Assembly (NCBI GenBank): GCA_009779745.1
Contig: WRDR01000002.1
Location: forward strand, 67,477-131,476
Direction of reading: 5' to 3'
DNA from: Alphaproteobacteria bacterium
Lineage (GTDB): Bacteria; Pseudomonadota; Alphaproteobacteria; UBA9219
DNA: 64,000 nt
Part shown: positions 1 through 64,000 of the stretch, one piece after another
How positions within the stretch are numbered: the first letter of the stretch is position 1
How the letters are laid out: every line of letters starts with the position of its first letter
Position numbers and translations under genes: made by a program
The notes under the pieces: model-generated
Databases searched by the model: none
The model's input: the letters and a program-made list of their open reading frames with translations, nothing else
Told to the model about the DNA's origin: nothing

Positions 1-19
1 ATATTTAAAAGAAAAACTT

Positions 20-117
20 TAATTGCCCTATTTCTGCCTACGCTTCCACCTTCGCTAAAGCTACGGCGGACAAGAAAGCTACGGCAAGACTTCGCCCGCC
101 TTCGCGGGAATGACAAG
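20..117. repeat. GC-rich short direct repeats (gctacggcggacaag / gctacggcaagac) followed by palindrome cttcgcccgccttcgcgggaatgacaag
   Basis: Direct reading. The 90-117 unit is the reverse-complement relative of tgtcattcccgtgaaggcgggaat at 30762-30787. Confidence 0.5.
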
Positions 118-172
118 ATGGGTAGACAGTAACCAAACCACTACTTAGTCTTCGCCAGTGAAGAGGAATACC

Positions 173-3163
173 TTATTGCCTCATAATAGTAGCCGGATCC
201 TCGTGAGCGTACTCTACCAGCTCTTTTGCCATTTCTGCGATAACAGAGCTGGTTGACGCTTCATTAATGTTTCCTCTGTCCGTATACGCAGCGACTCTGC
301 GCCGCACTTCCTGTCTTGCGGAACCTCCCGGAAAATACTTCGCCAATGTTCTTCTGGCAATAACCGCTCCCAGCTCTTCGTAAAGATGCGTTCTTAAAAG
401 CACGTCCTCTACGGACGTAGACAATGCCCATAATTCAATAGGTCCCAGCGTGTTCACCAGATGCTGCTCGTACCGCCCTTCGTTAGTAGACAGCAGCAAA
501 AGCACGGGAGCTCCTGACGATCTCGGTCCTGTCAGCTTATATCTCATGACCCACTTGGCAGTATCGGACAGTCCGAAAATCTTTCCGGTTTCTTCTATGG
601 CTCTGTCGGAAACTGCGGTTCCGCAAATCCATACGCCCGTAGCCAAATCCACCATATCCTTAGAAAAGTCGTCTAATAACTGAGATGCCAAAACTATCTG
701 AACACCCCATTTTCTTCCTTCTCTTACGTCTCTGATGACCTGCGCTCTCACGGAAGGGCTTCTGCTGGTGCGGTGAAATTCGTCATAGCATATTCTTTTG
801 GGAGTTTCCCTTATGTCTCTAATCCTAGACTCATGATAGTTCCTGTACTTTTCCGGCACGGATCTTAACATATCGGTTCCAAGCCACCACAGCCTCGCCA
901 CAACGTGTCTTGCCAGCATGTACATCGTAGCAGTCTGTCTGTCCGCATTAACATCTCCTTGCGGCGACACGTCTTGCAAGTCCATAGCCACTACTCTGGC
1001 AGCTCCTACGTCAAACTTAGTAATAGACGCCAGTATGGGAAACTCTCTGACTGACGTAGCAATCATACGCTCGAACGCATGTATGATTCCTTCGGAAGAG
1101 GCTCCTATCTGAGTTTCTTCCAAGAGCGCGCGTATCTGAGGTCTCCTTGCGGCAGTGACTGCATCGGACAGTGTAGGCACGGCATGTCTCTGCGCCAGCA
1201 TAGCCTCGTGATACGCTCCTTTTTCAAACAACGCATCTACAACTTCCCACCACAGAGGATCTTCCTGCAGATTAATATTGTACTTTTTTAGAGTCTCATC
1301 TACCTCCGCCTCTACTCTTTGCAGATACGGTCTCGGCTCGGAATTCGCTCCTCCGTCATCGCGCCAGCGGTACATCTCGTCTATGCAAAGCCCAACCAAC
1401 TGCGTCATGCCGTCATATGCTTCTATCTGACCCGCAGGCGTACAAAGCAGCGTAAGCAAATCCGTGAGATAAGACCTTTCTTCAGGCAGCGGGAACCTGC
1501 ACCCCAGCTGAGTGTCAAAAGGATTGACTGCATACTCCGGCGTCATGCGCAGTTTAATATGAACAGCCTCGTATCTTCTTTCCGGAGGCAACGCATCGCG
1601 AATCAGAGAAATCAGCCCGGAAGACGAGGGTCCTATATCCAATATGGCGACATAAGGAAGACTGGACGCTCCGGCAGAAAGAACCGTTCCTAAATTCAGA
1701 GCGTTCATCAGCACGGACTTACCGGCACCGGGCTGTGCAAATATCAAATCAAACCACAAAGAAGTAAGAGAAGTTCCCGACTGATAAGGCCAAGCTCTTC
1801 CGTCTACAGTCCTGAACATCACAGAGCCTTCCGTGTACGGAGAGGAGCCTCTCTGCCAAGGAAAGAGCTTCACAACCTCGTGGAAAGGAGCAACTACCGC
1901 AGGAGCAGTAGAAGCGCACGCAATGCCCAGCGCGGAAGACATCAGCATATCCAATGGATCGCCAGCAGCAGAAGAAGCCTGACAATATCCCCAAGCTTCC
2001 AGCGTCTGAGTCATAGAAGCTATTCTTGTCTCAATGAGCTTTCTGTTGCTGGAAGGAGCATAAGTCGCCATAGATATCCGGAGCTTCACAACCGGCTCTG
2101 CGCGCGCAACTTTGTTCAGTTCCAATATCGTGTTGCGTATGTCTTTATTAACGGCATTGGTAAACCCTAAAACTCCGGCTACAAACGCCTTGAATGCCAT
2201 CCCGTATATTCCGCCGCTCTCTACCAGAAACGATATTCTGAACGGCATATCGCTGTCTATGAGCCTGTCCAGCAGCTGAGTAAACGGCGCAGGCTCGGAA
2301 GGAGCCAGAGTCATATCAAGCCCGCTCCAGAATAAAGGTCCGATGCGCACTATGTTGCTTGCCACAATACCGGCGTCTTCAACGCAAAGCTGCCTTCTTA
2401 TAGGAGGCCACAGAATATCGGAAGCGTCTCTCTCTCCGTGCTGAGGAGCCCGCGGCAGAATAGGATCCCCGGGCAAATTAGCCCTCCAGTCCTTATGCCC
2501 CAAATGAGGAGACAGACTGGCACGTACCGCTGCCAAAGCCTCATGAACATCTATGACAGAGACCTTCATACTTAGCTCTTCCATTGCGCTTGTAACGGAA
2601 GCCACGAAACTCTTGTGTCTGGTTCTCAATACAGGCAGAGCTCTTAGCGGAAACTGTGAATCCGGAGCTCTAATCCATTTTTTCTTGCCTAAATCCTTCT
2701 TAGCTTCCGCAAGTTCTGTTTTCGTAAGAACAGAGGGCCTTGTCCACAGCACAAGATACATATCCTCGTGCGCCATATATCTGGACAGGTTCGTAGCTCT
2801 TTCTTCGATAAGATCGCCAAGCTCCAAATCTTCCGCTTTCATAGCACTGCGGTTGCTGTTCATGACTCCTTCGAGATCCTGACCTATCAAAGAGGGATCT
2901 CTGGCAAAATAGAACTGCATAGCGTAGCCCGGGCGGTCGAACCTAGCTCCCAGCTTAATAGTAGCCTGATCTACAATCCAGTTGTACTCTGTCTCGCCGA
3001 CAATGACTCTGGAGCCGTGGTTTTTAACGAAAGTTATGAGAGAGCCGTCCGCTGCCACCAAAGTAGTTTCGTCATCTGCGGTTTCGAGCTGAATAAAAGA
3101 TTCGACGGGCTGATGCAAACCAGTCATCAAAGAGGCTACAGCTTCATCAAAAATTTCGAACAT
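173..3163 (-). CDS. Type IV secretion/conjugation ATPase, VirB4/TraC/TrbE family. The 996-aa length fits the long DotO(IcmB)/TraU-like class.
   Basis: Walker A FAQPGAGKS. Walker-B-like ICYDEFH. VirB4 signature REGRKWGVQIVLASQ (RK...[AS]TQ-type motif D). 996 aa. By eye, GC is higher than in flanking genes. Confidence 0.7.
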   Translation of the reverse strand: MFEIFDEAVASLMTGLHQPVESFIQLETADDETTLVAADGSLITFVKNHGSRVIVGETEYNWIVDQATIKLGARFDRPGYAMQFYFARDPSLIGQDLEGVMNSNRSAMKAEDLELGDLIEERATNLSRYMAHEDMYLVLWTRPSVLTKTELAEAKKDLGKKKWIRAPDSQFPLRALPVLRTRHKSFVASVTSAMEELSMKVSVIDVHEALAAVRASLSPHLGHKDWRANLPGDPILPRAPQHGERDASDILWPPIRRQLCVEDAGIVASNIVRIGPLFWSGLDMTLAPSEPAPFTQLLDRLIDSDMPFRISFLVESGGIYGMAFKAFVAGVLGFTNAVNKDIRNTILELNKVARAEPVVKLRISMATYAPSSNRKLIETRIASMTQTLEAWGYCQASSAAGDPLDMLMSSALGIACASTAPAVVAPFHEVVKLFPWQRGSSPYTEGSVMFRTVDGRAWPYQSGTSLTSLWFDLIFAQPGAGKSVLMNALNLGTVLSAGASSLPYVAILDIGPSSSGLISLIRDALPPERRYEAVHIKLRMTPEYAVNPFDTQLGCRFPLPEERSYLTDLLTLLCTPAGQIEAYDGMTQLVGLCIDEMYRWRDDGGANSEPRPYLQRVEAEVDETLKKYNINLQEDPLWWEVVDALFEKGAYHEAMLAQRHAVPTLSDAVTAARRPQIRALLEETQIGASSEGIIHAFERMIATSVREFPILASITKFDVGAARVVAMDLQDVSPQGDVNADRQTATMYMLARHVVARLWWLGTDMLRSVPEKYRNYHESRIRDIRETPKRICYDEFHRTSRSPSVRAQVIRDVREGRKWGVQIVLASQLLDDFSKDMVDLATGVWICGTAVSDRAIEETGKIFGLSDTAKWVMRYKLTGPRSSGAPVLLLLSTNEGRYEQHLVNTLGPIELWALSTSVEDVLLRTHLYEELGAVIARRTLAKYFPGGSARQEVRRRVAAYTDRGNINEASTSSVIAEMAKELVEYAHEDPATIMRQ

Positions 3164-3226
3164 TTTCCAACGCTATCTTACAGTTAAGGCATACACTTTT
3201 AGGAATACGACTTAATAGTTAAGATA

Positions 3227-3262
3227 ATGTGAAATGTGGAGTGTGGAGTGTGAAATTGGGAA
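3227..3262. repeat. Purine-tract half element (gtgaaatgtggagtgtggagtgtgaaattggg) in the divergent promoter region
   Basis: Same GTGGAGTG unit as the hairpin repeats at 14189, 17311, 21552, 24098 and 56075. No complementary arm is present here. Confidence 0.5.
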
Positions 3263-3312
3263 TATTAAAAAAATAATATTTATTTAGTAAAATTTATATA
3301 CTATAATGTGTT

Positions 3313-4191
3313 ATGTCTAAGAATTCGGGAAAAAATCTGCAAAACAACTTATCAAGGCGGCAGTTTGTCAAGACTTCCGCCTGCGCAGTCTGTTTTGCGC
3401 TTGCAGCCTCCGCTTTCAGCTTTAAGGCTTTTGCCAGTACGGCGGTAACGGCTAAAGTAAAGCCTCCTGTGCCTAAAAGCGTGCCGTTTCCGGTAAGAAA
3501 GCCCATACCTCCAAAGTACATCGTCATAGACGCAGGACACGGCGGCAAAGATCCCGGAGCTATCGGAGTAAAAGGCACTCATGAAAAAATCGTAACTCTG
3601 GATATTTCCAAAAAAATAGCCTCTATATTGGAAAAACAGGACTCTTTTGTTGTCAAGCTGACTCGCGATAACGATACGTACCTGTCGCTCAAAGACCGAG
3701 TCCAAATCGCAAGGAGCTATAATGCCGATTTGTTCATCTCTATACATGCAGACTCCGCGCCCAATAAGAAGGCAAGCGGGCTGTCTATATATACCCTTTC
3801 CGAAGAGGCATCTGACGACTTCGCCAAAAAACTGGCAGAGACGGAAAACAGGGCTGATGTTATTGAAAATATTCTGGGTCTTCAATTAGAAAACAAAAAT
3901 GTATCGTCTATACTGATGGATATGACTGCGAAGCACACCAGAAACACAGCAAAGCAGGCTAAGATGTCTATTATACAATCCCTGAACAAAAAATGGGATC
4001 TGTTTGATTCCCCTGCTAAGTCCGCTAATTTCGCAGTTCTCAGAGCACCCGAGATACCCTCTATTCTCATAGAAACCGGCTTTCTGTCCAACATAAAAGA
4101 CGAACAGATTCTGACTCAGGCTGCTCAGAGAAAAAAAATAGCAGAGCTTCTGGCGCAGAGTGTTATGAATATTCCTGTTTTGAAGGTGTGA
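3313..4191 (+). CDS. amiC: N-acetylmuramoyl-L-alanine amidase (Amidase_3, AmiC-like) with a twin-arginine signal peptide
   Basis: N-terminal SRRQFVKTSA Tat motif. IDAGHGGKDPGA Amidase_3 signature. C-terminal ETGFLSN block. Confidence 0.8.
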   Translation: MSKNSGKNLQNNLSRRQFVKTSACAVCFALAASAFSFKAFASTAVTAKVKPPVPKSVPFPVRKPIPPKYIVIDAGHGGKDPGAIGVKGTHEKIVTLDISKKIASILEKQDSFVVKLTRDNDTYLSLKDRVQIARSYNADLFISIHADSAPNKKASGLSIYTLSEEASDDFAKKLAETENRADVIENILGLQLENKNVSSILMDMTAKHTRNTAKQAKMSIIQSLNKKWDLFDSPAKSANFAVLRAPEIPSILIETGFLSNIKDEQILTQAAQRKKIAELLAQSVMNIPVLKV

Positions 4192-4196
4192 AATAT

Positions 4197-6779
4197 TTAC
4201 CTACCAATAACCCGTATACCGTCAGCAACAAAGCCGTCTCCGCCTTCTAAGAAAAGGTTATAAACCGTACTCTTGCCTGCTTTCGGCTCGATAGTTTTTA
4301 CTTCTTCTATCTTACCGTCAGCTTTCACGAGTTTATCTCCAACCTTTATCTCACCGGCTCGGACAAGCTTACCGTCTGATAATAAAACAGGGTGAGCAGA
4401 AGTAATCTCCAGATTGTTGATTCTCATATACTCCATGTCTCCGGTTATAGTCATTTTTTTAACTTTAGCCGGTTTGAGGGCAGCTTTTGGTTCTGATAAG
4501 TTAAAGCCCATCACCATGTCTCTGTCCCTTACATCAACGATAGCTTTAACGGAACCGTCCGCCATTGCAATCTGAGCTTTTGAAGGCAGGCAGACATGGA
4601 TAACAGGAGTACTCAAACAGTCCAAGTCTTTCTCAGAAATAATAGTGCCAAGGATACCTTTCTCTTTAACCTCTTTACGTACTCTATTCAGGTCGCTCCT
4701 CTTGAAAAACATATAGGCACTGCTACTACCTCTCCCTTGCTGGGCTTCCTGGTGGGTCGAGTAGTACCCGTCTTCAGAAGTACCTATATAACTCTGTCCT
4801 AGTCTAATCCCGTATGCAGCAAGATTGTTAGCGATTTCCTCCCACCTAAAACGATCACATGTGCTTACACACGGAGTAGGATTAGTACATGTCCGCTGAA
4901 AAACGCACTTTCCTTTATCGTCTTTATGTATATTTCCTTCAGGGTTTATTGGCTCCGGTATATACATGTCCGGATTATCCTTTACACACGTTTCACAATC
5001 TTCAAAAACACCTGTAGACCGCATACACTGACGAGTGGCTGTTATTGTTATTGACGATTGACAGGCTAACTTAGGACATTTAATAGTGCCGTCCCAATAT
5101 CCTTGTATTTCAGTATCTTCCGGACCAACAATTTTTCTTTCACAAGAATCCGTTCTCTCTTTCACGTTCATATTCTTATACCAGATATCCGCAGTCGGAC
5201 TGGAGACTATTGTCGACATACCAGACAAATTGCCGCTTTGAGCAGCATCTATAAAGGATATTAACTCTTTATTTGTTCTTGCAGGTACTAAAAATGTCTT
5301 GCAGCCTCCGGTACCCGTGCTGCCGCCGCCGCTTATAAACTCCTTAATCTTGTCGTCCAGAGCAGATAAATCACAGTTGTCAGCATTAGTGGTGTTATAT
5401 ACATCCTTGCAATAAAAGGTTCCGTCCTCAGCCGTAAATTCAAACGCCATAGCCCCGGACACATCATAAAAATCACCCGGATAAACAGGCGCACCTTTCT
5501 TAACGGTGCTGCTGAGATCTTCTAAAAATCTTCCGTCTGCCGGATAAGACACTTGTGTATGCTGGGTATTATTCGTACCTCTCCACGGGCATATATCCTC
5601 ATTCTTTGGATTAGTACAATCAGCGGTAGGCTCATCAACAAAAGTTATCCCCTCTTGAGGAACCCAAGGAAAACGCCAATACGTCATACGAGCTGCTCCG
5701 GTACTTCCAACAACAGGAAAAGCGTCCGGCAAAAATAAATCCACAAAGACATAATCATCGTCAACTTCGCCGTACTGATAGTATTTTATACAGGTTTGTC
5801 TTCCATAAAAACCGTCCCAAATCAAACGTTCTTCAGGAGAACACTCCTGAAGCACGGTTTCAATACGGAGTACGGGTCTGCTGCTGTGCATTTGTTTAGA
5901 AGGTCTCTTATAGCCTGGCATCATCGGCGGCATTTTTTCACAAAGAGCACCAGACAAGTTAATCCTCTCGTTTGATTCCCTAGCCTTTTCCTTAGCTTTC
6001 ATAGCCTCAAAAGCTTCCGAAACACAGGTATCGTTTATTATAGCATCTACTTCTTTACGTTTAAGTTCTTCATAAAACTGTTTTGCATAGGGCTCGAATA
6101 TTATATCGCCTGCGGTTTCTTTTATATAATCTTCCACTGTCACAAAACGCCAATCGGAAACAAATATATTTTCGTTCTCTATATTATGTTTACGGTCAAA
6201 TAACCGCAAATCACTACTGAAGACCTGCAAATATCTCCAAGGACATTCATCTACAGAGCAAGGCACTCCCTCACCTCCTTGAGATAGAAACTCTTTTATC
6301 TTTTCTTCCATAGCGTATATATAACAGCCTCCTTCAACAGGAGCATGATCATCACAGTTATGCTCCGTGTCGCCTGTATAATACAATGCAGCAAGCGGAC
6401 TAAGCAGCCAAAGTCCGCAGAAATCCTTGTCATTTTCTGTTATACAAAGCTTTTCCGGACAAACTGCACTGTTACGATACGGCAGGTAGTATCGTGATAT
6501 ATCGCCAACATAAGCTGATCTGCCTTCTCCTTTATAATCAACAGCATACATTAAAATATCATTGTGGTTTAGATTTCCCGTACATGTAACAGAATTATTA
6601 GCCCCTTCTTTAATCGTATGCATTTCAGCAGGAATTTTTTCGTCCGGCAGTCTTCCCCAAGCCGCTTGCCAGTCGAAGGGAACAGCAATATTTGTGCTTG
6701 CCGCAAAGGCATTCGGAGCAAAAAACAATCCGGTAACAAAGACTGCCGCAGTAAGGAATTTACCAAAATACCGTGTCAT
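4197..6779 (-). CDS. Secreted cysteine-rich 860-aa protein with a C-terminal Hint (Hedgehog/intein-like) autoprocessing domain
   Basis: Sec signal peptide (...FAPNAFA/AST). More than 35 Cys in the N-terminal ~720 aa. Internal repeat EEKIKEFLSQGGEG / DDKIKEFISGGGSTG. C-terminal Hint blocks: CLPSKAQIAMADGSVKAI, TSAHPVLL (TxxH), VYNLFLEGGDGFVADGIRV. No terminal HN and no C-extein. Confidence 0.75.
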   Translation of the reverse strand: MTRYFGKFLTAAVFVTGLFFAPNAFAASTNIAVPFDWQAAWGRLPDEKIPAEMHTIKEGANNSVTCTGNLNHNDILMYAVDYKGEGRSAYVGDISRYYLPYRNSAVCPEKLCITENDKDFCGLWLLSPLAALYYTGDTEHNCDDHAPVEGGCYIYAMEEKIKEFLSQGGEGVPCSVDECPWRYLQVFSSDLRLFDRKHNIENENIFVSDWRFVTVEDYIKETAGDIIFEPYAKQFYEELKRKEVDAIINDTCVSEAFEAMKAKEKARESNERINLSGALCEKMPPMMPGYKRPSKQMHSSRPVLRIETVLQECSPEERLIWDGFYGRQTCIKYYQYGEVDDDYVFVDLFLPDAFPVVGSTGAARMTYWRFPWVPQEGITFVDEPTADCTNPKNEDICPWRGTNNTQHTQVSYPADGRFLEDLSSTVKKGAPVYPGDFYDVSGAMAFEFTAEDGTFYCKDVYNTTNADNCDLSALDDKIKEFISGGGSTGTGGCKTFLVPARTNKELISFIDAAQSGNLSGMSTIVSSPTADIWYKNMNVKERTDSCERKIVGPEDTEIQGYWDGTIKCPKLACQSSITITATRQCMRSTGVFEDCETCVKDNPDMYIPEPINPEGNIHKDDKGKCVFQRTCTNPTPCVSTCDRFRWEEIANNLAAYGIRLGQSYIGTSEDGYYSTHQEAQQGRGSSSAYMFFKRSDLNRVRKEVKEKGILGTIISEKDLDCLSTPVIHVCLPSKAQIAMADGSVKAIVDVRDRDMVMGFNLSEPKAALKPAKVKKMTITGDMEYMRINNLEITSAHPVLLSDGKLVRAGEIKVGDKLVKADGKIEEVKTIEPKAGKSTVYNLFLEGGDGFVADGIRVIGR

Positions 6780-6819
6780 TTTTGACTCCCTAAATTTAAT
6801 AAATGCTTATGACTAAATT

Positions 6820-7125
6820 TTGCATATTCGGGTATTATATCCCGTGGTGTTATATAAGTCAATAAGCAATAATTTGCAGATGGCGAAACCTTCTGCAAAA
6901 CATGCGGGCAATCCTGCGCTGATAAGAATAGGAAAGACTATCCGCAAAATTCGTGCGGACAGAAAAATCTCGCAGGAAGCGTTGGCCTATGAAGCCGGTA
7001 TTGACCGCTCTTACATGGGCGGCATTGAGAGAGGCGAGCATAACATCACTATTATAAACCTGATGAAGGTAGCCTCGCAGCTTGATATTAAATTGAGCAA
7101 ACTGTTAGAGAAAGCTGATTTGTAG
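6820..7125 (+). CDS. XRE-family HTH transcriptional regulator, C-protein-like. The likely true start is ATG at 6880 (MAKPSAK...).
   Basis: IGKTIRKIRADRKISQEALAYEAGIDRSYMGGIERGEHNITIINLMKVASQLDIKLSKL matches HTH_XRE and restriction-modification controller-type proteins. Confidence 0.7.
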   Translation: MHIRVLYPVVLYKSISNNLQMAKPSAKHAGNPALIRIGKTIRKIRADRKISQEALAYEAGIDRSYMGGIERGEHNITIINLMKVASQLDIKLSKLLEKADL

Positions 7126-7194
7126 AACTATTCCGCCCAAAGCAGCCTCCAATTCTACTTTTTATCTTTTTGATATAGGCTCTGTTTTTCTCTG

Positions 7195-7204
7195 CCGAAA
7201 AAAA
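7195..7204. repeat. Left target-site duplication ccgaaaaaaa of the IS
   Basis: An identical 10-mer directly flanks the other IS end at 8489-8498. Confidence 0.6.
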
Positions 7205-8488
7205 CACTGTCAAACCACAAGTTAAAATGAGACACTTTCGCCAAAAGTTAAAATGAGACTGGAGGGTTAATAAGAGAGAAGCAAGCAACTAAACTGTCAC
7301 CTAAAAAGGTGACGAATATGAATAAAAAAGACTTATATACACGGTTGACAACAATAGAAAGGCTTGCTTCAGGCACAATTTCTGTTTTTTTGCAATGTCC
7401 GTGCTTAACCTGAGCAAAAGCCAAACTTTTAAGCTGTTAAAACAATACCGAGAACACGGCTTACAAAGCATTAAACACGGACTATGTAACCGTCTGTCAA
7501 ACAATCAAGGCAATTCGTCTGTGAAAGAGCAAGTGCTCGGGTTAATACGCAGCAAATATTATGATTTTGGACCTACGCTTGCCAGCGAACACTTGCTTGA
7601 AGAAGAAGGCATACAAGTTCATCCGGAAACGCTGCGCATATGGATGAAACAAGCAGGATTGGCACATAAAACACGCAAGCGCAAGCCATATCGCCAGCGC
7701 AGGGATCGCAAAGAATGCTTTGGCAAGATGCTGCAGATTGACGGCAGTTTTCATCATTGGTTCGGGGTGGATAAACCAAAAGCCTGTTTGTTAAACTTGA
7801 TTGATGATGCGACTTCACACAATTTGTGTCTGTTTGATCATGAAGAAACATCGTATACTGCCTGTATAGTTCTTTGGCAATGGATACAAAAATACGGCAT
7901 TCCGCAAAGCATTTATTGTGACAGAAGAAATGCCTATATTTCCAGCGAACTATCAGAAAGCTCGGGCTTCTTCGGACAAATGTGTAAAAGATTGAGAATA
8001 CAGATTATTCCGGCTTTCTCAGCGCAAGCAAAAGGACGGGTTGAACGCTCAAATCAGACGCATCAAGACAGGCTTGTTCCCAAGATGAGGCTGCACAACA
8101 TAACAACAATAGAAGCGGCAAACCAATATTTGCAAAGACATTATCTGCATTATCACAACAGCAGGTTTGCAAAACAATCTGCGAGTTTTGAAGATGTTCA
8201 TAGCAAATTGCCTCAACACACAAAACTGGATGACATTTGTTATTTGGAAGAAACAAGAAAAGTTAACAACGACTGGACTATAAAGTTCAGAGGAAGAACC
8301 TTGCAGATTACACGGAAAAACTATTGTCCCGCTAAATCTGCTGTAATGGTACGATACTCTATAAACGGTCATACGGATATTTACTATAAAAACGAACATC
8401 TCAGCTATATTACGCTGAACTCATAACCTCAGAGTCTCATTTTAACTTTTGGCGAAAGTGTCTCATTTTAACTTGTGGTTTGACACTG
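7205..8488. mobile_element. Complete insertion sequence (~1.28 kb) with ~54-bp terminal inverted repeats and one DDE-transposase gene. IS481-like; the family assignment is tentative.
   Basis: Left end cactgtcaaaccacaagttaaaatgagacactttcgccaaaagttaaaatgagact. Right end is its reverse complement (agtctcattttaacttttggcgaaagtgtctcattttaacttgtggtttgacactg), 53/53 identical from tgtcaaacc. 10-bp direct repeats flank both ends. Confidence 0.85.
7395..8426 (+). CDS. IS transposase (rve/DDE integrase-core type with N-terminal HTH)
   Basis: N-terminal HTH LSKSQTFKLLKQYREHGLQSIKHG. Central D...D...E-type catalytic region (QIDGSFHHW, IYCDRRNAY, RVERSNQTHQD). Lies between the TIRs. Confidence 0.75.
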   Translation: MSVLNLSKSQTFKLLKQYREHGLQSIKHGLCNRLSNNQGNSSVKEQVLGLIRSKYYDFGPTLASEHLLEEEGIQVHPETLRIWMKQAGLAHKTRKRKPYRQRRDRKECFGKMLQIDGSFHHWFGVDKPKACLLNLIDDATSHNLCLFDHEETSYTACIVLWQWIQKYGIPQSIYCDRRNAYISSELSESSGFFGQMCKRLRIQIIPAFSAQAKGRVERSNQTHQDRLVPKMRLHNITTIEAANQYLQRHYLHYHNSRFAKQSASFEDVHSKLPQHTKLDDICYLEETRKVNNDWTIKFRGRTLQITRKNYCPAKSAVMVRYSINGHTDIYYKNEHLSYITLNS

Positions 8489-8498
8489 CCGAAAAAAA
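8489..8498. repeat. Right target-site duplication ccgaaaaaaa
   Basis: Matches 7195-7204. Confidence 0.6.
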
Positions 8499-8570
8499 TG
8501 CTTGAAATCTTGTTAATAAAGTGTTAACCATAGGCCTGTCTTTAAAATCGTTATCGGAGCCTTTGTAAAC

Positions 8571-9509
8571 ATGAACTCTCGTTCTTCTGTCGTCATAAAA
8601 AAATATGCCAACCGCCGCCTGTACAACACTGCTACAAGCAGTTACGTTACTTTGAGCTCCCTATCCGAGATGATTAAAGACGGCACCGAGTTCAATGTTT
8701 ATGACGCTAAGTCCAATGAAGATATTACCCGCTCTGTCTTGGCTCAGATAATGGTCGAAGAAGAGAGCAAACCCGGTCAGAACCTGCTCCCAAGCAGTTT
8801 CCTTCGCCACCTTATAAGTTTTTATGGAGATAGTATGCAGTGGATCGTACCTAAGTATCTGGAACAAAGCCTTCAGCTCCTCATTAAAAATCAAGAGCAA
8901 ATCCGCGATTATATGCGCTCTTTTGACTCGGTCATGCCGTTTAATTCCATCTTCGAACAGATGAGCAAACAGAACATGGCTATTTTCGAAAGTGCTATGA
9001 AAATGTTTGATCCGGTAGCTCAATCTAAAGACGGTAACGCTTTCTCTCCTTTCAACATGATGATGTATGTTGCTAGTTCTCAAAAGCCAGCCAGTTCTTC
9101 CGTCTCCGGAAAATCAACTGCCGACGGGTCTTCCAAAGCGTCCGGTGCTGTTTCTGTTGCTAAGCCGCACTCCGTTGCTGTTCAGCAGCCTTCTGCTCCT
9201 AAGCCTCCCAAGGGGCTTTCCACTGCATCGGGACACAAGGAAGAGATAGACCACAAGAGCCTCCATGCGGATATATATAACAAGCCTGTTGCTAAAACAG
9301 ACTCCGAACCGGTTATAAAGGCAGAAGAAACAGCTTCTGATGATTCAGACGTTACCGCTGCTTCACAGCTCAAAAAAAAACTTCAAGAAATTCCAACGCC
9401 GGAAACAAAAAAAACCGTAGTTCAAAATCAAGTTTCGGGCACTGATATTCAGAATAAAATAGCTGCTTTGCAAAAACAGCTCTCTGATCTGGCTCGCAAC
9501 AGAGCGTAA
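8571..9509 (+). CDS. phaR: Polyhydroxyalkanoate synthesis repressor PhaR with a low-complexity C-terminal extension
   Basis: N-terminal IKKYANRRLYNTATSSYVTLSSLSEMIKDGTEFNVYDAKSNEDITRSVLAQIM is the PhaR signature. Confidence 0.8.
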   Translation: MNSRSSVVIKKYANRRLYNTATSSYVTLSSLSEMIKDGTEFNVYDAKSNEDITRSVLAQIMVEEESKPGQNLLPSSFLRHLISFYGDSMQWIVPKYLEQSLQLLIKNQEQIRDYMRSFDSVMPFNSIFEQMSKQNMAIFESAMKMFDPVAQSKDGNAFSPFNMMMYVASSQKPASSSVSGKSTADGSSKASGAVSVAKPHSVAVQQPSAPKPPKGLSTASGHKEEIDHKSLHADIYNKPVAKTDSEPVIKAEETASDDSDVTAASQLKKKLQEIPTPETKKTVVQNQVSGTDIQNKIAALQKQLSDLARNRA

Positions 9510-9616
9510 TGGAAAAGTGGAAAGTGGAAAGTTAAAATAGGAATATTTATAAGTAGTATTTCTCTGAAAATGGCTGTATAAATATTTCTACTTTCAACTT
9601 TTCACTTTTAACTTTC
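9509..9616. repeat. Hairpin repeat, GAAAGTG family. Arms tggaaaagtggaaagtggaaagttaaaat / ctactttcaacttttcacttttaactttc with a ~50-nt loop.
   Basis: Complementary purine and pyrimidine arms read directly. Lies between phaR and the permease gene. Confidence 0.7.
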
Positions 9617-9621
9617 TCATC

Positions 9622-10734
9622 ATGTCTTCATATTTTATCCGCAGGCTTTTGCTTATTATACCTACTCTCTTAGGCATAATGATGCTTAATTTTATAATAG
9701 TTCAGGCTGCTCCGGGCGGTCCTATCGAGCAGATAGTCGCCAAGCTGCAAGGCACGGATATTTCCGCTACCGCACGCTTCGGAGGAAGCGGAGGAAGCGA
9801 TGTTTCCATGCCTATGGAACAAAGAGTATCAACCTCTGATGCCAAGACTGTGTCGCGGTATCCGGGAGCGCAGGGCATGGATCCAGATCTCATCAAAGAG
9901 CTGGAGGTGCAGTTCGGCTTTGACAAACCTTTCCTCGAGAGGTTTGTTGTTATGCTGTGGAACTATGTTAGGTTTGATTTCGGGAAATCGTATTTCAGAG
10001 ACGAGACTGTGGCTAGTCTTGTAATCAGCAAAATGCCGGTGTCTGTTTCTCTGGGGCTGTGGACTACGCTGTTAGTATATTTAATATCAATACCTCTCGG
10101 GATTCGCAAGGCTGTCAAAGACGGTTCGTCATTCGATATTTGGTCTAGTGCTGCCATTATAATAGGATACGCTATTCCGGGATTTCTATTCGCAGTTCTG
10201 CTCATAGTAATTTTTGCAGGCGGACAATATCTTGACTGGTTTCCGCTAAGAGGACTCACTTCCGACAACTGGCATGACCTTAGCCTTATAAGAAAGATAA
10301 CGGATTATTTCTGGCACATAACGCTGCCTGTTGCGGCTATGGTAATAAGCGGGTTTGCCAGCCTTACTATGCTTACAAAAAACTCTTTCATTGATGAGAT
10401 CGGCAAACAGTATGTCCTCACTGCCAGAGCAAAGGGCTTAACCGAAAACAGAGTATTATACGGACACGTATTCCGCAATGCTATGCTCATAGTCATCGCA
10501 GGCTTTCCCGCAGCATTCATCGGGACTTTCTTTACAGGAGCTTTGCTCATAGAGGTAATATTTTCTCTGGACGGAATGGGATTGCTGGGGTTTGAGTCTG
10601 CTATTAACAGAGATTATCCCGTTATGTTCGGCACGCTGTATTTTTTCACTCTGTTGGGGCTGGTCATGAATATCATAGGCGATTTAGCCTACGTCATCAC
10701 AGACCCCAGAATCGATTTTGAATCGAGGAGTTAA
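9622..10734 (+). CDS. yejB: ABC transporter permease, YejB/OppB-like (peptide/microcin-type)
   Basis: N-terminal [21 protein letters not shown], long periplasmic insert, EAA-like loop region. Confidence 0.65.
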
Positions 10735-12806
10735 TGCGTCCTATAGTTTTATATCCAGTGTTTTCTCAGCTAACCGCTTTAGACGGCATCGGCTTTAAGA
10801 CATATGCTTTCTACAAAAAGCTATGCGGAGAGACGATAAAGGATTTGATTTTTCATCTGCCTGTAAATGCCATAGACCGCTCCAAAAAAGTTTCTCTGTC
10901 AAACGCAGAGGAAAACAAGATACACACTCTTTCCGTAAAAGTTCTGGGGCACAACAAGCCTGCCAAAACAAGCAGACCTTATGTCATTGCCGCCACTGAC
11001 GGGACTGATACTATGAACATCACGTATTTCAGCACAAGCAGAGATTATCTGCCTGAACTGTATCCTGTAGGAGCGGAAATAGTAATCAGCGGGCTTTTGG
11101 AAAAGTATAACGGGCAGTGGACTATGCTTCACCCTGATTATGCAGTGCCTAAGAATAAAGAGAATGAGATTCCTATGCACGAACCGGTGTATCCGTTGTC
11201 GTACGGGCTGACCGGAAAAATGGTTCGGAAAAGCATAGAAAAGGCTTTGGTGCGGGTGCCGGAATTGCCTGAATGGATAGACGAACATCTTATGAAGCAG
11301 AAGGGCTGGAGCAGTTGGAAAGACGCTCTTGTGAATGCGCATACTCCCACAGAGTTCTGTGAGACCGATAAGGACAGAAGAAGGTTGGCGTATGATGAGC
11401 TGCTGGCGGATCAGCTGGGGCTGGCTATTATCCGCACGCACAATAAGACTCTTAACGGAAGAAAATTCGTAACTTCCGGAGACGCTGTAGAGAGACTCAA
11501 AAAATCCTTGTTGTTTTCGCTGACAGAATCTCAAGAGACCGCTGTCAATGAGATAATTTCAGAGCTGGAATCGGACAAAAGAATGTCCAGACTCCTGCAA
11601 GGAGATGTCGGCTCCGGAAAAACTATAGTAGCGTTAATCGCTATGCTGCACGTTGCAGATTCCGGCTCTCAGGCTGCTCTTATGGCTCCTACCGAGATTC
11701 TGGCGAAACAGCATTTTGAGACTCTGTCGAAATTTCTGGAACCTATCGGATACGAAATAGGACTCATCACAGGCAAAGGCAAATCCAACAACAGACAAGA
11801 GACTATCGAAGATATAAAGACCGGAAAGCTGCGAATGGTCATAGGGACTCACGCATTGTTTCAATCCGATATAGTTTTCGATGACCTAGGACTCGCCGTC
11901 ATAGACGAACAGCACAAATTCGGCGTACAGCAAAGAGTCCAATTATCCAACAAAGGAAAAGGCGTAAACATATTGTCGATGACCGCTACTCCTATACCGA
12001 GAACTTTGCTTTTGACTGCGTTCGGAGACATGGCAGTGTCGAGGCTGTCCGAAAAACCAAAAGGAAGGCAAAAGATAGAAACCTCTTTAATGAATTCCTC
12101 CAGAATCGCAGAAATAGCAGAAGCTCTGAAAAGAAAAATACAAGACGGCTCGCAAGTTTACTGGGTATGTCCGCTGATAGAGGAATCAGAAGCTCTCGAT
12201 CTTAACGCTGCGAAAGACAGAGCCGGTTATTTAAAAAATATTTTTGGAAAAGATGTGGTCGGACTGGTGTACGGCAAGATGAAGAGCGAGGAAAAAGATT
12301 CCATAATGAGTGATTTTGTATCCGGAAAAATCAAAATCTTAGTAGCCACCACAGTAATAGAAGTAGGAGTTAATGTGCCGAATGCTACTCTTATGGTTGT
12401 AGAGCATGCGGAGAGATTCGGACTGGCGCAGCTTCATCAGCTTAGAGGACGCGTAGGCAGAGGAGAAAAAAAATCGCACTGTATTCTTATCTATCAGGCT
12501 CCTCTCGGCATCATGGGCAAGGCTAGGCTCAAGATGATGAAAGAGAACGAAGACGGTTTTTTGATCGCAGAAGAAGATTTGAGATTAAGAGGAGCCGGCG
12601 AAGTACTGGGCACAAGGCAAAGCGGAGCTAGGTATTTCAGACTGGCTGATTTGGAAAGAGACAAAGACCTTTTGGATATAGCGAATTCTGACGCTAAAAA
12701 TATATTGGCTCAAGACCCTAAGCTGGAAAGCGAACGAGGCAAAGCGTTGAAGATGCTTTTGTATTTGTTTGAGAAAGACGCAACCGTGCCGCTGATTAGG
12801 AGTTAG
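10734..12806 (+). CDS. recG: ATP-dependent DNA helicase RecG
   Basis: Wedge domain. Helicase motifs GDVGSGKT, DEQHKFG, SMTATPIPRT, QLHQLRGRVGRG. Confidence 0.9.
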   Translation: MRPIVLYPVFSQLTALDGIGFKTYAFYKKLCGETIKDLIFHLPVNAIDRSKKVSLSNAEENKIHTLSVKVLGHNKPAKTSRPYVIAATDGTDTMNITYFSTSRDYLPELYPVGAEIVISGLLEKYNGQWTMLHPDYAVPKNKENEIPMHEPVYPLSYGLTGKMVRKSIEKALVRVPELPEWIDEHLMKQKGWSSWKDALVNAHTPTEFCETDKDRRRLAYDELLADQLGLAIIRTHNKTLNGRKFVTSGDAVERLKKSLLFSLTESQETAVNEIISELESDKRMSRLLQGDVGSGKTIVALIAMLHVADSGSQAALMAPTEILAKQHFETLSKFLEPIGYEIGLITGKGKSNNRQETIEDIKTGKLRMVIGTHALFQSDIVFDDLGLAVIDEQHKFGVQQRVQLSNKGKGVNILSMTATPIPRTLLLTAFGDMAVSRLSEKPKGRQKIETSLMNSSRIAEIAEALKRKIQDGSQVYWVCPLIEESEALDLNAAKDRAGYLKNIFGKDVVGLVYGKMKSEEKDSIMSDFVSGKIKILVATTVIEVGVNVPNATLMVVEHAERFGLAQLHQLRGRVGRGEKKSHCILIYQAPLGIMGKARLKMMKENEDGFLIAEEDLRLRGAGEVLGTRQSGARYFRLADLERDKDLLDIANSDAKNILAQDPKLESERGKALKMLLYLFEKDATVPLIRS

Positions 12807-12851
12807 GAATTAGGAAATAAAAAATAATTCATAATTTCTAATTCCTAATTT
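12796..12851. repeat. Hairpin repeat, GGAATTAG family: attaggagttaggaattaggaaat ... atttctaattcctaattt
   Basis: Perfect complementary arms between the convergent recG and bamE. Confidence 0.75.
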
Positions 12852-13404
12852 ATCTAACGTTCGGAATCTTCGGAGTAGGCTTTGCCATAACGCCCAATAT
12901 CTCTGTCAAGACTGTTTTCGAGTGTCCGTGCGTAGGCGTTTCTTTGTCTACAAGAGCAACATCTCTTGCTGCCGCATCAATATTTCTCACATCAGCCACA
13001 ACGCCGGCATCATCAAAAACTATTTCTATGGCTTCTTGTTTTACCAGTGTCGGCATAAAAAAAGAAACCTGTTCCGCCTGCCTTCCGACATAGTACCAAA
13101 CCTTGTCGTCCACCGTGCTTGTGAATACGGGAGAACCCAGTATCATGACTACGTCTTCTCTGGTAGACTGTCCTTGTTTGATTTGTTCAAGATCATCTTG
13201 ATGCACAAAAGTGCCGCTGGTGGATACAGTAGGAACACATGCTGTCATTCCAAGCAAAGCTGCAAGCAGTAAAGAAGAAATGTATGAAGTATAGAAATTA
13301 GTTGTCATTGCCGTATTTTCCAAGTACCATGAGAATGTATGTTGACAGCATACGCCAATCGCAAAAAAAAAGCAAATAAAGACTATAAAGCTATGACTGA
13401 ACAA
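12850..13404 (-). CDS. bamE: Outer-membrane assembly lipoprotein BamE (SmpA/OmlA). The true start is likely the internal Met (MTTNFY...).
   Basis: Lipobox LLGMTAC. SmpA_OmlA-like segment REDVVMILGSPVFTSTVDDKVWYYVG. Confidence 0.7.
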   Translation of the reverse strand: MFSHSFIVFICFFFAIGVCCQHTFSWYLENTAMTTNFYTSYISSLLLAALLGMTACVPTVSTSGTFVHQDDLEQIKQGQSTREDVVMILGSPVFTSTVDDKVWYYVGRQAEQVSFFMPTLVKQEAIEIVFDDAGVVADVRNIDAAARDVALVDKETPTHGHSKTVLTEILGVMAKPTPKIPNVR

Positions 13405-13860
13405 AATTTACAAAATGAGTTTTCCAGAATCATAACCGTATCCAGAATTCACTCAAAAGGTGCCGAGGAAAAAATAGAAGCCTCTCCGCATGAAAGAGAG
13501 GCTTTGGCTAAAAGATTCAGTCTTATCGGCATAAACAGCCTTACTGCAAAGATTTCGCTGGAGCCTAAGGAATACTTCAACAAACAGATTATTGCAGTAG
13601 ACGGCAGAGTAAATGCTTCTGTCCGTCAGCAATGTATCCGCACGCTTGAAGAGGTTACCAATGTGCTGGACTTTACGTTTTCCGTAATATTTGTAAAGGA
13701 CGGCGAATTCACCGGGGACGAACTATCTGAAATAGAAAGCAGTTCTCTTATGGCTGATGAAGAGGTTGACATCTATTACAAAGGCAGGATTGATATAGGC
13801 GAACTGGCTGCTCAGCAGCTGTTTGTGCACCTAGACCAATATCCCAGAAAAGTCGGCTAA
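13339..13860 (+). CDS. yceD: YceD/DUF177 family protein (23S rRNA accumulation). The likely start is MTEQN at ~13393.
   Basis: Canonical position immediately upstream of rpmF-plsX-fabH. DUF177-like acidic C-terminus. Confidence 0.65.
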   Translation: MLTAYANRKKKANKDYKAMTEQNLQNEFSRIITVSRIHSKGAEEKIEASPHEREALAKRFSLIGINSLTAKISLEPKEYFNKQIIAVDGRVNASVRQQCIRTLEEVTNVLDFTFSVIFVKDGEFTGDELSEIESSSLMADEEVDIYYKGRIDIGELAAQQLFVHLDQYPRKVG

Positions 13861-13989
13861 GATATTGTAATTTATGCAAATATATGGACAGAGCATAATT
13901 TGTTTTACTTTTGGGCCTGAATATTGTATTAGCCTATCTTTGAAACGGGTTAAACAGAACCTACGAAAGATAAGATATAGGTAGAAATC

Positions 13990-14178
13990 ATGGCAGTTCC
14001 TAAACGAAAAACTTCTAAGTCGGCTCGCAATATGCGCCGCTCTCACCATGCTCTTAGTGCTGTCAACAGCATAGAGTGTCCTAATTGCGGCGAAGTAAAG
14101 CTGCCTCATCATGTGTGCAGTGCTTGCGGTCATTATAACGGTAAACCTTCAATAATCACGTCTAAGAAAACCGCTTAA
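13990..14178 (+). CDS. rpmF: 50S ribosomal protein L32
   Basis: [22 protein letters not shown]...CPNCGE...[10 protein letters not shown]. Confidence 0.95.
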
Positions 14179-14188
14179 AGCTGAATAT

Positions 14189-14263
14189 GAGTGTTGAGAG
14201 TGGAGTGTGGAGTTGGTACATATTCTTAACTCCAAACTCCACACTCCAAACTCCACACTTCCC
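14189..14263. repeat. Hairpin repeat, GTGGAGTG family. Arms gagtgttgagagtggagtgtggagtt / aactccaaactccacactccaaactccacacttccc. Loop ggtacatattctt.
   Basis: Read directly. Lies between rpmF and plsX. Confidence 0.8.
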
Positions 14264-14274
14264 ACAAGGCTCCT

Positions 14275-15372
14275 ATGATAAAAATAAACGATGAAACAGC
14301 GGGCGATTTTTATAAGGTTCCATGCGTAATGGCTCTTGATGCTATGGGAGGAGATAACGCTCCGGACATAGTCATAGACGGCGCAGCTATAGCGCACAAA
14401 AAGTACCCTAATCTTAAATTCATTTTTTTCGGCAATGAAGATCTTATATCTCCTGTGCTGGACAAACACTCTTCATTGAAAGCTGTCAGCAGCATAAGGC
14501 ACACAAGCGATGTTATCACGTCCGATATGAAGCCCTCTCTGGCATTGAGGCAAGGGCGGAATTCCAGCATGAGGCTTGCTATTAATGCAGTATCTGCCGG
14601 AGAAGCGGACTGCATAGTATCTGCGGGAAATACCGGAGCTTTGATGGTGCTCGCTAAATTCGTGCTGAAGACGCTGCCCGGCATAGACAGACCCGCTATA
14701 GCAACTATGATACCTTCTCAGAAAGGCAGCACCGTAGTGCTGGACCTCGGAGCAAACATAGAGTGCGATTCGGAAAACCTAGTGCAGTTCAGCTTAATGG
14801 GAGCTATTTTCTGTAAGACCATACTGGGTAAAGAGATGCCTACTATCGGTTTGCTGAATATCGGAACAGAAGAGCTGAAGGGGCATGAGGAAGTCAGAAT
14901 TGCAGCATCTATATTAAAGGAAAGACCCATTCCGGGAAGACTGTACGGATTTATAGAGGGGAATGATATAACGTCCGGCACTGTGGACGTAGTCGTTACG
15001 GACGGGTTCAGCGGAAACATTGCTCTTAAGAGTATAGAAGGAGCTGCCGGATTGTATTCGTATTTTATAAAGCGTACAATAGCCTCGTCTTTGCTGGCGA
15101 AAATCGGATTTTTCTTGGCAAGCTTTGCGCTGGCGGACTTGAAGAAAAAAGTGGATCCGAGACATTATAACGGAGCCATGTTTTTGGGACTGCGCGGAGT
15201 GTGCGTGAAAAGCCACGGAGGCGCGGACGCAGCAGGCTTTGCAAACGCAATCGGAGTAGCGCACAGTTTAGTAGCTCACGCTTATAATGCGCGGATAGCA
15301 AAAGAGATAGCTTTTCAGTACGGCAGCGACATAGAAGATGATGAAGCTGGGGAAGAAGAGCCAAATGATTAG
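14275..15372 (+). CDS. plsX: Phosphate acyltransferase PlsX
   Basis: MALDAMGGDNAP motif. Full-length PlsX homology. Operon position. Confidence 0.9.
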   Translation: MIKINDETAGDFYKVPCVMALDAMGGDNAPDIVIDGAAIAHKKYPNLKFIFFGNEDLISPVLDKHSSLKAVSSIRHTSDVITSDMKPSLALRQGRNSSMRLAINAVSAGEADCIVSAGNTGALMVLAKFVLKTLPGIDRPAIATMIPSQKGSTVVLDLGANIECDSENLVQFSLMGAIFCKTILGKEMPTIGLLNIGTEELKGHEEVRIAASILKERPIPGRLYGFIEGNDITSGTVDVVVTDGFSGNIALKSIEGAAGLYSYFIKRTIASSLLAKIGFFLASFALADLKKKVDPRHYNGAMFLGLRGVCVKSHGGADAAGFANAIGVAHSLVAHAYNARIAKEIAFQYGSDIEDDEAGEEEPND

Positions 15373-16324
15373 AACTACATTTTTAAACTGCGGAGCGTAT
15401 TTGCCGGAAAATGCCGTGACTAATGCGGCGTTGATAGCAAAGCACGGGCTGGATAGTTCTGACGAGTGGGTGGAAAGACGCACAGGCATTAAGCAAAGGC
15501 ATATAGCCGGTGATAATGAAAAAACTTCTGATTTGGCAACCAGAGCCGCAGGCGAAGCGTTGCAAGCGTCAGGGCTTACTATAAAAGATATAGATGCGGT
15601 TATAGTTGCGACTACAACGCCGGACCTTGATTTGCCTGCAACGGCAGTAAAGGTACAGGTTAATCTTGGAATGAATCATGGCTTTGCATTTGATGTACAT
15701 GCCGTGTGTTCCGGATTCATATACGCTATAACTGTTGCGGATAATCTGATAAAAGCCGGACAGATTAAAAGGGCTGTTGTTATCGGCGCAGAAACCTTGT
15801 CAAGGATTGTGGATTTCACGGACAGGTCTACGTGCTTTCTGTTCGGAGACGGAGCCGGAGCCGTTATTCTTGAGGGCAAAGAAGGCGTGCATAATGACAA
15901 CAGAGATCAGGGCATCTTAGGATCTATTCTGCACTCGGACGGAAGATATTATGATGTCTTGAAGACTAACGAAAAACGCTTTATTGCAATGGACGGAAAA
16001 GAGGTGTTCCGCCACGCTATCGTGAATATGTCTTCCGTGATAGATGAATTGCTGGAAAAGACCGGACTTGCGGAGTCTGAAATAGACTGGCTGGTGCCTC
16101 ATCAGGCGAATGAGAGAATCATAGATAATGCTGCCAAGAAGCTGAAGCTGCCGGAGGAAAGAGTAGTAAAAACAATTTCTTTTCATGCGAACACTTCTGC
16201 GGCATCAATACCGCTGGCTCTCTGTCATGCTGTTAAGAGCGGAGAAATACAAAGAGGTCAGATTGTTCTTATGGACGCTATGGGCGCAGGCTTTACATGG
16301 GGCGCTGCTGCGGTGAGGTGGTAA
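15365..16324 (+). CDS. fabH: 3-oxoacyl-ACP synthase III (FabH). The start is taken at MIRTTFLN, which overlaps the plsX stop region.
   Basis: Catalytic Cys region AFDVHAVCSGFIYA. His/Asn region WLVPHQANERI ... GAGFTWGAA. Confidence 0.9.
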   Translation: MIRTTFLNCGAYLPENAVTNAALIAKHGLDSSDEWVERRTGIKQRHIAGDNEKTSDLATRAAGEALQASGLTIKDIDAVIVATTTPDLDLPATAVKVQVNLGMNHGFAFDVHAVCSGFIYAITVADNLIKAGQIKRAVVIGAETLSRIVDFTDRSTCFLFGDGAGAVILEGKEGVHNDNRDQGILGSILHSDGRYYDVLKTNEKRFIAMDGKEVFRHAIVNMSSVIDELLEKTGLAESEIDWLVPHQANERIIDNAAKKLKLPEERVVKTISFHANTSAASIPLALCHAVKSGEIQRGQIVLMDAMGAGFTWGAAAVRW

Positions 16325-16361
16325 AAGTGAAAAGTGGAAAGTGAAAATAATTTCACTTTCC
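16323..16361. repeat. Hairpin repeat, GAAAGTG family: aaaagtgaaaagtggaaagtgaaaat / atttcactttcc
   Basis: Lies between the convergent fabH and ispB. Confidence 0.65.
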
Positions 16362-17296
16362 TAAAAATTTCTATAAACAGTATCGTCCGCTATTTTGATA
16401 AGAGCTTCTTTCATAGGGCTGTCTTTGAAAATATTCAAAGCCTGTTTCGCCAACTCTCCGTAATGCTTGGCGTACTCCAGAGAAGCCTCTGCGGCTTTAT
16501 ATTTTTTCAATAAAACCAGCGCATTTGAAAGGTCTTCCTCGGAACGCTCTTCCTTTGAAAACATCTCTTGCCACGATGTCATTTCAGAATCACTGCTCTG
16601 CTTCACAGCCAAAATAACAGGCAGCGTTATTTTGCCTTCCATAAAATCATGACCTGTCTTTTTGCCGAATGCGCCCTCTTCCGCCTCATAATCCAGAATA
16701 TCGTCTATAATCTGAAACGCTATGCCCAAATTAAGCCCATATTCTCTTAATGCCTCTTCTTGTTCTTTACCCGCCTCTGAAATTATAGCTCCAATCTGAC
16801 ACGCTGCCGAAAATAATTCGGCAGTCTTGCTTTGTATTATTTCCAAATACCGGGCTTTTGTCAGTTCTATGCTGCTGCTTGCTTCTAATTGCAGAATCTC
16901 TCCTTCCGCAATAACAGATGCTGTCTCCGCCAGTATTTCCAACACTCTTACGGAGTTTCCTTTTATCAGCAAATCAAATGATTTGCTGAATAAAAAATCT
17001 CCGACTAAAACACTGGCCTTATTTCCAAAGACCACATTCGCACAGAGCTTGCCTCTGCGCAGAACTCCTCCGTCCACCACGTCATCATGCAAAAGCGTAG
17101 CCGTGTGCAGAAACTCTATTCCCGCAGCTATAAGGCAATGCCCTGTTCCGGTATATCCGCAGAGTCTGGCACTGGCCAGTGCCAAAAGCGGACGCAGCCT
17201 CTTTCCTCCTGCCGCCATTATATAGCCGGCCAGTTTTGATATAAGCTCTGCTTTGCTTTCTATACGCTCTGAAATGAGTTTGTCTACCGTGAGCAT
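16361..17296 (-). CDS. ispB: Polyprenyl (octa-/hepta-prenyl) diphosphate synthase. The 28-codon N-terminal extension of the ORF track is repeat-derived, so the start is taken at MLTVDK.
   Basis: FARM LLHDDVVDGG and SARM FQIIDDILD motifs. The extension translates the GTGGAG repeat as PPALHTPHSALHT. Confidence 0.85.
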   Translation of the reverse strand: MLTVDKLISERIESKAELISKLAGYIMAAGGKRLRPLLALASARLCGYTGTGHCLIAAGIEFLHTATLLHDDVVDGGVLRRGKLCANVVFGNKASVLVGDFLFSKSFDLLIKGNSVRVLEILAETASVIAEGEILQLEASSSIELTKARYLEIIQSKTAELFSAACQIGAIISEAGKEQEEALREYGLNLGIAFQIIDDILDYEAEEGAFGKKTGHDFMEGKITLPVILAVKQSSDSEMTSWQEMFSKEERSEEDLSNALVLLKKYKAAEASLEYAKHYGELAKQALNIFKDSPMKEALIKIADDTVYRNF

Positions 17297-17310
17297 GTCT
17301 GCGGACAGTA

Positions 17311-17398
17311 AAGTGTGGAGTGCGGAGTGTGGAGTGTGGAGTGCAGGAGGGGAGCAGCCTATTGTCATTACCAATTTCACACTTCACATTTCACATTG
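17311..17398. repeat. Hairpin repeat, GTGGAGTG family: aagtgtggagtgcggagtgtggagtgtggagtgcagg ... ccaatttcacacttcacatttcacattg
   Basis: Read directly. Overlaps the hemY-like stop codon and precedes the ispB start. Confidence 0.75.
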
Positions 17399-18701
17399 TT
17401 CTCAGTCTGTCGCTAATACCCGCACTTTGCCATATCATCGTGTTGAACTCATTGCAGACGCTGCAGTTAGGCTGCCACATCTCATGCGCTTGGTTGCAGC
17501 TTGTGCATATCCATGACGGGTCCGGCACTGCATCAGTCGCTTTGGTAAGCCATATCAATGCAGCTCTTTCATCATGCCTCTCTTCTCTCTCCAGTCTGGA
17601 CAGCATCTTGAAAACGCTTTTCGTAGCCTTGCCGCTGTTGATGCACAAAATTAAATTCCTTCTGGCCTCGCCCCAAATATCAGCGGCTATAGCTGCATCT
17701 GCTATTGCTATATGGCTTGCGTTGTCTTGAGGAGTTTCTTTGCATAATTTCTCTATCTGTTTAAAGCCTTCCAAAGGACTGTCCGCCAGACTCAGCATTA
17801 TCTTATATAACTGAGGGTGCGCACAGTCTTTCCAAGATCTCTCTATAATCTTTTTGGCAGCTCTGTAACGTTCGGAGGCAACTAAAACTTCGCACAACTG
17901 AATAACGGCCGGCGTCCAGTCCGGTCTCAGCCGTATTGCATGACGGGCAGCGTCTATGGAGGCATCAACTTCTCCGTGCGCAAGCTTTATTCTGGATATA
18001 GCTATGCTTAACGCAGCTCCTACTCTGGCAGCTTCTTCCTCGTTCATGATCTTGGAGTTTTCTACTATCTTGAGTTCTTTGGCAGCTCTTTCGTAGTCAT
18101 GATGTCTGATAGCACCCAGCATTTTCATTCTCGATAGCCAAGGAGCTCCGGGTCTTACGTGATAGTATTCGGAAACTACTCTGTCGACTTCGGGAAAGTT
18201 TTTTTTCTGCATGGCAATTTCTATGAGCCCGCGGTATCCCAAAGGAGCTGCTTCAGAGTCCTGAGCCAGCTTGCCGAAAATCTCTTTTGCAGTTTTGTTG
18301 TCAAAATTGGCGGAACAAGCTGTCGCCTGAATCCAGTTCGCCAGCATAGTATTATCAATATTTTTGCCCGCAGAAGCAGCCAGACTTTTCGCCTTGGCGC
18401 AGTCTCCGCAGAAAAGAGCAACCAACGCCTGAGAAAGGAGATTCTGTCCGTGATTCAGCTTGTCCAGTTTGCGTTTTGCCTGCCATAAAATAGGACCCCG
18501 TATCAGGAAAGAGAAAAAACGCAGAAGCAAATGCACTATAAGGGCAAAAAGAAATACCGCTATGATGCAAAATGCCAGGCTTATCTGAAACTCTTCCATA
18601 TCGTTCCAGACTATATTAACATAGCCGTGCTGTTCCGTGAGCCAAAAAATCACGACTGCAAGAACTGCAATCTGAACTATCCAACGTATAACACTCAGCA
18701 T
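17391..18701 (-). CDS. HemY_N-domain/TPR inner-membrane protein (HemY-like)
   Basis: Two N-terminal TM helices (IVQIAVLAVVIFWL, AFCIIAVFLFALIVHLLL) followed by a TPR-like alpha-helical region. Typical HemY_N architecture. Confidence 0.7.
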   Translation of the reverse strand: MLSVIRWIVQIAVLAVVIFWLTEQHGYVNIVWNDMEEFQISLAFCIIAVFLFALIVHLLLRFFSFLIRGPILWQAKRKLDKLNHGQNLLSQALVALFCGDCAKAKSLAASAGKNIDNTMLANWIQATACSANFDNKTAKEIFGKLAQDSEAAPLGYRGLIEIAMQKKNFPEVDRVVSEYYHVRPGAPWLSRMKMLGAIRHHDYERAAKELKIVENSKIMNEEEAARVGAALSIAISRIKLAHGEVDASIDAARHAIRLRPDWTPAVIQLCEVLVASERYRAAKKIIERSWKDCAHPQLYKIMLSLADSPLEGFKQIEKLCKETPQDNASHIAIADAAIAADIWGEARRNLILCINSGKATKSVFKMLSRLEREERHDERAALIWLTKATDAVPDPSWICTSCNQAHEMWQPNCSVCNEFNTMIWQSAGISDRLRTM

Positions 18702-19657
18702 TATTTTGTCTCCTTTTGGACGCTTGTATCTTTATTTACCGCAGCGGCAATGACGGCTAAAAACTCTTTGGACAGGTTTCTAAGGGTACTGTCCAGCTCC
18801 GTGCGCTGCAAAAGCTCTTGTTTCCAGTCCGCTAACGAATCCTGCTTTTCCGACGAAAGAGTTTCAAATACTTTTAACGCCAGATCTCCGTTCTTGTTAG
18901 ACAATGCCATTCTCATGCTTTTAAGCTGTTCCGTATTTATCGGTCTTACGGATATAAATGAAGACAGAGTCTTTTTACCCCATGTTTTTACATCATCAAA
19001 AACCTTTTCCACAGTGCTTTTTTCTATTGGCGCGTCCTGCGCTTCTTCAGGAGCCTCTTCCTTAGTTCTTTTCTCAAAAATAGGACGGGCTTCTGTTTTT
19101 ACTATGGTACTTTCCCAGTTTTCTATGTGGTACAAAAGATCTGCAAAAGAGGCAGCTCCCTTGACGGCAAAGGTTTCCAGCTTCGCAATAGTGTTTATAA
19201 TTTCCGGATTTTTCTCTGCGCTTACACTGAACATTTCCAGCTCCGAAGAGAAAGGCATACCTCTTTCAGCCAGCTCTTTCATCTCTATGAATGAAAGCAC
19301 TGCTATTATTTTATTTGAAAGCTCAGCGTTCAGTTTATCAAATTCAGCTTTCGTATCAGGCAAATCAGGTCTCTGTACTATAGCTTCTTGTTCAAACAGC
19401 TCTTGAGGCAAAGGATCGTCCTTGTCCAACAAAACAAGTTCACTATCCATAGTGTTTATATAATTCGAAATCTTACTCTTGTTATCTTTAAAGTGCAGAG
19501 CTTCTGGAACATAGCCGGAAGCCGCATACGCAACAGCACCAAGCAAAATAATTACAGCAAGTGCGATGTATGCATAGCAGCACTTTTTATCCGAAGCACA
19601 GCAAGAATTTTCTTCATTGCCGATATTAGAATTTTCAGCGTCTTTATTTTCAGCCAT
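18701..19657 (-). CDS. Membrane-anchored coiled-coil protein, candidate alphaproteobacterial Mic60/HemX-like partner of the HemY-like protein
   Basis: Single N-terminal TM (YAYIALAVIILLGAVAYAA). E/K/L-rich coiled-coil body. Start and stop overlap with the downstream hemY-like gene (ATGA at 18701). Confidence 0.45.
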   Translation of the reverse strand: MAENKDAENSNIGNEENSCCASDKKCCYAYIALAVIILLGAVAYAASGYVPEALHFKDNKSKISNYINTMDSELVLLDKDDPLPQELFEQEAIVQRPDLPDTKAEFDKLNAELSNKIIAVLSFIEMKELAERGMPFSSELEMFSVSAEKNPEIINTIAKLETFAVKGAASFADLLYHIENWESTIVKTEARPIFEKRTKEEAPEEAQDAPIEKSTVEKVFDDVKTWGKKTLSSFISVRPINTEQLKSMRMALSNKNGDLALKVFETLSSEKQDSLADWKQELLQRTELDSTLRNLSKEFLAVIAAAVNKDTSVQKETK

Positions 19658-20402
19658 ATTCCGAGTTCCTATTTTTAGAGGTGTGCAGGGTAGTTTATTA
19701 AAGGGAGCTTAAAAAGAGATTAAGAATGAATTAAAAATCCAGCCTCTTTATAGCACAATTTGAAATAAAGGAAAAATAATTATACAAGCAGGCCATTATA
19801 TTTTTCTTATGTGCGTCTGCTAACTGCTTATATAGTAAATGGAAAAACAGAAAAGTAAAAATACCGTAAAAAATTTAAAGAAAAATTTATAGTTAATGCG
19901 GTTTTAACTGTAAATTCAGTGAATTACTTTCATGATTTTTGTGTATAATGAAAGTAGAAGGGAAGAAATATAGCATTTTATAAAAATATAAAAAGTATTT
20001 AAACGGTATTTTTAAGGTGTTTGATTAAATATAACAAGAAAGATTATATACTGATATTAAAAGTGTGCTCTTCGTCATCAGTATCATCATTTTTCTTAGG
20101 AACAGGAGGAATACGGGAGCTGCGTTTTTGTTGTTCGTCCAGGTCGTCTTTGTTGCGCTGAACAACTCTGGGCTTCTCGGACTTATTAGTAGATGCGACA
20201 GCTGACTCGGAAATGCTTTCAGAGTTCAGTTTAGGCTTCTCGGAGAGATTTGAAAAGCTGGTATTGGTAAAAATAGGAGGAAGTTGAATCATAATAACTC
20301 CTACGGTTTAAGAAGAAGGTATAATATTATAAAACATAAAACGAATAAGTAAAAGTGAAAAATTAAATTATTAAACTATTTATTTGATTTGGAGAAAAAA
20401 AT

Positions 20403-21548
20403 ATGACTGTAAATATGAAAGAAACATTGATGACTATGAAGGCTCTCGCTGCTGACAACACCGAGCTGTCTCGTGTTCAGTTGGCAGGAATGCTCTTTGA
20501 TGTCTTTATCAGCCAGCGTGCTCACATAGGTGCTGCTGAAGAGAAAGAGATAAATGCGCTCATAGACCAGCTTATGGAAAACGCTCCTTATCACATAAGA
20601 GAGGAAATAGCCAGACGCTTTGCAGATGCTTACAGAATGCCCCGCCGCATAGCGATGAAGCTCATCTATGACAGCAAAGAGCTTGCTATGCCTATACTGA
20701 AAAATGTCGACAACTTAGATGATAAGGACCTTATCAGCATAATCAAGTCTGACGGGATAAAAGAAGACAAGCAGCAGTATGCCAAGGCAATAGCGGAACG
20801 CAAAGAGATAAGCGAAGCCGTAGTAGATGCCTTAGTCACGACCGGAGATGTCGAGGTAATAGAAGTTATAGTGAATAACTTAGGAGCGAAATTAAGTCCT
20901 AAGGCTGTGGTTGCTATTACCAGCATAGCCAGATACATGGAAGCTCTTCAGAAACCGCTGTTAGAACGCAGAGAGGCTACTACCGAAGTTGCGTTAAAAT
21001 TGTTCTGGTGGATAGAGCAGGATTTGCGCAGGTATGCTATCAGCAGGTTCTATTTGGTTTCAGAACAGATAGAAAGCTCGCTTGCGTCTACTATAAAAGA
21101 TTTTCTAAACGATCATGCGAACGAAAAGGACAATGATAAAGTAATGGAAGATCTTGCAAAGTGGATTTACGATCATAAGGCTATAACGCCTAAGGTCTTG
21201 CAGCAGGTTCTTCGCATGGGCTACTTTGGACTGTTCAAGAAGCTGTTTGCAAAGATGGCCGGGCTGTCACTAGACGTGATAAACGGGATTATAGAAGAAC
21301 CCGGCGGACGCGGCTTTGCAGCAGCCTGTAAGGCGAACAAGATCGACAAGGCTATATTCATATCCCTCCTGCTGCTTTCAAGAGGCGGCAGACAGGGAGA
21401 ACAGAATGTCAATCCCAGAGAAGTAGCCAGCGCACTTGCAGTGTTTGACGGATTGTCTATAGAAAAAGCAGCAGTCTTGCTGGCAAGCTGGAAGCTGAAT
21501 CCTTCGTACTTCAAGAAGACAGCGGAAACTAAGATTGTGAAAATGTAG
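20403..21548 (+). CDS. Conserved alphaproteobacterial hypothetical protein (DUF2336-like, alpha-helical)
   Basis: 381-aa all-helical protein. The family assignment is from memory of the size and composition of this alphaproteobacterial family, so it is tentative. Confidence 0.4.
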   Translation: MTVNMKETLMTMKALAADNTELSRVQLAGMLFDVFISQRAHIGAAEEKEINALIDQLMENAPYHIREEIARRFADAYRMPRRIAMKLIYDSKELAMPILKNVDNLDDKDLISIIKSDGIKEDKQQYAKAIAERKEISEAVVDALVTTGDVEVIEVIVNNLGAKLSPKAVVAITSIARYMEALQKPLLERREATTEVALKLFWWIEQDLRRYAISRFYLVSEQIESSLASTIKDFLNDHANEKDNDKVMEDLAKWIYDHKAITPKVLQQVLRMGYFGLFKKLFAKMAGLSLDVINGIIEEPGGRGFAAACKANKIDKAIFISLLLLSRGGRQGEQNVNPREVASALAVFDGLSIEKAAVLLASWKLNPSYFKKTAETKIVKM

Positions 21549-21551
21549 AAA

Positions 21552-21622
21552 AGTGTGGAGTGTGAAGTGTGGAGTTGATGCGTATTCTTAACTCCACACT
21601 TCACTCTCAACACTCCACACTT
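21552..21622. repeat. Hairpin repeat, GTGGAGTG family. Loop ggagttgatgcgtattcttaactcc.
   Basis: Arms aagtgtggagtgtgaagtgtggagtt / aactccacacttcactctcaacactccacactt. Confidence 0.8.
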
Positions 21623-21686
21623 ATAATTTAACATTTCTGTTGACGAAAGCATTATAAAGCGTTAACTAGATGACCTATTTTTAATT

Positions 21687-23525
21687 ATGGATAAATTAAT
21701 GGCTTTCGCAAATAACCTAAGAAATATAGCAATCATAGCTCACGTTGACCACGGCAAAACTACGATGGTGGATCAACTGCTCAAACAGGCAGGCACCTTC
21801 AGAGCCAACCAGCAGGTAGCTGAAAGAGCTATGGACAGCAACGACATAGAAAGAGAAAGAGGCATTACCATACTGGCGAAATGCACTTCTATTTTAAGAG
21901 GCAATCTCCGAATAAACATAGTAGACACTCCCGGGCACGCTGATTTCGGCGGAGAGGTAGAACGCATTTTGTCTATGGTTGACGGAGTAGTGCTGCTGGT
22001 TGACGCTGCGGAAGGTCCTTTGCCTCAGACTAAGTTTGTGCTGTCAAAGGCACTGAGCATAGGGCTGAGACCTATTGTGGTAATCAACAAGGTAGACAGA
22101 TCCGATGCCAGAATACACCAAGTGCATGATGAGATTTTTGATTTATTCGCAGCTCTGGACGCTACGGAAGAACAGTTGGATTTTCCGACTCTGTTTGCGT
22201 CCGGCAGAAACGGGTGGGCGGTGAATAACATAGGTGATGAGACTAAGGATTTGTCTCCTCTGTTTGACCTCATAGAAAAGCATGTGCCGTGTCCGAAAGT
22301 AGACGAGACTGCCAGTTTCAAGATGCTGGCGACCATACTCGAGGCTAATCCTTATTTAGGCAGGCTTTTGACCGGACGCATAGAATCCGGAACCCTGAAA
22401 ACCAATATGGCGATAAAGGCTCTGTCTCATGACGGAAAACTCATAGAGCAAGGCAGAGCAAGCAAAATACTGGCGTTCAGAGGGCTGGAAAGAGTGCCTG
22501 TAGACGAGGCATATGCCGGAGATATTATAGCTATAGCAGGGCTTTCCGAGGCTACTGTGGCTGACACAGTGTGCGATTTGACAGTGAATGAGCCGCTTAA
22601 GGCAAGACCTATAGATCCCCCTACTATAGCAATGACGTTTTCCGTGAATGACTCTCCGCTGGCCGGAACAGAAGGCGACAAGGTTACAGGCAGAGTAATC
22701 CGGGACAGGCTGCTTAAAGAAGTGGAAAGCAACGTTGCAATACGAGTCACTGAGCCGGAAGACAGAGACGCTTTTGAAGTAGCCGGAAGAGGAGAATTAC
22801 AGCTCGGTATTCTTATAGAGACTATGAGAAGAGAAGGATTTGAATTATCTATAAGCCGTCCCAGAGTTATTTTTAAGACGATGGACGGGCAAAGACAGGA
22901 ACCTATAGAGGAAGTAGTCATAGATGTAGATGAGGCGTATTCCGGAGTAGTAGTCAACAAGATGTCTGAAAGAAAAGCAGAGCTTACCGACATGAGACCG
23001 TCCGGAGGCGGCAAGACTAGGCTCACGTTTTTAGCTCCTTCAAGAGGGCTTATAGGATACTACGGAGAGTTCCTAAGCGATACCAGAGGTACAGGATTGA
23101 TGAACAGACTCTTCCACGGATATGCGCCGTATAAAGGAGCTATTCAGTCCAGAAGAACCGGAGTAATGATTTCCAACGGACAAGGCGAGTCAGTTGCATA
23201 TGCTATGTGGAAGCTGGAAGACAGAGGACCTATGATTATAACGCCCGGCACAAAGGTGTATGAGGGTATGGTTATAGGAGAGCATTCCAAGAGCAATGAT
23301 TTAGATGTGAATGTGCTGGAAGGAAAAAAGTTGACGAATATAAGAACAACCTCTAAAGATGAAGCGGTGCGGCTCACGCCGCCCATGATCTTGACGTTGG
23401 AAAAGGCGATAGCGTATATAAATGACGATGAGCTGGTGGAGGTTACGCCAAAGACAATCAGGCTGCGGAAAAGGTATCTGGATCCCGTGACCAGAAAAAG
23501 AATGGCGAAACAAGTTGAGAACTGA
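21687..23525 (+). CDS. typA: Translational GTPase TypA/BipA
   Basis: G motifs [21 protein letters not shown]. 612 aa with the BipA C-terminal domain. Confidence 0.92.
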
Positions 23526-23542
23526 TAAAAAAAGGAGAAAAG

Positions 23543-24094
23543 ATGTCTGATAGTATGGTTGGAAAGAGTGTTGCTATTTTATTGGCGAGCGGATTTAGTG
23601 AAGATCATTTAACAGAAATACAAAAAGCTCTAACATCGGTTAAAGCGAAGTTCAAAACAACAGCTCCTGAACAGGGAGTAGTAAACGGGTGGCAGAAAAC
23701 GCACTGGGGGCATTATTTCCCGGTAGATACGCAAATAGGAGACACGCTGGGCTCTGATTTTGACTTTCTGGTGATAGTCGGCGGAGAAAGAGCAGTAAGC
23801 AAGCTGAAAAGTAACCTGCATACGAAACGCATAGTGAACCATTTTTTTGATGCCGGAAAGCCTGTATCCGCCATAGCGGAAGGAGTGGAGCTGCTGGCAG
23901 GTTCAGGGAAAAAAATAGCTATTGCAGCCGGGGAAAAAGCAGAGGAACTTAGAAACGCCGGCGCAGTCATATCAGAGAACAACATAGAGCTTTCCGGAAA
24001 CCTGCTGACCGCTGTTGACAGCAGTCTTGAAGAGTGGGTAGTAAAAACTATAGAGCTGTTCAGCTCGTATGAAGAAGATAAAGCAGCGGCTTAA
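23543..24094 (+). CDS. DJ-1/PfpI-fold protein in which the nucleophile Cys is replaced (AIAEGV instead of AICxGP)
   Basis: VAILLASGFSE, FDFLVIVGGERA and GKPVSAIAEG blocks match the DJ-1/PfpI topology. Confidence 0.5.
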   Translation: MSDSMVGKSVAILLASGFSEDHLTEIQKALTSVKAKFKTTAPEQGVVNGWQKTHWGHYFPVDTQIGDTLGSDFDFLVIVGGERAVSKLKSNLHTKRIVNHFFDAGKPVSAIAEGVELLAGSGKKIAIAAGEKAEELRNAGAVISENNIELSGNLLTAVDSSLEEWVVKTIELFSSYEEDKAAA

Positions 24095-24097
24095 TAA

Positions 24098-24150
24098 AGT
24101 GTGGAGTGTTGAGAGTGGAGTGTGGAGTTAAGAATATGTACCAACTCCGC
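24098..24150. repeat. GTGGAGTG-family element in inverted orientation with a truncated second arm
   Basis: Core ggagttaagaatatgtaccaactcc is the exact reverse complement of core ggagttggtacatattcttaactcc at 14210-14234. Confidence 0.7.
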
Positions 24151-24153
24151 ATT

Positions 24154-24996
24154 TTACTTTACTACAGGCACTGCAGGTGCCTGCCGCTGAAATTTTTCCC
24201 GCACAGGACGAGTGCATGTAACATCAGCCTCTTCTCTGCTTGCTTCTAACACTGTTCTCATTTCCGCGATGTTTCTTTCTGATATTTGCCATAAGTTGTT
24301 CACCATTTCAGGCGAACAATACTCAACCCTAATCTTCATTCGTTCATCGTGCATTTCTTCAAACAAATCCATATCGATTAGGTGTCCTGTTATTCTCTCA
24401 AATTCTCTTGCTATATAAGGAGAAAGATTAATATCGCAAAGAATAGGCTCCATAAACATTTGTTCCGGTTGATTTGTTATTTCCATAGAAGCTATGTCTA
24501 TAATACCGATAGGCTCTTTCGGACCGTTGTATATAATATTACCATTGTAAATATCATCATGTATCATTTTATATTTATCGAACAGCATGGCTGCGAAGCG
24601 GCCTATTGCAGTGCCGGTTCTTTCCAGTTCCTTTTGAGAAATATTGTCAGGCAAGGCATCTCCTTTCACCCGCTCCATTGCAAGGTATGGAAGGAGCTTG
24701 CCGTACGCAAGAGCTTTCGGTATAATATATCCTGCGCCTTTGAAATTTTCTTTTTCCAGCATTTTCAGCATCTCGTATTCATCTTTAAGAGGTAAGCCTC
24801 TGGGCATGCCTGTAGGAATCTTTACTATAACATCAGCCATACCTTTTAGAACAATGACTACGCTGGCAGGACCAATACGCTTAATAGTGCCTGTTTCTAT
24901 ATCTATATTTTCGAACTGCCGGGGCCAGAGATTCCCGCTTTTCCATGTAATGTAGTCCTCATAGGCAGCTATTACTCTTTCGTCCATATAAGTCAT
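24154..24996 (-). CDS. Protein-kinase-like (APH/choline-kinase fold) phosphotransferase
   Basis: VIVKIP (beta3 Lys), EYEMLKML (alphaC Glu), HDDIYNGNIIY (HxD...N catalytic loop), IIDIAS (DFG-equivalent). Confidence 0.5.
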   Translation of the reverse strand: MTYMDERVIAAYEDYITWKSGNLWPRQFENIDIETGTIKRIGPASVVIVLKGMADVIVKIPTGMPRGLPLKDEYEMLKMLEKENFKGAGYIIPKALAYGKLLPYLAMERVKGDALPDNISQKELERTGTAIGRFAAMLFDKYKMIHDDIYNGNIIYNGPKEPIGIIDIASMEITNQPEQMFMEPILCDINLSPYIAREFERITGHLIDMDLFEEMHDERMKIRVEYCSPEMVNNLWQISERNIAEMRTVLEASREEADVTCTRPVREKFQRQAPAVPVVK

Positions 24997-25235
24997 AAAA
25001 TAATCCTTAAAATTAAATATGATTAAATATAGCCTGCGTTTTTACTTTCATGAAGGACTCAATATGGTTAACACTGGAAAAAAAGCATTGTAATTTTGAA
25101 AAAATTGCTCTAAAATAAGACTATTCCCGAATAAGTTGTTTGCCTGCAAGGGCTTGTACGGGGGGTTTCTTAACAGGAACCTCAATACGAGGGGTCTTGT
25201 TTGTAGTGTCGGTTGCGTTTATAGTAAAGTTATAC

Positions 25236-25311
25236 AGGAGTGTAGCTCAATTGGTAGAGTACCGGTCTCCAAAACCGGGTGCTGGGGGTTCGAGTCCCTC
25301 CACTCCTGCCA
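25236..25311 (+). tRNA. trnW: tRNA-Trp (anticodon CCA)
   Basis: Cloverleaf AGGAGTG/CACTCCT acceptor stem. Anticodon loop CTCCAAA. TPsiC arm GGTTCGAGTCC. Terminal CCA is encoded. Classic position before secE-nusG. Confidence 0.9.
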
Positions 25312-25345
25312 TTTACAGTGTTTTTAGAATTATAGGATTTTCATC

Positions 25346-25555
25346 ATGGCTGCTGAACAAACAAAAAAAATAAAACTGATCGAGTTCTTTACTCAGACAA
25401 AAAGAGAAATAGACAAAGTAACATGGCCCTCTAAGAAGGAAATTTATGTGACTACAGCTTTGATTTTAGCCTTCGCCGTAGTAATGGGGATATTTTTCTT
25501 AGCTGTAGACGGCGTACTGGTATTCGTTATTTCCCGCATACTGGGAATGGCATAA
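25346..25555 (+). CDS. secE: Preprotein translocase subunit SecE
   Basis: 69 aa with a single C-terminal TM. Lies between tRNA-Trp and nusG. Confidence 0.85.
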   Translation: MAAEQTKKIKLIEFFTQTKREIDKVTWPSKKEIYVTTALILAFAVVMGIFFLAVDGVLVFVISRILGMA

Positions 25556-25582
25556 TAGTTTGGTTTTAGGAAAGGATTAAAA

Positions 25583-26113
25583 ATGGCGCATCGTTGGTAC
25601 GTACTGCATGTTCACTCAGGGTTTGAGAAAAAAGTCGCCCAGGTCATAAAAGAAGACGCTCTCAAGAACGGTCTCGAAGAGTTTTTCTCAGAGATTCTCG
25701 TTCCTACGGAAGAAGTCATAGAGATTCGCCGCGGAGCAAAAGTCAATACGGAACGCAAGTTCTATCCCGGATATGTTCTCATTAAAATGGAGCTGACGGA
25801 CGAAAGCTGGCACCTTGTGAAGACTACCGCCAGAGTTACCGGCTTCTTAGGCGGCGGCAATAAGCCTACTCCTATAAGCGAGGCGGAAGCACAGCGCATC
25901 ATCAACCAAGTCATAGAGGGCGTAGAGCGTCCGAAACCTTCCATCACTTTCGAAGTAGGCGAACAAGTCCGCGTCATAGACGGTCCTTTTGCCAGCTTTA
26001 CCGGTATAGTGGAGGAAGTTGATGAAGTTAAGTCCAGACTTAAAATGTCCGTGTCTATATTCGGTCGTCCTACGCCGGTTGAGCTGGAGTACGGGCAAGT
26101 GGAAAAGATGTAA
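25583..26113 (+). CDS. nusG: Transcription termination/antitermination factor NusG
   Basis: NGN domain WYVLHVHSGFEKKV. KOW domain GEQVRVIDGPFASFTGIV. Confidence 0.92.
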   Translation: MAHRWYVLHVHSGFEKKVAQVIKEDALKNGLEEFFSEILVPTEEVIEIRRGAKVNTERKFYPGYVLIKMELTDESWHLVKTTARVTGFLGGGNKPTPISEAEAQRIINQVIEGVERPKPSITFEVGEQVRVIDGPFASFTGIVEEVDEVKSRLKMSVSIFGRPTPVELEYGQVEKM

Positions 26114-26144
26114 TATTATTTTAAACTGATTAAGGAGTTTTCTT

Positions 26145-26711
26145 ATGGTTTCAACTCTTATGCCAAAAGCTACTGCGGTGTGGCTGGTTGCAAATACGAC
26201 TCTTACTTTTGAACAGATTGCTGATTTCTGTGGGCTGCATAAACTGGAGGTTCAGGCTATTGCGGACGGAGACGTTGCAATGAGCATCGTAGGACTCGAT
26301 CCCGTATTTAACGGTCAGCTTTCCGCAGAAGAAATCAAAAGATGCGAAATTGATTCTGCGGCCAGACTGAAAATGCTGAAGAGCAGTATTCAGCTGCCTG
26401 CGGTTAAAATGAGAGGCGCAAAGTACACCCCTGTTTCAAAGCGCGGCGATAAGCCTGATGCTATTGCTTATTTGCTTAAAAACTTCCCGGAGCTTGCTCA
26501 TTCTCAGATTGTAAAGCTGATTGGAACTACGAAGACTACTATTGTCAGCGTGAGAGACAGAACGCATTGGAACTCTGCAAACATAAAGCCTCAGAATCCT
26601 GTTATGCTGGGGCTGTGCAAGCAGTCTGATTTAGACGCCGCAGTACAAAAAGCCCAGAAGAAGAGCAAGAAAACTGCGAAAGAGGCGGCTGTTGAAGAGT
26701 TAGGAATGTAG
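26145..26711 (+). CDS. DUF1013-family protein (conserved in Alphaproteobacteria)
   Basis: Conserved N-terminal block PKATAVWLVANTTLTFEQIADFCGLHKLEVQAIADGDVA. Confidence 0.6.
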   Translation: MVSTLMPKATAVWLVANTTLTFEQIADFCGLHKLEVQAIADGDVAMSIVGLDPVFNGQLSAEEIKRCEIDSAARLKMLKSSIQLPAVKMRGAKYTPVSKRGDKPDAIAYLLKNFPELAHSQIVKLIGTTKTTIVSVRDRTHWNSANIKPQNPVMLGLCKQSDLDAAVQKAQKKSKKTAKEAAVEELGM

Positions 26712-26729
26712 CATTCTACATTTTGTACT

Positions 26730-27911
26730 TCACATATCCTGCTCTGCCAAGTCGTCTATAAGCCAGCCTTGAAAACCGGAAACATTAAGCTGTCTGCCTA
26801 TAGTAAGGGCTTTTGCGCTGTCACAACGCCCAAAAAATAATTTCCCATGCGGAATCTTAGCCAGTGCTTCCAACACTTCTTTTTCGCCCAAATCCGGAAC
26901 ATTGTCCTTAGACGCATTGACTTTTATCCAGTCCGCATTCACTTTTCCAAAGTCCATATACACAGGCAGCTTAGGCGGAACAGAATCTATTACTACTCTG
27001 AAATTATTCTGTTTGATTAAATCAATCGCACTTAAAGACAGCATAAAATTCTGAAACAAATCTCCGCTGTGAATTTTGAAACCTATCAGCGGACGCTGCG
27101 CGGCCGGAATGCCTTTTATAAAACCCACGAACACCGGACTCATCACGGAAACCACCGATAAATTAAGGTTTATTACCTGTCCGGCTATAGTGCCGTACGA
27201 ATCCGTCAGTATCTTCAAAAAAGACCTGTCCAATACGGCTCCAAGCGCAAAGAAAAAATGTTCCGAATTCGCTATGTCCAATTTAGGAAAAAATTCTTTG
27301 CGGAGATCTGCGAAACTGACAAAAAATTCTTCAGCAATTTTATCCCACTTATGGTTGTTCTCACGGTATACGTTCTGAGAGCGTCCGAACTTCGCAACAT
27401 CTATTTTTTTCAGAAGCTGCTCTATTTGATTCACGTTCTTAGCGGTAAGACTTCCCATATCAGAGTCTATGACGGCGAAATCTTCTTGTTCTTCGCGCCT
27501 AGCTCTGACATCTTCTATGTAGCTGCCGATTTTTTCCCGCAGAGACTCGTAATTATCCGGCAGCTTATACCCGGACAATAAAGACGGAGCCGCTTTATAT
27601 CCTTCCAGTATAACTTCTGAAATCTTTGCTGTCAGAGGTTTTGCGTCTACAGGCTTTTCCCATAAAAGAAAGGCGTCTCCATTAGACATAGGGAAAAACA
27701 GCCCATGAGTTTCCCCGGCAAAAACAGCAAAATTCTTCTGAATAGCCTCTAAAAGCTCGGGATTGTGAAGCAAATCATCTATGGCAGACAAGGCTATGTT
27801 TAAAGCAAACCCAACGGTCTTGTTTCTGTAGAGGCGGCGAGTCCGCATAAGAAAGTCCTGTTCTAACACGAGGTTAGAACTGTTTCTTGTATTAAAAGAC
27901 CATACGCGCAT
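26730..27911 (-). CDS. Hypothetical protein with a degenerate EAL-like C-terminal domain
   Basis: NLNLSVVSV (EAL NLS block). VVIDSVPP in place of DDFGTG. GRCDS in place of EGVE. C-terminal NVSGFQGWLIDD (QG...F-like). Confidence 0.35.
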   Translation of the reverse strand: MRVWSFNTRNSSNLVLEQDFLMRTRRLYRNKTVGFALNIALSAIDDLLHNPELLEAIQKNFAVFAGETHGLFFPMSNGDAFLLWEKPVDAKPLTAKISEVILEGYKAAPSLLSGYKLPDNYESLREKIGSYIEDVRARREEQEDFAVIDSDMGSLTAKNVNQIEQLLKKIDVAKFGRSQNVYRENNHKWDKIAEEFFVSFADLRKEFFPKLDIANSEHFFFALGAVLDRSFLKILTDSYGTIAGQVINLNLSVVSVMSPVFVGFIKGIPAAQRPLIGFKIHSGDLFQNFMLSLSAIDLIKQNNFRVVIDSVPPKLPVYMDFGKVNADWIKVNASKDNVPDLGEKEVLEALAKIPHGKLFFGRCDSAKALTIGRQLNVSGFQGWLIDDLAEQDM

Positions 27912-28110
27912 AAAATCCTCTAAGCTGTTAGAGCAATACGGCTGTATGGTAGCTTCATATATGTTAATAACTTAATAATGTGAAAAGTGAAAAAAAGGGT
28001 CTCTCTGAATGCCGGAGGACGACAACAACAGAGAAACCCCTTAAGTATCAGAAACCATAATCAACTAAATCATCATCAACAGTGATTAGGACTTTTTAGG
28101 AAGATACCGC

Positions 28111-28626
28111 TTAAGCGGCCGCCTCCTCCCGCTCTTTCGTGAGAACAGTTTCTAATTTCGTAGTAGCGCGTTCCTGATCTATCTTCTCAATAGCGGCAAG
28201 CTCTCTGGCAAGCCTAGCCAAAGCAGACTGATAAATCTGACGTTCGCTGTAAGATTGTTCCGGTTGATTGGAGGACCTGTGCAAATCGCGGACTACTTCT
28301 GCGATAGATACCGGATCTCCGGAATTAATCTTGGACTCGTATTCCTGAGCGCGCCTGCTCCACATGATGCGGCGCACCTTAGAGCGGCCTTGCAGCGTAG
28401 ATAAAGCCTCTTTGATGCGGTCCTTAGAAGACAGCTTACGAAGCCCTGCGCCCTTTGCCTTAGCAACAGGAACTTTAAGCATCATTTTGTCTTGTTCAAA
28501 AGCTATAGAGTAGAGCATAACAGTTTGCTCCCCTATAGAAAACTCATCAATACCCTCTATGCGCCCTACTCCGTGCGCAGGGTAAACAACAAAATCACCT
28601 TTTTTAAACTCCAACTTATCAGCCAT
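28111..28626 (-). CDS. carD: CarD/CdnL-family RNA-polymerase-binding transcription factor
   Basis: N-terminal FKKGDFVVYPAHGVGRIEGI... (CarD_CdnL_TRCF domain). Confidence 0.85.
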   Translation of the reverse strand: MADKLEFKKGDFVVYPAHGVGRIEGIDEFSIGEQTVMLYSIAFEQDKMMLKVPVAKAKGAGLRKLSSKDRIKEALSTLQGRSKVRRIMWSRRAQEYESKINSGDPVSIAEVVRDLHRSSNQPEQSYSERQIYQSALARLARELAAIEKIDQERATTKLETVLTKEREEAAA

Positions 28627-28824
28627 TACCCAGACTCCTGTATATACCTTGTTGTGTTTAGCAAGCAGCTCGTTCTTGCCTCATGTGTAATATATACCAT
28701 TTTTTAACGAATATTACAATTCTTTCATGAATTTTATTTTACTTTCATGAAAAAACAATGGGTTAGGCTGTGAATTATGTTAACCATATTTAATAAAGGT
28801 TAACAAAATGTAGAATTCTGCATT

Positions 28825-29157
28825 TCATTCTGCCGGATTAGGATCAAAGAACTTTTCGTACTTGCCCTCTGCGTCCTTGTACTCGTCAGCATCTGCCGGA
28901 GGCTGTTTCTTCTCAGAACAATTAGGCCATTTCTCAGAATACTCTTTATTGAGCTTCAGCCATTTTCCTGCCGATTTATCAGTATCAGAGACAATAGCCT
29001 TTGCAGGACACTCCGGAGCGCAAACGCCGCAATCAATGCACTCGTCCGGATTTATCACAAGCATATTCTTGCCTTCATAAAAACAGTCTACAGGGCAGAC
29101 CTCAACGCAGTCCATATATTTGCATTTGATACAGGCTTCATTAACGACATAAGTCAT
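28825..29157 (-). CDS. fdxA: 7Fe ferredoxin (FdxA-type)
   Basis: [14 protein letters not shown] plus [12 protein letters not shown] cluster motifs. Confidence 0.9.
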
Positions 29158-29282
29158 AGAAAGACTCCTCTTTTAAAAATAGAATTACAGGCACTATATA
29201 AAACAGTCCTTAAAGAATATCAACACAAACTATAATTTAGTTGTAAGTTTTAGCGGAAAGCTATAATACCTACTAGCATAAC

Positions 29283-29358
29283 GCCGCTGTAGCTCAGTTG
29301 GTAGAGCAGGGCATTCGTAATGCCAAGGTCGGGAGTTCAAGTCTCTTCAGCGGCACCA
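29283..29358 (+). tRNA. trnT: tRNA-Thr (anticodon CGT)
   Basis: Acceptor GCCGCTG/CAGCGGC. Anticodon loop TTCGTAA. TPsiC arm GGTTCAAGTCT is less canonical here (the gene reads GAGTTCAAGTCTC). CCA is encoded. Confidence 0.8.
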
Positions 29359-29509
29359 CCCTTTGCAAAGGAACACCGGGCGGCTTGCCATGTTTGCAGA
29401 TTCATGCTGACGCCCCTATTATGCATAAGCCTATATGCAGGCTGACCTCTATTTCTTGACAAGATTATAAAGTCATGCAAGGCTGTCTGTCTGCCCGCAC
29501 TATTTTTTA

Positions 29510-30067
29510 TTGTGTGGATTTTCAGGGGTAAAAATGCCGTATTTCTTGCGAGCTTTCAGTGTTCTGGCACTTATAACATATTCTCCAAATTGTTATGCTA
29601 AATCTGCAATCGAGCAAATCGGCGATTATACGCAAGTCATAGTTCCGGCATATGCCTTTGGCATGGCTGTGCAGGAAGAGGGCTGGGAAGGCACAAGACA
29701 ATTTATTTATTCATTCGGAGCAATGCAGGCCAGCGTTTTGGGATTAAAATATTCGATAGATGCAAAGAGACCGAACGGATGTGATAACAGGTCGTTTCCA
29801 AGCGGGCATACTGCCGCGGCATTTAGCGGCGCAACTTTCATTCACAAGAGATATGGAATAGAAAGAGCGATTATTCCTTATATGGTTGCAGGATTTACAG
29901 GATACTCCAGAGTTCATGCGGAAAAGCATTACTGGTACGACGTAGTGGCAGGCGCAGCAATCAGCGGTTTATTCACTTGGATTTTTGTTGATGAGTATAA
30001 CTATGACAAACTTCAAGTGTCTGCAGATCCTAAATCCGTATATGTAGGATACAAAACAGAGTTTTGA
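29510..30067 (+). CDS. PAP2-superfamily membrane phosphatase with signal peptide (LpxE/PgpB-like)
   Basis: PAP2 motifs KYSIDAKRP, PSGH, SRVHAEKHYWYDV. Confidence 0.75.
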   Translation: MCGFSGVKMPYFLRAFSVLALITYSPNCYAKSAIEQIGDYTQVIVPAYAFGMAVQEEGWEGTRQFIYSFGAMQASVLGLKYSIDAKRPNGCDNRSFPSGHTAAAFSGATFIHKRYGIERAIIPYMVAGFTGYSRVHAEKHYWYDVVAGAAISGLFTWIFVDEYNYDKLQVSADPKSVYVGYKTEF

Positions 30068-30103
30068 TACTTCATACTTTCGATTTTTGCAAACTATGAA
30101 GTA

Positions 30104-30760
30104 TCAAGAAAGTAAAGTTTTATTCTCATACGGGCACAACTCCTCAACACAACACTCGGGACAATGCGGGGAGCGGGCGGTGCAGACGTACCTTCCGTGC
30201 AGCACTAAATAATGATGTGCGTTCGAAAGATACTTTTTCGGAACTATTGCCATGAGCTGCGTTTCTATGTCTTCGGGATTGTCTCCGAATGCAAGCCCCA
30301 GCCTGTTCGCTACTCTGAGTACGTGGCGGTCTACTGCTATAACCGGTTTGCCGAAAACAGAATTCAGAATCACATTCGCTGTTTTTCTTCCGACTCCGGG
30401 AAGAGTCAATAAATCTTCCATGTTGTCCGGCAATTTGCTGTGAAACCTCTCAACCAATGCCTTGGACAGCTTTATTATATTTTCAGACTTCGAATTATAA
30501 AATCCTACAGTCTTTATATATCCTATCAGTCCTTTCTTGCCTAATTTCAGCATCTCTTCCGGAGTCTTTACTCTTTCAAACAGACTCTTAGTCGCCTTGT
30601 TGACTCCTTTATCTGTGGCTTGCGCAGATAACACTACGGCAACAAGGAATGTGAACTCATTCACTGAATCCAACTCTGATTTAGGCGCAGGAATAGACTT
30701 TGCGAGGAGGGCGAATATTTTTGATATGTTGTTCATTGTTTTACACTTCACTTCTAACAT
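30104..30760 (-). CDS. nth: Endonuclease III (Nth)
   Basis: HhH-GPD (LPGVGRKTANVIL). C-terminal 4Fe-4S CTARSPHCPECC..C. Confidence 0.9.
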   Translation of the reverse strand: MLEVKCKTMNNISKIFALLAKSIPAPKSELDSVNEFTFLVAVVLSAQATDKGVNKATKSLFERVKTPEEMLKLGKKGLIGYIKTVGFYNSKSENIIKLSKALVERFHSKLPDNMEDLLTLPGVGRKTANVILNSVFGKPVIAVDRHVLRVANRLGLAFGDNPEDIETQLMAIVPKKYLSNAHHYLVLHGRYVCTARSPHCPECCVEELCPYENKTLLS

Positions 30761-30761
30761 T

Positions 30762-30953
30762 TGTCATTCCCGTGAAGGCGGGAATAGGGCAAGCCTGCTG
30801 TAATCAAGCAATCTAGTTAGTACTATAACAACATAATATTGAAAGAAAAACTCTATTCAAACGCCTCACTAATAAAATTGTATCTTGTACCAACCTTGCC
30901 CACTCCCGCCTACGCGGGAGTGACAAGCGGAGGCTTGGGAGTGACAGCCGGAG
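30762..30953. repeat. GC-rich palindromes ttgtcattcccgtgaaggcgggaatagg (30762-30789) and cactcccgcctacgcgggagtgacaagcggaggcttgggagtgacagccggagg (30901-30953)
   Basis: ATTCCC-N8-GGGAAT inverted repeat. Related copy at 90-117 (reverse complement), and 39783 / 52195 variants. Confidence 0.6.
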
Positions 30954-31096
30954 GAAAGCAACTTCCAATCTGAAAATATCCTAACTATTTGTAATTTCTT
31001 AATTTTTGAAAATATTCTCATTTTTCATTAAATAGTTTCATAGTTTTAGTATACAATGCAAATTATAGTTAATTAATATTTTGAAAAAATAATATA

Positions 31097-32281
31097 ATGC
31101 ATTCTCCATACGCTTATTCGCAGCCGGCTCCGACTGCCCCGACTCCCCACGAAGACTCCTGTACTTGCGCTATTACGGAAGAGCTTATACAGATAGCGGA
31201 AGATTCTCCCACAAGAGACTATTTTGCAAAAGCTGTCTTGTCTTTAAGCGAGGACGATTTTCCGCTGTCCCCCGAAGAAATGCTCGCATTATATAACATA
31301 CCGGAAACTGAGGCATATATTATAGCAAAAACCTATTCCGGAGCCAATCCTGTAACATACGATATTCTAAATTTGGCAAGAAAAGTTGTAAAAGAGAACA
31401 ATATCGAACATTTTCAGAAAATTAATTCTGAGTGGCTTTTTATGGACACAGAACATTTCGTTGAGTTAACTGAGGATGTTGGTAACTTGATAGTGGCACT
31501 TAGCGAATCCCACGATGTTAAGAAGCTCATCGAGGATTATTACATGATGAGTACAGACGAAAAAGTGGTCTGTCTGCAAAAAATTCTTGATACTGCAGCC
31601 GAAACTCTCGATCTTCCATATACACAACTTGAGACATTTCAACAAGCAAGGACTGATGAGATATTAACTTATGGAAGCGTATGGACTAAGAAATTAAATG
31701 ACGGCAAACATATTATTGAGTTCAATATTCATGATGATGCTCTGAATGATCCTATTGAAAACATAAAAACAATAATACACGAACTGCAGCATATAAAACA
31801 ATGGCACCTAGGCTATACCGCAGATAATAATACCCTTGATGAACTGTTAGCTTTAAGTCTTAGATGGGTCCTCTCCAGCGAGGACTTTGGATATGACACC
31901 TACAAGAACTCTCCGCATGAATTTATAGCAACTTTCTATGCTTATCTAGGCAAGAAAGATTTGGAAAAGATGACAGCCCCTTGTACCTCGGATACGGCAA
32001 GCACCTGTTTCAACGAAGGGTACTTTAGTGGTATTATTGATCAGTTTACTGACTGCATAGGAGAGATATGCAGTACTATTGATACATCGGCTTTAGATAT
32101 TGTTGGGGCAAGTTTTCCGGTAAGTGCACTCTTACTATTTGCAAGGACGCAGGGAAGTATAATTGTGAAAGATAAGCTATGGGAAAGGAGGATAAATAAT
32201 GCTTTGGCAGGATGCCAACAAGAGCCCTCAGCACCAGTATTAAAGACCAGCAACCCGGCATTAACGCATAACTTTTGTTAG
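31097..32281 (+). CDS. Hypothetical protein with an HExxH motif, a candidate zinc metallopeptidase/effector
   Basis: HELQH at ~aa 240, with Glu/Asp-rich downstream helices. No recognisable signal peptide. AT-rich upstream region with repeat copies. Confidence 0.4.
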   Translation: MHSPYAYSQPAPTAPTPHEDSCTCAITEELIQIAEDSPTRDYFAKAVLSLSEDDFPLSPEEMLALYNIPETEAYIIAKTYSGANPVTYDILNLARKVVKENNIEHFQKINSEWLFMDTEHFVELTEDVGNLIVALSESHDVKKLIEDYYMMSTDEKVVCLQKILDTAAETLDLPYTQLETFQQARTDEILTYGSVWTKKLNDGKHIIEFNIHDDALNDPIENIKTIIHELQHIKQWHLGYTADNNTLDELLALSLRWVLSSEDFGYDTYKNSPHEFIATFYAYLGKKDLEKMTAPCTSDTASTCFNEGYFSGIIDQFTDCIGEICSTIDTSALDIVGASFPVSALLLFARTQGSIIVKDKLWERRINNALAGCQQEPSAPVLKTSNPALTHNFC

Positions 32282-32293
32282 GTTAGAGTATTT

Positions 32294-33748
32294 TCATTTT
32301 CCTAATTTATTTTTAAGCAACTCATTCAGCATTGTCGGATTTGCCTTGCCGCCCATAGCCTTCATGACCTGCCCGACAAAAAATCCGAACAGCTTGTCTT
32401 TTCCGGATTTGTACTCGGCGACCTTATCGGCATTAGCTGCAAGCACTTCATCGATAATTTTCTCGATGGCTCCGGAATCAGAAACCTGTTTCAGCCCCTT
32501 TTCTTCCACTATAGCCTTGGCAGTCTTGTTGCTTGAAAGCATGTCTTCAAACACATCTTTAGCCAACCGTCCGGATAATGTTCTGTCACTTATAAGTCCT
32601 ACAAGCTCTTTAAGCATCTCCTCGGAAACAGGACTCTCTTCTATGGATTTGCCGAGTTTGTTCAATGCTCCGAACAGCTCTGTTGTAACCCAATTCGCTG
32701 TCAGCTTTGCATCGCCTCCTTTAGCTGCTTTTTCAAAGAAATCCGCAGTTGCCTTTTCCGCAACCAGCACCAGAGCATCATAAGGTTTCAGCCCGTACTC
32801 TGTGATAAAGCGATTCTTTTTCTCATCAGGCAATTCCGGCAATTCTGCTTTTATCTTTTCCACCATGCTTGCCTCTAAAACCAGAGGCAGCAAATCCGGA
32901 TCCGGAAAATACCTATAATCATGAGCGTTCTCTTTAGACCTCATGCTTCTTGTAACTCCCTTTCCGGTGTCCCACAAACGAGTCTCTTGTACCAGCTTCC
33001 CTCCTCCCTCTAAAACTTCTACCTGCCTTTGCGCTTCGTACTCTATTGCCTGCTGCACGAATTTTATCGAATTCACATTCTTTATCTCACACCTTGTCCC
33101 GAGCTCTTTAACTCCCCTCTTCCTCACTGACAAATTAACATCACAGCGCATCGACCCCTCGTCCATGTTTCCGTCACACGTTCCCAGATACCTCATAATC
33201 GCCCGCAGCTTCTTCACATATGCGCCGGCCTCTTCAGGAGACCTCATGTCTGGCTCCGACACTATTTCCATTAACGCTACTCCTGCGCGGTTCAAGTCTA
33301 TGAAGGTATCGTCCGCACTCTGATCATGCAGACTCTTTCCTGCGTCCTGTTCAAGATGCAGTCTTGTTATTCCTATGACTCTGGTCTCGCCGTTCTCTAA
33401 GTCTAAGGAAATCTCTCCTTTCCCAACTATAGGGTGCTTGAACTGACTTATCTGATACCCGGAAGGCAAGTCCGCATAAAAATAATTCTTCCTGTCAAAT
33501 ACAGACCTCAAGTTAATCTGAGCCTTCAATCCTAATCCTGTTTTTACAGCCTGCTCTATGCACTTCTCATTTATCACAGGCAGCATTCCGGGGAAACCTG
33601 CGTCTATGAAACTAACGCTCTCGTTAGGTCCGGCTCCGAAAGATGCGGAGGCTCCTGAAAATAATTTAGAATCGGAGATTATTTGAGCGTGTACCTCAAG
33701 TCCTATAACAACTTCCCATTCTCCTGTCTGTCCTTGTACGTAATACAT
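32294..33748 (-). CDS. gatB: Asp/Glu-tRNA amidotransferase subunit B
   Basis: Full-length GatB homology ([12 protein letters not shown]..., C-terminal YqeY-like domain). Confidence 0.92.
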
Positions 33749-33757
33749 CTTTTCCTC

Positions 33758-35239
33758 TTATACGGTAAATAAAGGTTTGTGTGTAAAGTTAGCCGACTCT
33801 TCCAAAGAACGCGCCGCACTAATCAGAGTCTCCTCATCAAAAGCCTTTCCTATAAGCTGCATGCCTATCGGCAGCTTTTCAGAAGACAGCCCAACAGGCA
33901 GGCATATGCCCGGCAGCCCTGCTAAATTCAGCGTGACAGTGAACACATCTTCCAGATAAAGCTGTAAAGGGTCTTTTTGTTTTTCTTCTATGGCAAATGC
34001 AGGAGAAGGCGCAGCTGGAGTAAGTATGACATCGCATTTTTTGAAGGCATTTATGAAATCCTGACGTATCAGCCGTCTTACCTGCTGAGCCCTCAAATAA
34101 TAAGCGTCATAGTATCCGGCAGACAGAACATAAGTCCCAATCATTATGCGGCGCTGAACCTCTTTTCCAAAGCCCTCTGAACGAGTCATATCATACATAT
34201 CGTTCAGACTCTCGCCGTTGACTCTGAGACCAAACCGGACTCCGTCATACTTGGCAAAATTAGAAGATGCCTCGGCAGGAGCTATGATATAGTAAACCGG
34301 CAGTGCATATTTAGTATGAGGCAATGTTATATCCATGACCTCTGCGCCTGCGGCTTTCAGCATATCGGCAGCTTTCTGCCACACAGCGTCTACGTCCGCG
34401 TTCATGCCTTTTATACGGTACTCGGAAGGAATGCCAATCTTCAGTCCTTTGACTCCTTTTCCCAGAGCCTGCGTATAATCAGGAACAGGTATGTCTACGG
34501 ACATAGAATCTTTCTCATCAAATCCTGACATCAGCTTCAGCATAAGAGCCGCATCTTCCACATTCCTAGTCATAGGTCCAGCCTGATCCAAAGAAGAGGC
34601 AAACGCAACAATACCGAACCTAGAGCAGCGTCCGTAAGTAGGCTTTATGCCTACGGTTCCGGTTAAAGAAGCAGGCTGACGTATAGAGCCTCCGGTATCG
34701 GTACCCAAAGCAGCCAAGGCTATTCTTGCAGCCACTGCCGCAGCAGAGCCTCCGGAAGAGCCTCCGGGAATCAGCTTTCTTTTCGCACCAAGAATATCGC
34801 CTTCTGTCCAAGGATTTATAGTAGGCTTGAAATAGCTGGTTGCAGTCGTAGAACCCATGGCGAATTCGTCTAAATTTGTTTTGCCTAGTGTAACAGCACC
34901 GGCATCAAGCAGCTTTTGCGTTATAGTAGATTCGTATGGCGGTACAAAATTTTCCAGCATTTTACTGGCAGAGGTAGTACGTATGCCTCTAGTGCAGAAC
35001 AAATCTTTAATAGCCAAAGGAATACCGTCTAATGCTTTTGCATGTCCGGAGGCTCTTCTTGCGTCCGAGACTCTTGCTTGAGCCAGAGCAAGTTCAGGAG
35101 TCTCTGTGATAAAAGCATTCAGACACGCAGCTTTCTGCATTCCGTCTATGTGAGCATGAACAAGCTCCACAGCGGAAAACTCTTTATTCTTTAGTCCGTT
35201 CAACGCCTGAACAACAGTAAGGTCTGTTAATTTAGTCAT
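33758..35239 (-). CDS. gatA: Asp/Glu-tRNA amidotransferase subunit A (amidase family)
   Basis: Amidase signature [12 protein letters not shown]. The Ser-cisSer-Lys triad context is present. Confidence 0.92.
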
Positions 35240-35258
35240 GTAGTACTTCTTTCATTAA

Positions 35259-35570
35259 TTATTCTATAACTTTAGGAACAGTGAAAAAACCCATAGCAGC
35301 GGAAGGAGCGTTCGCCAGAATCTGAGTCTGTATGTTTCCGTCATTTACTATATCCGGACGGCTGCGCAAACTTCCGTAGTCTTCATCGTTCACGTTTACC
35401 AGAGGCTCTATACCAACAGTATTAACCTCATCAAGCTGAACAACCCAGTTCAAGATAACGTTCAGTTCATCTGCCATAGCCGGCTTTTCTTCGTCTGTCA
35501 CCTTTATACGAGCCAGATTAGCTATATTGGCAACAGTTTCTTTAGTAATAGGATTTGAATTGTTTTGCAT
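35259..35570 (-). CDS. gatC: Asp/Glu-tRNA amidotransferase subunit C (start taken at MQNNSN)
   Basis: ~100-aa GatC fold immediately upstream of gatA. Confidence 0.8.
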   Translation of the reverse strand: MQNNSNPITKETVANIANLARIKVTDEEKPAMADELNVILNWVVQLDEVNTVGIEPLVNVNDEDYGSLRSRPDIVNDGNIQTQILANAPSAAMGFFTVPKVIE

Positions 35571-35630
35571 AGTGTTCTCTTTTGGTATAATTATAAAAGC
35601 GACTCCAAGCAAAGAAAGTTACACTACTCT

Positions 35631-36137
35631 ATGATGATACGCAACATTTCTGATATTCCTAACCTAATAAAAAAAGGGCAGAGCCTCTTGGGCATAGACT
35701 ACGGAAGCAAAATAATAGGAATTGCAGTGTCTGACGAAGGGTTAACAATAGCAAGTCCTTTAATATCGCTGACAAGAACTAAGCTTACCGCAGATATAAA
35801 AGCCATAGCGAAAATAGTAATAGAACGCCATATAGGCGGTTTTGTAATAGGCATGCCTAAAAACATGGACGGCAAGGATAATGCGACTGCGCAGGCAGTG
35901 CGGGCATTTGCACGCAGCCTCACAGTCAATGCGGAGGCGTGCGGTTTTCCAAGCGGTCATGAAGATATGCCCATAGTTTTCTGGGACGAAAGGCTTTCCA
36001 CCGCAGGCATAGAGAAAATGCTTATACGCAATGAAATGAGTCGTCTGCACAGAAGCAGAGTAATAGACAAAATGGCGGCGGCATACATTCTGCAGGGCGC
36101 ATTGGATTGTATTAAGAATGTTGCCGTATGCAGTTAG
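35631..36137 (+). CDS. ruvX: Putative pre-16S rRNA nuclease / Holliday-junction resolvase-like YqgF (RuvX). Start taken at MMIRN.
   Basis: LLGIDYGSKIIGIAVSD and GMPKNMDG motifs. Confidence 0.85.
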   Translation: MMIRNISDIPNLIKKGQSLLGIDYGSKIIGIAVSDEGLTIASPLISLTRTKLTADIKAIAKIVIERHIGGFVIGMPKNMDGKDNATAQAVRAFARSLTVNAEACGFPSGHEDMPIVFWDERLSTAGIEKMLIRNEMSRLHRSRVIDKMAAAYILQGALDCIKNVAVCS

Positions 36138-36365
36138 ATATTTTATATCTAGTTGAAATATAAAGAAAACATACAAAAATAAACATGGTTAACGGAATAT
36201 GCTTGCATATTTTCGTAGTCTGCCGCATAAAAAATATACAACTGAAAGTTTGCAAGGTTTTAAACATACAACTGTAAGTTGAGTGCTAAAATCGAGAACC
36301 TTTATTGGAAGCATACCCAAAATCGTCCCCTTTGTTCAACAACCGCATACATATAGGAGCCTAAA

Positions 36366-36905
36366 ATGATAGGAACCAAAATTTATCCGCAAAACCAACA
36401 GCCAAGCCAAACAAAGAAAGACCCGCCGGAGACTGAGAATATATCTGATCTGGTTAAGAATATATCAATACTGACGCAAAATATTGCAACACCGGAAATA
36501 AAGCAGGTTATAGCCAATCAGATAATAGAAAAAGCTAACTGCAATGAAGATAAGACCGCTGTTAAACCCGAGAGCAAAAGTACGCTCGTAAGCAAAAACG
36601 TAATAATAGAATCAAGAAGAACAAGCGTAAGGCTGGAACCGGAAATGTGGTCCGGGCTCGGTGAAATATCGCAAAGGGAAGGTTTAACCGTGCATAAAAT
36701 ATGTACTGACGTATCGCAGCAGAAACTGAAAGATACATCTTTAACAGCAGCAATAAGAGTTTTCATAATGAGCTATTTCAGAGCGGCAGCTACGGAAGAA
36801 GGTCACAGAAATGCTCATCACGGAAACGGCGTACTATCGAATGGCGGCGGCACTATGTATTGCAGCCGACAAACCTCAAGATTCTCGCCAACCAGCTTCT
36901 CTTGA
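36366..36905 (+). CDS. Ribbon-helix-helix domain protein (conserved alphaproteobacterial family)
   Basis: RRTSVRLEPEMWSGLGEISQREGLT... matches RHH-type. Confidence 0.5.
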   Translation: MIGTKIYPQNQQPSQTKKDPPETENISDLVKNISILTQNIATPEIKQVIANQIIEKANCNEDKTAVKPESKSTLVSKNVIIESRRTSVRLEPEMWSGLGEISQREGLTVHKICTDVSQQKLKDTSLTAAIRVFIMSYFRAAATEEGHRNAHHGNGVLSNGGGTMYCSRQTSRFSPTSFS

Positions 36906-37084
36906 ACTTTGTAGTATTCATTCTCGATTCTTTGGTTGCATATATTTAAATTTATAGGCATAATCAAAAAGAGGGTGATTCTGTCTTATGTAACCATAAT
37001 GGTTCGCAATACCGTAATATATACCGAATCAGGCATTATCTTATGTTGTGTTGCTGCTATTTATTTTCCTGAAGGGGGAAAACA

Positions 37085-37585
37085 ATGTTAAAAAAATTAT
37101 TGTGCTTAACTGCTGCTGTCGTATTAGTTTCCGCTTGCTCAACAACAGGTGTAAACGAAGGTGATGCCGGAAGGTCCGGTCAGCAAGGATACGGTCAGGG
37201 ACAACACGGTGTTTCCAGTGCTACTCCGGGTACTATGGAAGATATGGTCGTCAACGTAGGAGACCGCGTTTTCTTCGCTTTCGACAGATCCGATCTTAAA
37301 CCGGACGCTCAAGACACTCTGGATCGTCAGGCTGCTTGGCTGAAGAAGTTCGGCGGGGTCAAGGTCATCATTGAAGGTCATGCTGACGAAAGAGGCACTC
37401 GTGAGTACAACTTGGCTCTCGGCGAACGCCGCGCTACTGCCGCTAAGAACTACTTAGTCGCCGCCGGTGTTGCTGCTTCCCGCATCAGCACTGTCAGCTA
37501 TGGCAAAGAGCGTCCGGCAGTCGCAGGCAGCAACGAAGCTGCTTGGGCTCAGAACCGCCGCGCTGTTACCGTAGTTGTTCAGTAA
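37085..37585 (+). CDS. pal: Peptidoglycan-associated lipoprotein Pal (OmpA-like domain)
   Basis: Lipobox VSAC. OmpA_C motifs [22 protein letters not shown]. Confidence 0.9.
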
Positions 37586-37610
37586 GAGTAAAACTATACG
37601 GATAAGAAAA

Positions 37611-37637
37611 ACCCGCACTTTCGTGCGGGTTTTTTGT
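37611..37637 (+). terminator. Rho-independent terminator after pal: acccgcactttcgtgcgggt followed by a T-tract
   Basis: Perfect 8-bp GC stem, 4-nt loop, tttttgtt tail. Confidence 0.85.
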
Positions 37638-37649
37638 TGAATACTAAAT

Positions 37650-37937
37650 CTAGTGCACTTTCATTTCAGAGACTTCCATCAAGCACTCCATCACTTCTTC
37701 ATATTTATTAGAGTTTATGTCGGAAACGGCTTTAACGCGGAACATATCCGTTAAAAAACGATTTACACTATCCTCAGACATCTGAGTAACATCCGCTACG
37801 TAAGAAACCATATTGAATACGGCATTCTGTTCTATTTCATTCAGAGACTCTCTGGATATTGCCCTGTCAGTGCAGCGTCTGTTATGGTTAACGGTACTAC
37901 CTTTACCACTATCTGTTTGATTTGATTTAGTATTCAT
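37650..37937 (-). CDS. Small hypothetical protein (95 aa), lineage-specific
   Basis: Clean ORF with hydrophilic, plausible composition. Sits in an AT-rich block with the following two genes. Confidence 0.35.
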   Translation of the reverse strand: MNTKSNQTDSGKGSTVNHNRRCTDRAISRESLNEIEQNAVFNMVSYVADVTQMSEDSVNRFLTDMFRVKAVSDINSNKYEEVMECLMEVSEMKVH

Positions 37938-38177
37938 AATTTTATCCTCTAAAAATGTTTAAAAAATTAAATTGCCCTGATGTAAAAAACCAACTATAAG
38001 TATGTTATATACTTAATTTGAGGAAAAAGCAAACACTAAATATACTTTCATAGTATTTTTTACAAAAAATAGGGTTTTTGGCAAAAAATATGATTAATTT
38101 ATATACTGCTAGTTGCTTTTTTTGTTTTTGTAGTGTAAGGTATGGTTTATAAATAGTTAAAACTGACGGAAAAAGCC

Positions 38178-38825
38178 ATGATCAATCACGAACAAGTAAG
38201 AGCTGCAAGAGCTATTCTTAACATAAGCAGAGAAGTTCTGGCAAAGTCAACCGGATTGACTGTAAACGGCATAGCCAAGATAGAAAACGGAGATGTAGGA
38301 GCTAATAAAACGACTCTGGATAATATACAGGCTGTGTTTGAAAACATGGGGCTGGAATTTTTAGGCAACTCCGGAGTACGAAGAAATGATAAAATAGTAG
38401 AAACTTACGAGGGGCAGGAAGCGAACCTAAAGCTTATAGATGATGTTTATGAGACTCTGAAAGACACAGGCGGAGAGGTCTTGATAGCAGGCTTAGATGA
38501 GAGCAAGGCTTTGGAGCTTTTAACACCGGAAATCCTGGACAGTCATTTGGAACGGTTGAAAAAAGCAAACATCACAGAGCGGCTGCTTGTAAGTAAAAAT
38601 AATACTGAATTTCCTTCGCCGATGGAATGCTATCATGTCGTAGCTGATGAATATTTTTCCCCGCATCAAATATTTGTATACGGAGGGAAATTGGCACTTC
38701 TGACGCGAATACCAGTTCCCAAGTCAATAATAATAAATGATGCCCGCTTTGCAGAGGGTGTAAAAAAATTATTTAATTACGTATGGGAAAGAACAGAACG
38801 TCCCAGTGTTAAGAGGGTTAGATAA
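38178..38825 (+). CDS. XRE-family HTH fused to a ~140-aa C-terminal domain of unknown function
   Basis: N-terminal VRAARAILNISREVLAKSTGLTVNGIAKIENGD (HTH_XRE). Confidence 0.6.
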   Translation: MINHEQVRAARAILNISREVLAKSTGLTVNGIAKIENGDVGANKTTLDNIQAVFENMGLEFLGNSGVRRNDKIVETYEGQEANLKLIDDVYETLKDTGGEVLIAGLDESKALELLTPEILDSHLERLKKANITERLLVSKNNTEFPSPMECYHVVADEYFSPHQIFVYGGKLALLTRIPVPKSIIINDARFAEGVKKLFNYVWERTERPSVKRVR

Positions 38826-39742
38826 TGAGCGGCAGGCGTAAAATTAAATTACATATTTCTTCTCTATCCCAGCTGTCGCCTGATGCTCTTGCTTTGGTGC
38901 AAAACGATAGGTATGAACTATCATTCCAAAACGCAATGGCTGCGAATGAAGAGGTACTGGCTGCGTCTATTGCAGACAAGGACGCTGTGTATTTAGGCGG
39001 AGATGATTTTTATTCTGAAAAAGTCTTGCAGCAGGCAAAGAATTTAAAACTTTTGTCTTTCGGCGGTATAGGATACGCAACATTTATAGACGCAAAAGCT
39101 GCAAAAGACCTTAATATTACAATCACAAATACGCCCGGCTCAAATTCGCAGTCTTGTGCTGAAATGGCAGTCGGACTTTGCCTTGATGCGCTGCGTAAAA
39201 TAAACTTCACAAACAAAACAAGAGAAAAGCCAGTATCGCATAACATCAGCGCATTGAAAATAGGAATGATTGGGTTTGGAAATATAAACAAAGCGATTTA
39301 TAAAATACTAAGAGACGGATTTAACGCTGATGTTCGTTATTGGAACAGAACCGGAGATACAACGCCGCTGGATACGATTCTAGGCGAAAGCGATATTATA
39401 TTCATAACAATATCGTTCAATGATGAAACGAAAGATTTTATAAATGCCGAACGAATCGCCAAAATGAAAGACGGCGTTATTCTGGTTAATACAGCCAGAC
39501 CGGGCTTGATAAATGCAGACGCAGTGCTCGCCGCAATAAAATCCGGCAAAGTTGCCACCCTTGCGCAAGACGGATACTATGACGATCCAAGATTTATAGG
39601 ATTACCAAATGATAGATTCATTGCTACTCCGCATATTGCAGCAAAAACAAAAGAGGACTGGCATAAAACCGATTTAATGGCATTTCAAAACATAATTGAT
39701 TTTTTTGAAACCGGAACCAGCAAAAATATAGTGAATTCATAA
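38825..39742 (+). CDS. D-isomer-specific 2-hydroxyacid dehydrogenase family, NAD-binding
   Basis: Rossmann GMIGFGNINKAIYKIL. Catalytic-domain homology. ATGA start/stop overlap with the upstream HTH gene. Confidence 0.7.
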   Translation: MSGRRKIKLHISSLSQLSPDALALVQNDRYELSFQNAMAANEEVLAASIADKDAVYLGGDDFYSEKVLQQAKNLKLLSFGGIGYATFIDAKAAKDLNITITNTPGSNSQSCAEMAVGLCLDALRKINFTNKTREKPVSHNISALKIGMIGFGNINKAIYKILRDGFNADVRYWNRTGDTTPLDTILGESDIIFITISFNDETKDFINAERIAKMKDGVILVNTARPGLINADAVLAAIKSGKVATLAQDGYYDDPRFIGLPNDRFIATPHIAAKTKEDWHKTDLMAFQNIIDFFETGTSKNIVNS

Positions 39743-39757
39743 AGAGCTGACCTAGAT

Positions 39758-39950
39758 TAGTGTGGAGCTGCTGTCCCTCTGATTGTCATTCCTGCTTTCG
39801 CAAGAGTGACAAAAAATTATAAATAATTTTTTGTTAAAAACCACTGCCCCGTCTTTTCATTCGCCTGTCGGCGAATGAAAATCCACCCCTTCGCCAGCGA
39901 AGGGGAATACGTGTGCACAGCAACCTTCAACTCCACACTTCACCGCACCC
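39758..39950. repeat. Composite nested repeat. A split GTGGAG-family element (arm tagtgtggagctg ... arm caactccacacttcac) is interrupted by three GC-rich palindromes: tgtcattcctgctttcgcaagagtgaca, ttttcattcgcctgtcggcgaatgaaaa and ccccttcgccagcgaagggg.
   Basis: Read directly. The palindromes also encode the C-terminal ~30 aa of the plsC ORF. Confidence 0.6.
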
Positions 39951-40669
39951 ATTTTGACTAACCGTGCCGTTGCGGTTTCTATGGAGTCTTTCAGTCTTGC
40001 CATCATCTCCGCCTTAGAAAGGCCTATTGGAATAACAGGAAGAAATTCAACTGTTATGTGCCCTCGTTTTTTGAACAGCGTATTCTTAGACCATACCAAT
40101 CCGGAGTTAAGAGCTATCGGAACTATCGGGATATTCAGCTCTTGATACAAAGCGGCTACTCCCGCTTTATAGGGCTTTGATTCTCCAACACCGACTCTTG
40201 TACCCTCCGGAAAAATAAATACGGGACGGTTTTCGGCAACTGCTTTTCTTGCTCCTTCCAGCATTACCTGCACGGCAGTTTTTCCGGCTTTTCTGTCAAT
40301 AGGTATAGTGCCGGACTTTTTTATGTGCCAGCCTAAAATCGGAAGCCTCAATAACTCCTGTTTTACAACAATAGCAGGATCGTCTATGAGCAGATGAATT
40401 TTAAAAGTCTCCCACTCGGACGCATGTTTGCACGCAGCTATAAACGGAGGCGCAGGGACATTTTCTTTTCCCACAACAGAATAAGTAATGCCTCCTAAAT
40501 TAGCTTCTACCCATGCAACAGTACTAAGCCAAAAGTGTATTGCCTTTATCAGCACTTTCCGGGGAAATAATAAGACAACCATAAGCACTATGCTTAGTAT
40601 GATGTTAATGCCGTAGAAAATAGAATTAAACCACACAAAGCGGAAATATTTATTATCGAGTATATTCAT
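39857..40669 (-). CDS. plsC: 1-acyl-sn-glycerol-3-phosphate acyltransferase (PlsC-like)
   Basis: FPEGTR block. Acyltransferase fold. The C-terminal tail is repeat-encoded. Confidence 0.75.
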   Translation of the reverse strand: MNILDNKYFRFVWFNSIFYGINIILSIVLMVVLLFPRKVLIKAIHFWLSTVAWVEANLGGITYSVVGKENVPAPPFIAACKHASEWETFKIHLLIDDPAIVVKQELLRLPILGWHIKKSGTIPIDRKAGKTAVQVMLEGARKAVAENRPVFIFPEGTRVGVGESKPYKAGVAALYQELNIPIVPIALNSGLVWSKNTLFKKRGHITVEFLPVIPIGLSKAEMMARLKDSIETATARLVKMGAVKCGVEGCCAHVFPFAGEGVDFHSPTGE

Positions 40670-41247
40670 TTAAACGTAATCCTAAGACCAGTCGCCAAGT
40701 ATTTTACATATTCACTGACTAAAAGCGGCAGCGTATTAGTGTCCTGCCCGCTGTGCACTGTAAGAGGCGTAACAGGATACGGCGTTATATTAAGCTCCGG
40801 AAACTTAGAGCGAAATATAAGAAGGCTTCTGGGCATATGATAATTAGAAGTAACCAAAAGAATATTTTTATGCTCGAATTTTTTCAGCCAGTCCTCCGCT
40901 TCAAGAGCGTTCTCTATAGTAGTAGTCGCATCGTGCCCCAGCGTTATACAGCAGTCTTTAAGCTCTTGAGGAATGTCGGTTTTGTTATAAATCCTCTCCA
41001 GCGTCAGGTTTTGAGATACCCCGGAAATCAACAAATTATCAGCAACTCCGTTTTTCAGAAGATCCAATGCAATAGAGATTCTGTCGCTTCCTCCTGTAAG
41101 AGCTATGATAGCATCATATTTAACGCTGCTGTCCAGAGGCTCTGTGTTTTTTACTGCAGAGACGAACTGCAAAAAACCAAAGCCGAAGCCCGCTATCAGC
41201 ACTAATAACGGAGCAGCTGTGATTAAAATTGTTCTTTTCAAATTCAT
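40666..41247 (-). CDS. DUF218/YdcF-family (ElyC-like) envelope protein
   Basis: IIALTGGSDRI...LLVTSNYHMPRS is the DUF218 signature. Confidence 0.7.
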   Translation of the reverse strand: MNLKRTILITAAPLLVLIAGFGFGFLQFVSAVKNTEPLDSSVKYDAIIALTGGSDRISIALDLLKNGVADNLLISGVSQNLTLERIYNKTDIPQELKDCCITLGHDATTTIENALEAEDWLKKFEHKNILLVTSNYHMPRSLLIFRSKFPELNITPYPVTPLTVHSGQDTNTLPLLVSEYVKYLATGLRITFK

Positions 41248-41256
41248 GAGAACATT

Positions 41257-42138
41257 CTAGTACGGCGTTGTCTTTGAATCAAGACTATAACGATATGAAG
41301 TAAAGGCTGCCAATAATATCGTAACTATCGGAATAATAAGACCGATAAGCAGAATAAAGAGCACTTTGGATAATGGCGCAAAAACAAAAAGCCCGCTCAA
41401 ACGGAAGAATAGCAGAGACAAAACAAGCACTGCGAGCAAATATCCCAAAAAAGCCCCGGCAGCAGCTATAAGCGTAACTTTCCGCTGTAAAAGAGTTGCA
41501 ATCTGTCTGTCTCTGGCTCCGAGGTTGGACAGCATTTTTATAGATTCTTTTTCTGTGAAAACTATAAAACGGCACATGGAACTCACAACGAAAAATATTA
41601 AAAGTATCATAAGGACTGAAACAACAGCAGACGCAATAAACAATCTGTTAAATATAGAAGCGGCGTTATCTACAATAGCAGTATGATCGGAGATGACAAA
41701 ATCCTGAGACAATTCCAGTGCAGTTTCTTTCAGCAAAGCAGAATCAGAGTACGAAGAAAGCTCTATGGTAAAAATGCCGGGCAAATTAAGAGACTCAATA
41801 ATACCGGTATTTGTAAACCAGTCCGAGGATAAATCCAGTATCTGTTCCTTAGACAGCAGCGTAACTTTCTTTACAAAAGGCAAATTGCTTAGTTTTTCCA
41901 GTGCGTGTTCGGGTGCTGATTCGCTTTCCGAATCAGGCGGCGGATTAAACGTGAAAACTTGCAGTACCACCGTATTAGATGTCTCTTTTCTCCAAGCATA
42001 GTAAGAAGTTCCTGCAACGCCTGTTGTGCAGAAGAAGATAACTGCCAGAGCCGCCAGAATCAGCACGCTCGCAAACAGCGCAAATGCGGAGTTGGTTTTG
42101 TTCCTGCCGGACAGAAAAATGTTTTTAAAAAGCGTCAT
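41257..42138 (-). CDS. ftsX: Cell-division ABC transporter permease FtsX
   Basis: Four-TM topology with a large periplasmic loop. Adjacent to ftsE. Confidence 0.8.
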   Translation of the reverse strand: MTLFKNIFLSGRNKTNSAFALFASVLILAALAVIFFCTTGVAGTSYYAWRKETSNTVVLQVFTFNPPPDSESESAPEHALEKLSNLPFVKKVTLLSKEQILDLSSDWFTNTGIIESLNLPGIFTIELSSYSDSALLKETALELSQDFVISDHTAIVDNAASIFNRLFIASAVVSVLMILLIFFVVSSMCRFIVFTEKESIKMLSNLGARDRQIATLLQRKVTLIAAAGAFLGYLLAVLVLSLLFFRLSGLFVFAPLSKVLFILLIGLIIPIVTILLAAFTSYRYSLDSKTTPY

Positions 42139-42815
42139 ATTTTATCGTAAGGAGACAGAGATCTTTTTGATAAGGTTAACATCTGAGTTTTAGAGCGTTT
42201 TGCAAAATCTTCAACATGTTTATTGTGTACGGAAGTTATTAAAATAGTAGTTCCGGAATCATTAAGATTTTCCATAATTTTCAGCATATTAAGAGAATTC
42301 TTTTTGTCTAAATACATAAACGGGTCATCAGCCAGCAAAAGTCTCGGTTTATTCGCAATAGCTCTGGCAAAAGAGATTAGCTGCTGTTCCCCTAGGGATA
42401 AGCTGCCCGGATACAGAGCAGGCGGTTTCTCATAGCCTATTGTCTTCAGAGCCTCTTTTGCAGTATTCATTATAAAGGTCTCGTTAGTTTTTTCCAGCTT
42501 CAAAGGCAGGGCTATATTCTCAAAAACCGTCAGCTGAGGAAAAAGCATTATTTGCTGAGAGACTACGCCGATTTTTCTTCTTAGCAGGGCGCGCTGCTGG
42601 CTGTTAAGCTTTGCCGCAGATTCGTCAAACACGGATACTGTTCCGGTCGTAGGCTTCTGCATCTCATAGATTAATTTCATTAAAGACGTTTTGCCTGAGC
42701 AATTATCCCCGAAAATAAAGCAAAAACCGCCCTCCTCCACAGAAAACTGAATATTTTCCAGCACTCTGGACTTGGGGGGGTACATCAGGCTGGTATTTTG
42801 AAAAGACAGAATCAT
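42135..42815 (-). CDS. ftsE: Cell-division ATP-binding protein FtsE
   Basis: Walker A GDNCSGKTS. ABC signature LSLGEQQL. Walker B LLLADDP. Confidence 0.85.
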   Translation of the reverse strand: MILSFQNTSLMYPPKSRVLENIQFSVEEGGFCFIFGDNCSGKTSLMKLIYEMQKPTTGTVSVFDESAAKLNSQQRALLRRKIGVVSQQIMLFPQLTVFENIALPLKLEKTNETFIMNTAKEALKTIGYEKPPALYPGSLSLGEQQLISFARAIANKPRLLLADDPFMYLDKKNSLNMLKIMENLNDSGTTILITSVHNKHVEDFAKRSKTQMLTLSKRSLSPYDKI

Positions 42816-42824
42816 GGGGTTAAT

Positions 42825-42863
42825 CAGGAGTTAGGAATTAGGAATTAGTATATCTAATTCCGC
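42825..42863. repeat. Hairpin repeat, GGAATTAG family: caggagttaggaattaggaattag ... ctaattccgc
   Basis: Same unit as 12796-12851. Lies upstream of ftsE. Confidence 0.65.
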
Positions 42864-42928
42864 TTTATTTGTAGAAAAATGTGTATATAATAGTATAATT
42901 TTATCAAAAATCAAAGGTCTTTGTAATA

Positions 42929-43654
42929 ATGATTCTTCAATGCTCTGCCTGTAATACAAAATATCTGATTGCGGACTCTTTTTTTACCGGAGGTCAGCGC
43001 AAGGTTCGCTGCGCCAAATGCAAAGCAGAATGGATTGCTACTCTTCCCAACAACATAGATGTTGTTGAAACTGCTCCTAATCCGGACATAGAGTTTTCCG
43101 ATGTGCTGAAAAAAGAAAACGATTCTTTAGCGGAAAATAATAATGAGTCCGAATCGCCAAAGGTCTCGAGCGAAAGCCGCAAAATAAATCTGCCTGCCGT
43201 CATAGACGAAAACGTATATCCAAAATGGCTCATTGCTTTTATGGCTGTTGCTCTTATTGCTTCATGGATATTCATCGGCATTATTCTGGAGCGTGATTCT
43301 ATAGTAAAAACTCTGCCGGAGACTCAGGAATTCTATTCTGTCTTGGGGATTGCTGCAAAGCCTGCTTGGGACGGGCTGGTTTTTGAAGATATTTTTCCGG
43401 AGATAAGCTATCAGGACGGTACAAGCAAACTCGTGGTCTCGGGAAAAATATATAATTCGACTGAAGACTTTAAAGACGTGCCTAACGTCAGGATAGAAGC
43501 CTTGGGCTTAAACGACAATGTCATAAAATCTTGGACAATGCCTTTGAGCGTCTCTTCTGTAGGCGGTCTTTCAAGAGAAGCTTTCAAAGAAGTTTTAGAT
43601 TTTAATTCGTCTTTTTCCATAGAAAATGTACGGATAGACTTTGTGGAAGAATAA
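42929..43654 (+). CDS. MJ0042-type zinc-ribbon membrane protein (DUF3426-like)
   Basis: N-terminal CSACNTKYLIAD...VRCAKCKAEW zinc ribbon, one TM, C-terminal beta domain. Confidence 0.7.
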   Translation: MILQCSACNTKYLIADSFFTGGQRKVRCAKCKAEWIATLPNNIDVVETAPNPDIEFSDVLKKENDSLAENNNESESPKVSSESRKINLPAVIDENVYPKWLIAFMAVALIASWIFIGIILERDSIVKTLPETQEFYSVLGIAAKPAWDGLVFEDIFPEISYQDGTSKLVVSGKIYNSTEDFKDVPNVRIEALGLNDNVIKSWTMPLSVSSVGGLSREAFKEVLDFNSSFSIENVRIDFVEE

Positions 43655-43659
43655 AATTT

Positions 43660-44538
43660 ATGAAACAAAGAATCCGCAAAGCTGTTTTTCCGGTAGCAGG
43701 TCTTGGGACTCGCATTTTGCCGGCTACTAAAGCTATTCCCAAAGAGATGCTGCCTTGTCTGGATAAACCTCTTATTCAGCACGCTGTTGACGAGGCCAGA
43801 GCTGCAGGAATTGAACAGTTTATCTTTGTTACAAGCAAAGGTAAAACCGTGCTGGAAGATCATTTCGATATCAATCAGGATTTGAACAAAACTTTGGAAG
43901 CAAAATCCAAGCACAAGGCTTTGCAGCTTGTCAAAGATTCTGAACTTCCGGCCGGCAGTTTGTTTTTTACCAGACAGGCTGTTCCGCTGGGGCTGGGACA
44001 TGCTGTGTGGTGTGCGCGGCATCTTGTCGGAAACGAACCTTTCGCAGTATTGCTGCCTGACGACATAGTGCTTTCGGAGACTCCTTGCCTGAAACAGATG
44101 ACAGACGTTTACGGGGAGCTTGGCGGAAATATCGTTTCCGTTATGGAAGTGCCCAGATCTCAGACTAACAAATACGGAATATTAGATGTTGGCAAAGAAA
44201 GTCAGGGGGGCGTTGTAGAAATCAAAGGACTCATAGAAAAGCCGGAGCCGGAAAAAGCTCCTTCTTGTTTGTCTATAATCGGGCGGTATATTCTACAGCC
44301 GGAAATATTTACTCACCTAAATACTCAATCTGCCGGCTCCGGAGGAGAGATTCAGCTCACGGACAGCATGGCAAAACTCATAGGCACGCAGCCTTTTCAC
44401 GGATTCCGTTTTAAAGGTACACGGTATGACTGCGGAGACAGGATAGGATTTATAACTGCGAATCTAGCCTTTGCACTCAGAGATGAAAAAATAGCTGAGG
44501 AAGTTAGGGCTAATGTAAAGGAGCTGCTTGAAATATGA
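43660..44538 (+). CDS. galU: UTP-glucose-1-phosphate uridylyltransferase
   Basis: FPVAGLGTRILPATKAIPKEMLP signature. Confidence 0.92.
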   Translation: MKQRIRKAVFPVAGLGTRILPATKAIPKEMLPCLDKPLIQHAVDEARAAGIEQFIFVTSKGKTVLEDHFDINQDLNKTLEAKSKHKALQLVKDSELPAGSLFFTRQAVPLGLGHAVWCARHLVGNEPFAVLLPDDIVLSETPCLKQMTDVYGELGGNIVSVMEVPRSQTNKYGILDVGKESQGGVVEIKGLIEKPEPEKAPSCLSIIGRYILQPEIFTHLNTQSAGSGGEIQLTDSMAKLIGTQPFHGFRFKGTRYDCGDRIGFITANLAFALRDEKIAEEVRANVKELLEI

Positions 44539-44581
44539 AACTACTAATTCTTAATTTCATATAAACCTGAAAGAAAAAACC

Positions 44582-45316
44582 ATGAGAAAACTGCTGGTTT
44601 CAATTTTTGTTTTTCTGGTTTTTACTGGCAGCGTGTACGCACAAAATAATTCCGAAGAAGATAATATAAGACCGTCAGGCATAGTAGAAGCTTCCGATAA
44701 TTCAATGATCGAGTTAAGAAAAAAAGAAAATATGCCGAATTTGAATGTATTTGCAATGTGTTCGATTACTGAGGGCACTTACTTACAGTTTGGTGAGCCA
44801 AAGTCGGAGCATGGAGAATATTGTTGGTGCAAAGCACAGAATAACGACAAAGAGTCCTCATGGATATATTACATTAATTTTAATTCTAAATATTGGCAGG
44901 ATAGCTGCACAGAAAAATGCATAGTATCTTGCATAAGCGGATTGTTATCTGGCGGCAGTGGTTGCTGGGACGGAAAAGATAAATGCGGCCGTCCTACAGG
45001 CGGCTGCGGAAGCTGGGCTCCAGTGTTGCGTAAACCTTTATTGTTAACAATTTCTGACGGACATTTGAAAGATATTGGAATGTCAATGTATGAGCATATG
45101 AGCTCATTCGACTCAGATAGTGAATGTCCGTCTCAACAAAAGAACAAGGGTTTTTTCATACTGCTATCAATGTTAGTCATTATGCTTACATATTTATTGA
45201 TAAGTGCGATTATGAATAAGTCAATGAGGGCATTTTGGCTATTGCTTGGAACTATCCTATGGGTTCCGGTAATAATATTTATATTATTGATGATGCTGCA
45301 TGCAACTCTGAAGTAA
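44582..45316 (+). CDS. Secreted cysteine-rich protein with C-terminal TM helices
   Basis: Signal peptide ...GSVYA/Q. 16+ Cys. LLSGGSGCWDGKDKCGRPTGGCGSW motif, loosely similar to the Gly/Cys motifs of the Hint protein. Two C-terminal TM segments. Confidence 0.5.
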   Translation: MRKLLVSIFVFLVFTGSVYAQNNSEEDNIRPSGIVEASDNSMIELRKKENMPNLNVFAMCSITEGTYLQFGEPKSEHGEYCWCKAQNNDKESSWIYYINFNSKYWQDSCTEKCIVSCISGLLSGGSGCWDGKDKCGRPTGGCGSWAPVLRKPLLLTISDGHLKDIGMSMYEHMSSFDSDSECPSQQKNKGFFILLSMLVIMLTYLLISAIMNKSMRAFWLLLGTILWVPVIIFILLMMLHATLK

Positions 45317-45391
45317 TTAGTGGACGAAAAATAAGACTTGACTATATAGCATAATATAGTATAATATACTTATATATAGAAAGGTATAGCT

Positions 45392-45664
45392 ATGCTTGGA
45401 CAGATTAATATAAAAATAGAAGCAAAAGACAAACGGGCTGCCGAAGCAGTTTTAAGCGACATCGGTCTCTCTATGTCTGATGCTGTCAGGGCTTTCTTGA
45501 AGAAGGTCATAGCCACGGACGGCATTCCTTTTGACCTGCGCCGCTCTTCGAAGCCAAACGCAATGACGCTTCAGGCAATGAAAGACATAGAGTCCGACAA
45601 GGGTTTGACCAAATTAAAAGGCAAGACCGGTGCCAATATGGTTGCAGAGTTGTTAGATGACTAA
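45392..45664 (+). CDS. RelB/DinJ-family antitoxin
   Basis: MLGQINIKIEAKDKRAAEAVLSDIGLSMSDAVRAFLKKVI matches DinJ. Confidence 0.8.
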   Translation: MLGQINIKIEAKDKRAAEAVLSDIGLSMSDAVRAFLKKVIATDGIPFDLRRSSKPNAMTLQAMKDIESDKGLTKLKGKTGANMVAELLDD

Positions 45665-45788
45665 AAAAGTCTTCGCACAAAGCCGCATGAAAAAGGATGT
45701 CAAGCTGGCGAAGAAACGCAGCTTTGACAAGAACCGGGACGCACTCCGACCTTTTCAGATAATGCTAGGCTCAATATCAGAGGATTAA
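45657..45788 (+). pseudogene. Truncated RelE/YafQ-like toxin remnant (43 codons), ATGA-overlapped with the relB/dinJ stop. Its stop overlaps the pgsA stop.
   Basis: MTKKVFAQSRMKKDVKLAKKRSFDKNRDALRPFQIMLGSISED resembles the YafQ N-terminus (..SKDVKLAQKRHKDMNKL..). It ends after ~45% of the expected length. Confidence 0.5.
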
Positions 45789-46369
45789 AAATGCTTAACA
45801 CTAGCCTTCCAATAATCCCACGCAGTGATAATAGTAAATATAGCTGCAATCCATAATCCTATAATGCCTATGATAGTCGCAGGTATTCCGTAAGGCGCAT
45901 AGTCGCCTATAATCAAAAAGCCCAGAGCTACCATTTGAATAGCAGTCTTCCATTTTGCGAGTCTGCTTACCGGAACGCTTACTTCGGTGTTTGCAAGGAA
46001 TTCTCTGAGTCCGGATACTGTAATCTCCCGCATCAATATAACAAGAGCAGGAAGCAGGATAAGCAACGTATTAAGGATAGTACTCTGTTTAGAATAGACC
46101 AGAACCAGTATAATTGCCGCAACAAGTAATTTATCCGCTATAGGATCCAGAAACTGACCTACTTTAGTGATAGTATTGTTGCGTCTGGCCAAATAGCCGT
46201 CCAGCCAGTCTGTCACACAAGCATATGTATAAAGAAGCAAAGCTATCCACGCAGCCCACCTTGCAGCCCATACAAAAGGAATGACCAAAGGAACGAGCAT
46301 AAAAGCCAAAATAACAGGTATAACAATTATGCGGGATAATGTTAATTTATTGGCTAAATTTTTGAACAT
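45785..46369 (-). CDS. pgsA: CDP-diacylglycerol--glycerol-3-phosphate 3-phosphatidyltransferase
   Basis: CDP-alcohol phosphatidyltransferase motif DWLDGYLARR...G...DPIADK. Confidence 0.9.
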   Translation of the reverse strand: MFKNLANKLTLSRIIVIPVILAFMLVPLVIPFVWAARWAAWIALLLYTYACVTDWLDGYLARRNNTITKVGQFLDPIADKLLVAAIILVLVYSKQSTILNTLLILLPALVILMREITVSGLREFLANTEVSVPVSRLAKWKTAIQMVALGFLIIGDYAPYGIPATIIGIIGLWIAAIFTIITAWDYWKASVKHF

Positions 46370-46442
46370 GTAATATCCTTATGAGATGTACAATATGTTA
46401 TAGTATATAGCATTAAGAGCCAATATAAAACAAAGAAAAAAC

Positions 46443-48257
46443 ATGATTTCACAAGACAAAAAAAAGAATGAGAAACCTTTAAAGGGAGTTAACCTCTTGA
46501 AAAAAGAGGCAAAAACCCTGCCGGAAGCCTCCGGAGTGTACAGAATGAAAAATACACTCGGAGAGGTTTTGTATGTAGGAAAGACTAGGAATCTTCGCTC
46601 ACGCGTCAATTCGTACACTCTGGAGAACAGGCTCTCTCTGAGAATCAAGAGAATGGTGTCTTTGGTCACGGAACTGGAAATAACTGTAACCAAAAGCGAG
46701 AGCGAGGCTTTGCTGCTGGAACAAAGTGAGATAAAAAGACTGAAGCCCAGATATAATATTCTGCTGAAGGACGATAAAAGCTATCCGTATATATTGATGA
46801 CTGAAGATACGGATTATCCCCGAATAACACGGCACAGAGGATCAAAAAATATAAAAGGATTATATTTCGGACCTTTTGCGTCTGGAAAAGCAGTTACTGA
46901 GACCATAGAAATCATACAAAATATTTTGCAGATTAGAACTTGCTCGAACAACATGTTTAAATCCCGCAAACGCCCGTGTTTGCAGTATCATATTAAAAGA
47001 TGCACGGCACCGTGCACGGGATTGGTTACGGAAAAAAAATACCAAGAACAAGTGAAAAGAACCGTCATGTTTCTGAGCGGAAAGAGTCAGGAGTTACAGA
47101 CTGCTTTTGCAGCAGAAATGAGAAAAGCCAGCGAAAAAGAAGAATACGAACTGGCTGCCAAATGGAGAGATAAAATACAGGCTCTTACCGCCATACAGGC
47201 AAAGCAAAGCATATATATAAAGGGGCTGGAAAATGCAGATGTGATAGCAATACATAAAGAGAGAGGACATTCCGCCATAGAAATTTTCTTTATCAGAAAC
47301 GGATTGCAGTACGGGAGCAGAACCTTTTTTCCAAAGCATGACGAAGGAGAGACAAAGGAAAATATACTGTCTGCATTCATAGGACAATTTTATATGAATA
47401 AGCCAGTACCGAAAAACATACTGGTGAATGTGTACCCGACTGATAAAGAGATTCTGTGCGAGGCTCTGTCGCTGCAAATACACAAGCCGTATACGGGAGA
47501 CAAACAGAGACTCATAGAAATGGCGGAAGATAATGCCAGAATGGCTCTTTTAAGAGAAGAGCAGAACATCAAAAACAACAAAGAAATTTTTGCTAAAATA
47601 CAAAAAGCATTTTCATTAGACACAGTGCCTCAAAGAATAGAGGTGTATGATAACTCGCATTTGCAAGGGACCAGTGCTGTAGGAGCCATGATAGCCGTAA
47701 GTCAGAACGGATTTGAAAAAAGCGGGTACAGGAGATTCAATATCAAACAGGCAAGGACTGATGACGACTTCGCAATGATGAAAGAAGTGCTGTACCGGCG
47801 ATTTAAAAATACAGAAACCGTATTGCCGGATATCATTCTTATAGACGGAGGCTTAGGACAAGTACATAAAGCAGAAGAAGTATTAAGCGCACTCGGAATA
47901 AAAAACATAACTGTGATCGGCATTGCAAAAGGCAAAGACAGAAACGCCGGCAGAGAAAGATTTTTTATGAAAGACAAGGACGTTGTTTTATTAGAACAAA
48001 ACTCATCGGAAATGTTTTTCATGCAGCGCATCAGAGATGAAGCCCATAGATTCGCCATAACATCACATAGAGCAAAAAGAGCCAAGAACTTCATAAAATC
48101 CGAACTGGACGAAATAGAAGGCATAGGAGCTAAAAGAAAAAAAGCTCTGTTGAATCATTTCGGCTCTGTGCGGGCAGTGAAAGAGGCAGACCTAAAAACG
48201 CTGATGTCTGTGAAGGGAATCAGCAAAGCCGCAGCATTAAAGATTAAATCACATTAA
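46443..48257 (+). CDS. uvrC: Excinuclease ABC subunit C
   Basis: GIY-YIG (GVYRMKN..LYVGKTRNLRSRV). UvrBC domain, RNaseH-like domain, C-terminal HhH. Confidence 0.92.
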   Translation: MISQDKKKNEKPLKGVNLLKKEAKTLPEASGVYRMKNTLGEVLYVGKTRNLRSRVNSYTLENRLSLRIKRMVSLVTELEITVTKSESEALLLEQSEIKRLKPRYNILLKDDKSYPYILMTEDTDYPRITRHRGSKNIKGLYFGPFASGKAVTETIEIIQNILQIRTCSNNMFKSRKRPCLQYHIKRCTAPCTGLVTEKKYQEQVKRTVMFLSGKSQELQTAFAAEMRKASEKEEYELAAKWRDKIQALTAIQAKQSIYIKGLENADVIAIHKERGHSAIEIFFIRNGLQYGSRTFFPKHDEGETKENILSAFIGQFYMNKPVPKNILVNVYPTDKEILCEALSLQIHKPYTGDKQRLIEMAEDNARMALLREEQNIKNNKEIFAKIQKAFSLDTVPQRIEVYDNSHLQGTSAVGAMIAVSQNGFEKSGYRRFNIKQARTDDDFAMMKEVLYRRFKNTETVLPDIILIDGGLGQVHKAEEVLSALGIKNITVIGIAKGKDRNAGRERFFMKDKDVVLLEQNSSEMFFMQRIRDEAHRFAITSHRAKRAKNFIKSELDEIEGIGAKRKKALLNHFGSVRAVKEADLKTLMSVKGISKAAALKIKSH

Positions 48258-49697
48258 AGGCAACTCTACAATAAACCTAGCACCGCCATCTTTCCTGTTT
48301 TCCGCGAAGATTCTGCCTTTGTGCGCATTGATTATCTGGCGCGAAATGCTAAGCCCTAAACCGGAGTGCGTTCCGAATTTTTCGTCCTTCGGTCTTTGAG
48401 TATAGAATCTGTCGAATATCGTTTCCAGCTTGTTTTCCGGAATGCCAATGCCGTTGTCTTCTATGATGACAGAGACTGTGTTTTTATCCGTTATAGTTTT
48501 GACATAAATCTTGGAAGAAAAAGAAACAGCATTGTCTATAAGGTTTCTTATAACCTGAGCCAGTTTTCTGTCTATGCCAAAAACAAAAATATTGTCTTCA
48601 ATGTGTGTTTCTATATTTACTTTATTCGCTTTATATGCTTCCGCAACAGAAGAAAGTAATGCCGTCATATTGACAGCTTCCGGAGTTTCTCGGGAAAGCT
48701 CCGCATCAAGCCTCGAGGCATTGGATATATCTGTAACAAGCCTGTTCATTCTGTCTATATCGTCTTTGATGACAGACAGAAGTTTTGCCCTGTCGTTATC
48801 GTCTTTGATTTTTTCCAGAGTCTCGGCAGCACTCCTAAGCGATGTTATGGGATTTTTCAGTTCATGCGCAACATCAGCAGCAAAATTTTCTATGCTGCCA
48901 AGCCGCTTTGAAATAGCACCGGTCAAAGAACGCAACCCTTTTGAAAGCTCGCCTATTTCGTCTTTGCGTTCAGTCATATCAGGAATCTCATGAGTGTTCA
49001 GCCGATATGAAAGACGCATGTCTTCGTCTCCCGTAATCTCTTCGGCTGCGGCAGCAAGCTGCTTAATAGGATTTGCTATTGTGCGCGCAAGATACAAAGA
49101 CAATAAAATCGTTACTCCCAGAACTGCGAAAAATATCTGTATAATATTCAAACGCACATCATGCACAGCTCTTATGACACTCGCACCGGAGCGGGACATG
49201 GTTAGAGCCCCTAAGATTTCTTTATCCGCATTTTGAACTTGAGTTTCTATAGGAACGCTGACTGCCAGCATCGGGTTTCCGTCTTTGTCATACCAAAATT
49301 CCGCGCCGTGTTCTCCTTCTAAAGACTGCACAGCCAAATATTTTATCTTAGAATCCATCTGAGAAGCATCTTCGGATAAATATTCCGTATCCGCGATTAT
49401 TCTATCGGAAGAACTGAACAGCGAAATTCTGTTGTCAATGACCTTTGCCAGCCTGCTCAACATAAGCCTGCTAAGAAGAGGAGATAAAATACTCTGACCG
49501 TCTTCCTCAATGACAATAGCGTTTTCAGCTATGGCGTTGGCGACTATTCTTGCCTGATTCAGCATATCGCGGTGCTGTGTTTTGATAACGCTTTCCTGAT
49601 AGTTGCTGTAATACAGAACGCCGACTGCCAGCATTATCAACGCAATCACATTAGGAATCAGTATTTTTATTCGCAAAGAAGAGCGGTTCATAGTCAT
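48249..49697 (-). CDS. Sensor histidine kinase (ChvG/ExoS-like)
   Basis: Two TM segments plus a periplasmic domain. HAMP. H-box [12 protein letters not shown]1 and G2 boxes. Confidence 0.85.
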
Positions 49698-50416
49698 TCC
49701 TTAAATTTATACCCTACTCCGTAAAGAGTCTCTATGTGAGAAAAATCCGGATCCGTCTCTTTGAATTTTTTCCGCAGCCTTTTCACGTGACTGTCAATAG
49801 TTCTGTCGTCTACGTAAATAGACTCTCCGTAAGCAGCGTCCATAAGCTGGTCTCTGGTTTTTACATGTCCGGGAATCTGCGCTATGCTTTCCAGCAGAAG
49901 ATATTCCGTAACAGTAAGCTCTATATGTTTGCCCTTCCATGTGCAGAGGTGCCGCGCTTTATCAATAGTAAGATCTCCTCTTACAATTAAAGAGCTGTTA
50001 TCCGCGCCGGGAGCTTTACGAACCGACTGCCGCCGCAAAAGAACTTTTATGCGCTCTATTAATAGTTTCTGAGAAAAAGGTTTTTTAATGTAGTCATCAG
50101 CTCCCATTCTAAGCCCCATAAGCTCGTCTACCTCATCATCTTTAGAAGTCAGAAATATTACCGGAGTTTGTGAAATAGAAGCATCACCGCGAATTTTCTG
50201 AAGCAGCTCCATGCCGTTAAGCTGAGGCATTTTTATATCCAGAATTATTGCATCAGGAGGATTCTGTTTTATCATAGCGACAGCCTTAATGCTCTCAGAG
50301 CAAACAGAGACTTTAAAGTCCTCTGCTTCCAGAGCTATTTTTACGGAAGTCAGAATGTTTTCATCGTCATCAACCAACAAAAGGCGAGGCATTAAATCAG
50401 TATTCGGTTTCGGCAT
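49694..50416 (-). CDS. OmpR-family response regulator (ChvI-like)
   Basis: REC domain ([12 protein letters not shown]). Winged-helix Trans_reg_C. Confidence 0.88.
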
Positions 50417-50523
50417 TTTTTATCCTTAATATTATATACATCTCTATTATAAGCACTTTTTAAATCACATAAAAGCCTTTTTCTGTTCCGGTTTACATGT
50501 TACCATGCAGCGAATGATTCGAA

Positions 50524-51414
50524 GTGTCAACTATCGAAAGCTTTAATATGTCTGCAACAATATACAAATTAGATAAAAACTCTTTTGAAGACAGCGTTCG
50601 GCTCAATAATCTGGAAGTCCGGCTGGCAGTAAGCACTGACGAGGTGCAGGCTGCTCAAGAACTGAGATATAAAGTTTTTTACGAGGAAATGGGCGCAAAA
50701 CCCAATGCCGAGACTCTTAAGCTCAAACGCGATTTTGATATTCATGACGAGCACTGCGACCATCTGCTTTTGTTTGATCACGCCAATAAAAAGAAAACAA
50801 CCGTAGTCGGCACATACAGACTCATACGAAGAGTTGCCGCAGAAAAAACAGGCGGGTTTTATTCCAGCAGCGAATACGACATAACAAAACTATTGGACTA
50901 CCCGGGCGAGATTTTAGAACTGGGACGCTCCTGTATTGATGCAGAGTACCGCACCGGCCCTGTCATGCAGCTTTTATGGCGCGGTCTCGGTATTTATGTT
51001 GCGAAAAACAACATATCTCTTATGTTCGGCTGCGCCTCGCTTCCGGGCACTGATATCGAGGCTTTGAAGGTTCCTCTTTCTTATTTATATTATCATCACC
51101 TTGCGCCGCCGGCACTGCTGACAAAAGCTCTGCCTGAGCAGTACATCGATATGCGCCTTCTGCCGAAAGAGGCTTTTAATCCAGATACTGCATTTAACGA
51201 GCTGAAACTGGATCCCAGAGGCGGCAACAACAGTCTGCCTCCGCTGATTAAGGGCTATATAAGAGTCGGCGGTTTTGTAGGAGACGGGGCTGTTATTGAC
51301 CATCAGTTCAATACTACGGACATCTGCATTATTGTGAAAACGGATTTAATGACAAGGAGGTATAAAAAGCATTATGATCTCGGATCCGATACCGGATTAA
51401 TTTTGCCTGAATAA
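50524..51414 (+). CDS. olsB: Ornithine-acyl-ACP N-acyltransferase OlsB (GNAT; often annotated as putative hemolysin)
   Basis: Family homology (ELRYKVFYEEMGA...). Position directly upstream of the OlsA-type acyltransferase. Confidence 0.75.
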   Translation: MSTIESFNMSATIYKLDKNSFEDSVRLNNLEVRLAVSTDEVQAAQELRYKVFYEEMGAKPNAETLKLKRDFDIHDEHCDHLLLFDHANKKKTTVVGTYRLIRRVAAEKTGGFYSSSEYDITKLLDYPGEILELGRSCIDAEYRTGPVMQLLWRGLGIYVAKNNISLMFGCASLPGTDIEALKVPLSYLYYHHLAPPALLTKALPEQYIDMRLLPKEAFNPDTAFNELKLDPRGGNNSLPPLIKGYIRVGGFVGDGAVIDHQFNTTDICIIVKTDLMTRRYKKHYDLGSDTGLILPE

Positions 51415-51415
51415 A

Positions 51416-52210
51416 ATGACAATGACTGCATATATTCTCTTGCCAATAAGAATCTTTTTGTTTTTTGTATTTTTATTCGTAATAGTTCCGTTCGGCTTTA
51501 TTTGCAAAAAGCTGGCTCCGGCTTTTGCATATAAGGCTGCGCGGTTTGCACATAAATACCTATACATTATCTCCGGACTGCGAATAAACATCATAGGCAC
51601 TCCGTCTAAAACCGCTCCTACGCTGTTTGCGTCCAATCATGTTTCGTACTTGGATATTCCGGTTCTGGGCTATATAGTGCTGTGCCGTTTTATAGCTAAG
51701 TCAGAAGTAGCGGCATGGCCCGTGTTTGGTTTTTTATCCAAGCTGCAGAACACTATTTTCATAGAGAGAAAGCCTGCTCAAAGTCTCGAACAAAAGAACG
51801 AATTATTAGAGAGCATAGAAAACAAAGACAACCTTGTGTTTTTTCCGGAAGGCACTTCTTCCAACGGAGAAAGCGTGCTGCCGTTTAAAAGCAGTCTGTT
51901 CAGCATAACAGAGACTGCGAAAAAAGAGGGACTGCATATGTTAGTGCAGCCTGTTTCCATAGTCTTAAGAAAAATAAACGGGAAACCAGTAACAACAGAG
52001 GACAGAGCAATTTACGCATGGTACGGAGATATGACGCTGGTACCGCATTTACTGAAAGTGTGGCAGCAGAAGAGTATAGATGTAGATGTTATTTTTCATG
52101 AAGTGCTGGATCCGTATTCTTTTGAAAACAGAAAAACGCTGGCGCACAGAGCGTGGGAGATGGTGAAATTAAGTGTGGAGTGTGGAGCTAGTACGTATTC
52201 CCTCCCTTAA
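51416..52210 (+). CDS. olsA: Lyso-ornithine lipid O-acyltransferase OlsA (PlsC family)
   Basis: NHVSYLDIP (HX4D) and FPEGTSSNG motifs. The last ~13 aa are repeat-encoded. Confidence 0.75.
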   Translation: MTMTAYILLPIRIFLFFVFLFVIVPFGFICKKLAPAFAYKAARFAHKYLYIISGLRINIIGTPSKTAPTLFASNHVSYLDIPVLGYIVLCRFIAKSEVAAWPVFGFLSKLQNTIFIERKPAQSLEQKNELLESIENKDNLVFFPEGTSSNGESVLPFKSSLFSITETAKKEGLHMLVQPVSIVLRKINGKPVTTEDRAIYAWYGDMTLVPHLLKVWQQKSIDVDVIFHEVLDPYSFENRKTLAHRAWEMVKLSVECGASTYSLP

Positions 52211-52226
52211 AAAGGGAAGGGGAATA
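52168..52226. repeat. Fused repeat: GTGGAG-family arm (aagtgtggagtgtggagctagtacgtattcc) joined to palindrome attccctcccttaaaaagggaaggggaat
   Basis: Read directly. Spans the olsA stop. Confidence 0.6.
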
Positions 52227-52228
52227 TA

Positions 52229-54769
52229 TTACCTTGATGATTCCAGCAAGCTCTTAAACAACTCTGTCTGCTTTTCCAGCTGAATGCGCATTGACAGCTC
52301 GGTGCTCTTGCCGGTTGCTCCTGCGTTCGCCAGCATCAGCGTAGCCCTGGACGTATTATCCCGTATTTCTGAGTTAAGCCTCTTCAATTCTTCTATCCGC
52401 GATACGTTCTCATCAACCTTATCCGCCAAATTGCTTATTACCGCATATATCGCTTCTTTCACATCTCCGGGCAGCATAGAGGTAAACTCCATAGATCTTA
52501 TATTCAACGCCGCCAAATCCTCCAGCCTTTGAGCTAAGTTAGACACGTTGCTGCTAAGCTTAGACAGCTCTTCGCCGGACTCCGTGCTTTGAACTCCTTC
52601 GTTCTTCTGAGACAACAACAATGAACATACTGTCTCTAAAGTGCCTATAACCGCAGTTAGGTTTTCTTCTCCTTTTATCTTATCTCCTCCTTCCGCAGCC
52701 GCCGTGTGCTTTGACGAGGCTATTCTGTCAAAGCCTTCCGACATATGCGTTTCGTGCGATGCAATCAGTCCTTTCATTTTATCAATAGCCGCAACAATCG
52801 TACTATTCTGTTCTTTAACAGAGGATACTTCTCTTTCTATTCCTCCGAACGCAGAACCTAACGCCGCAATCTGTCTCAGCACCAGATTCTGCTGGGAAAC
52901 TGTCGCACTGTTTATCTCTTCGCTGGACGGCATTTTGCCCATACTCTCGGAAAGCGACACTATGGAATCCTGTATTCCTTTTATTGTGACTCCTATAGTA
53001 CTAAGCTGGCTTGAATAGTTCGGAACATCTGTCGGCTTAGAAACCTCTCCCACAGAATCCTGTACTCCTTGCTGAATGCCTTGTATGGCTTTTTCTATCT
53101 CATTAAATTTCTCAGAGTAATCGGGTATAGCTATGCTTCCCATAGAATCCTGTATGTTTCTGCGTATGCCTCTTATAGCCTCTTCTATCTCTTTGAACTT
53201 GTCCGCATAGTCAGGAATATTAATATTTCCTGAAATACTTTTCATTGAGTTCTGCAGCCCATGTACTGCTTTTGCCATATCGGTGAACTGCGCAGAGTAA
53301 TCGTGAGTGCCTGTTGATTTAGTCAACGCCGCTACGGAATTCTTAACGTTAGTTGTAGTTTCAGACAGCACTTTGCCGCTGGCTTGAAACAGATTGATAG
53401 CTCCAAACAGCCTCTGTCCCAGCTCGTCAGCCGTAGAGGACAGTTTCTTCAAAGTATCGGACGAGGACTCTAAGTTAGCGCGCAGACTTATTTCTCCGGA
53501 CATTATAGCCTGCAGGGTCCGCGTCAGCAGCTTGCCGGTAATTTTCGTAATGTCAGCCAGATTGTCAACTTTCTCTTTCATAGAGGGCAGTATGGATCCA
53601 AACTGATCGGCTGCATTTGCATGGGCATTCTTCACCATACTCATAGAATTCGTCATATCCCGGACTGCCTGACCTAATATCTGATCGTTTCTCTTGCCAA
53701 GTTTGCTAACTTCTTCAAACACGCTGTCAATCTTAGAGGAAGCTGCTTCCATCGAAGAAGACTGCTTTTCAAACGTAGACGATATCGCCAATGCTTTTTC
53801 TCTGATTACCTCGGAATCGCCGGACAGCGACTTCATCATAGCCTCGAACAGAGAGCGGGAGCCTCCTTCAAAACGCAGTCTCACAGGCCCCTGATCGCTC
53901 ATCACCGATATGTCCGGCATATGGCTGAAGTGGTAGCGCGCCATGTCTATGGAACGGGCAAGCTCTCCTATAAGGTCCTGCCGCTCGATGCCCCAGATAG
54001 CAGTTCTCATATCGCCGTGCGACATGTTCTGAATGCTTTGCGTCAGAGAAGTAAGCGGAGACTTAGTCAGTCTCACGACTTTATTCACCCAGAAAATACA
54101 CCCTATCATAGAGAGCAGAGCAAAAATGCTGAAAATAGTAATGACTCCGGACCAAAAATTTATTTCTCTCTGATGAGTCAGCATAGAAGCCTTGTTATAA
54201 TCGGCTCTATATTTTTCCACTACCAATAGCGCAGAAGACAGAGGCAATAAATCGTACGGCGTAAGCTTTATAAACTGTTCTTCCGAAGCGGATGCCGTAA
54301 TCTTAATATCCAAATCCGAAGAGTCTTCTTCCGGTTCTTCTGCAAACGGAAGCTCTATCTTGCCAAGAACATTAAAAAACATGCTGTAAATAGCTTGCAA
54401 ATCTTCTTTTTTCCGTAAGTCCTGCGTTCCAGAGAGGCTGGCAATCGCCTTATCCGCCGCTTTGAGACTATCCTGCATTTTGCCGATGAGGACAAAATTC
54501 GGATTCATATAGTAATCCTGAGCAGCTCCTAAAAAGCCGGAATATCCTAAATGCGAGAAAACAGCGGAAACAGCGGATTCGCTTTCATTGCCGGTATTTT
54601 TTTGATTCTCCGTTGTTTCCCACAGCGCAGTTCCTGCCGTGTCTATCCGGTATTTGGAATAGCCAATTCCCACAAAGAGTACTACGTTTATGAATAATAC
54701 AACGCATAGCAATACAAAAGACGTTTTTTCATTAAGAAATGAAAAGCATGATTCTTGGTGCTGCTGCAT
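52229..54769 (-). CDS. Large membrane protein (846 aa): two TM helices, a HAMP-like linker, and long coiled-coil regions including ~27-aa tandem repeats
   Basis: TM1 LLCVVLFINVVLFVGIGY. TM2 ITIFSIFALLSMIGCIFWV, followed by HAMP-like LTSLTQSIQNMSHGDMRTAI..ELARSI. Repeats IPDY(A/S)(D/E)KF(K/N)EIE(E/K)AI(R/Q)GI appear three times. No MCP signalling or kinase domain was recognised. Confidence 0.5.
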   Translation of the reverse strand: MQQHQESCFSFLNEKTSFVLLCVVLFINVVLFVGIGYSKYRIDTAGTALWETTENQKNTGNESESAVSAVFSHLGYSGFLGAAQDYYMNPNFVLIGKMQDSLKAADKAIASLSGTQDLRKKEDLQAIYSMFFNVLGKIELPFAEEPEEDSSDLDIKITASASEEQFIKLTPYDLLPLSSALLVVEKYRADYNKASMLTHQREINFWSGVITIFSIFALLSMIGCIFWVNKVVRLTKSPLTSLTQSIQNMSHGDMRTAIWGIERQDLIGELARSIDMARYHFSHMPDISVMSDQGPVRLRFEGGSRSLFEAMMKSLSGDSEVIREKALAISSTFEKQSSSMEAASSKIDSVFEEVSKLGKRNDQILGQAVRDMTNSMSMVKNAHANAADQFGSILPSMKEKVDNLADITKITGKLLTRTLQAIMSGEISLRANLESSSDTLKKLSSTADELGQRLFGAINLFQASGKVLSETTTNVKNSVAALTKSTGTHDYSAQFTDMAKAVHGLQNSMKSISGNINIPDYADKFKEIEEAIRGIRRNIQDSMGSIAIPDYSEKFNEIEKAIQGIQQGVQDSVGEVSKPTDVPNYSSQLSTIGVTIKGIQDSIVSLSESMGKMPSSEEINSATVSQQNLVLRQIAALGSAFGGIEREVSSVKEQNSTIVAAIDKMKGLIASHETHMSEGFDRIASSKHTAAAEGGDKIKGEENLTAVIGTLETVCSLLLSQKNEGVQSTESGEELSKLSSNVSNLAQRLEDLAALNIRSMEFTSMLPGDVKEAIYAVISNLADKVDENVSRIEELKRLNSEIRDNTSRATLMLANAGATGKSTELSMRIQLEKQTELFKSLLESSR

Positions 54770-54929
54770 GGATTTTCTTATAAATTTAGTGAGTTGTTTA
54801 ACTTATGGTTAACAAGCGTTCATTATGGTAAATTTTTGTTAAGAAATCAAGTTATTTAAAATATTGGGGATAAGTTTCAAGACTATATGAGCGTTTTTTA
54901 ATCTCTAATCTGAGATTTTGCTAGGTTAT

Positions 54930-56068
54930 CTATACGTTTATTCCTGTTCTGGATATCCGCAGTCCTCTGTGGATAGAAATGGATAACAATAGTCCGTAAC
55001 CTATCAGGAAGGTCATCATAGCGGTTCCTCCGTATGAGACTAAGGGCAGAGGTATGCCTACGACCGGGATTAATCCGGAAATCATGGCTACGTTGATAAA
55101 CACGTATAAAAACATAGACATAGTTATCCCGAATGCCGCCAGTCTTCCGAACTGATTGCGGCAGGACAGCGCAACCATAGAGCCGTACAGTATTAATATA
55201 GCATACAGTCCCAAAAGGAATAATGCTCCTACCATTCCGAATTCTCAGATAAAACTACGAAAATAAAGTCCGTGTGTTTTTCCGGCAGAAACTGCAGCTG
55301 GCTTTGAGTGCCTTGTCCGAAGCCCCGTCCTGTCAAGCCTCCGGAACCCATGGCTATTTTTGACTGCAATATATTGTATCCATGACCCAGCGGATCTTTA
55401 TCAGGGTCAAGAAACGTGGCTATTCTCGCCTTTTGGTAATCATGAAGTTTTGTCCATGCTATAGGCAATGCGCAGAATATTACCAAAAACAATATTACAA
55501 ACTTCCACCACTTTACGCCTGCGGCAAAAAAAATGGCTCCGCTTACCGCCAGCAATATCAGTGCTGTTCCGAGGTTAGGCTGTAAAAGCACTAATGCGGC
55601 GGGAACCAGCGCTATAATAGTCGGCGGCAGCAGTTTAAACGGGTTGGCTATCTCATTCAAAGAAAGCTCGTGGAAATACTTTGAGAGCATCAATATAAGT
55701 GCGATTTTCATAAGTTCGGACGGCTGTATGACCAGGAATCCCAGATTTATCCACCTTTGGGCACCCATTCCTATGTGTCCCATAATTTCTACTGCGATAA
55801 GCAGTACTAAGACTATCCAATAAAACGGTACTGCAATCCTAAGCCATACTTTTATATCGGTTAACGCTATGCCTATCATAAGGCACATGCCTGCTCCGAA
55901 GCGAATCAGCTGCGGCAATGCCCACGGATACCAGTTCTTCCCTCCGGCAGAATACAAAAGAGCTATGCCTAATAATCCCATTATCAGGACGACAAAAACT
56001 ATTCCCCAGTTCAGGAGCTTCAGCTTGTCGGTCAGACTTAGATTTTCTTCTTTTATAAAATTGGACAT
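54930..56068 (-). pseudogene. rodA: SEDS-family peptidoglycan polymerase RodA/FtsW interrupted by a -1 frameshift near 55240-55246. It is split into 293-aa and 101-aa ORFs.
   Basis: N-terminal part ends ...[15 protein letters not shown]. The other frame continues [14 protein letters not shown]...PLPLVSYGGTAM. Restoring one base in gagaattcgg gives the canonical ...[12 protein letters not shown].... Confidence 0.6.
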
Positions 56069-56074
56069 TATTAT

Positions 56075-56200
56075 TAGTGTGAAGTGTGGAGTGTGGAATT
56101 TTATAGACAAATAGCATGAGGCATACTAGATTGCTCTTGTTTAAAAAGCAATTTTTTTATATTTGCTAACTCCACATTTCACACTCTACACTTCACACTA
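56075..56200. repeat. Hairpin repeat, GTGGAGTG family with a 67-nt spacer: tagtgtgaagtgtggagtgtggaatt ... aactccacatttcacactctacacttcacacta
   Basis: Read directly. Accounts for the artefactual [15 protein letters not shown]-terminal extension of the rodA ORF. Confidence 0.75.
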
Positions 56201-56214
56201 ATCGAAGGGTTTCC

Positions 56215-56874
56215 ATGCGTTCTGCCGTTATAATTTTCCCCGGATCCAATTGCGAGAAAGATGTTGCCGTTGCTCTTAAAAAGACTACGGGCAAAACTCC
56301 TTACATGGTTTGGCACGCAGACACTCTGCCGGATGTCGACCTCATAGTCCTTCCGGGCGGCTTTTCTTACGGCGATTATTTGCGCACAGGTGCTTTGGCT
56401 GCAAGGTCTCCTATTATGCAGGAAGTCAAATGCAGAGCCGCTAAAGGAGTCCGGGTATGGGGAATCTGCAACGGTTTTCAAGTGCTCTGCGAATCAGGTC
56501 TTTTGCCCGGCATTCTTCTAAGAAATAAAAGCATGAAGTTTATTTGCAAGAGAGTTTCTCTCAGAGTAGAAAACACTGATTCAGATTTTACCAGACTTTG
56601 TTCTAAGGGACAGTCTCTGGAAATGATAATTGCGCACGGAGACGGCAACTATTTTGCGAGTCCGGACATTATCAAAGAACTGGAAGACAACGGGCGGGTT
56701 GCTTTCAAATATAATCAGAATCCCAACGGCTCTATTAATGACATAGCCGGCATACTGAATGAAACTAAAAATGTTCTGGGCATGATGCCTCACCCTGAGA
56801 GAGTAATGGAGCCGCTTCACGGCGGCACAGACGGCAGAATACTGTTTGACAGCGTTGTCAAAGTGCTTGCGTAA
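56215..56874 (+). CDS. purQ: Phosphoribosylformylglycinamidine synthase subunit PurQ
   Basis: GATase1 catalytic GICNGFQVL. His/Glu near the C-terminus (MMPHPER). Confidence 0.9.
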   Translation: MRSAVIIFPGSNCEKDVAVALKKTTGKTPYMVWHADTLPDVDLIVLPGGFSYGDYLRTGALAARSPIMQEVKCRAAKGVRVWGICNGFQVLCESGLLPGILLRNKSMKFICKRVSLRVENTDSDFTRLCSKGQSLEMIIAHGDGNYFASPDIIKELEDNGRVAFKYNQNPNGSINDIAGILNETKNVLGMMPHPERVMEPLHGGTDGRILFDSVVKVLA

Positions 56875-57475
56875 TAAACACTCTCTCGTCTATGATGTTT
56901 ACTCTGTTGTCCGCTATCATTTTAAGAGCTTCTACATAGGCTTTGTGTTCTTCTTGAAGGACTCTTTGCCCTAGAGTTTCTTCCGTATCGCCTTCCAATA
57001 TCGGAACTGCTTTTTGAACTATGATTGGTCCGTGATCCATTTCCGCTCTCAAGAAATGCACTGTGCAGCCTGTAATTTTCGCTCCGTATTCCAGAGCTTC
57101 CTTATGTGTTTTCGTTCCTTTGAATGACGGCAGTAAAGAAGGGTGTATATTCACTATCCTGTCTGTCCAGCGTTCTGTAAACCAAGCAGTCAAGAGCCTC
57201 ATAAAACCTGCTAGGCATACCAGTTGTACGTTGTGCTCTGTCAGCACTTTGTCTATTACCTCTTCAAAGGACTGTCTGTCCTCATAGTTCTTGTGAGGTA
57301 TAACTATAGCCGGTATGTTGTGCGCTTTTGCAAACTCTAATCCTTTAGCATCCGCTTTATTAGAAATAACACACGCAACCTGAGCCGATATCTCACCTCT
57401 CTCACACGCTTCTATGATAGAAGCCATATTAGAGCCTCTGCCGGAGATTAGTATTCCTATTTTTAAATCACTCAT
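56858..57475 (-). CDS. purN: Phosphoribosylglycinamide formyltransferase
   Basis: [10 protein letters not shown]...[10 protein letters not shown] formyl-transferase motifs. Confidence 0.9.
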
Positions 57476-58506
57476 TTCAAGACTCCTATACTATACACCG
57501 TCTCGCCCTCTTTCCTCAAAATCTCTGCTACCGCATCAACACTCTCTGCCTTCACAATAATTGCCATGCCAATGCCGCAGTTAAAAGTTCTCAGCATCTC
57601 TTTCTGATCTACATTCCCTTTAGCCGCAAGCCATTTAAATACCTTTGGCATTTCCCAGCTCGTCTCGTCCAGCTTTACCTTTAAATGAGGAGGCAGTACT
57701 CTTGGAATATTCTCTAAAAGCCCTCCGCCTGTTATATGAGCCATTCCTTTTATAGCATCTCCGGTCTCACGAATAGCTTTCAGCAGCGGCTTAACATATA
57801 TTCTAGTGGGAGTCAGCAACGCATCCGCTACTGTCTTCCCCGCAGCAAACGGAGCTGCATCTGAATACTTAAGATTCTCTCTTTCTAAAATCTTACGTAC
57901 CATAGAAAATCCGTTGCTGTGCAGTCCCGAAGAAGCCAGACCCAAAACTATATCCCCCTCTTTCATAGAATCCATGTTCGGCAGTATTTTTGTTCTTTCC
58001 ACTGTTCCTACGGAAAAGCCTGCCAAATCATAATCGCCCTTTCCGTACATATCAGGCATCTCGGCAGTCTCACCGCCAATCAATGCGCAGCCTGCTATTT
58101 TGCAGCCCTCGGCAATTCCGGCTATAACGCTTTTAGCCTTCTCTACGTCCAGTTTGGCACTCGCAAAATAATCCAAGAAGAACAAGGGTCTGGCACCCTG
58201 TACAATAATATCATTAACGCACATAGCTACAAGATCAATGCCTACGAACTTGTGATTATCAGCATCTATTGCAATACGCAGCTTTGTTCCTACTCCGTCC
58301 GTAGAGCTTACCAGTATGGGGTCTTTGAAACCGGCAGCCTTAACATCAAACAAAGCTCCAAAACCCCCAAGACCTGCCATAGTTCCGGCTATAGAAGTCG
58401 CCTTTGCCATAGGCTTTATAGCCTCTACCAGAGCATTTCCGTTGTCTACACTGACTCCGGACGAAGCATATGTATTTTTTTCTGTCATCTTTACAAAGCC
58501 TTTCAT
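57472..58506 (-). CDS. purM: Phosphoribosylformylglycinamidine cyclo-ligase (AIR synthetase)
   Basis: AIRS N- and C-terminal domains ([15 protein letters not shown]). Confidence 0.92.
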
Positions 58507-58536
58507 TTGTAGTAAAAATTAACCAAATATTATGAT

Positions 58537-59448
58537 ATGATGAATTTTTACAAGGAGTACAGTATGTACGCTAAAAAATCAATACTTATCGCAGCACTGG
58601 CTTTTGTTCTTGTGCCTTGCTCTTACGCATCGGCGCAGGTGCCGGAATCCGCTCAGAAGAAATTTCAAGAAGCGGCTCCTGTTGAGGACTTCGGAGACGA
58701 TTCTCTGGCCTATGACGAGGCTAAATCTCATGAAGAATCCAAAATGCTGACCGAGGCTGCGCCGGCAGAGCCTGCCAGCGACTATGTCGCGGACGAGCCT
58801 TATACTATCTCCGATGTCTACATAGATCTCAAATCCATACCTGTTTCAAAGGCAAGAGATCAGGCTTTGATGCAGGCTCAAAGACTTGCATACAGAAGCC
58901 TCTGCCAGCGTTTTGCAGTCCAAGATAATTCCGATAAATTATCTGATGACGACATTGCAAATATTGTAAGAAGTTTTGAAATGCAGAAAGAACAGATTTC
59001 TGCTGCCCGCTACATAGGCGTTTTCAAAATCTCCTTCAAAGAAGAGGCTGCTAAAAAACATCTGTTCGACTCTAAAAATGTGTTTTCCGAGAGTGCGTCT
59101 AAGAGCGGTTTTCAGGCTCCGGAACCCTTAAATAAACCGGAAGAAGCTGTTTTATATACTCCGGACTATATGAAGCATGAGAATAATGTGCCGCAGCATA
59201 CATCTATGTTTACCATAAAGGCTGATGTTGCAGCCGCTTCTTCAGAAGCATGGGGAAAGATACGGTCAAAAATATCCAGCATTCCGGCAGTAACAGATAT
59301 AAAAATGGAAGGTCTGGGCAACGGGATTGTGAAGATTAATCTGTCTTTCAACACCAGCATTCAGAACCTTGCTCAAATGCTCTCTGACAGAAACCTGCTG
59401 CTGCGGCAGGTTTCTTATGATGTTTACGAAATATATGAAATGGGCTGA
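58537..59448 (+). CDS. Secreted hypothetical protein (signal peptide, acidic N-terminal region)
   Basis: Signal peptide ...SYASA/QV. No motif recognised. Confidence 0.5.
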   Translation: MMNFYKEYSMYAKKSILIAALAFVLVPCSYASAQVPESAQKKFQEAAPVEDFGDDSLAYDEAKSHEESKMLTEAAPAEPASDYVADEPYTISDVYIDLKSIPVSKARDQALMQAQRLAYRSLCQRFAVQDNSDKLSDDDIANIVRSFEMQKEQISAARYIGVFKISFKEEAAKKHLFDSKNVFSESASKSGFQAPEPLNKPEEAVLYTPDYMKHENNVPQHTSMFTIKADVAAASSEAWGKIRSKISSIPAVTDIKMEGLGNGIVKINLSFNTSIQNLAQMLSDRNLLLRQVSYDVYEIYEMG

Positions 59449-59454
59449 TGAAAA

Positions 59455-60102
59455 GTGGAAATAGGTTCTTTAAAGCGCAAGAGAGTAAAAGCCTCTAAGA
59501 AACACTCGGCATCATCAAAACAATGGTTAGAGCGGCACCTCAACGATCCTTATGTAGCGGCAGCTCAACAGGCAGGATATCGCGCAAGGTCTGCTTTCAA
59601 ACTGTTGCAGCTGGACGAGAAGTTTCATTTTCTTCATAAGATCTCTCGGGTAGTGGATTTAGGTTCTGCTCCGGGAAGCTGGTCTCAGATTGCAAAAGAA
59701 AAGTGCGCATTCGTAGTTGCGTTGGATTTATTGCCTATGGAAGATATAGAAGGAGTAACATTTGTGCAGATGGATTTTACATCTGATGAGGCTCCTGAAA
59801 AGCTCAAGGATATACTGGCCGGAAAAGCTGATGTTGTTTTAAGCGATATGGCGCCTAATACTACAGGGCATTCCAATACTGACCATTTGCGTATAGTTGC
59901 GATTACGGAACTCGCCGCACAATTCGCTGTGGAAGTACTTAGAGAGGGAGGGACTTTTGTATGCAAGTTCTTTCAGGGCGGAGCGGAAAAGAGTATGCTG
60001 GATTTTTTGAAGCGTAATTTTAAGACTGTAAAACATGCAAAACCTAAAGCAAGCCGTTCGGAATCTGCGGAGTCGTATATTGTGGCGATGGGGTTTAGGA
60101 GA
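59455..60102 (+). CDS. rlmE: 23S rRNA (uridine2552-2'-O)-methyltransferase RlmE/FtsJ. No stop codon; the reading frame runs on into the next gene.
   Basis: RSAFKLLQLDEKF, VVDLGSAPGSWSQ, VLSDMAPNTTG and the catalytic K-D-K-E context. Homology ends at ...YIVAMGFRR, where the downstream signal peptide begins. Confidence 0.8.
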
Positions 60103-60126
60103 ATGTGGAATGTGAAATGTGGAATT
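60097..60126. repeat. Purine-tract half element aggagaatgtggaatgtgaaatgtggaatt at the rlmE/M48 junction
   Basis: Same GTGGA/GTGAA unit family. Contains an AGGAGA Shine-Dalgarno-like sequence plus ATG at 60103. Confidence 0.6.
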
Positions 60127-61503
60127 AAACCTCTTTTAGCTATACTGCTTTTCTGCTGTGCATTTATTATGACAAGCACTGCACTGGCGCAAAGCAGAAT
60201 GATGCTTATACGAGACCAGGAGATAGAGAACTATCTTAAGACTCTTTCATACCCTATTTTCAGAGCCGCGAATTTAGAGCCGAACAACATCAACATTTTC
60301 ATCATACAAGACCGCAACCCAAACGCTTTTGTAGCGGAAGGCATGAATCAGTTTTTTAATACCGGACTCTTGCAGCTTACGGAAACGCCTGAACAGCTTG
60401 CCGGCGTTATCGCACACGAAACCGGTCATATCTCGGGCGGGCATCTTATCCGCGGTAAAGAAGAGATGAACAATGCTTATAAGAAAAATATTATAGGCAC
60501 TATACTGGCAACCGCTGTAGGCGTAGCTTCCGGCAATCCCGGACTTGCGGCAGGAGGAGCATTGTTAAGCGGGCATGTGGCGGAAAGAAGTTTTTTGAAA
60601 TTTAACCGAGTACAAGAAGCATCTGCGGACTTGGCTGCGGCAAAGTATTTGGAGGCGGCCGGGATTTCGCAAAGAGGGCTTAGCGAATTTTTCCAGAAGC
60701 TCAAGGGACAGGAGTTTCTGCCGGAAGAACGCCAGATGGAGTATGTAAGAACCCACCCTCTCAACATGGACAGAATAGATGCCATAGATAATTATCTTAG
60801 TCTTTCTAAAACAAAAGATAATAAAATGTCTGAAGAGATTTACACTATGCACGAGAGAATGCGCGCAAAACTCTTAGGATATTTACAGCCTCAGGCTGCT
60901 CTTTTGCGTTACGGAGAAAAGGACGACAGAATAAGCGCAAGGTATGCAAGAACTTTTGCGCTGTACCGCACGGGCAAGACTGAACAAGCTCTGAAAAGCA
61001 TAGAGTCTCTTATCAAAGACGAGCCTGCCAATCCTTATTTTTACGAGCTCAAAGCTCAGATTAAATTCGAGAGCGGCAGAATAGAAGAAGCGATTGCTTC
61101 TTATCAGAAGCTGAATGAGTTATATCCTAATTCCGCACTATTCAAACAGGCGTATGCCAAGGCTCTTATAGAAAACAAGAACAAAGATAAAGAATTAAAG
61201 CGTCTTGAAAGAGCCGAGAAACTCTTGTTGGAAGCAAATGCTTTGGAGCCGGATTCTCCTTGGACATGGAGGCTCTTGGCAACATCATGGGGACGGCAAG
61301 CCGGATTTGCCAAGACAGAAAAACAGCATACTCTTTTGAAGGCACTTGCAACATATGCTCTTGCGGAAGAAGCTCTTGCTTTAGGCAATGAGAAAAACGC
61401 CGCACGTCTGGCAGAAAGAGCTATGAAGGATCTGGACAAAGGCTCTGCTTACTGGCTGAGAGCGCAGGACATTTCTTTGATAAGTGTTGAGAGTGAAAAG
61501 TGA
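60103..61503 (+). CDS. M48-family zinc metallopeptidase with TPR repeats (BepA/YcaL-like), periplasmic
   Basis: Signal peptide MWNVKCGIKPLLAILLFCCAFIMTSTALA/QS. HETGHISGGH (HExxH) and the downstream Glu (ASADLAAAKYLE). C-terminal TPR-like helices. Confidence 0.8.
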   Translation: MWNVKCGIKPLLAILLFCCAFIMTSTALAQSRMMLIRDQEIENYLKTLSYPIFRAANLEPNNINIFIIQDRNPNAFVAEGMNQFFNTGLLQLTETPEQLAGVIAHETGHISGGHLIRGKEEMNNAYKKNIIGTILATAVGVASGNPGLAAGGALLSGHVAERSFLKFNRVQEASADLAAAKYLEAAGISQRGLSEFFQKLKGQEFLPEERQMEYVRTHPLNMDRIDAIDNYLSLSKTKDNKMSEEIYTMHERMRAKLLGYLQPQAALLRYGEKDDRISARYARTFALYRTGKTEQALKSIESLIKDEPANPYFYELKAQIKFESGRIEEAIASYQKLNELYPNSALFKQAYAKALIENKNKDKELKRLERAEKLLLEANALEPDSPWTWRLLATSWGRQAGFAKTEKQHTLLKALATYALAEEALALGNEKNAARLAERAMKDLDKGSAYWLRAQDISLISVESEK

Positions 61504-61535
61504 AAGGTGGAATTATTTTAACTTTTCACATTCCC
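61484..61535. repeat. Hairpin repeat, GAAAGTG family: gtgttgagagtgaaaagtgaaaggtggaatt ... aacttttcacattccc
   Basis: Provides the stop codon of the M48 gene (..ISVESEK*) and overlaps the ATP12 gene end. Confidence 0.65.
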
Positions 61536-62225
61536 AAACCACTTATCACAAATAACAAGGTCTTTCATAAGTTCCCGATGCTTTTTTCTTAGCTCCAAAT
61601 CTTCCCCCCAGTGCTTTGCCTGCCATAACTCTTCCAAAGCACTTAATTCTAGGGCTTTTTCCGGAGTCAGCTCACCCTCCAAAAGCATAAGAGATATAAG
61701 CAGCGAATCCGTATCCGATACTGCCTGAGAAATACCGCTGAGTAAAAAAGGCTCTATGTTCAAAAGATACTGTTTCAGTTTTTCTTTTACAGCCTCACTT
61801 TGTTCAATGAAAAATATGCTGTCTTTTATTATGAGTTTCGTTTCAAATTTTTTAGAAAACCACTCGACAACAGGATTCCAATTTTCATTCTCTAACTTTT
61901 GCAGCTCATGATTAGTACCGGTTCTGTAACACACAATGTCCGTGTCTATCTTGGAAACTATCTCATCTATAATCTCGTTCTTGCGTTCCGAGACCACATC
62001 TATAGCTGCCATAGCCAGCCGCATCATCGGCATTTTCACAAGAGCGTTTTTATAATCCTGCGCAGTTTTTATAGTCTTACAATTTTCCGATAACTCTTCC
62101 GTAATCATCTCTGCCAAACCATGAGACGGCACTATCAACTCTTTTCCCGCAGGCGTTTTTATAACCGCATCATTTCTTAGAATGCTGAAACCATTCTCCG
62201 CTTGTTTTATACTGAAACTGTTCAT
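61518..62225 (-). CDS. ATP12-family F1-ATPase assembly chaperone
   Basis: ATP12 family blocks (..LRNDAVIKTPAGKEL..P..LA.....E). 235 aa. Confidence 0.7.
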   Translation of the reverse strand: MNSFSIKQAENGFSILRNDAVIKTPAGKELIVPSHGLAEMITEELSENCKTIKTAQDYKNALVKMPMMRLAMAAIDVVSERKNEIIDEIVSKIDTDIVCYRTGTNHELQKLENENWNPVVEWFSKKFETKLIIKDSIFFIEQSEAVKEKLKQYLLNIEPFLLSGISQAVSDTDSLLISLMLLEGELTPEKALELSALEELWQAKHWGEDLELRKKHRELMKDLVICDKWFGNVKS

Positions 62226-64000
62226 TGAGACATGCCGCCTTCAAACAAAATACTCCTTATAATTCCCGGCGCAAGCACAGACATTGGATTCACAGACACT
62301 TGGGGGTCAGAAAGATCTCCGGTAATATTATAGGATACTGCCAATATGCCGCCGTGCCTGCCGCCGGTAAGTAGGTTTCCTACGATAGGCAAACGGTTTA
62401 TCAAACTGTTCATCACGCTGAACGGCACTACATTTCCTCTTAGATTCACAGTATTGTCATTGAGAAGCACTGTCCCTTCAGTGTTAATACTGAACGCCGC
62501 CGTAGAAGCTCTTACGCGAGACAGCTCTATGGTATCGCCGTTCCAGTTGAAATCTCCTATAAGAGAACTGAACTGTGCGCTGTTGGTAAACAGCCCTGCA
62601 AACCCGAACGGCGATATTGCGTTCAACAGCACTCCCAAAAGCGGCATGTTGTTTACGGTAAAATCCTCTATTTTAATGCTGCCTTTTATATCGTGCGGAT
62701 TCAGAGCAGTACTCTTGCCTGATAAAAGCAATCTGCCTCCTGAAATTGTCTTAGTAAATCCTAAGCCTTTCAATGCCGCTCCAAAATCGTTGGTAGAAAT
62801 CAAAAGCTCTCTGGCTCCAAAAGCTATTGGCAGCAGCGTTATTTCCAAAGGCATGTGTGCGGCGGCAAACATTCTTAAATTAATCTCTCTCCAGCCGACA
62901 GAGTCCTTTATAGCATGGCCTTCTATGTTCTCTAGGAATGTGTCAGTATCCGTATAAAGCCTTGCTAGTTTAATCTTCAAGTGTCCGGTGAAAGAGGACT
63001 CTTCTTTCTTTTCTTTTTTAGCCGCATCATCAGTATCGCTGTTCATAAAACCGGAAATATCCAATGCCTGTCCGGATATATTAATCATAGGTATTGCGTT
63101 CGAAGTGCCGTTGGCATACGAAATCTGAGCATTGTTTCTGCCTAAAACAAATTTAGGAAAATCTAAAGCCGCGACATTTTTCATGTCCGGACTAAGAGTG
63201 ATATTTCCGCTCACAGAAAGATTGCCGCCCTGTAAAGAAATATCGGAAATCTCAACAGGCTTTCCCTCTTCCATGCCCACGTTCAAAGACAGCACAGCAG
63301 GAGCATTCATGGCTTTCTGCCAGTTCAGTAAAGGCACGGAAATCTCGGCAGCAGTCATGTCTATTTTGACTTTGGCAGAGGCCGAGCTTTTATCCGATTG
63401 CGTAATGTCAAAATTAATCTGAGAATTCTCTCTGCTTCCTTCTAATACGTCCACGCCCAGTTTCTGCCAATCATTTCCTCTAACCGTACCGGTCCCTGAA
63501 ACAGTCCTTAGAGGACGCCCTTCAAAATTTTCTCTCATCGCTATTTGGAAAGGAGAACCGGACAGCAATACTCCTCCTTCAACAGACAACCACTCCTTAG
63601 TCAAATCCAGAGACAGATTTCCTTCCGATATGACAATACCCTCTATCAGATCTCTTGTGTAAACATTCCTAAGCCCTGCTTCTGCAGATATATCTACATC
63701 ATCTATGCTTAAAGCCTTCAGCAAAGGAAACCCGAAAGAGGCTGTTCCCTCTATGTTGCCCATGATGTCCTCCGGCTTTATTCCCATGCGCGCCGCATAT
63801 CCAAGCGGAGGACTATCCAACAGCCTTAACACATCGGAAACAGAACCTGAAATTTTGAGAGGTATAAAAATATCCTGCTCTTCTTCACTCAATCCTGTTA
63901 TTTCCAGCGTAAAAGGAACAATATTTATATTAAAAACATTTCCGGACGTGATTTTTATCACTGCTTTGTTAATGTCAAAAACAGCTTCTGCGCTTACGTT
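62222..64000 (-). CDS. AsmA/TamB-like large envelope-biogenesis protein. C-terminal part only; the N-terminus lies beyond the window end.
   Basis: Beta-rich, Gly/Asn/Ser-rich repetitive composition typical of the AsmA-like C-terminal region. The ORF is still open at position 64000. Confidence 0.5.
   Translation of the reverse strand, partial: NVSAEAVFDINKAVIKITSGNVFNINIVPFTLEITGLSEEEQDIFIPLKISGSVSDVLRLLDSPPLGYAARMGIKPEDIMGNIEGTASFGFPLLKALSIDDVDISAEAGLRNVYTRDLIEGIVISEGNLSLDLTKEWLSVEGGVLLSGSPFQIAMRENFEGRPLRTVSGTGTVRGNDWQKLGVDVLEGSRENSQINFDITQSDKSSASAKVKIDMTAAEISVPLLNWQKAMNAPAVLSLNVGMEEGKPVEISDISLQGGNLSVSGNITLSPDMKNVAALDFPKFVLGRNNAQISYANGTSNAIPMINISGQALDISGFMNSDTDDAAKKEKKEESSFTGHLKIKLARLYTDTDTFLENIEGHAIKDSVGWREINLRMFAAAHMPLEITLLPIAFGARELLISTNDFGAALKGLGFTKTISGGRLLLSGKSTALNPHDIKGSIKIEDFTVNNMPLLGVLLNAISPFGFAGLFTNSAQFSSLIGDFNWNGDTIELSRVRASTAAFSINTEGTVLLNDNTVNLRGNVVPFSVMNSLINRLPIVGNLLTGGRHGGILAVSYNITGDLSDPQVSVNPMSVLAPGIIRSILFEGGMSQ

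Follow-up and report, generated by a model that had tools for sequence, protein, structure and literature searches.

The gene at positions 173 to 3163 on the reverse strand of the window (the whole stretch of 64,000 nucleotides, 64 kb, that was analysed) probably encodes the IcmB/DotO protein of a dispersed, vertically inherited chromosomal Dot/Icm system (type IVB, MPF-I) in a relative of Micavibrio. This reading is built on the homology and predicted fold of the protein, on the arrangement of its orthologues in related genomes, and on the surroundings and codon usage of the gene itself.

The icmB gene and its product

The only ORF listed at 173..3163 (-) starts with ATG and encodes 996 amino acids. 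Its Walker A motif or P-loop, FAQPGAGKSV (residues 475-484), is located at 1712..1741 (-), with GAGKS at 1715-1729, and its Walker B motif, DEFH (residues 794-797), lies inside ICYDEFHR at 773..784 (-). A conserved C-terminal ATPase motif, REGRKWGVQIVLASQ (the REGRK motif, residues 814-828), is found at 680..724 (-), and part of it is contained in strand 821-827 of the RecA-like domain in the AlphaFold model. In an alignment of 74 homologues, with identities as low as 31%, K482, E795 and K818 are invariant and G479, G481, S483, D794, H797, R814, R817, S827 and Q828 are at least 90% conserved. The earlier note had described a 996-aa ORF with a GAGKS Walker A motif and had quoted REGRKWGVQIVLASQ as its signature; both were confirmed, and the Walker B motif is present as well. 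The gene is intact, since its ORF is full length and every catalytic motif is kept.

The 149-nt intergenic region between the divergent icmB and Amidase_3 genes (3164..3312) is presumed to contain the icmB promoter. A single weak sigma-70-like match was found there on the reverse strand (3319..3291, 9 of 12 positions), based on the consensus only and with a count not above chance, and a simple scan for promoters and terminators likewise gave counts at chance level. In the 3' flank of icmB (45..172, reverse strand) lies a dispersed repeat, TCATTCCCGCGAAGGCGGG (95-113), which is short, palindromic and rich in GC and is present in three copies in the window (95, 30764 and 30905) when 0.01 would be expected.

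Two MAG proteins at NCBI, MCL2473643.1 and MCL2504908.1, are 100% identical to the window protein and are named "type IV secretion protein IcmB", a name also carried by proteins 66-75% identical to it. More than 1200 full-length homologues were found, many of them labelled IcmB by NCBI or JGI, and the family comprised 707 clusters at the 50% identity level (E up to 1e-30), nearly all of 980-1050 aa. The TraU protein of IncI1 plasmids aligned with residues 63-983 of window IcmB, 92% of the length of the latter, at 26% identity (E about 1e-89). Curated models gave a different result: Pfam had no match to window IcmB with an E value of 0.01 or lower, and NCBIfam TIGR02746 (TraC-F-type) reached 22.5 bits against a cut-off of 567, on residues 474-630 in the Walker A region. 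The Pfam CagE_TrbE_VirB and NCBIfam TraC-F-type models miss this protein because the I-type branch is too divergent, and its membership of the VirB4 superfamily therefore rests on fold and motifs.

The AlphaFold model obtained with the 74-sequence alignment had a pLDDT of 90.8 and a pTM of 0.87, whereas a shallow alignment (20 sequences, 66-76% identical) gave a pLDDT of 44.9. The predicted structure has the two-domain architecture of VirB4, with an N-terminal domain and a C-terminal RecA-like ATPase domain. The top PDB matches in Foldseek were TrwK/VirB4 chains of R388 (8RTD, 7O41-7O43; type IVA), with an E value of 1.6e-24, about 1000 aligned columns covering both domains and a target-normalised TM of 0.69, and the next match was the VirB4 C-terminal domain 4AG5 (E 8e-10). 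The Walker A and B motifs are common to IcmB and TrwK/VirB4, but the latter belongs to another MPF type, is only 10-12% identical and is about 170-250 residues shorter (chains of 750-810). This link was missed by sequence searches: phmmer and hmmsearch against the PDB, with the protein and with a 20-sequence profile, returned no match. An ATPase of the HerA/FtsK type was rejected, as Foldseek ranked such proteins far under VirB4 with a TM below 0.3.

The window protein is thus a VirB4-superfamily ATPase of the long I-type/T4BSS class IcmB/DotO/TraU, and the class proposed in the earlier note (VirB4/TraC-type, DotO(IcmB)/TraU-like I-type) is borne out by the identical IcmB entries, the TraU homology and the TrwK/VirB4 fold. 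The putative orthology to Legionella pneumophila DotO relies on source annotations and synteny. Public databases already name this gene correctly.

Clustered and solitary icmB genes in related genomes

Orthologues 57-70% identical to window IcmB sit inside a Dot/Icm cluster in related genomes. Its order, taken from many genome loci and some metagenome loci, is DotI, DotI', DotH, DotG-like, c7, c3, c1, c2, IcmB, DotM, c10 and DotL, where the c-numbers denote unlabelled conserved neighbour families from clustering. The neighbours matched the Pfam families T4BSS_DotI_IcmL (9e-46), T4BSS_DotH_IcmK (5e-72) and DotM_C (6e-46), and the DotL of these relatives matched TraG-D_C and TrwB. In contrast, the 64-kb window and the next 2.7 kb past position 1 contained no Dot/Icm partner gene such as dotB, dotC, dotD, dotH, dotG, dotL or dotM, and neither the window nor its immediate flanks contained a Dot/Icm or IncI tra cluster (DotI, DotH, DotG, DotM, DotL) around icmB. 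This weakens a location in a T4BSS locus, not the identity of the gene as icmB.

A neighbour-joining tree grouped window IcmB with other solitary icmB genes in a monophyletic clade, which is nested among Micavibrio-like clades that carry the cluster, and the solitary DotL genes formed a clade of their own. On the NCBI contig JAMFSS010000009.1, whose icmB is 73% identical to that of the window, phaR-icmB and DotL are about 62 kb apart and DotL is flanked by suf, pepN, lpxI and secF. Sample ERZ12293633 contained three contigs carrying, respectively, phaC-phaR-icmB, a solitary DotL, and a DotH-DotG-c7 block between dnaA and secA. The tetranucleotide profiles of these three contigs correlated at 0.95-0.97, compared with 0.96 for a pair of regions separated by about 40 kb within a single contig. 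Members of the window clade therefore keep DotL and the DotH-DotG block at separate housekeeping loci. The candidate DotL/DotH proteins P0284, P0438, P0422 and P0329 all came from other samples or genomes and not from the window organism, and the tetranucleotide profile of L171 correlated with that of the window at 0.22 only.

The failure to find any partner gene of the window organism in these 64 kb plus 2.7 kb is a point in favour of icmB being an orphan, left behind when the T4BSS was lost in an AT-shifted and possibly genome-reduced lineage, and now decaying or recruited to another ATP-driven task. The branch of window IcmB was somewhat longer than its sister branches, and nearby signs of erosion or rearrangement (the IS, ftsW/rodA present as two ORFs in the window, and the Hint gene split in another assembly) point the same way. 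However, the ORF is full length with all catalytic motifs intact, the protein keeps 72-77% identity to clade members despite saturated synonymous sites, and a solitary icmB coexists with DotL in two other members of the clade, in one of them also with DotH-DotG. In that clade, a retained system thus normally has its icmB standing alone, and we consider the loss of the system unlikely.

According to the dispersed-system reading, which we prefer, the Dot/Icm cluster would have been broken up in the ancestor of the clade, and icmB would have ended alone beside phaR among housekeeping genes. The other components would still be encoded at other places on the chromosome, singly or in small blocks, as they are in clade members. 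Since the partner genes of the window organism were not among the 64 kb and 2.7 kb covered, we infer its complete system from these members.

The monophyly of the clade and the conserved phaR-icmB synteny indicate that icmB was probably inherited vertically, and its position alone among housekeeping genes argues against its being part of a plasmid or of a freshly acquired island. At 72-77% identity between window IcmB and clade members, dN was about 0.20 and dS was saturated (8 relatives), so that dN/dS is without value for this gene. The earlier note had stated that best hits to chromosomal Rickettsiales-type VirB4 without adjacent T4SS genes would make the gene an isolated paralogue. Adjacent T4SS genes are indeed lacking, but the gene is an orthologue belonging to a dispersed system rather than a paralogue, and no duplication of icmB was seen.

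Surroundings and composition of the window gene

Two assemblies that extend the window showed that rpmJ, an AAA+ gene, gpsA and dnaN follow past position 1, where the earlier note had expected the rest of the secretion locus. On the other side of icmB are found an Amidase_3 gene (3313-4191, +), a gene for a Hint-domain protein of 860 aa (4197-6779, -) and a gene for an HTH regulator (6820-7125, +), all three assigned by Pfam, an IS with 65-nt inverted repeats (7205-8488) detected by an inverted-repeat search, and phaR (8571..9509, +), a PHB_acc regulator gene matching Pfam PHB_acc_N and PHB_acc and the HMM of family c14 (E 3.6e-102). The other 60 kb of the window consist of housekeeping genes. 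A phage or defence-system context was rejected, the neighbours all being housekeeping genes.

In 16 relatives, none of the genes of 3313..8488 occurred at a distance of 10 kb or less from icmB, and phaR directly precedes icmB in 11 of these 16. Adjoining phaR and icmB genes in the same orientation were observed at loci L005, L007-L009, L011-L015, L027, L046, L167 and L170. In the window phaR is inverted and 5.4 kb away from icmB, compared with its ancestral position as upstream neighbour in the clade. The segment 3313..8488 is an insertion or rearrangement specific to this lineage that separates phaR from icmB, two genes that were ancestrally adjacent, and icmB is outside it. The left 8 kb, taken in the earlier note as an accessory or integrated region, are therefore of this kind where the amidase, Hint, HTH and IS genes are concerned (3313-8488) and not for icmB itself.

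The GC content of icmB was 0.500-0.501 compared with a mean of 0.438 (sd 0.028) for the 55 other genes of the window (z 2.25, rank 2 of 56), and none of the remaining 2991-nt stretches of the window exceeded 0.465. The elevation noticed by eye (about 50% against about 40%) is thus real, but the gap is 6-7 points and not 10. When the amino acids of IcmB were combined with the window's own codon usage, the expected GC was 0.486 against 0.501 observed, which left a residual of +0.015 (z 0.95, rank 11 of 56). Roughly three quarters of the GC excess can be attributed to amino-acid composition, and the gene uses native codons. In 84% of 68 related genomes, too, icmB was richer in GC than the genes on either side. 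The higher GC reflects a strongly constrained protein rich in Ala, Gly, Arg and Pro in a genome drifting towards AT, rather than a foreign origin. The gene is thus an example of high GC close to an IS without horizontal acquisition of an island.

These results bear on the proposal that icmB is the edge of an acquired conjugative element or plasmid island, with the T4SS locus, relaxase, integrase and att sites lying beyond coordinate 1. The GC rank of the gene, the presence of the IS and the Hint-domain protein at most 5 kb from it and the homology of plasmid TraU proteins all speak for such an island. TraU (R64/ColIb-P9 type), the VirB4 homologue of MPF-I conjugation, shares full-length homology and the long I-type class with window IcmB, but its gene is carried by plasmids, in an operon for conjugative DNA transfer that also has a relaxase, whereas window icmB is chromosomal and flanked by housekeeping genes. 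The identity of TraU to window IcmB is also far under the 57-77% of chromosomal IcmB proteins. No plasmid protein matched at 60% identity, and the nearest was 44% identical. The 64 kb contained no relaxase, T4CP or site-specific integrase, the sole rve-domain protein being the IS transposase (7395-8426), and sequence identical to the window runs past coordinate 1 into housekeeping genes. The GC difference from which horizontal origin had been suggested does not support it either, as the codons used are native and the family as a whole shows the same excess. Together with the long vertical residence indicated by phaR-icmB synteny and the monophyletic clade, this makes the horizontal, plasmid or conjugative-element origin of the earlier note very improbable, and we regard it as largely refuted.

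A mis-joining of a GC-rich gene to an AT-richer contig at a dispersed repeat is next to impossible and was rejected: assembly L001 does diverge from the window, L002 and L003 at 44/45, a repeat edge 128 nt past the icmB stop codon, but three independent assemblies have identical sequence, over 8.4-13.1 kb, where icmB joins the amidase, Hint, IS, phaR and recG, the downstream junction is common to the window, L002 and L003, and the codon usage of icmB fits the window.

Comparison with known systems and possible roles

Legionella DotO/IcmB shares with the window protein the name given to window-like proteins, the length class of about 1000 aa and the two-domain VirB4 fold, and the DotI, DotH, DotG, DotM and DotL neighbourhood is found in relatives of the window organism. 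The window host is alphaproteobacterial (Micavibrio-like) and not one of the Legionellales, however, and its gene is physically solitary, while Legionella icmB is located in dot/icm region II. By analogy with Legionella DotO, and given the homology and fold, IcmB would assemble as a hexamer of dimers on the cytoplasmic side of the inner-membrane complex, where it would dock the DotB ATPase and energise channel assembly and opening. According to cryo-ET in Legionella (PMC7029142), DotO is a hexamer of dimers anchored in the inner membrane, and it docks DotB.

A parallel to the scattered arrangement is found in the Rickettsiales vir homolog (rvh), a T4SS encoded on the chromosome in several separate islets. 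Both systems are vertically inherited and consist of single genes or small blocks among housekeeping genes (icmB, dotL and dotH-dotG in the window clade), but rvh is of type IVA (P-type) with duplicated components, whereas the system of the window clade is of type IVB and no icmB duplication was seen. Vertically inherited Dot/Icm-type systems are widespread among Micavibrio-like alphaproteobacteria, and one clade has the system split into solitary genes.

The pT4SSi systems found by MacSyFinder in marine Micavibrionales belong to the same order-level group and T4SS subtype, and the cluster-bearing relatives of window IcmB are of that kind; the study concerned counted systems only (Needham et al. 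2022, PMC9418006). Detectors that need co-localised genes would probably overlook the solitary genes of the window clade. No type III or IV system was reported in Micavibrio in the ARL-13 genome paper (PMC3189940).

We tentatively suggest that a whole clade of uncultured Micavibrio-related alphaproteobacteria, the window organism among them, keeps an ancient, vertically inherited T4BSS scattered in an rvh-like manner, missed by co-localisation-based detectors since its genes stand singly, and that this system might inject effectors into bacterial prey. Bacterial prey rather than eukaryotic hosts are proposed because the lineage is related to epibiotic bacterial predators. Prey injection, if true, would add a new role to the biology of type IVB secretion, and a system serving bacterial predation or gut-host life would extend the uses of type IVB secretion beyond the Legionellales. 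The source organism is an uncultured, AT-shifted alphaproteobacterium related to Micavibrio, from a termite-gut metagenome.

Identity of the icmB product

The ORF listing showed that icmB is a single long ORF on the minus strand (173..3163), with an ATG start and 996 codons for amino acids. Both motifs quoted in the earlier note were located in its translation, Walker A GAGKS at residues 479-483, within FAQPGAGKSV, and REGRKWGVQIVLASQ at residues 814-828, while Walker B DEFH lies at residues 794-797. Homology searches gave more than 1200 full-length relatives, of which the best 120 are 66-100% identical and about 996 aa long; many bear the NCBI/JGI names 'type IV secretion protein IcmB' or 'intracellular multiplication protein IcmB', and a public protein from 'Alphaproteobacteria bacterium' MAGs (P0001; MCL2473643.1 / MCL2504908.1) is 100% identical. 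Clustered at 50% identity, the family comprises 1400 clusters with an E threshold of 1e-3 and 707 with one of 1e-30. Curated sequence models hardly recognise the protein: Pfam gave no family, NCBIfam matched TraC-F-type alone (22.5 bits, residues 474-630), and neither the protein nor a profile had any match in sequence searches of the PDB. The best match among 72,556 plasmids was 44% identical and lay on a 1.3-Mb Rhizobium replicon; TraU of IncI1 was 26% identical across 92% of the length (E ~1e-89).

An AlphaFold model based on an alignment of 74 diverse homologues was confident (pLDDT 90.8, pTM 0.87). Its best PDB structural matches were the TrwK/VirB4 chains of the R388 T4SS (8RTD, 7O41-7O43), the top one with an E of 1.6e-24, about 1000 aligned columns, a target-normalised TM of 0.69 and 11% identity, followed by the VirB4 C-terminal domain 4AG5. 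The structural scores of HerA-type ATPases were far below those of VirB4. Homology, motifs and fold agree and support a VirB4-family ATPase of the long I-type (IcmB/DotO/TraU), the class rightly proposed in the earlier note. The gene is an IcmB/DotO orthologue, already correctly annotated publicly. By homology with Legionella DotO (PMC7029142), IcmB would assemble as a hexamer of dimers that is associated with the inner membrane and lies at the machine's base. It would recruit DotB and, together with DotL, would power substrate transfer.

Clustered and dispersed Dot/Icm genes

With one genome scanned per GTDB species, 333 icmB loci were found. The best 80, 57-77% identical to the window IcmB, come from MAGs labelled Micavibrio (placed by NCBI under Bdellovibrionales), 'Bdellovibrionales', Rhodospirillaceae or Alphaproteobacteria. 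Clustering of flanking ORFs showed that many relatives' loci have a conserved co-oriented block around icmB, in the order c4, c8, c6, c7, c3, c1, c2, IcmB, c5 (or c9), c10, c12, where c7 and similar numbers are our labels for conserved neighbour families without a Pfam name. The Pfam matches were T4BSS_DotI_IcmL for c4 (two copies), T4BSS_DotH_IcmK for c8, TrbI-like (DotG) for c6, DotM_C for c5 and the TraG-D_C/TrwB coupling protein (DotL/IcmO) for c12. The block constitutes a type IVB (Dot/Icm) system. pT4SSi systems had already been counted in seven marine Micavibrionales (Needham et al. 2022, PMC9418006), and the 2011 paper on M. aeruginosavorus ARL-13 (PMC3189940) reported finding no evidence for a type IV system. 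In two MAGs labelled Micavibrio aeruginosavorus (loci L054 and L060), icmB lies within the block; two short contigs of MAGs with the same label (L034 and L079) hold just one downstream cluster gene (dotM or c9).

A neighbour-joining tree placed the window IcmB in a monophyletic group with loci L005-L015, L027 and L046, nested among cluster-bearing clades. Dot/Icm genes never adjoin icmB in this group. phaR (PHB_acc) is directly upstream in the same orientation in 11 of its loci, an order also present in loci L167 and L170, and the downstream genes are housekeeping genes (prfB, fabF, era, rnc and lepB in L046). In a related MAG (L016), a solitary icmB (10001-12976) is followed 7.5 kb downstream by an inverted dotM (20499-21728, minus strand), an arrangement resembling a cluster midway through break-up.

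When metagenomes were scanned with a DotL profile, 80 loci were recovered, in three groups: IcmB-DotM-c10-DotL blocks, DotM-c10-DotL blocks without IcmB (Micavibrio clade), and monophyletic solitary DotL genes amid housekeeping genes. One metagenome contig (L092) carries tandem DotL/IcmO-like coupling-protein genes at 291-2666 (791 aa) and 2713-5091 (792 aa). A protein search with the solitary-DotL profile led to P0286, on the 321,306-bp NCBI contig JAMFSS010000009.1 (GCA_026225415.1), which also holds P0018, an IcmB that has phaR upstream and shares 73% identity with that of the window. This DotL (~86-88.5 kb, between suf/pepN/pagL/lpxI and SIMPL/secF) is about 62 kb from IcmB (~150.5-153.5 kb). 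In sample ERZ12293633, one contig has phaC-phaR-icmB (P0012, 75% identical to the window IcmB), a second a solitary DotL (P0284), and a third rpsT-dnaA, DotH-DotG-c7 and secA (P0438). The tetranucleotide correlation among these three contigs was 0.95-0.97, and two control stretches of a single contig, separated by about 40 kb, gave 0.96. The 62-kb separation and the ERZ12293633 contigs therefore show that the system is retained in the window's clade but scattered as single genes and small blocks; icmB is solitary because the cluster is dispersed. This arrangement is the new point, a mild one, IcmB itself being already known and named. The window organism derives from metagenomic DNA of a higher-termite gut (contig Ga0123354_10018287, JGI sample 3300010882; 'Lab288P4' is a termite-gut label). 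Its own partner genes were not found, the four candidates all coming from other samples and none matching the window composition; we infer a complete Dot/Icm system in its genome from clade members.

Surroundings and GC content of icmB

A Pfam scan of every sizeable ORF of the 64-kb window showed ordinary alphaproteobacterial housekeeping genes, including recG, bamE, plsX, fabH, ispB, hemY, DUF2336, bipA, nusG, trcR, carD, gatCAB, ruvX, pal/ompA, ftsEX-like, uvrC, a two-component system, ftsW/rodA, purM, purN, rlmE and ATP12, and no relaxase, coupling protein, site-specific integrase or other Dot/Icm family. HMMs from the relatives' Dot/Icm neighbours had zero matches in any reading frame. The exact IcmB protein occurs in three other assemblies (L001-L003). 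The first 44 bases of the window continue as in L002 and L003 (100% identical), where rpmJ, a 298-aa AAA+/AAA_lid_9 protein, gpsA and the start of dnaN follow in order past coordinate 1, in the place of the secretion locus that had been predicted there. L001 diverges at exactly 44/45, directly past a short GC-rich palindromic repeat (TCATTCCCGCGAAGGCGGG) found at 95-113, 30764-30782 and 30905-30923 (three copies versus 0.01 expected). The copy 3' of icmB (95-113) coincides with the point where L001 parts from the other assemblies, and since the repeat is present three times, this is probably an assembly break at a repeat. The L001 sequence past the repeat (13119-14469) is unlike the window and has a tRNA-like stretch (GGATGGGTGGCAGAGCGGTTGAATGC...) with a partial duplicate about 260 nt upstream; it may reflect strain variation or a chimeric join.

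GC was 0.489-0.514 across the first 3 kb and 0.432 over the entire window, and no other 2991-nt stretch exceeded 0.465. The GC of icmB was 0.501 versus a mean of 0.438 (sd 0.028) in 55 other genes (z 2.25, rank 2/56), so that the GC excess reported earlier is real but amounts to 6-7 points rather than the 10 estimated by eye. Under the window's pooled codon usage, the IcmB amino acids predict a GC of 0.486, leaving a codon-choice residual of +0.015 (z 0.95, rank 11/56); amino-acid composition thus accounts for about three quarters of the excess. The GC2 of icmB is 0.446, with about 0.37 elsewhere in the window, and 0.42-0.47 throughout the related loci. In 84% of 68 related loci, icmB was above its flanking genes whatever the genome GC (mean excess +0.023 GC and +0.047 GC3). 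Close relatives have a GC of 51-60%, and the window lineage has therefore drifted towards AT, with constrained IcmB lagging behind. Non-synonymous divergence from eight relatives was about 0.20 with synonymous sites saturated, a pattern that fits prolonged purifying selection. These data give no indication of recent transfer, and the horizontal, plasmid or island origin put forward earlier is contradicted by the native codon residual, the housekeeping flanks and the relatives' synteny: icmB is vertically inherited.

The 3313-8488 insertion or inversion and other window features

The window phaR (8571-9509) is inverted and 5.4 kb from icmB, separated from it by an Amidase_3 gene, a Hint-domain protein, an HTH regulator and an intact IS. 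None of these genes (3313-8488) is near icmB in the relatives, and the segment is thus a local lineage-specific insertion or inversion. The earlier view of the left 8 kb as accessory holds for this segment but not for icmB, an old resident outside it. The apparently intact IS (7205-8488) has 65-nt terminal inverted repeats (7205-7269 / 8424-8488, 92% complementary), each arm with an internal direct repeat at 26-nt spacing, and a 343-aa transposase (7395-8426, plus strand) with weak rve and HTH_32 matches. The 860-aa Hint-domain protein (4197-6779, minus strand) contains many cysteines, begins with a signal-peptide-like stretch and carries a C-terminal PT-HINT/Hint domain at residues 739-844; the ORF ends 16 residues later, so that no toxin domain follows. 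L002 carries this gene as two separate ORFs of 160 and 689 aa.

An 846-aa ORF (52229-54769, minus strand) has no credible Pfam family, its sole match being a sub-threshold Baculo_PEP_C, which suggests coiled-coil or low-complexity sequence. The ftsW/rodA-family gene (54930-56110, minus strand) is in two overlapping ORFs, of 293 aa (profile positions 8-262) and 101 aa (265-354), suggesting a frameshift, a pseudogene or an error in sequencing.

Follow-up and report, generated by a model that had tools for sequence, protein, structure and literature searches.

Why should a secreted bacterial protein end in a Hint domain, and what could such a domain do there? The question is raised by an 860-residue protein encoded on the reverse strand of the window, the whole 64,000-nucleotide stretch of alphaproteobacterial DNA that was analysed. 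Its reading frame, already reported in the preliminary description of this DNA, is a real gene, with a promoter-like site and a ribosome-binding site upstream. GenBank holds an identical protein (MCL2473641.1/MCL2504910.1), titled 'MAG: Hint domain-containing protein [Alphaproteobacteria bacterium]'. In L002, another assembly from this organism, a TT variant at one TTT site splits the gene, giving products of 160 aa and 689 aa.

4197..6779, reverse strand: precursor gene, 860 aa, complete; stop codon at 4197..4199
6834..6862, reverse strand: promoter-like site TTGACT-17-TATAAT, ~55 nt 5' of the ATG, agreeing at 11/12 consensus positions; a consensus match only, such sites being no more numerous in the region than in shuffles
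6786..6791, reverse strand: Shine-Dalgarno-like AGGGAG, 6 nt 5' of the ATG at 6779, as read from the sequence
6408..6410, reverse strand: TTT site, TT in L002

Is the C-terminal domain a genuine Hint domain, and is it the genuine end of the protein? In silico, its fold, the conservation of its motifs and its terminal position can each be established.

4200..4592, reverse strand: Hint (BIL-like) domain, aa 730-860, 131 residues, all-beta (Pfam, profile, AlphaFold2, Foldseek)
4590..4592, reverse strand: codon of Cys730, the predicted nucleophile, invariant in 26/26 members; scissile bond Val729-Cys730
4392..4403, reverse strand: block B motif T793-S-A-H796, T/S in 26/26 and H in 25/26 members
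4209..4265, reverse strand: last two strands, VYNLFLEGGDGFVADGIRV, residues 839-857, with invariant G849 and R856

Residues C730 to R860 form a complete Hint fold. PT-HINT (PF07591) matches the protein with 35.5 bits, above its gathering score of 27.7, and also matches 23 of the 30 family members, while a profile of the family's Hint domains finds solved BIL domains at E 1e-12. The AlphaFold2 model of the domain reaches a pLDDT of 91.3, and Foldseek aligns it across its whole length with structures in the PDB (best E 3e-9, TM 0.77), led by Tetrahymena BIL2 and the C. thermocellum BIL. That search gave 60 matches at E<=1e-3, and all 50 of the matches listed are Hint-fold proteins. The C-terminal Hint domain of the preliminary description is thus borne out by two of the checks that it had proposed, an HMM search and a structure prediction. 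Its Cys-Leu start at about residue 727 needs a small correction: the start block CLPSKAQIAMADGS is present, but its cysteine is residue 730. The TxxH block TSAHP was read correctly and lies at residues 793-797, and the C-terminal block that it had pointed out was located at 839-857.

The domain nevertheless lacks the C-terminal residues of an intein. Where inteins carry His-Asn, the 26 Hint-bearing members have variable residues, and the 860-aa protein ends in ...GIRVIGR directly before its stop codon, so that the absence of His-Asn and of a C-extein, noticed at first sight in one protein, holds throughout the family. Because only 4-19 residues follow the conserved final arginine in the 26 homologues (4 follow R856 here), the Hint domain is the true end of the protein and not a product of truncation, and its terminal place in the preliminary description recurs in every Hint-bearing homologue. 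Conservation within the domain is concentrated: the mean column value is 0.53, only 8 of the 131 columns are at least 95% conserved, and members share 32-57% identity here and ~22-30% in most cargo regions.

What, then, does the Hint domain follow?

6702..6779, reverse strand: Sec-type signal peptide, aa 1-26, predicted cut after AFA, between A26 and A27
6360..6701, reverse strand: N-terminal module, ~aa 27-140, pLDDT 80-94, motifs FDWQxxWG and IK
4857..6359, reverse strand: central Cys-rich region, aa 141-641, cysteines invariant or near-invariant
6267..6314, reverse strand: KIKEF...GG motif, first copy, aa 156-171
5313..5363, reverse strand: KIKEF...GG motif, second copy, aa 473-489
4593..4856, reverse strand: lineage-specific insert, aa 642-729, running from the last conserved Cys cluster to the predicted cleavage site

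The N-terminus (MTRYFGKFLTAAVFVTGLFFAPNAFA, followed by AS) is laid out in n, h and c regions like a Sec signal peptide, and so are those of all 27 family members with complete N-termini, which favours the signal peptide predicted earlier. Together with the cysteines of the mature part and a DsbB gene immediately 5' in one family locus, this layout argues that the protein would be exported and form disulfides. Cysteines number 29 (28 in the mature N-terminal part, plus C730), fewer than the more than 35 initially counted.

The best-conserved part of the cargo is the N-terminal module. One of its loops is FG-GAP-like and reads D-Y-K-G-E-G in this protein, DxxGDGxxDY in its relatives. When profiles were compared, the module weakly matched the partner protein that is described below for other loci (hhalign E 0.0015, probability 17%). 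The central Cys-rich region matches neither a known family nor a known fold. Of the internal repeat that had been proposed, a short motif of 13-14 aa survives, in which KIKEF stands at residues 160 and 477. Its two copies are identical at 8/13 positions, as high a value as 2/200 shuffles gave; no repeat appears when the protein is compared with itself by BLASTP. The insert at aa 642-729 is replaced by just ~3-10 residues in most family members, and would become the new C-terminus of the released fragment after cleavage. As a whole, the ~700-aa N-terminal part is modelled by AlphaFold with moderate confidence (pLDDT 70.6) and has no Pfam, NCBIfam or PDB match, in keeping with the undescribed family first suspected. 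A conserved module, W.G.T.CP..C....TI.AERRCQRSSSAY..C.EC, resembles a thrombospondin type 1 repeat (TSR) by eye. This resemblance is unsupported: ten excised segments had no Pfam match at E<=10, a profile of the module had 0 matches in the PDB, and Foldseek reached TSR structures at E 7-9 only.

How might the Hint domain act on this cargo? We consider it rather probable that the protein is a Sec-exported, disulfide-rich envelope or extracellular protein whose terminal Hint domain makes a single cut and so releases the N-terminal fragment. Self-cleavage between Val729 and Cys730 alone is the activity best supported by residue conservation, because Cys730 and T793xxH796 are conserved and His-Asn and a C-extein are absent in all members; the choice of N-terminal autoprocessing over splicing in the preliminary description agrees with this pattern. 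Inteins, BILs and Hedgehog are all known to carry out this chemistry, an N-S acyl shift with N-cleavage (PMC5874633; PMC8616854). We envision a scenario whereby export is followed by loss of the signal peptide (aa 1-26) and the Hint domain, assisted by Thr793 and His796 of block B, moves the Val729-Cys730 peptide bond onto the thiol of Cys730. The reaction would then be blocked on its way to splicing at the thioester, since the domain has lost both its terminal Asn and the His of block F/G and there is no C-extein, and the thioester would be resolved by water or a small nucleophile. One cut might thus yield a ~703-residue N-terminal fragment (aa 27-729) and a ~14-kDa Hint domain.

Some observations count against the cleavage that we infer. 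Block-B His is replaced by Gln in one family member; the catalytic cysteine could sit in a disulfide, because the periplasm is oxidising; and the Asp of block F in class-1 inteins is Asn here (VYNL). Asn is likewise usual at this position in the PT-HINT consensus.

Alternatively, the Hint domain may be catalytically inactive and stay attached as a structural or binding module. Non-cleaving Hint-like domains occur in nature, the C-terminal catalytic residues have all been lost across the family, and one member has parted with the block-B His as well. We regard this as unlikely all the same, because Cys730 is invariant, and T/S793 and His796 nearly so, in a domain that otherwise retains 32-57% identity, and a purely structural role would not demand exactly those three residues.

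Less likely still is that a specific acceptor attacks the Hint thioester and becomes covalently joined to the C-terminus of the N-fragment, much as Hedgehog transfers cholesterol or Tetrahymena BIL2 forms an isopeptide. A lipid, an amine in a peptidoglycan stem peptide or a lysine, whether of the partner or of some other protein, could be the acceptor, and the protein would then be a single-use ligase that places its ~75-kDa cysteine-rich fragment on a defined acceptor in the cell envelope. Consistently, BIL2, the closest solved relative, forms an isopeptide through attack of a lysine on the thioester (PMC8616854), a secreted partner gene is kept in most loci, and genes for peptidoglycan enzymes adjoin three paralogous copies: Amidase_3 in the window, NlpC/P60 at L008 and a mur/ftsW cluster at L006. 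However, envelope genes are frequent as chance neighbours, the partner, once freed of its signal peptide, does not begin with Cys and is missing from two of those three places (the window and L008), and the protein stops 4 residues past R856, leaving no acceptor-binding extension comparable to the sterol-recognition region of Hedgehog. If it held, bacteria would have an equivalent of Hedgehog lipidation or of isopeptide ligation by BIL2, and a Gram-negative cell would be anchoring a surface protein covalently without a sortase.

That the protein is instead a polymorphic toxin whose immunity gene and toxin tip, once at the C-terminus, have gone, with the nearby IS as one conceivable cause, is very improbable: PT-HINT, its best Pfam match, normally lies upstream of a toxin tip (PMC3482391) and an intact IS lies 0.4 kb away, but on the 5' and not the 3' side of the gene, the amidase gene that comes next is undamaged and directly adjoins the stop codon, 26/26 Hint-bearing homologues on many unrelated contigs stop at the same point, and RHS, filamentous haemagglutinin, LXG and similar delivery domains were not detected in 30 members.

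Does the genomic neighbourhood indicate with whom the released fragment might work? In 6 of the 8 other loci with downstream DNA, a gene for a ~220-aa secreted protein follows the Hint gene. This partner has its own signal peptide and matches no immunity family. Its co-encoding in most relatives suggests that the N-terminal fragment and the partner may act together. The partner gene is missing from the window and from L008, and a search of all six-frame ORFs of the window with Hint, cargo and partner HMMs (and with tblastn) found only the 860-aa gene; the window copy is likely one of three paralogues, without an adjacent partner. A role as a host-interaction factor had been suggested on the strength of a T4SS ATPase gene and a mobile element next door. 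Those neighbours are not conserved, and the suggestion loses its footing: the IcmB-like gene and the IS adjoin no copy but that of the window, housekeeping genes surround seven other family loci (L003-L006 and L008-L010), and the remainder of the window is ordinary chromosome. The IcmB-like neighbour had no sequence match in the PDB.

The family is very rare and comes almost entirely from alphaproteobacterial MAGs. An exhaustive HMMER search of 1.84 billion proteins with the N-terminal profile matched 33 representatives, and every member found by this profile whose sequence reaches the C-terminus ends in the Hint domain. A word-indexed search of 5.8 billion proteins gave 0 matches for the Hint domain alone and just 5 unrelated short proteins for the Hint alignment; this search is evidently blind to such sequences, because it did not return the family itself. 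No relative was found among viral contigs, and PADLOC, which searches for anti-phage defence, reported nothing for the 860-aa protein or the partner. A lone metagenome match was rejected: it is phage-like and unrelated, and its Hint domain lies internally and retains His-Asn. Small secreted Cys-rich proteins with a terminal Hint domain were also found in the protein searches.

If cleavage were confirmed, the family would provide a natural case of a bacterial Hint domain that stands last in a secreted protein and has kept N-terminal cleavage as its one activity, and Hedgehog logic would have been arrived at from among the BILs. Also gained would be a large cargo domain of a new, disulfide-rich kind, a conserved partner protein and a compact Hint domain of 131 aa that cleaves at its N-terminal side, has no C-terminal activity and might serve protein engineers. 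By itself the family says nothing about how Hedgehog arose, since its domain does not approach Hog more closely than other BILs do.

How does the protein compare with known Hint systems? With inteins it shares the Cys1 and TxxH motifs as well as the fold, mini-inteins being matched by Foldseek at E 2e-7 to 1e-4. Unlike an intein, the domain is terminal in 26/26 members and is not inserted in a conserved host protein, and splicing is impossible because the family has no C-extein, terminal Asn or +1 nucleophile.

The Hint domain groups with BIL/PT-HINT domains and not with Hedgehog Hog domains. The preliminary description had called it a Hedgehog/Hog-type module; the pattern of processing at the N-terminal side only agrees with that name, whereas the profile matches Hedgehog structures at E 0.2-0.5 and BILs at 1e-12. 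Among the Foldseek matches listed, Hedgehog ranks 27th and 33rd, behind BILs and mini-inteins. PF01079, the Hog-type Hint module of Pfam, does not match the 860-aa protein at E<=10, and matches 17 of 30 relatives weakly, every time below PT-HINT. What is alike is the fold (Foldseek E 1e-5 to 2e-5, TM ~0.7) and the order of parts, a signal peptide, a cargo domain and then a Hint domain limited, here by prediction, to the N-terminal acyl shift and cleavage. The sterol-recognition region that follows the Hint fold in Hedgehog and the G-C-F junction are both absent here, and the organism is a bacterium in place of a eukaryote.

A-type BIL and PT-HINT domains (2LWY from C. thermocellum; 6Y75/6TMM, Tetrahymena BIL2) are the best matches in sequence and structure. 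They are alike in size (~130-150 aa), in the Cys start, the TxxH block B and the VYNL block, and in being found in secreted, variable bacterial proteins. Theirs, however, keep a C-terminal His-Asn and continue into a toxin tip or a ubiquitin-like domain, whereas the present family has variable residues after an invariant Arg and then stops. Hint_2 (PF13403), which we take to represent B-type BILs, was matched by 0 of 30 members at E<=0.01. PT-HINT is defined by its place directly N-terminal to a variable toxin domain (PMC3482391), and no toxin domain follows the Hint domain in the 26 Hint-bearing members.

The layout as such, thought unusual for bacteria in the preliminary description, is already known: Burglin, crediting Dassa and Pietrokovski, reported in 2008 that some secreted proteins of bacteria carry conserved cysteines upstream of a Hint-like domain at the C-terminus (PMC2362128), and C-type BILs of predatory bacteria were described in 2009 by Dori-Bachash et al., to go by their citation in PMC9185962. 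The ~700-aa N-terminal part and the partner gene are undescribed. Compared by motif and description, Burglin's group ends its Hint domain in FAGGxLVGD and a tail of ~20-30 residues (OCR text of the PMC2362128 supplement), whereas the present family ends in G[FY][VI]AxGxRV[LM] and 2-17 further residues. Shared with that group and the C-type BILs are a signal peptide, conserved cysteines in the N-terminal part and a C-terminal Hint-like domain without His-Asn, and one member of the present family comes from a Bdellovibrionales MAG.

The C-terminal domain of the window protein is, from its sequence and predicted fold, a Hint domain of the bacterial intein-like (BIL) kind. All Hint motifs quoted in the preliminary description are present, with TSAHP at residues 793-797 and VYNLFLEGGDGFVADGIRV at residues 839-857, although the domain begins at C730 and not at about 727. 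The HMM search and structure prediction proposed there both support the assignment: Pfam PT-HINT matches above its gathering score (35.5 versus 27.7 bits), with weaker matches to Hom_end_hint, Vint and Intein_splicing, and an AlphaFold2 model from an alignment of 26 family Hint domains is all-beta (mean pLDDT 91.3). In a Foldseek search of the PDB, this model finds BIL2 at the top (E 3e-9, TM 0.77) together with the C. thermocellum BIL domain, then mini-inteins, with Hedgehog ranking 27th and 33rd. Compared with solved structures, the 26-member profile likewise finds Tetrahymena BIL2 first (E 1e-12), the C. thermocellum BIL domain second (E 9e-12) and inteins next; Hedgehog structures reach just E 0.2-0.5. 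The fold is complete, with four residues between invariant Arg856 in the last strand and the protein end (VIGR).

What might such a domain do? Across the 26 Hint domains the commonest residue of a column has a mean frequency of 0.53, and just 8 of 131 columns reach 95%, among them Cys730 (100%) and His796 (96%); Thr or Ser occupies position 793 in 26/26. The penultimate-His and terminal-Asn positions of inteins and A-type BILs are variable, A/G-D-G replaces the block F His, and the family alignment holds no possible +1 nucleophile residue past the domain, in keeping with the earlier claim that terminal His-Asn and C-extein are missing. Selective retention of Cys730, Thr/Ser793 and His796 with loss of His and Asn is expected of a domain performing the first step only. 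Moreover, every family member reaching the C-terminus carries a terminal Hint domain, with 4-19 residues past the conserved Arg, so that Hint appears, as claimed, to be the true end of the protein; conservation pattern and terminal position together support a candidate autoprocessing module there. We infer a single self-cleavage at Val729-Cys730 after Sec export. Export of the precursor would come first; the Hint domain would then catalyze an N-S acyl shift, the only step it would have kept, the thioester would be resolved, and the single cut would separate the mature fragment (aa 27-729) from a Hint domain of ~14 kDa. Inteins, BILs and Hedgehog are known to carry out this chemistry (PMC5874633; PMC8616854). 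Thioester-mediated covalent attachment to an acceptor in the cell envelope strikes us as improbable.

The gene encoding this protein looks like an expressed one, given its promoter-like site and a ribosome-binding site (AGGGAG, 6 nt from the ATG):

4197..6779, minus strand: Hint gene, an 860-aa ORF as described earlier
6862..6834: near-consensus promoter-like site TTGACT-17-TATAAT, upstream of the Hint gene

The N-terminus, MTRYFGKFLTAAVFVTGLFFAPNAFA followed by AS, is built like a Sec signal peptide, with a charged stretch, a hydrophobic stretch and an AxA motif, and 27/27 relatives with complete N-termini share this layout, in agreement with the preliminary description. The count of more than 35 cysteines was too high (there are 29). 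Of the reported internal repeat, a 13-14-residue motif exists (KIKEF at 160 and 477; 8/13 identities, as high in 2/200 shuffles), but a BLASTP self-comparison does not pick it up. In L002, from another assembly of this organism and 99.99% identical to the window across 8.5 kb, TT instead of TTT at window 6408..6410 (L002 about 2098) breaks the gene into two ORFs of 160 aa and 689 aa. Either a mistake in assembly or a genuine inactivating variant could account for this; the intact TTT form occurs on three contigs. Divergent from the Hint gene lies an XRE/C-protein-like HTH gene (6820..7125, plus strand). Because the promoter-like site falls inside its TTG-started 5' end, its real start is probably elsewhere, namely an ATG near 6880 (MAKPSAKH...). 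Its product could regulate the Hint gene; the HTH gene was not found at other family loci.

How widespread are such proteins? Among 5.8 billion proteins, a word-indexed search gave just two relatives, the same gene in another assembly and P0002 (906 aa, ~50% identity), and a scan of 185,579 species, one genome each, gave one locus, in a Rhodospirillaceae-labelled MAG. An exhaustive HMMER search of 1.84 billion representatives, for which the profile covered the first 725 residues, yielded 33 proteins at E<=1e-3, the majority of 550-730 aa, sharing a signal peptide, an N-terminal FDWQxxWG module and a cysteine-rich middle. By these features, the Hint proteins form a rare but coherent family. GenBank names them 'Hint domain-containing protein' (window protein: MCL2473641.1/MCL2504910.1), from Alphaproteobacteria MAGs and one Bdellovibrionales MAG. 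Accession numbering suggests that one MAG codes for three paralogues, the window protein, P0034 and P0004. The ~700-residue cargo matches no Pfam or NCBIfam family in 30 members, except for one weak FG-GAP_3 match, and the remote-homology search suggested earlier, a profile search against PDB sequences, gave no match, which sustains the claim of an undescribed family. Additional insertions are present in the window protein and its closest relatives, among them an 88-residue insert (aa 642-729) directly N-terminal of the predicted cleavage site; most members have instead just a few residues between the last Cys cluster and Cys1.

At six of the eight loci having downstream DNA, the Hint gene is followed immediately, on the same strand, by a partner gene of ~210-250 aa, whose product has six invariant cysteines and a signal peptide of its own:

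L003 11881..12633, L004 10073..10729, L005 9932..10606: partner gene copies
L006 7474..8112 (= L007 5179..5817), L009 7028..7744, L010 5679..6314: partner gene copies

BLASTP E values between these copies run from 1e-18 to 1e-42, and they have no Pfam, PADLOC or PDB match; in profile-profile comparison the partner aligns weakly with the Hint proteins' N-terminal module (E 0.0015, probability 17%). Among the three likely paralogues only P0004 keeps it, and it is absent from the entire 64-kb window and from L008. The window Hint gene instead abuts a convergent Amidase_3 gene, and peptidoglycan-related genes adjoin all three likely paralogues, as a DsbB gene does the family gene of L005 (directly upstream); this neighbourhood may be coincidence.

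Window 3313..4191: Amidase_3
L008 3809..4666: NlpC/P60 with SH3 domains
L006 8192..15008: ftsW-murD-mraY-murF-murE cluster

A role in host interaction had been argued from a T4SS ATPase gene and a mobile element nearby. Both neighbours exist in some form:

173..3163, minus strand: IcmB-named gene (name from NCBI), 996 aa, Walker-A
7205..8488: single insertion sequence of the ISNCY family, apparently intact, with the XRE-type regulator gene on one side and phaR on the other
7395..8426: ISNCY transposase (NCBIfam 348 bits)
7205-7260 and 8433-8488: ISNCY inverted ends, ~56 bp

The IcmB-named protein has a weak TraC-F-type match (22 bits) and no Pfam or PDB sequence match. Its gene stands between the amidase gene and AAA and gpsA genes (the latter beyond the window, in L002), and no other secretion or Dot/Icm genes were seen in the annotated window part or past its left end. 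Neither this gene nor the insertion sequence was found at the seven other family loci, which sit among housekeeping genes, and the argument from neighbours therefore falls.

Elsewhere in the window, a single 682-aa ORF with a GTG start (59455..61503, plus strand) has an RlmE match at aa 14-215, followed by one to a BepA-like M48 protease at aa 245-641, and represents a fusion or else two genes taken together as one ORF. Seven ORFs of 280-846 aa have no NCBIfam match (E<=1e-10), and none matches the Hint-family or partner profile:

52229..54769, 62222..63961 and 26730..27911, minus strand
31097..32281, plus strand
18701..19657, 24154..24996 and 41257..42138, minus strand

How does this family relate to known Hint systems? 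Hog follows the same logic, a cargo with an N-cleaving Hint at the end (cleavage being predicted here), but the Hedgehog/Hog-type membership first proposed does not hold, because sequence and structure point to BIL/PT-HINT and Hog's sterol-recognition region is absent. The family also lacks the toxin tip of PT-HINT proteins, the His-Asn of A-type BILs and the extein and Asn of inteins. The sole match from a metagenome scan is an unrelated protein of 437 aa, encoded within a phage-like cluster (L011 3315..4628); its Hint domain is internal, keeps ...RVHN and comes with a C-terminal extension. The closest non-family Hint domains found belong to P0046 and P0047, secreted Cys-rich proteins of 215-222 aa in which a signal peptide and a Cys-rich peptide of ~55 residues precede a Hint domain (36-38% identity to that of the window protein) ending in VVVHN or IVHR plus about 9 residues. 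These make up a further small class of secreted proteins whose Hint lies close to the C-terminus, so the secreted Cys-rich plus Hint layout recurs. Nor is that layout as new as the preliminary description implied: Burglin (2008) described bacterial proteins that are secreted, have conserved cysteines in the upstream part and end in a Hint-like domain, and credits earlier detection to Dassa and Pietrokovski (PMC2362128), and C-type BILs of predatory bacteria were reported in 2009 (cited in PMC9185962). That group ends in FAGGxLVGD and a long tail, whereas the window family has GxRV[LM]x, a difference that probably marks the latter as a separate clade. Thus, the terminal-Hint architecture in secreted bacterial proteins was already known, and what is left undescribed is the cargo domain, the conserved partner gene and a Hint of BIL lineage predicted to be reduced to N-cleavage.

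Follow-up and report, generated by a model that had tools for sequence, protein, structure and literature searches.

The 96-nt spacer between rpmF and plsX is almost wholly one hairpin, and hairpins with similar arms recur across the window, by which we mean the whole 64-kb stretch of DNA analyzed here. What kind of element is this hairpin, and how is it tolerated inside an apparent operon? A preliminary description had read the hairpins as copies of a mobile, MITE-like element with purine-only arms rather than as independently evolved terminators. The gene content of the window is alphaproteobacterial (yceD-rpmF-plsX-fabH, HemY_N, DUF2336 and PhaR), which ruled out our first idea of a cyanobacterial STRR/SDR context. 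The same strain is present in JGI sample 3300010882, and its Ga01233xx identifiers adjoin termite-gut MAG records, which suggests a termite-gut origin. Element sequences were identical across independent ENA, JGI and Logan assemblies of this one strain, which excludes an assembly artifact. Several same-strain contigs break at elements; contig L118 stops inside the rpmF-plsX element (E4), and L119 and L120 stop immediately ahead of it. Because MALBAC and PicoPLEX primers look similar to C-free oligonucleotides, a library-adapter artifact was also considered. It was rejected because copies lie internal to long contigs, only at gene junctions, and are identical across assemblies; similar arrays in isolate genomes and plasmids also disfavor it.

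A heptamer-armed repeat family at gene junctions

Scanning the 64-kb window with the 14-mer GTGGAGTGTGGAGT (up to two mismatches) revealed 26 occurrences compared with 0.12 expected, at eight GTGGAGT-type loci; all eight loci that had been listed before were recovered. Period-7 arrays numbered 17, compared with 0-2 for the other periods from 4 to 12 and approximately none in shuffled sequences. The arms are directly adjacent tandem heptamers of the GTGGAGT type and also of the GTGGAAA and TTAGGAA types. Each unit carries an NAG triplet at a strict 7-nt period and arrays hold approximately 4-5 units, with the number per array differing between copies from 1.5 to 5. Composition counts revealed 5' arms that are C-free but contain 28-33% T, and 3' arms that are G-free. 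The statement that the 5' arm is built only of purines was therefore incorrect, and with it the strict purine/pyrimidine asymmetry that had been presented as an unusual trait. A CRISPR array (23-50 nt repeats with unique spacers) was ruled out, as the units measure 7 nt and abut one another, and an integron attC site was rejected because the arms come in the opposite order and the neighbors are housekeeping genes.

Table 1. Position and structure of the heptamer-armed elements of the window, with the parts of E4 given separately
Feature	Coordinates	Strand	Description
E1	3226..3256	+	Solo G-type array in a divergent-gene spacer; no 3' arm
E2	9510..9616		GTGGAAA-type arms enclosing a 52-nt inner palindrome; -37.2 kcal/mol, z -7.1
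E3	12795..12851		TTAGGAG/TTAGGAA-type hairpin, convergent recG/bamE; -21.8 kcal/mol, z -6.6
E4, 5' arm TGAGTGTTGAGAGTGGAGTGTGGAGTT	14188..14214	+	Heptamers without C, among them the odd unit GTTGAGA; matches the E8 arm exactly over 26 nt
E4, loop GGTACATATTCTT	14215..14227	+	13 nt; center of the 25-nt core 14209-14233
E4, 3' arm AACTCCAAACTCCACACTCCAAACTCCACACTT	14228..14263	+	G-free; 33-nt arm identical in L149 (60% GC)
E5	16320..16362		Short GTGAAAA/GTGGAAA hairpin, convergent fabH/ispB; fabH stop inside array
E6	17308..17397		(GTGGAGT)x5 arm, 30-nt middle, C-to-T-decayed 3' arm
E7	21551..21622		Arm, loop GATGCGTATTCTT, arm; -42.4 kcal/mol, z -9.7; stem ~28 bp
E8	24095..24153		Full 32-mer arm AGTGTGGAGTGTTGAGAGTGGAGTGTGGAGTT, inverted loop AAGAATATGTACC, decayed 3' arm
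E9	39758..39945		Split; short G-arm 39758-39769, C-arm 39929-39945
E10	42822..42863		TTAGGAA-type array with short 3' arm, 7 nt upstream of ftsE start; divergent spacer
E11	52168..52230	+	G-arm, core-like TAGTACGTATTC, mini-hairpin CCCTCCCTT..AAGGGAAGGGG; no C-arm
E12	56073..56202		27-nt terminal inverted heptamer arms, 69-nt AT-rich middle; -52.3 kcal/mol, z -8.8
E13	60098..60125	+	GTGGAAT-type array exactly between the FtsJ domain end (residue 214) and the M48 peptidase signal peptide

Thirteen elements were identified in the 64 kb (Table 1), all at gene junctions, with spacers making up only 8.2% of the window. Five heptamer hairpins, at 9510, 12795, 16320, 42822 and 60098, were absent from the preliminary description. 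Twelve elements are intergenic (five flanked by convergent genes, four by tandem genes and three by divergent gene starts) and the thirteenth, E13, lies at a fused gene junction; the earlier placement at gene ends is thus incomplete. Elements range from 40 to 190 nt, are multi-copy, and carry terminal inverted repeats with the ends AGTGTGG...CCACACT. The C-free (G-type) arm is 5' in every paired element, and all solo arrays are G-type on the plus strand. Pairing of the 5' arm with a complementary 3' arm, which had been ascribed to all copies, was confirmed for most but not for the copies at 3226 and 52168, which have no 3' arm, or at 24143, where the 3' arm is decayed. Outside the window, same-strain contig L133, located 4.6 kb beyond it, begins with ACTCCACACTT. 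This copy refutes a restriction of the elements to the window. Thus, the heptamer-armed repeats form a real, multi-copy family confined to gene junctions.

The elements are closely fitted to the flanking genes. The 5' arm of E4 starts 10 nt past the rpmF stop codon (14176-14178), and its 3' arm ends 12 nt upstream of the plsX ATG (14275). E2 occupies all of the spacer that separates the phaR stop codon from the ATG of the gene that follows, E8 the entire 59-nt spacer between convergent genes for a DJ-1 family protein and a kinase-like protein, and E12 a 146-nt spacer between divergent genes. E7 lies between the stop codon of the DUF2336 gene (21548) and typA, and on the minus strand E6 separates the stop of hemY from the start of ispB. 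Arrays contain the stop codons of three genes, recG (a TAG at 12804-12806, in the E3 arm), fabH and hemY, and two acyltransferase C-termini are encoded by elements, with E11 providing the last codons and stop of one acyltransferase gene. E13 is in frame, such that two genes read as a single 682-aa ORF. A second repeat family of GC-rich mini-hairpins is nested in some copies: the E9 arms enclose 159 nt of such mini-hairpins, the middle of E6 holds a remnant (TTGTCATTACC), and at 52191 a fourth core-like motif, GTACGTATTC, is followed by another mini-hairpin of this family. Genes directly downstream of the C-arms of E2 and E6 have no obvious Shine-Dalgarno sequence. Shine-Dalgarno mimicry by the arms was considered and rejected, as many units in other genomes lack GGA.

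RNA folding gave long stems in E4, E7, E12, E2 and E3, of approximately 20-30 bp. For E4 the folding energy is -37.3 kcal/mol (z -6.7) on both strands, with a stem of 16 bp plus extensions, and the E12 arms are 93% complementary over a 27-bp stem. E1, E11 and E13 are solo arrays, and the stems of E5 and E10 are short. E6 folds at -45.1 kcal/mol on the plus strand compared with -19.6 kcal/mol on the mRNA strand, and is therefore well folded only antisense to its flanking genes. Selection at the RNA level, looked for through G-U versus A-C asymmetry, was rejected; E6 runs counter to it, and the bias resembles that of ordinary transitions. An Rfam scan identified no family at gathering score over the elements, and relaxing the threshold to an E-value of 1 or below gave only far-sub-threshold miRNA hairpin families. 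The same scan revealed no rRNA in the window, and only two tRNAs reached gathering score.

These contexts bear on the possibility that the repeats are bidirectional terminators, or REP-like stem-loops protecting 3' ends, that are selected at operon ends and spread by recombination. Such a role would agree with stable hairpins that begin 0-16 nt past stop codons, with the higher occupancy of convergent junctions (5/14) compared with tandem junctions (4/35), and with the few canonical terminators found at 8-27 kb (26 compared with 17 expected, mostly intragenic). We nevertheless consider it unlikely. An intrinsic terminator has a GC-rich stem, a loop of 3-8 nt and a U-tract, whereas the elements have no U-tract and their loops of at least 13 nt fall outside terminator norms; the terminator scan flagged only E5. 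In addition, three elements lie between divergent starts, E2, E4, E6 and E13 are situated within apparent operons, rpmF-plsX among them, to which a terminator would be detrimental, and E6 is poorly folded on the mRNA strand.

Sequence relationships among individual copies also speak to their origin. The 25-nt core GGAGTTGGTACATATTCTTAACTCC is present exactly at 14209-14233 on the plus strand and at 24124-24148 on the minus strand, and with three mismatches at 21571-21595. The core at 14210-14234 and its flipped copy near 24126, as first described, were thus confirmed, with positions off by 1-5 nt and a third copy that is imperfect. E8 (plus) and E7 (minus) have in common a 34-nt arm that differs at one position and contains the rare GTTGAGA unit, and their loops are alike at 10 of 13 bases. 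E4 (plus) carries the same arm as E8 over 26 nt and on the same side, but its loop is inverted. Because the rare GTTGAGA unit and the 13-nt loop are common to all three, E4, E7 and E8 are, as judged from their sequences, true paralogues and not convergent hairpins or terminators. The arms therefore share a core and are not unrelated low-complexity sequence. Since the GTTGAGA-bearing arm is on the right in E7, E7 and E8 differ by a flip of the whole element, and the difference between E4 and E8 points to an inversion of the loop alone within the hairpin. The flipped core had been taken as a sign of mobility; it is weak evidence for this, because a near-palindrome reads alike on both strands, and between E4 and E8 only the loop is inverted. 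The core pattern had no match in metagenome contigs or viral contigs.

The same arms in other bacteria and their association with PF05635 genes

Relatives with 87% TypA or 73-75% PlsX identity have 56-58% GC and 0-1 heptamer arrays per 14-22 kb. Their spacers between rpmF and plsX measure 82-96 nt and show no sequence relationship to the E4 spacer; the family is therefore lineage-specific within the clade. The comparison of orthologous spacers proposed at the outset was weak, covering these relatives and one close relative (L127, PlsX 89%) represented by a 1.8-kb contig with 24 nt of sequence ahead of plsX.

The arm itself also occurs in unrelated organisms. Scanning metagenome contigs with the 27-mer arm that contains the odd unit, GGAGTGTTGAGAGTGRAGTGTGGAGTT, identified 27 contigs, with GC contents of 34-63%, in assemblies of termite-gut, human-gut and other metagenomes. 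The array ends were fixed (AGTGTGG...GGAGTT) in all 27 contigs and never extended to the left or right, and a C-arm usually followed 0-350 nt after the array. The exact 32-mer arm AGTGTGGAGTGTTGAGAGTGGAGTGTGGAGTT likewise recurs with fixed ends in the 27 contigs, and one contig of 60% GC (L149) carries both E4 arms exactly. The odd GTTGAGA junction is rare in arrays that were not selected for it (1 compared with 200 perfect junctions). Fixed ends together with so rare a junction identify the arm as a conserved, discrete terminus that did not arise by slippage.

In a human-gut locus (represented by L159, L144 and L148 alike) a 121-aa ORF belonging to PF05635 is found inside the arms, located between mod and res of a type III restriction system, and in L141 the same exact arm adjoins another PF05635 gene. 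PF05635 is the 23S rRNA intervening-sequence protein (S23p), a four-helix bundle that is not a known transposase. Eight PF05635 ORFs were found in heptamer-selected loci among the matches listed; five are bracketed by arrays on both sides, two on the only visible side, and the eighth (L104) is ambiguous. Among these listed matches, the brackets of the five use unit sequences that differ from genome to genome.

Much of this association comes from loci chosen for their heptamer arrays, and we also analyzed PF05635 loci picked by protein alone, comprising 10 unique viral-contig loci and six isolate-plasmid genes. Approximately 7 of the 10 viral-contig loci were bracketed by heptamer arrays, including one (L167) in which TTAGGAG-type units like those of E3 and E10 flank the PF05635 gene. 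Some PF05635 genes had direct arrays (L181, L184) or none (L169, L172). All six isolate-plasmid genes adjoin heptamer arrays, as inverted G-first pairs in Picosynechococcus and Azospirillum, as direct arrays in Pseudanabaena and Gemmatirosa, and on one side only in the remaining two. PF05635 genes were found wedged inside operons, between cas6 and cas4, cas10 and cmr3, or mod and res. A tblastn search detected no PF05635 gene or remnant within the 64-kb window, and a literature search found no paper linking PF05635 genes or heptamer arms outside rRNA. At the level of sequence identity, the window arms match the arms of PF05635-carrying cassettes in other bacteria exactly, and the small protein-only samples (10 and 6 loci) indicate a general association between PF05635 genes and heptamer arrays.

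Inverted pairs of heptamer arrays are not limited to this arm. A genome-contig scan found (GTGRAGT)x3 arrays in many phyla among the matches listed. These listed loci contained 55 inverted pairs, of which 50 were G-first, 3 C-first and 2 ties, and 34 of the 37 listed pairs located away from a locus edge were intergenic, often 0-30 nt from ORF ends. One explanation of such a distribution is that the repeats are plain heptanucleotide simple-sequence repeats, born by slippage in spacers and occasionally duplicated in inverted form, with no mobility or function. Heptamers are the commonest long simple-sequence repeat of bacteria, according to the summary of Mrazek 2007 given in PMC4679880, and Xanthomonas has 70-75 convergent heptamer pairs (PMC4692102). 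The variable unit number and the occurrence in many phyla would also be expected, and the rpmF-plsX spacer matches in length those of element-free relatives. Slippage, however, does not account for the non-repetitive loops and the rare GTTGAGA unit common to several loci, for a 32-mer that recurs exactly, its ends fixed, in organisms whose GC content spans 34-63%, for the bias in arm order (50 G-first compared with 3 C-first among the matches listed), or for the association of the arrays with PF05635 genes. We regard this explanation as quite unlikely.

A proposed intervening-sequence origin for the window repeats

Intervening sequences (IVSs) of rRNA are located in 23S rRNA helices 9, 25 or 45, and none of the window copies is in such a helix; all lie between protein-coding genes. 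The helix-45 IVS of Coxiella burnetii is a 428-nt selfish element whose terminal repeats pair into a 28-bp stem and whose loop holds an S23p ORF (PMC4990558). Its 5' stem contains 2-3 tandem GACAGAT heptamers in strain-variable number, and RNase III excises the IVS in vitro by cutting at the first heptamer repeat (PMC4990558). Other rRNA IVSs are excised by RNase III as well. S23p is cited in the same paper as a homopentameric toroid, and short ORF-less IVS forms occur in other bacteria (PMC4990558). A long terminal-repeat stem, as in IVSs, is found in E4, E7, E12, E2 and E3. The S23p ORF is absent from the loops of all window copies; this does not exclude them from the IVS family, because ORF-less IVSs are known.

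Taken together, these data lead us to see an even chance that the window repeats are ORF-less, IVS-like stem-loops in mRNA spacers, and probably RNase III substrates. Each would be a dispersed palindromic element with arms made of short tandem 7-nt arrays, C-free at the 5' side and G-free at the 3' side, around a variable middle, and the window copies would be gene-less relatives of IVS-type cassettes, which have inverted repeats of approximately 28 bp, an optional S23p gene and processing by RNase III. By analogy with the rRNA IVSs, the 20-30 bp stems, whose lengths are suited to RNase III in E4, E7 and E12, may be cut by this enzyme once transcribed, separating the flanking cistrons. Insertion would be harmless even in essential operons such as rpmF-plsX because of this proposed cut. 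Unit number would drift through replication slippage, and loops could flip through recombination between arms. Both RNase III processing and the mobility of the elements are our reading of these structures. Counting against it, E6 folds well only antisense, E1, E11 and E13 are solo arrays, and the stems of E5 and E10 are too short for RNase III. Further points against it are the lack of a PF05635 gene in the window, the missing arrays in relatives with 73-75% PlsX identity, the selection of many of the associated loci for heptamer arrays with small unbiased samples (10 and 6 loci), the PF05635 genes that have direct arrays or none, and, for mobility, the lack of target-site duplications at E4, E7, E8 and E12.

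The arrays could alternatively be putative phased sites for a multimeric nucleic-acid-binding protein, such as the pentameric S23p ring or cold-shock proteins, that controls translation or stability of the neighboring genes. The strict 7-nt period, the NAG triplet in each unit and the approximately 4-5 units per array are consistent with this, as are the toroid structure of S23p as cited in PMC4990558 and the missing Shine-Dalgarno sequences downstream of the E2 and E6 C-arms. In Nostoc, deletion of heptamer repeats altered recF and recO expression (bioRxiv 10.1101/2022.06.06.494920). Unit sequences, however, differ widely between genomes and the window holds no PF05635 gene, and we consider such a role very unlikely. 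Finally, classical MITEs, which derive from a transposase-encoding IS but are non-autonomous and mobilized in trans, are highly improbable, because, despite terminal inverted repeats, a multi-copy presence at 40-190 nt in spacers, assemblies that break at elements (L118, L119, L120 and L133, the last at ACTCCACACTT) and longer versions with the same ends elsewhere, no target-site duplication was found in the flanks of E4, E7, E8 or E12, the sole IS in the window (7205-8485, rve-like) has unrelated terminal repeats, and the gene in the longer versions encodes the four-helix-bundle protein. Of the original proposal of a mobile, MITE-like element rather than independent terminators, the second half is therefore upheld by the paralogy of E4, E7 and E8. 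The arm in unrelated organisms, where it sometimes surrounds a gene, agrees with a short derivative of a larger element that has lost its gene, and the proposal is thus supported in part.

Returning to the IVS-like reading, a broader version is possible, although we hold it only tentatively and at clearly less than an even chance. Heptamer arrays, including the STRR-like arrays of cyanobacteria, Xanthomonas and Geobacter, might largely be arms of one widespread class of IVS-like cassettes that insert at gene junctions and in rRNA, are harmless through excision by RNase III, and sometimes carry the pentameric S23p/PF05635 protein, which could bind, in phase, to the 4-5 heptamers of each arm; horizontal transfer would have carried one 32-nt arm between gut bacteria that range from 34 to 63% GC. 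Heptamer repeats and S23p/IVS elements have been puzzles for decades; should both prove to be aspects of a single element, what each of them does would become directly testable. The repeats also break short-read assemblies and supply stop codons, C-termini and in-frame fusions, so annotators and MAG builders need to recognize them.

Comparison with known repeat systems

Small dispersed repeats of Nostoc punctiforme were reportedly described by Elhai et al. in 2008 (Genome Res 18:1484). These and the cyanobacterial STRRs are said to resemble the window set in having heptamers in spacers and tiny hairpins in both orientations, but they belong to another taxon and have other unit sequences. Minute hairpin-loop inversions in chloroplast non-coding DNA, reportedly described by Kelchner and Wendel in 1996, are said to flip the loop while the arms stay, likewise the difference between E4 and E8; they are a mutational process, whereas the window repeats are an element family.

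REP, REPIN and BIME sequences (PMC3116915, PMC3733652) are, like the window repeats, short multi-copy extragenic palindromes that form inverted doublets and mosaics, as in E6, E9 and E11. REPs have a 5' GTAG or CGTC tetranucleotide and a RAYT transposase, whereas the window elements have the ends AGTGTGG...CCACACT and tandem heptamers; a REP head or RAYT gene was not found, with no Y1 transposase among the window proteins scanned or called.

Inverted pairs of heptamer arrays have precedents, in Xanthomonas (PMC4692102) and in the Coxiella IVS (PMC4990558). Xanthomonas has convergent GGGAATC pairs and Nostoc has GGGGA(C/T)T heptamer repeats (PMC4692102), and there are further reports of heptamer arrays from Geobacter, Nostoc and the Beggiatoaceae. 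The Xanthomonas and Nostoc arrays are like those of the window in being intergenic, of approximately four units, often inverted with the G-rich array first, located near ORF ends, and scarcer between divergent genes (PMC4692102). Their units contain GGG or GGGG tracts and form G-quadruplexes (PMC4692102), whereas the window units have only GG and fall short of the at least four G-tracts of at least three G that define a G-quadruplex. The window set is further set apart by common loop cores, a fixed 32-mer end and the PF05635 link, features not reported for Xanthomonas or Nostoc (PMC4692102).

The window copies differ from the Coxiella IVS in lying in mRNA spacers rather than rRNA helices, in having no ORF, and in using GTGGAGT rather than GACAGAT units. 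They are like it in that both are regarded as selfish, and in their terminal inverted repeats, a stem of approximately 28 bp, a variable loop, and heptamers that vary in copy number.

Arm polarity and a shared 32-mer

Inverted pairs of heptamer arrays from many phyla were counted among the matches listed for loci L001-L116 and the 27 metagenome contigs L139-L165. The first arm was nearly always the G-rich, C-free one, with 50 pairs G-first, 3 C-first and 2 tied. Because a palindrome is identical on both strands, this order is a true 5'-to-3' polarity. It might be explained if Rho never meets the C-rich arm as naked RNA.

The 32-mer AGTGTGGAGTGTTGAGAGTGGAGTGTGGAGTT was identical across contigs of 34-63% GC within L139-L165 (for example L149, L159, L141 and L153, the last being the same as L166). 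The metagenome assemblies behind these contigs include ones from termite gut and human gut, and one contig is listed as viral (IMGVR_UViG_3300028327_000284). Identity over this range of GC content points to horizontal transfer of the sequence or to a very strong constraint on it.

PF05635 genes and array-bounded modules in other genomes

PF05635 'four helix bundle' genes were found wedged in operons on a Pseudanabaena galeata plasmid (L181), on a Picosynechococcus plasmid (L183) and in a human gut contig (L159), the slots being cas6/cas4, cas10/cmr3 and type III mod/res. The L181 gene was flanked by very long direct heptamer arrays, with AAAAGCT repeated about 14 times upstream and AAAAGCC about 10 times downstream.

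In a Ruminococcus MAG (L046, 5660-6420) and in locus L100 (400-730), recurring modules 190-300 nt long are bordered by GTGGAGT and ACTCCAC arrays. Within the modules lie GC-rich hairpins of their own as well as AT-rich stretches, and the entire L100 module is a single long nested palindrome.

Genes and other features of the window

The 682-aa ORF comprises an FtsJ/RlmE methyltransferase (residues 42-214) fused to a TPR-containing M48 peptidase, and the peptidase part retains its own signal peptide. The in-frame junction of the two parts is the heptamer array itself; therefore, the first gene has lost its stop codon or an ATG within the array starts the second gene.

Features of the window and of locus L130
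Feature	Position	Content
Large gene beside heptamer element E1	173-3163	996-aa protein, weak TraC-like match only
Large gene beside E1	4197-6779	860-aa PT-HINT domain protein
IS-like element	7193-8490	ORF and flanking inverted repeats
ORF of IS-like element	7395-8426	343 aa, weak match to rve integrase core
Inverted repeats of IS-like element	7205-7260; 8424-8485	~55-60 nt
17-bp hairpin	30064-30107	TTGATACTTCATACTTT...AAACTATGAAGTATCAA
1-nt deletion	55246	TTCT
FtsJ/RlmE-M48 fusion ORF	59455-61503	heptamer array at 60098-60125
GC-rich mini-hairpins	30761-30788 and 30899-30926; 39780-39915; 17358-17372; 52193-52226	
GC-rich mini-hairpins, L130	~2560-2680	

A 1-nt deletion relative to two ENA assemblies (which read TTCTT) breaks the FtsW/RodA gene into two ORFs; the gene is intact in L132 (379 aa), and the deletion probably reflects a difference in assembly or between strains. 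The IS-like element has CTGCCGAAAAAAA on either side, and its right repeat is the end point of several assemblies. The 17-bp hairpin lacks the heptamer build; the 36-nt spacer that it fills separates two convergent genes.

A second repeat family

GC-rich mini-hairpins make up a further repeat family in the window, alongside the heptamer elements. Their forms were TTGTCATTCCCG..CGGGAAT, CCCCTTCG..CGAAGGGG and CCCTCCC..GGGAAGGGG, often adjoined by the motif ACGTATTCC. Nesting of mini-hairpins within E6, E9 and E11, three of the heptamer elements, creates a BIME-like mosaic.

Follow-up and report, generated by a model that had tools for sequence, protein, structure and literature searches.

An rlmE gene runs in frame into the gene of a BepA-like M48 protease in the stretch of alphaproteobacterial DNA analysed here (64,000 nucleotides, hereafter the window). 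With a probability of roughly 0.55, we regard this as a real, lineage-specific fusion of two ancestrally adjacent and coupled genes, joined in frame at a tract of short repeats and probably still functional in both halves. Translation of 59455..61503 (+) gives a single ORF of 682 codons with zero in-frame stops before the TGA at 61501-61503, which bears out the stop-free read-through reported in the original prediction from the sequence. The ORF encodes a complete RlmE/FtsJ domain (aa 14-215), a signal peptide (aa 217-245) and then a BepA-like M48/TPR protease. The earlier description of the junction was accurate: homology to RlmE runs out at ...YIVAMGFRR (aa 216), the ATG at 60103-60105 follows as codon 217, and a Sec signal peptide ending in /QS precedes an HExxH peptidase (ALA|QS at aa 245; HETGH at aa 321-325). 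The ORF runs on for another 466 codons after its rlmE part, and RlmE is here not a free-standing cytoplasmic protein of ~210-250 aa. We searched for a promoter-like or terminator-like site between the halves and found none. An alternative genetic code was ruled out, TAA (20), TGA (15) and TAG (6) all serving as stops.

The rlmE part (59455..60102, +; aa 1-216), which belongs to the 23S rRNA U2552 2'-O-methyltransferase family, is complete according to Pfam, NCBIfam, alignment to the MRM2 and FtsJ structures, and motifs. Pfam FtsJ (PF01728) matches aa 42-214 over its full profile (1-181/181, E 8e-55), and the NCBIfam RlmE models TIGR00438 and NF008390 are covered at 1-188/188 and 3-208/209. The alignment to MRM2 keeps the SAM-binding motif DLGSAPGSWSQ and four positions (AFKLL, SDMAP, VCKFF, SAESY) which, from established FtsJ knowledge, we take to be the K-D-K-E tetrad. 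The whole profile, the SAM motif and K-D-K-E are thus common to this half and to RlmE (FtsJ/RrmJ; E. coli 1EIZ, human MRM2 7O9K), and its end point, GF plus two residues, matches the relatives, whose RlmE always ends at GF plus two codons. Unlike known RlmE, it has no stop, a signal peptide and a protease are appended to it, and its scores of 188 and 184 bits lie below the NCBIfam equivalog cut-offs of 300 and 269. On this evidence membership of the RlmE/FtsJ family is clear; exact equivalence of substrate (U2552) is something we infer.

The mature protease (60190..61503, +, including the stop codon) was identified as a BepA-like M48 metalloprotease with a TPR domain from Pfam, NCBIfam BepA, PDB alignment and motifs. 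BepA (YfgC) is a periplasmic M48 protease with a TPR domain that aids beta-barrel assembly. Peptidase_M48 (PF01435) matches aa 261-446 (E 4e-25), and TPR_14, TPR_16, TPR_19 and other TPR matches follow at aa 489-640. Besides HETGH, we found a third zinc ligand in QEASAD, aligned to EQEAD of BepA, and THPL. BepA structures 6AIT and 6SAR align to residue 346 of the protease part. Shared with BepA are therefore the M48 HExxH, the downstream Glu, THP, the C-terminal TPR and a predicted Sec signal peptide with AXA. The two differ in that the signal peptide is internal here, behind 216 aa of cytoplasmic enzyme, that the last 8 codons of the protease are repeat-derived, and that the relation is distant: the NCBIfam BepA model is covered at 57-449 of 483 with 137 bits, below its equivalog cut-off of 570. 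Pairwise dN/dS against the sister, spanning mostly pre-fusion time, is 0.045 for the rlmE half and 0.145 for the protease half, indicating past purifying selection on both.

The internal signal peptide (60103..60189, +; aa 217-245, MWNVKCGIKPLLAILLFCCAFIMTSTALA) was delimited by the hydrophobicity maximum and by 114 homologue N-termini. It consists of an n-region encoded by the repeat tract (MWNVKCGIK), an h-region (PLLAILLFCCAFIM) and a c-region (TSTALA), with AXA at its end, then QS, and predicted cleavage at ALA|QS. This is the sole strongly hydrophobic segment of the 682-aa protein (Kyte-Doolittle mean 2.59 over 15 aa), and all 114 homologue N-termini compared carry a signal peptide of the same type, with an A-x-A|Q end. 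The original prediction had called the internal signal peptide useless. That does not necessarily follow, as an intact segment of this kind could serve as a cleavable signal-anchor.

At the junction lies a single-arm tract of heptamers (60098..60125, +), made up of GGAGAAT, GTGGAAT, GTGAAAT and GTGGAAT in succession and recognised by family statistics, a homology break and the lack of a local hairpin. It stands in place of the ancestral rlmE stop and protease start and encodes ..RR MWNVKCGI. Homology to the sister stops at 60098 (contig L068) and picks up again at 60139 (contig L004). The junction had been proposed to be a half-element of a repeat, and this proved right: the tract is a member of a heptamer family, has a single arm and folds no better than shuffled sequences (z 0.02), whereas full palindromic copies fold strongly (z -4.2 to -8.4). 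The junction 21-mer has 6 matches with up to 3 mismatches, against 0.01 expected. Neither a complementary partner arm near the junction copy nor a target-site duplication is evident, and in appearance the tracts are tandem arrays of heptamers, not MITEs.

Across the window, the family (consensus (GTGRARW)n, counted from 3 units upward) comprises 15 tracts, compared with 0 in 30 shuffles, and is nearly missing from 577 kb of related loci. Six of the 15 begin 0-7 nt from a same-strand stop codon, and the tracts frequently provide the stop themselves; none but the junction tract lies deep within an ORF. The view that these repeats remodel gene boundaries gains from the fact that they do occupy gene ends: they supply the protease stop, overlap or adjoin five other stop codons, and in an acyltransferase gene extend across the part for the C-terminal tail. 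Gene 17391..18701(-) ends in ATG TGA within the tract motif. The protease stop lies in a full palindromic element between convergent genes (61478..61545, no strand assigned; hairpin -23.3 kcal/mol, z -4.2), which contributes the last ~8 codons and the TGA. This element stands in both direct and inverted repeat relation to 60105-60128, and homology to sister contig L004 ends there, at 61479.

Comparable repeats are known elsewhere. Rickettsia palindromic elements (RPEs) and other MITE/REP-like repeats create in-frame fusions with host ORFs (PMC10969869). As here, a short dispersed repeat sits in a reading frame, is translated and alters gene ends. RPEs are, however, ~150 bp long and inserted within single genes, whereas the tandem heptamer tracts measure 21-35 nt, normally lie at gene 3' ends and, in this case, join two different genes. 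Heptamer repeats also occur in cyanobacteria, as STRR. In Beggiatoaceae, tandem heptanucleotide TAACTGA repeats are intergenic (PMC4679880). In both, as in the present family, a single genome carries short tandem arrays of the unit at many intergenic positions; they differ from it in unit (GTGRARW here), in the alphaproteobacterial host, and in that the present arrays are often inverted pairs forming hairpins over stop codons.

Comparison of orthologous loci showed that the closest relative has an rlmE stop and lacks the tract: rlmE of the sister (L068) closes GGG TTT AGA GGA TAA (GFRG-TAA). An AAA_14/DUF4143 ATPase gene separates rlmE from the protease in the sister, which therefore does not preserve the immediate pre-fusion junction. 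That L068 and L004 carry one and the same AAA_14-DUF4143 gene is plausible; an attempt to join the two contigs found no sequence overlap. Of six more distant relatives, five (L005, L095, L096, L097 and the P0003 contig) have rlmE directly upstream of the protease, and in L006 a single gene lies between the two; in three of the six (L005, L095 and L096) the two genes share a GTGA stop/start overlap. From these gene orders we conclude that adjacency and translational coupling of rlmE and the bepA-like protease are ancestral in this group of alphaproteobacteria. Such ATGA/GTGA coupling also has counterparts in the window's own genome, which has many -4 and -1 overlaps. A one-base change of register at a coupled overlap yields exactly such a fusion, the difference being that here a repeat tract has taken the place of the junction sequence.

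The fused architecture is absent from all relatives found. None of the 60 representative genomes of GTDB species that the query retrieved has it, every rlmE there having a stop; among 629 homologues it is confined to the query's own cluster; and in a phmmer search of 1.84 billion representative proteins, the best 150 matches each cover one half only. Some tblastn matches seemed to extend past aa 216 (L011, L012, L038, L056 and others), but frame tracing gave a stop after rlmE in each, and no M48 gene lies within 3 kb of rlmE at these loci. A search of metagenome contigs for a close strain returned none, the RlmE homologues having at most 60% identity, and a GTDB genome scan found no relative closer than about 65%. 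The rlmE-protease fusion is lineage-specific, and it is of an ordinary kind.

Its origin can be sketched from the ancestral arrangement. The original prediction had a repeat insertion delete the rlmE stop. The tract does lie at the stop-less junction, but insertion with loss of the stop is one route among others; a net +1/-2 indel at the tract's edge fits equally well. We suggest as the immediate cause the acquisition of the tract combined with a net +1/-2 indel at its 5' edge. To reconstruct the ancestral junction from the sister, AGAGGATAA was set against AGGAGAATG, a stretch too short to tell loss of 2 nt from gain of 1 nt or from direct insertion of the tract. The sister has no tract at either boundary of its ATPase gene, and a deletion between repeat arms on the two sides of that gene is therefore not supported.

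Two internal starts are candidates for separate production of the protease. One is the in-frame ATG at codon 217 (60103..60105, +), where relatives carry the rlmE stop codon; the other is the in-frame GTG at 60112, part of a GTGA (60112..60115, +) like that of L005, L095 and L096, whose TGA (60113-60115) lies in the +1 frame, one base off the rlmE register. Ribosomes translating rlmE consequently continue in the protease frame. Purine-rich candidate ribosome-binding sites were located within the rlmE 3' end (60090..60101, +) from sequence, spacing statistics and relatives. GGGG at 60090-60093 is 9 nt before ATG 60103, and relatives show GGGG/AGGA-N8-GTG; AGGAG at 60097-60101 is 1 nt before this ATG and 10 nt before GTG 60112. 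The window's other genes place GGAG at 5-8 nt from the start, a spacing shared by neither candidate start. Of the earlier claim that the repeat supplies a Shine-Dalgarno-like AGGAGA together with the ATG, the in-frame ATG stands, and AGGAGA as the site serving it fails at a spacing of 1 nt. GGGG for ATG 60103, or AGGAG for GTG 60112, are better candidates.

Four other explanations were weighed against a real and functional fusion. A sequencing or assembly artefact, with a stop codon or 1-nt frame difference at the junction of the real genome, could draw on two observations: the window and contig L001 differ by a 1-nt indel at 55246, which shows these assemblies not to be free of indel errors or variants, and the NCBI pipeline called no fused protein, only a 433-aa M48 protein from Met250. 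We consider it highly improbable, because the junction, which is not a homopolymer, is base-identical between the window and three further assemblies built from separate runs. The exact 682-aa product occurs on 5 contigs, of which the 3 retrieved (Logan contigs from runs SRR10512951, SRR5215144 and SRR10512950) match at 100% across the junction; the fused product is recorded from JGI, ENA and GEM sources too, and the L001 indel itself demonstrates that such differences between these assemblies are detectable. The tract is equally long in all four assemblies, with no length variants found, which also makes hardly credible a phase-variable switch in which the two genes would pass between fused and separate states as 7-nt units slip (7 mod 3 = 1). 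Removing one heptamer would, by hand translation, give rlmE a TAG nine codons on and leave the in-frame protease GTG, but the tract holds three imperfect units only. Recoding is very improbable as well. It would require a +1 frameshift near AGG AGA A into the TGA at 60113-60115 and re-initiation at GTG 60112, yielding two proteins and preserving the ancestral GTGA coupling. The overlap geometry is that of L005, L095 and L096, AGGAG lies 10 nt upstream of GTG 60112, and the ATG TGA end of gene 17391..18701(-) falls in the same tract motif. Against this, a recognised shifty site and a stimulatory structure (z 0.02) are absent, and every GTGAAAT unit contains GTGA by construction, so that finding it at the junction may be fortuitous. 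AGA (22.5 per 1000) and AGG (7.3 per 1000) are common sense codons, and no hungry-codon pause is therefore expected. With no stop, terminator-like hairpin or known shifty site, the earlier suggestion that RlmE terminates aberrantly has no basis.

Pseudogenisation in progress is the alternative to which we give more room, while still holding it doubtful. The fusion would then be a recent, mildly deleterious mutation, its protein misfolded, mislocalised or degraded, with RlmE and/or protease function impaired. This would fit an architecture that is confined to one lineage and whose copies, at least 99.99% identical, bear no sign of long persistence. It would also fit a second frameshift in the window's assembly, in rodA/ftsW, and the heptamer tracts that run into other gene ends. 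The mutation might be tolerated if neither gene is essential; E. coli can dispense with rlmE and bepA. On the other side, neither half is truncated, all catalytic motifs and the signal peptide are intact, the fusion is fixed in assemblies from at least 3 sequencing runs, and a cleavable internal signal peptide with two plausible internal starts would offer routes to functional products.

Under the preferred reading, that of a real fusion, both functions are probably retained in the fused state. The main product would be a 76.5-kDa precursor. Its internal signal peptide would enter the membrane in N-in/C-out orientation, and signal peptidase I would cleave behind ALA245, so that RlmE (27 kDa) stays tethered to the membrane and the protease (49 kDa) is a normal periplasmic one. 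Part of the protease may be made separately from ATG 60103 or GTG 60112. We propose only tentatively that the gene specifies a functional natural bacterial polyprotein of two compartments, in which signal peptidase I would part an rRNA methyltransferase, tethered on the cytoplasmic face of the membrane, from a periplasmic protease of outer-membrane biogenesis, and which would have been created by a lineage-specific heptamer repeat that otherwise supplies stops. Signal peptidase resolves the polyproteins of flaviviruses and other eukaryotic viruses at internal signal peptides, and engineered Lep constructs in E. coli provide a further example. The order of cytoplasmic domain, hydrophobic segment with AXA and translocated domain is alike in these; cleavage in the present protein is predicted. 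The literature searched yielded no natural bacterial precedent for a polyprotein resolved by signal peptidase, and nothing relevant on RlmE fusions or bacterial internal signal peptides.

Collectively, the locus offers a concrete case of how a lineage-specific family of short repeats sited on stop codons can rewrite gene boundaries. The genes merged are a translationally coupled operon pair with products of different cell compartments. For annotation, gene callers give either a 682-aa chimera or, in the NCBI pipeline, a 433-aa protease without a signal peptide, and either would mislead predictions of function and localisation. Should signal peptidase indeed process the precursor at the internal signal peptide, the locus would count among the rare natural polyproteins of bacteria that are resolved in this way.

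The stretch at 59455–61503 (+) forms a single 682-codon ORF, uninterrupted by any in-frame stop, in which rlmE is in frame with an M48 peptidase gene, as originally predicted. The FtsJ domain is complete at residues 42–214 (Pfam, profile positions 1–181 of 181, E = 8e-55), and Peptidase_M48 occupies residues 261–446 (Pfam, E = 4e-25), followed by TPR repeats. NCBIfam RlmE models aligned end to end (3–208 of 209) and the BepA model across positions 57–449 of 483, both with scores under the curated equivalog cut-offs. The N-terminal part can be aligned to MRM2 and FtsJ structures as far as residue 214–216, and the C-terminal part to BepA structures (6AIT, 6SAR). Judged by homology, the two parts are unremarkable RlmE/FtsJ and BepA-like M48/TPR family members. 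RlmE homology ends at YIVAMGFRR (residue 216) and codon 217 is the ATG at 60103, exactly where the junction had been placed. Residues 217–245 (MWNVKCGIKPLLAILLFCCAFIMTSTALA) form the strongest hydrophobic segment of the entire protein; they close with A-L-A, Q-S comes next, and HETGH lies at residues 321–325, bearing out the expected signal peptide ahead of an M48 HExxH peptidase. Relative to the sister lineage, the closest relative (ENA ERZ27245262), dN/dS is 0.045 for rlmE and 0.145 for the protease (dS about 1), which points to purifying selection on both halves, mostly over their history before the fusion.

An assembly error behind the missing stop is very unlikely. Five contigs carry the exact 682-aa product, and the three that we retrieved (Logan assemblies of runs SRR10512951, SRR5215144, and SRR10512950) have a junction 100% identical to that of the window. 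Indels that distinguish these assemblies are detectable, since the window and retrieved contig L001 differ solely by one of 1 nt at 55246; none occurs at the junction, where all four assemblies agree without an extra stop. The protein is also present in JGI, ENA, and GEM sources, and all copies of the fused locus are at least 99.99% identical. The NCBI pipeline annotates not the chimera but a 433-aa M48 protein from Met250 (window 60349–61503; MCL2473339.1, MCL2504965.1); this start drops the signal peptide, so localisation predictions from that record would be wrong. The indel at 55246 falls in an FtsW/RodA-family gene (about 54930–56068, minus strand), where the window has a 1-nt deletion compared with L001 (AATTCT[T]CAG). 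The protein is intact in L001 (379 aa); in the window its frame breaks (...VVLSENSEW, stop) and resumes in another frame, through either a frameshift at the strain level or an error in assembly.

Six more distant relatives encode a protease 58–63% identical to that of the window. Upstream of it, rlmE is directly adjacent in loci L005, L095, L096, and L097 and on the contig of protein P0003, and one gene away in L006; the rlmE TGA overlaps the protease GTG as GTGA in L005, L095, and L096. Wherever the rlmE 3' end is readable (L005, L095, L096, L097, and sister contig L068), RlmE ends in a conserved GF plus exactly two codons (GFHP, GFKK, GFKR, GFRK, GFRG). The query retrieved 60 GTDB species-representative genomes, and a stop closes every rlmE in them. 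Fused members among the 629 significant homologues all belong to the query's own cluster, and when phmmer was run exhaustively against 1.84 billion representative proteins, each of the best 150 matches covered one half only. On these comparisons the fusion is confined to the window's lineage, and the ancestral state is one of adjacent, tightly coupled genes.

The sister lineage has a stand-alone RlmE (P0123, 232 aa) that falls in the same 90% cluster as the fused protein. Its contig, L068, shares the order purN-purM-unknown-rlmE with the window, and rlmE ends there in GGG TTT AGA GGA TAA (GFRG, stop); an AAA_14 ATPase, N-terminal half only, comes downstream (L068 5805–6491). Contig L004 of the same assembly opens with a DUF4143 C-terminal fragment (2–337), after which comes the closest homologue of the protease (77% identity). 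No overlap was found between L068 and L004, and the sister order is probably rlmE, an AAA_14/DUF4143 ATPase gene, and the protease. This ATPase gene is absent from the window and the six more distant relatives, and was therefore probably inserted in the sister lineage.

BLAST alignment with the sister breaks off at 60098 (after GGGTTTAG), picks up at 60139, and breaks off again at 61479, with heptamer tracts at both breaks; the repeat element predicted at the junction is indeed there, as the tract at 60098–60125. No other tract lies deep inside an ORF, and this one, a lone arm, does not fold (z = 0.02 against shuffled sequence). In the +1 frame it reads GGA ATG TGA, the same ending as the gene at 17391..18701(−), and its TGA (60113–60115) overlaps the in-frame GTG (60112) as GTGA, like the junctions of relatives. 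At the other break, a palindromic heptamer element (61478–61545) contains the last ~8 protease codons and the TGA stop, and the protease C-terminus reads ...DISLLKPENDSK in the sister versus ...DISLISVESEK in the window. The 23-nt arm at 61493–61515 is a direct repeat (87%) of junction tract positions 60105–60127, and copies of the tract thus flank the protease gene body. The rlmE GTG start (59455) also lies within a heptamer-like purine tract (GATGAAAAGTGGAAATAGG, window 59440–59470), 14–15 nt longer in the sister (GTGAAAAGTGGAAATAGGAAAGTGGAAATAGG, L068 4985–5035); tract length at the rlmE 5' boundary differs between lineages too.

A scan for the unit GTGRARD (at least 19 of 21 matches) returned 15 tracts in the 64-kb window and none in thirty shuffles, and a looser two-unit pattern matched 16 times in the window versus 4 times in 577 kb of related loci. 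The (GTGRARW)n tracts (3229–3263, 9510–9612, 14193–14263, 16320–16347, 17308–17394, 21548–21618, 24101–24128, 56079–56196, 60098–60125, 61486–61534) represent a lineage-specific family of tandem heptamers. Inverted tract pairs are common and form strong hairpins (z −4.2 to −8.4). Six tracts start within 0–7 nt of a stop codon on the same strand, and several provide that stop, as at the ends of gene 17391..18701(−) (ATG TGA AATGTGAAG), gene 20403..21548 (ATG TAG AAAAGTGTGG), and the protease (GAA AAG TGA AAGGTGG). The family resembles a heptamer-built element of the REP-like or terminator-like kind. An acyltransferase ORF (PF01553; 39857..40669, minus strand) has a C-terminal tail of ~30 aa (...ARLVKMGAVKCGVEGCCAHVFPFAGEGVDFHSPTGE, stop; 39857–39960) that traverses a heptamer tract (39930–39943) in the 'VKCG' frame, as at the rlmE/protease junction, and may be a second stop codon displaced by a tract.

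As the simplest reading, we propose that the tract took the place of the ancestral junction and formerly supplied the rlmE stop, and that a later net +1/−2 indel at its 5' edge (60097–60112) would have shifted rlmE into the protease frame. Direct removal of the stop by the tract insertion, one of the alternatives originally predicted, is equally possible: the repeat does sit at the break, but an indel in the tract explains the loss equally well, and at this point the sister sequence is both too short and too divergent to separate the two. The near-identity of all copies and the absence of the fused architecture from the other proteins searched are consistent with a recent, slightly deleterious mutation. 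Heptamer slippage acting as a switch is arithmetically possible (7 mod 3 = 1), but tract length is constant across the four assemblies.

No terminator-like or promoter-like site was found between the two halves, which are therefore co-transcribed; with no in-frame stop, ribosomes starting at rlmE would run to 61503, giving a polypeptide of 76.5 kDa. A +1 frameshift could recode rlmE ribosomes to the TGA at 60113, but the junction lacks a shifty site and a stimulatory RNA structure, and AGA and AGG codons are both common. The use of all three stop codons excludes a non-standard genetic code. Internal initiation of the protease is possible but not clearly favoured. Candidate ATG and GTG codons for the predicted independent start are present, but AGGAG (60097–60101) lies 1 nt before ATG 60103 and 10 nt before GTG 60112, compared with GGAG-to-start distances of 5–8 nt among the window's genes. 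GGGG at 60090–60093 (a Gly codon) lies 9 nt before ATG 60103, and its counterpart in relatives is the purine-rich site GGGG/AGGA-N8-GTG. The internal signal peptide is intact: it carries Lys/Arg on the N-terminal side and a hydrophobic core of 14 residues, and its AXA|Q site resembles those of 114 homologues. When a hydrophobic signal follows a cytoplasmic domain, it can insert N-in/C-out and undergo cleavage (Sec/SRP, signal peptidase I). Cleavage here would leave RlmE tethered to the membrane (27 kDa) and release a normal periplasmic protease of 49 kDa.

Small register changes are well known to fuse adjacent, overlapping genes, and intergenic tandem heptamers occur in cyanobacteria. They have also been described in Beggiatoaceae (PMC4679880), and MITE-like repeats, Rickettsia palindromic elements among them, are known cases of dispersed repeats incorporated in frame into ORFs (PMC10969869). 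What is unusual is the signal-peptide link between an enzyme of the cytoplasm and an exported protease, at a gene-gene junction built from a heptamer tract whose family habitually sits on stop codons. The original observation is confirmed, and its interpretation in part only. We conclude that the rlmE-protease fusion is a further instance of a familiar type of event, with known components in an unusual combination.
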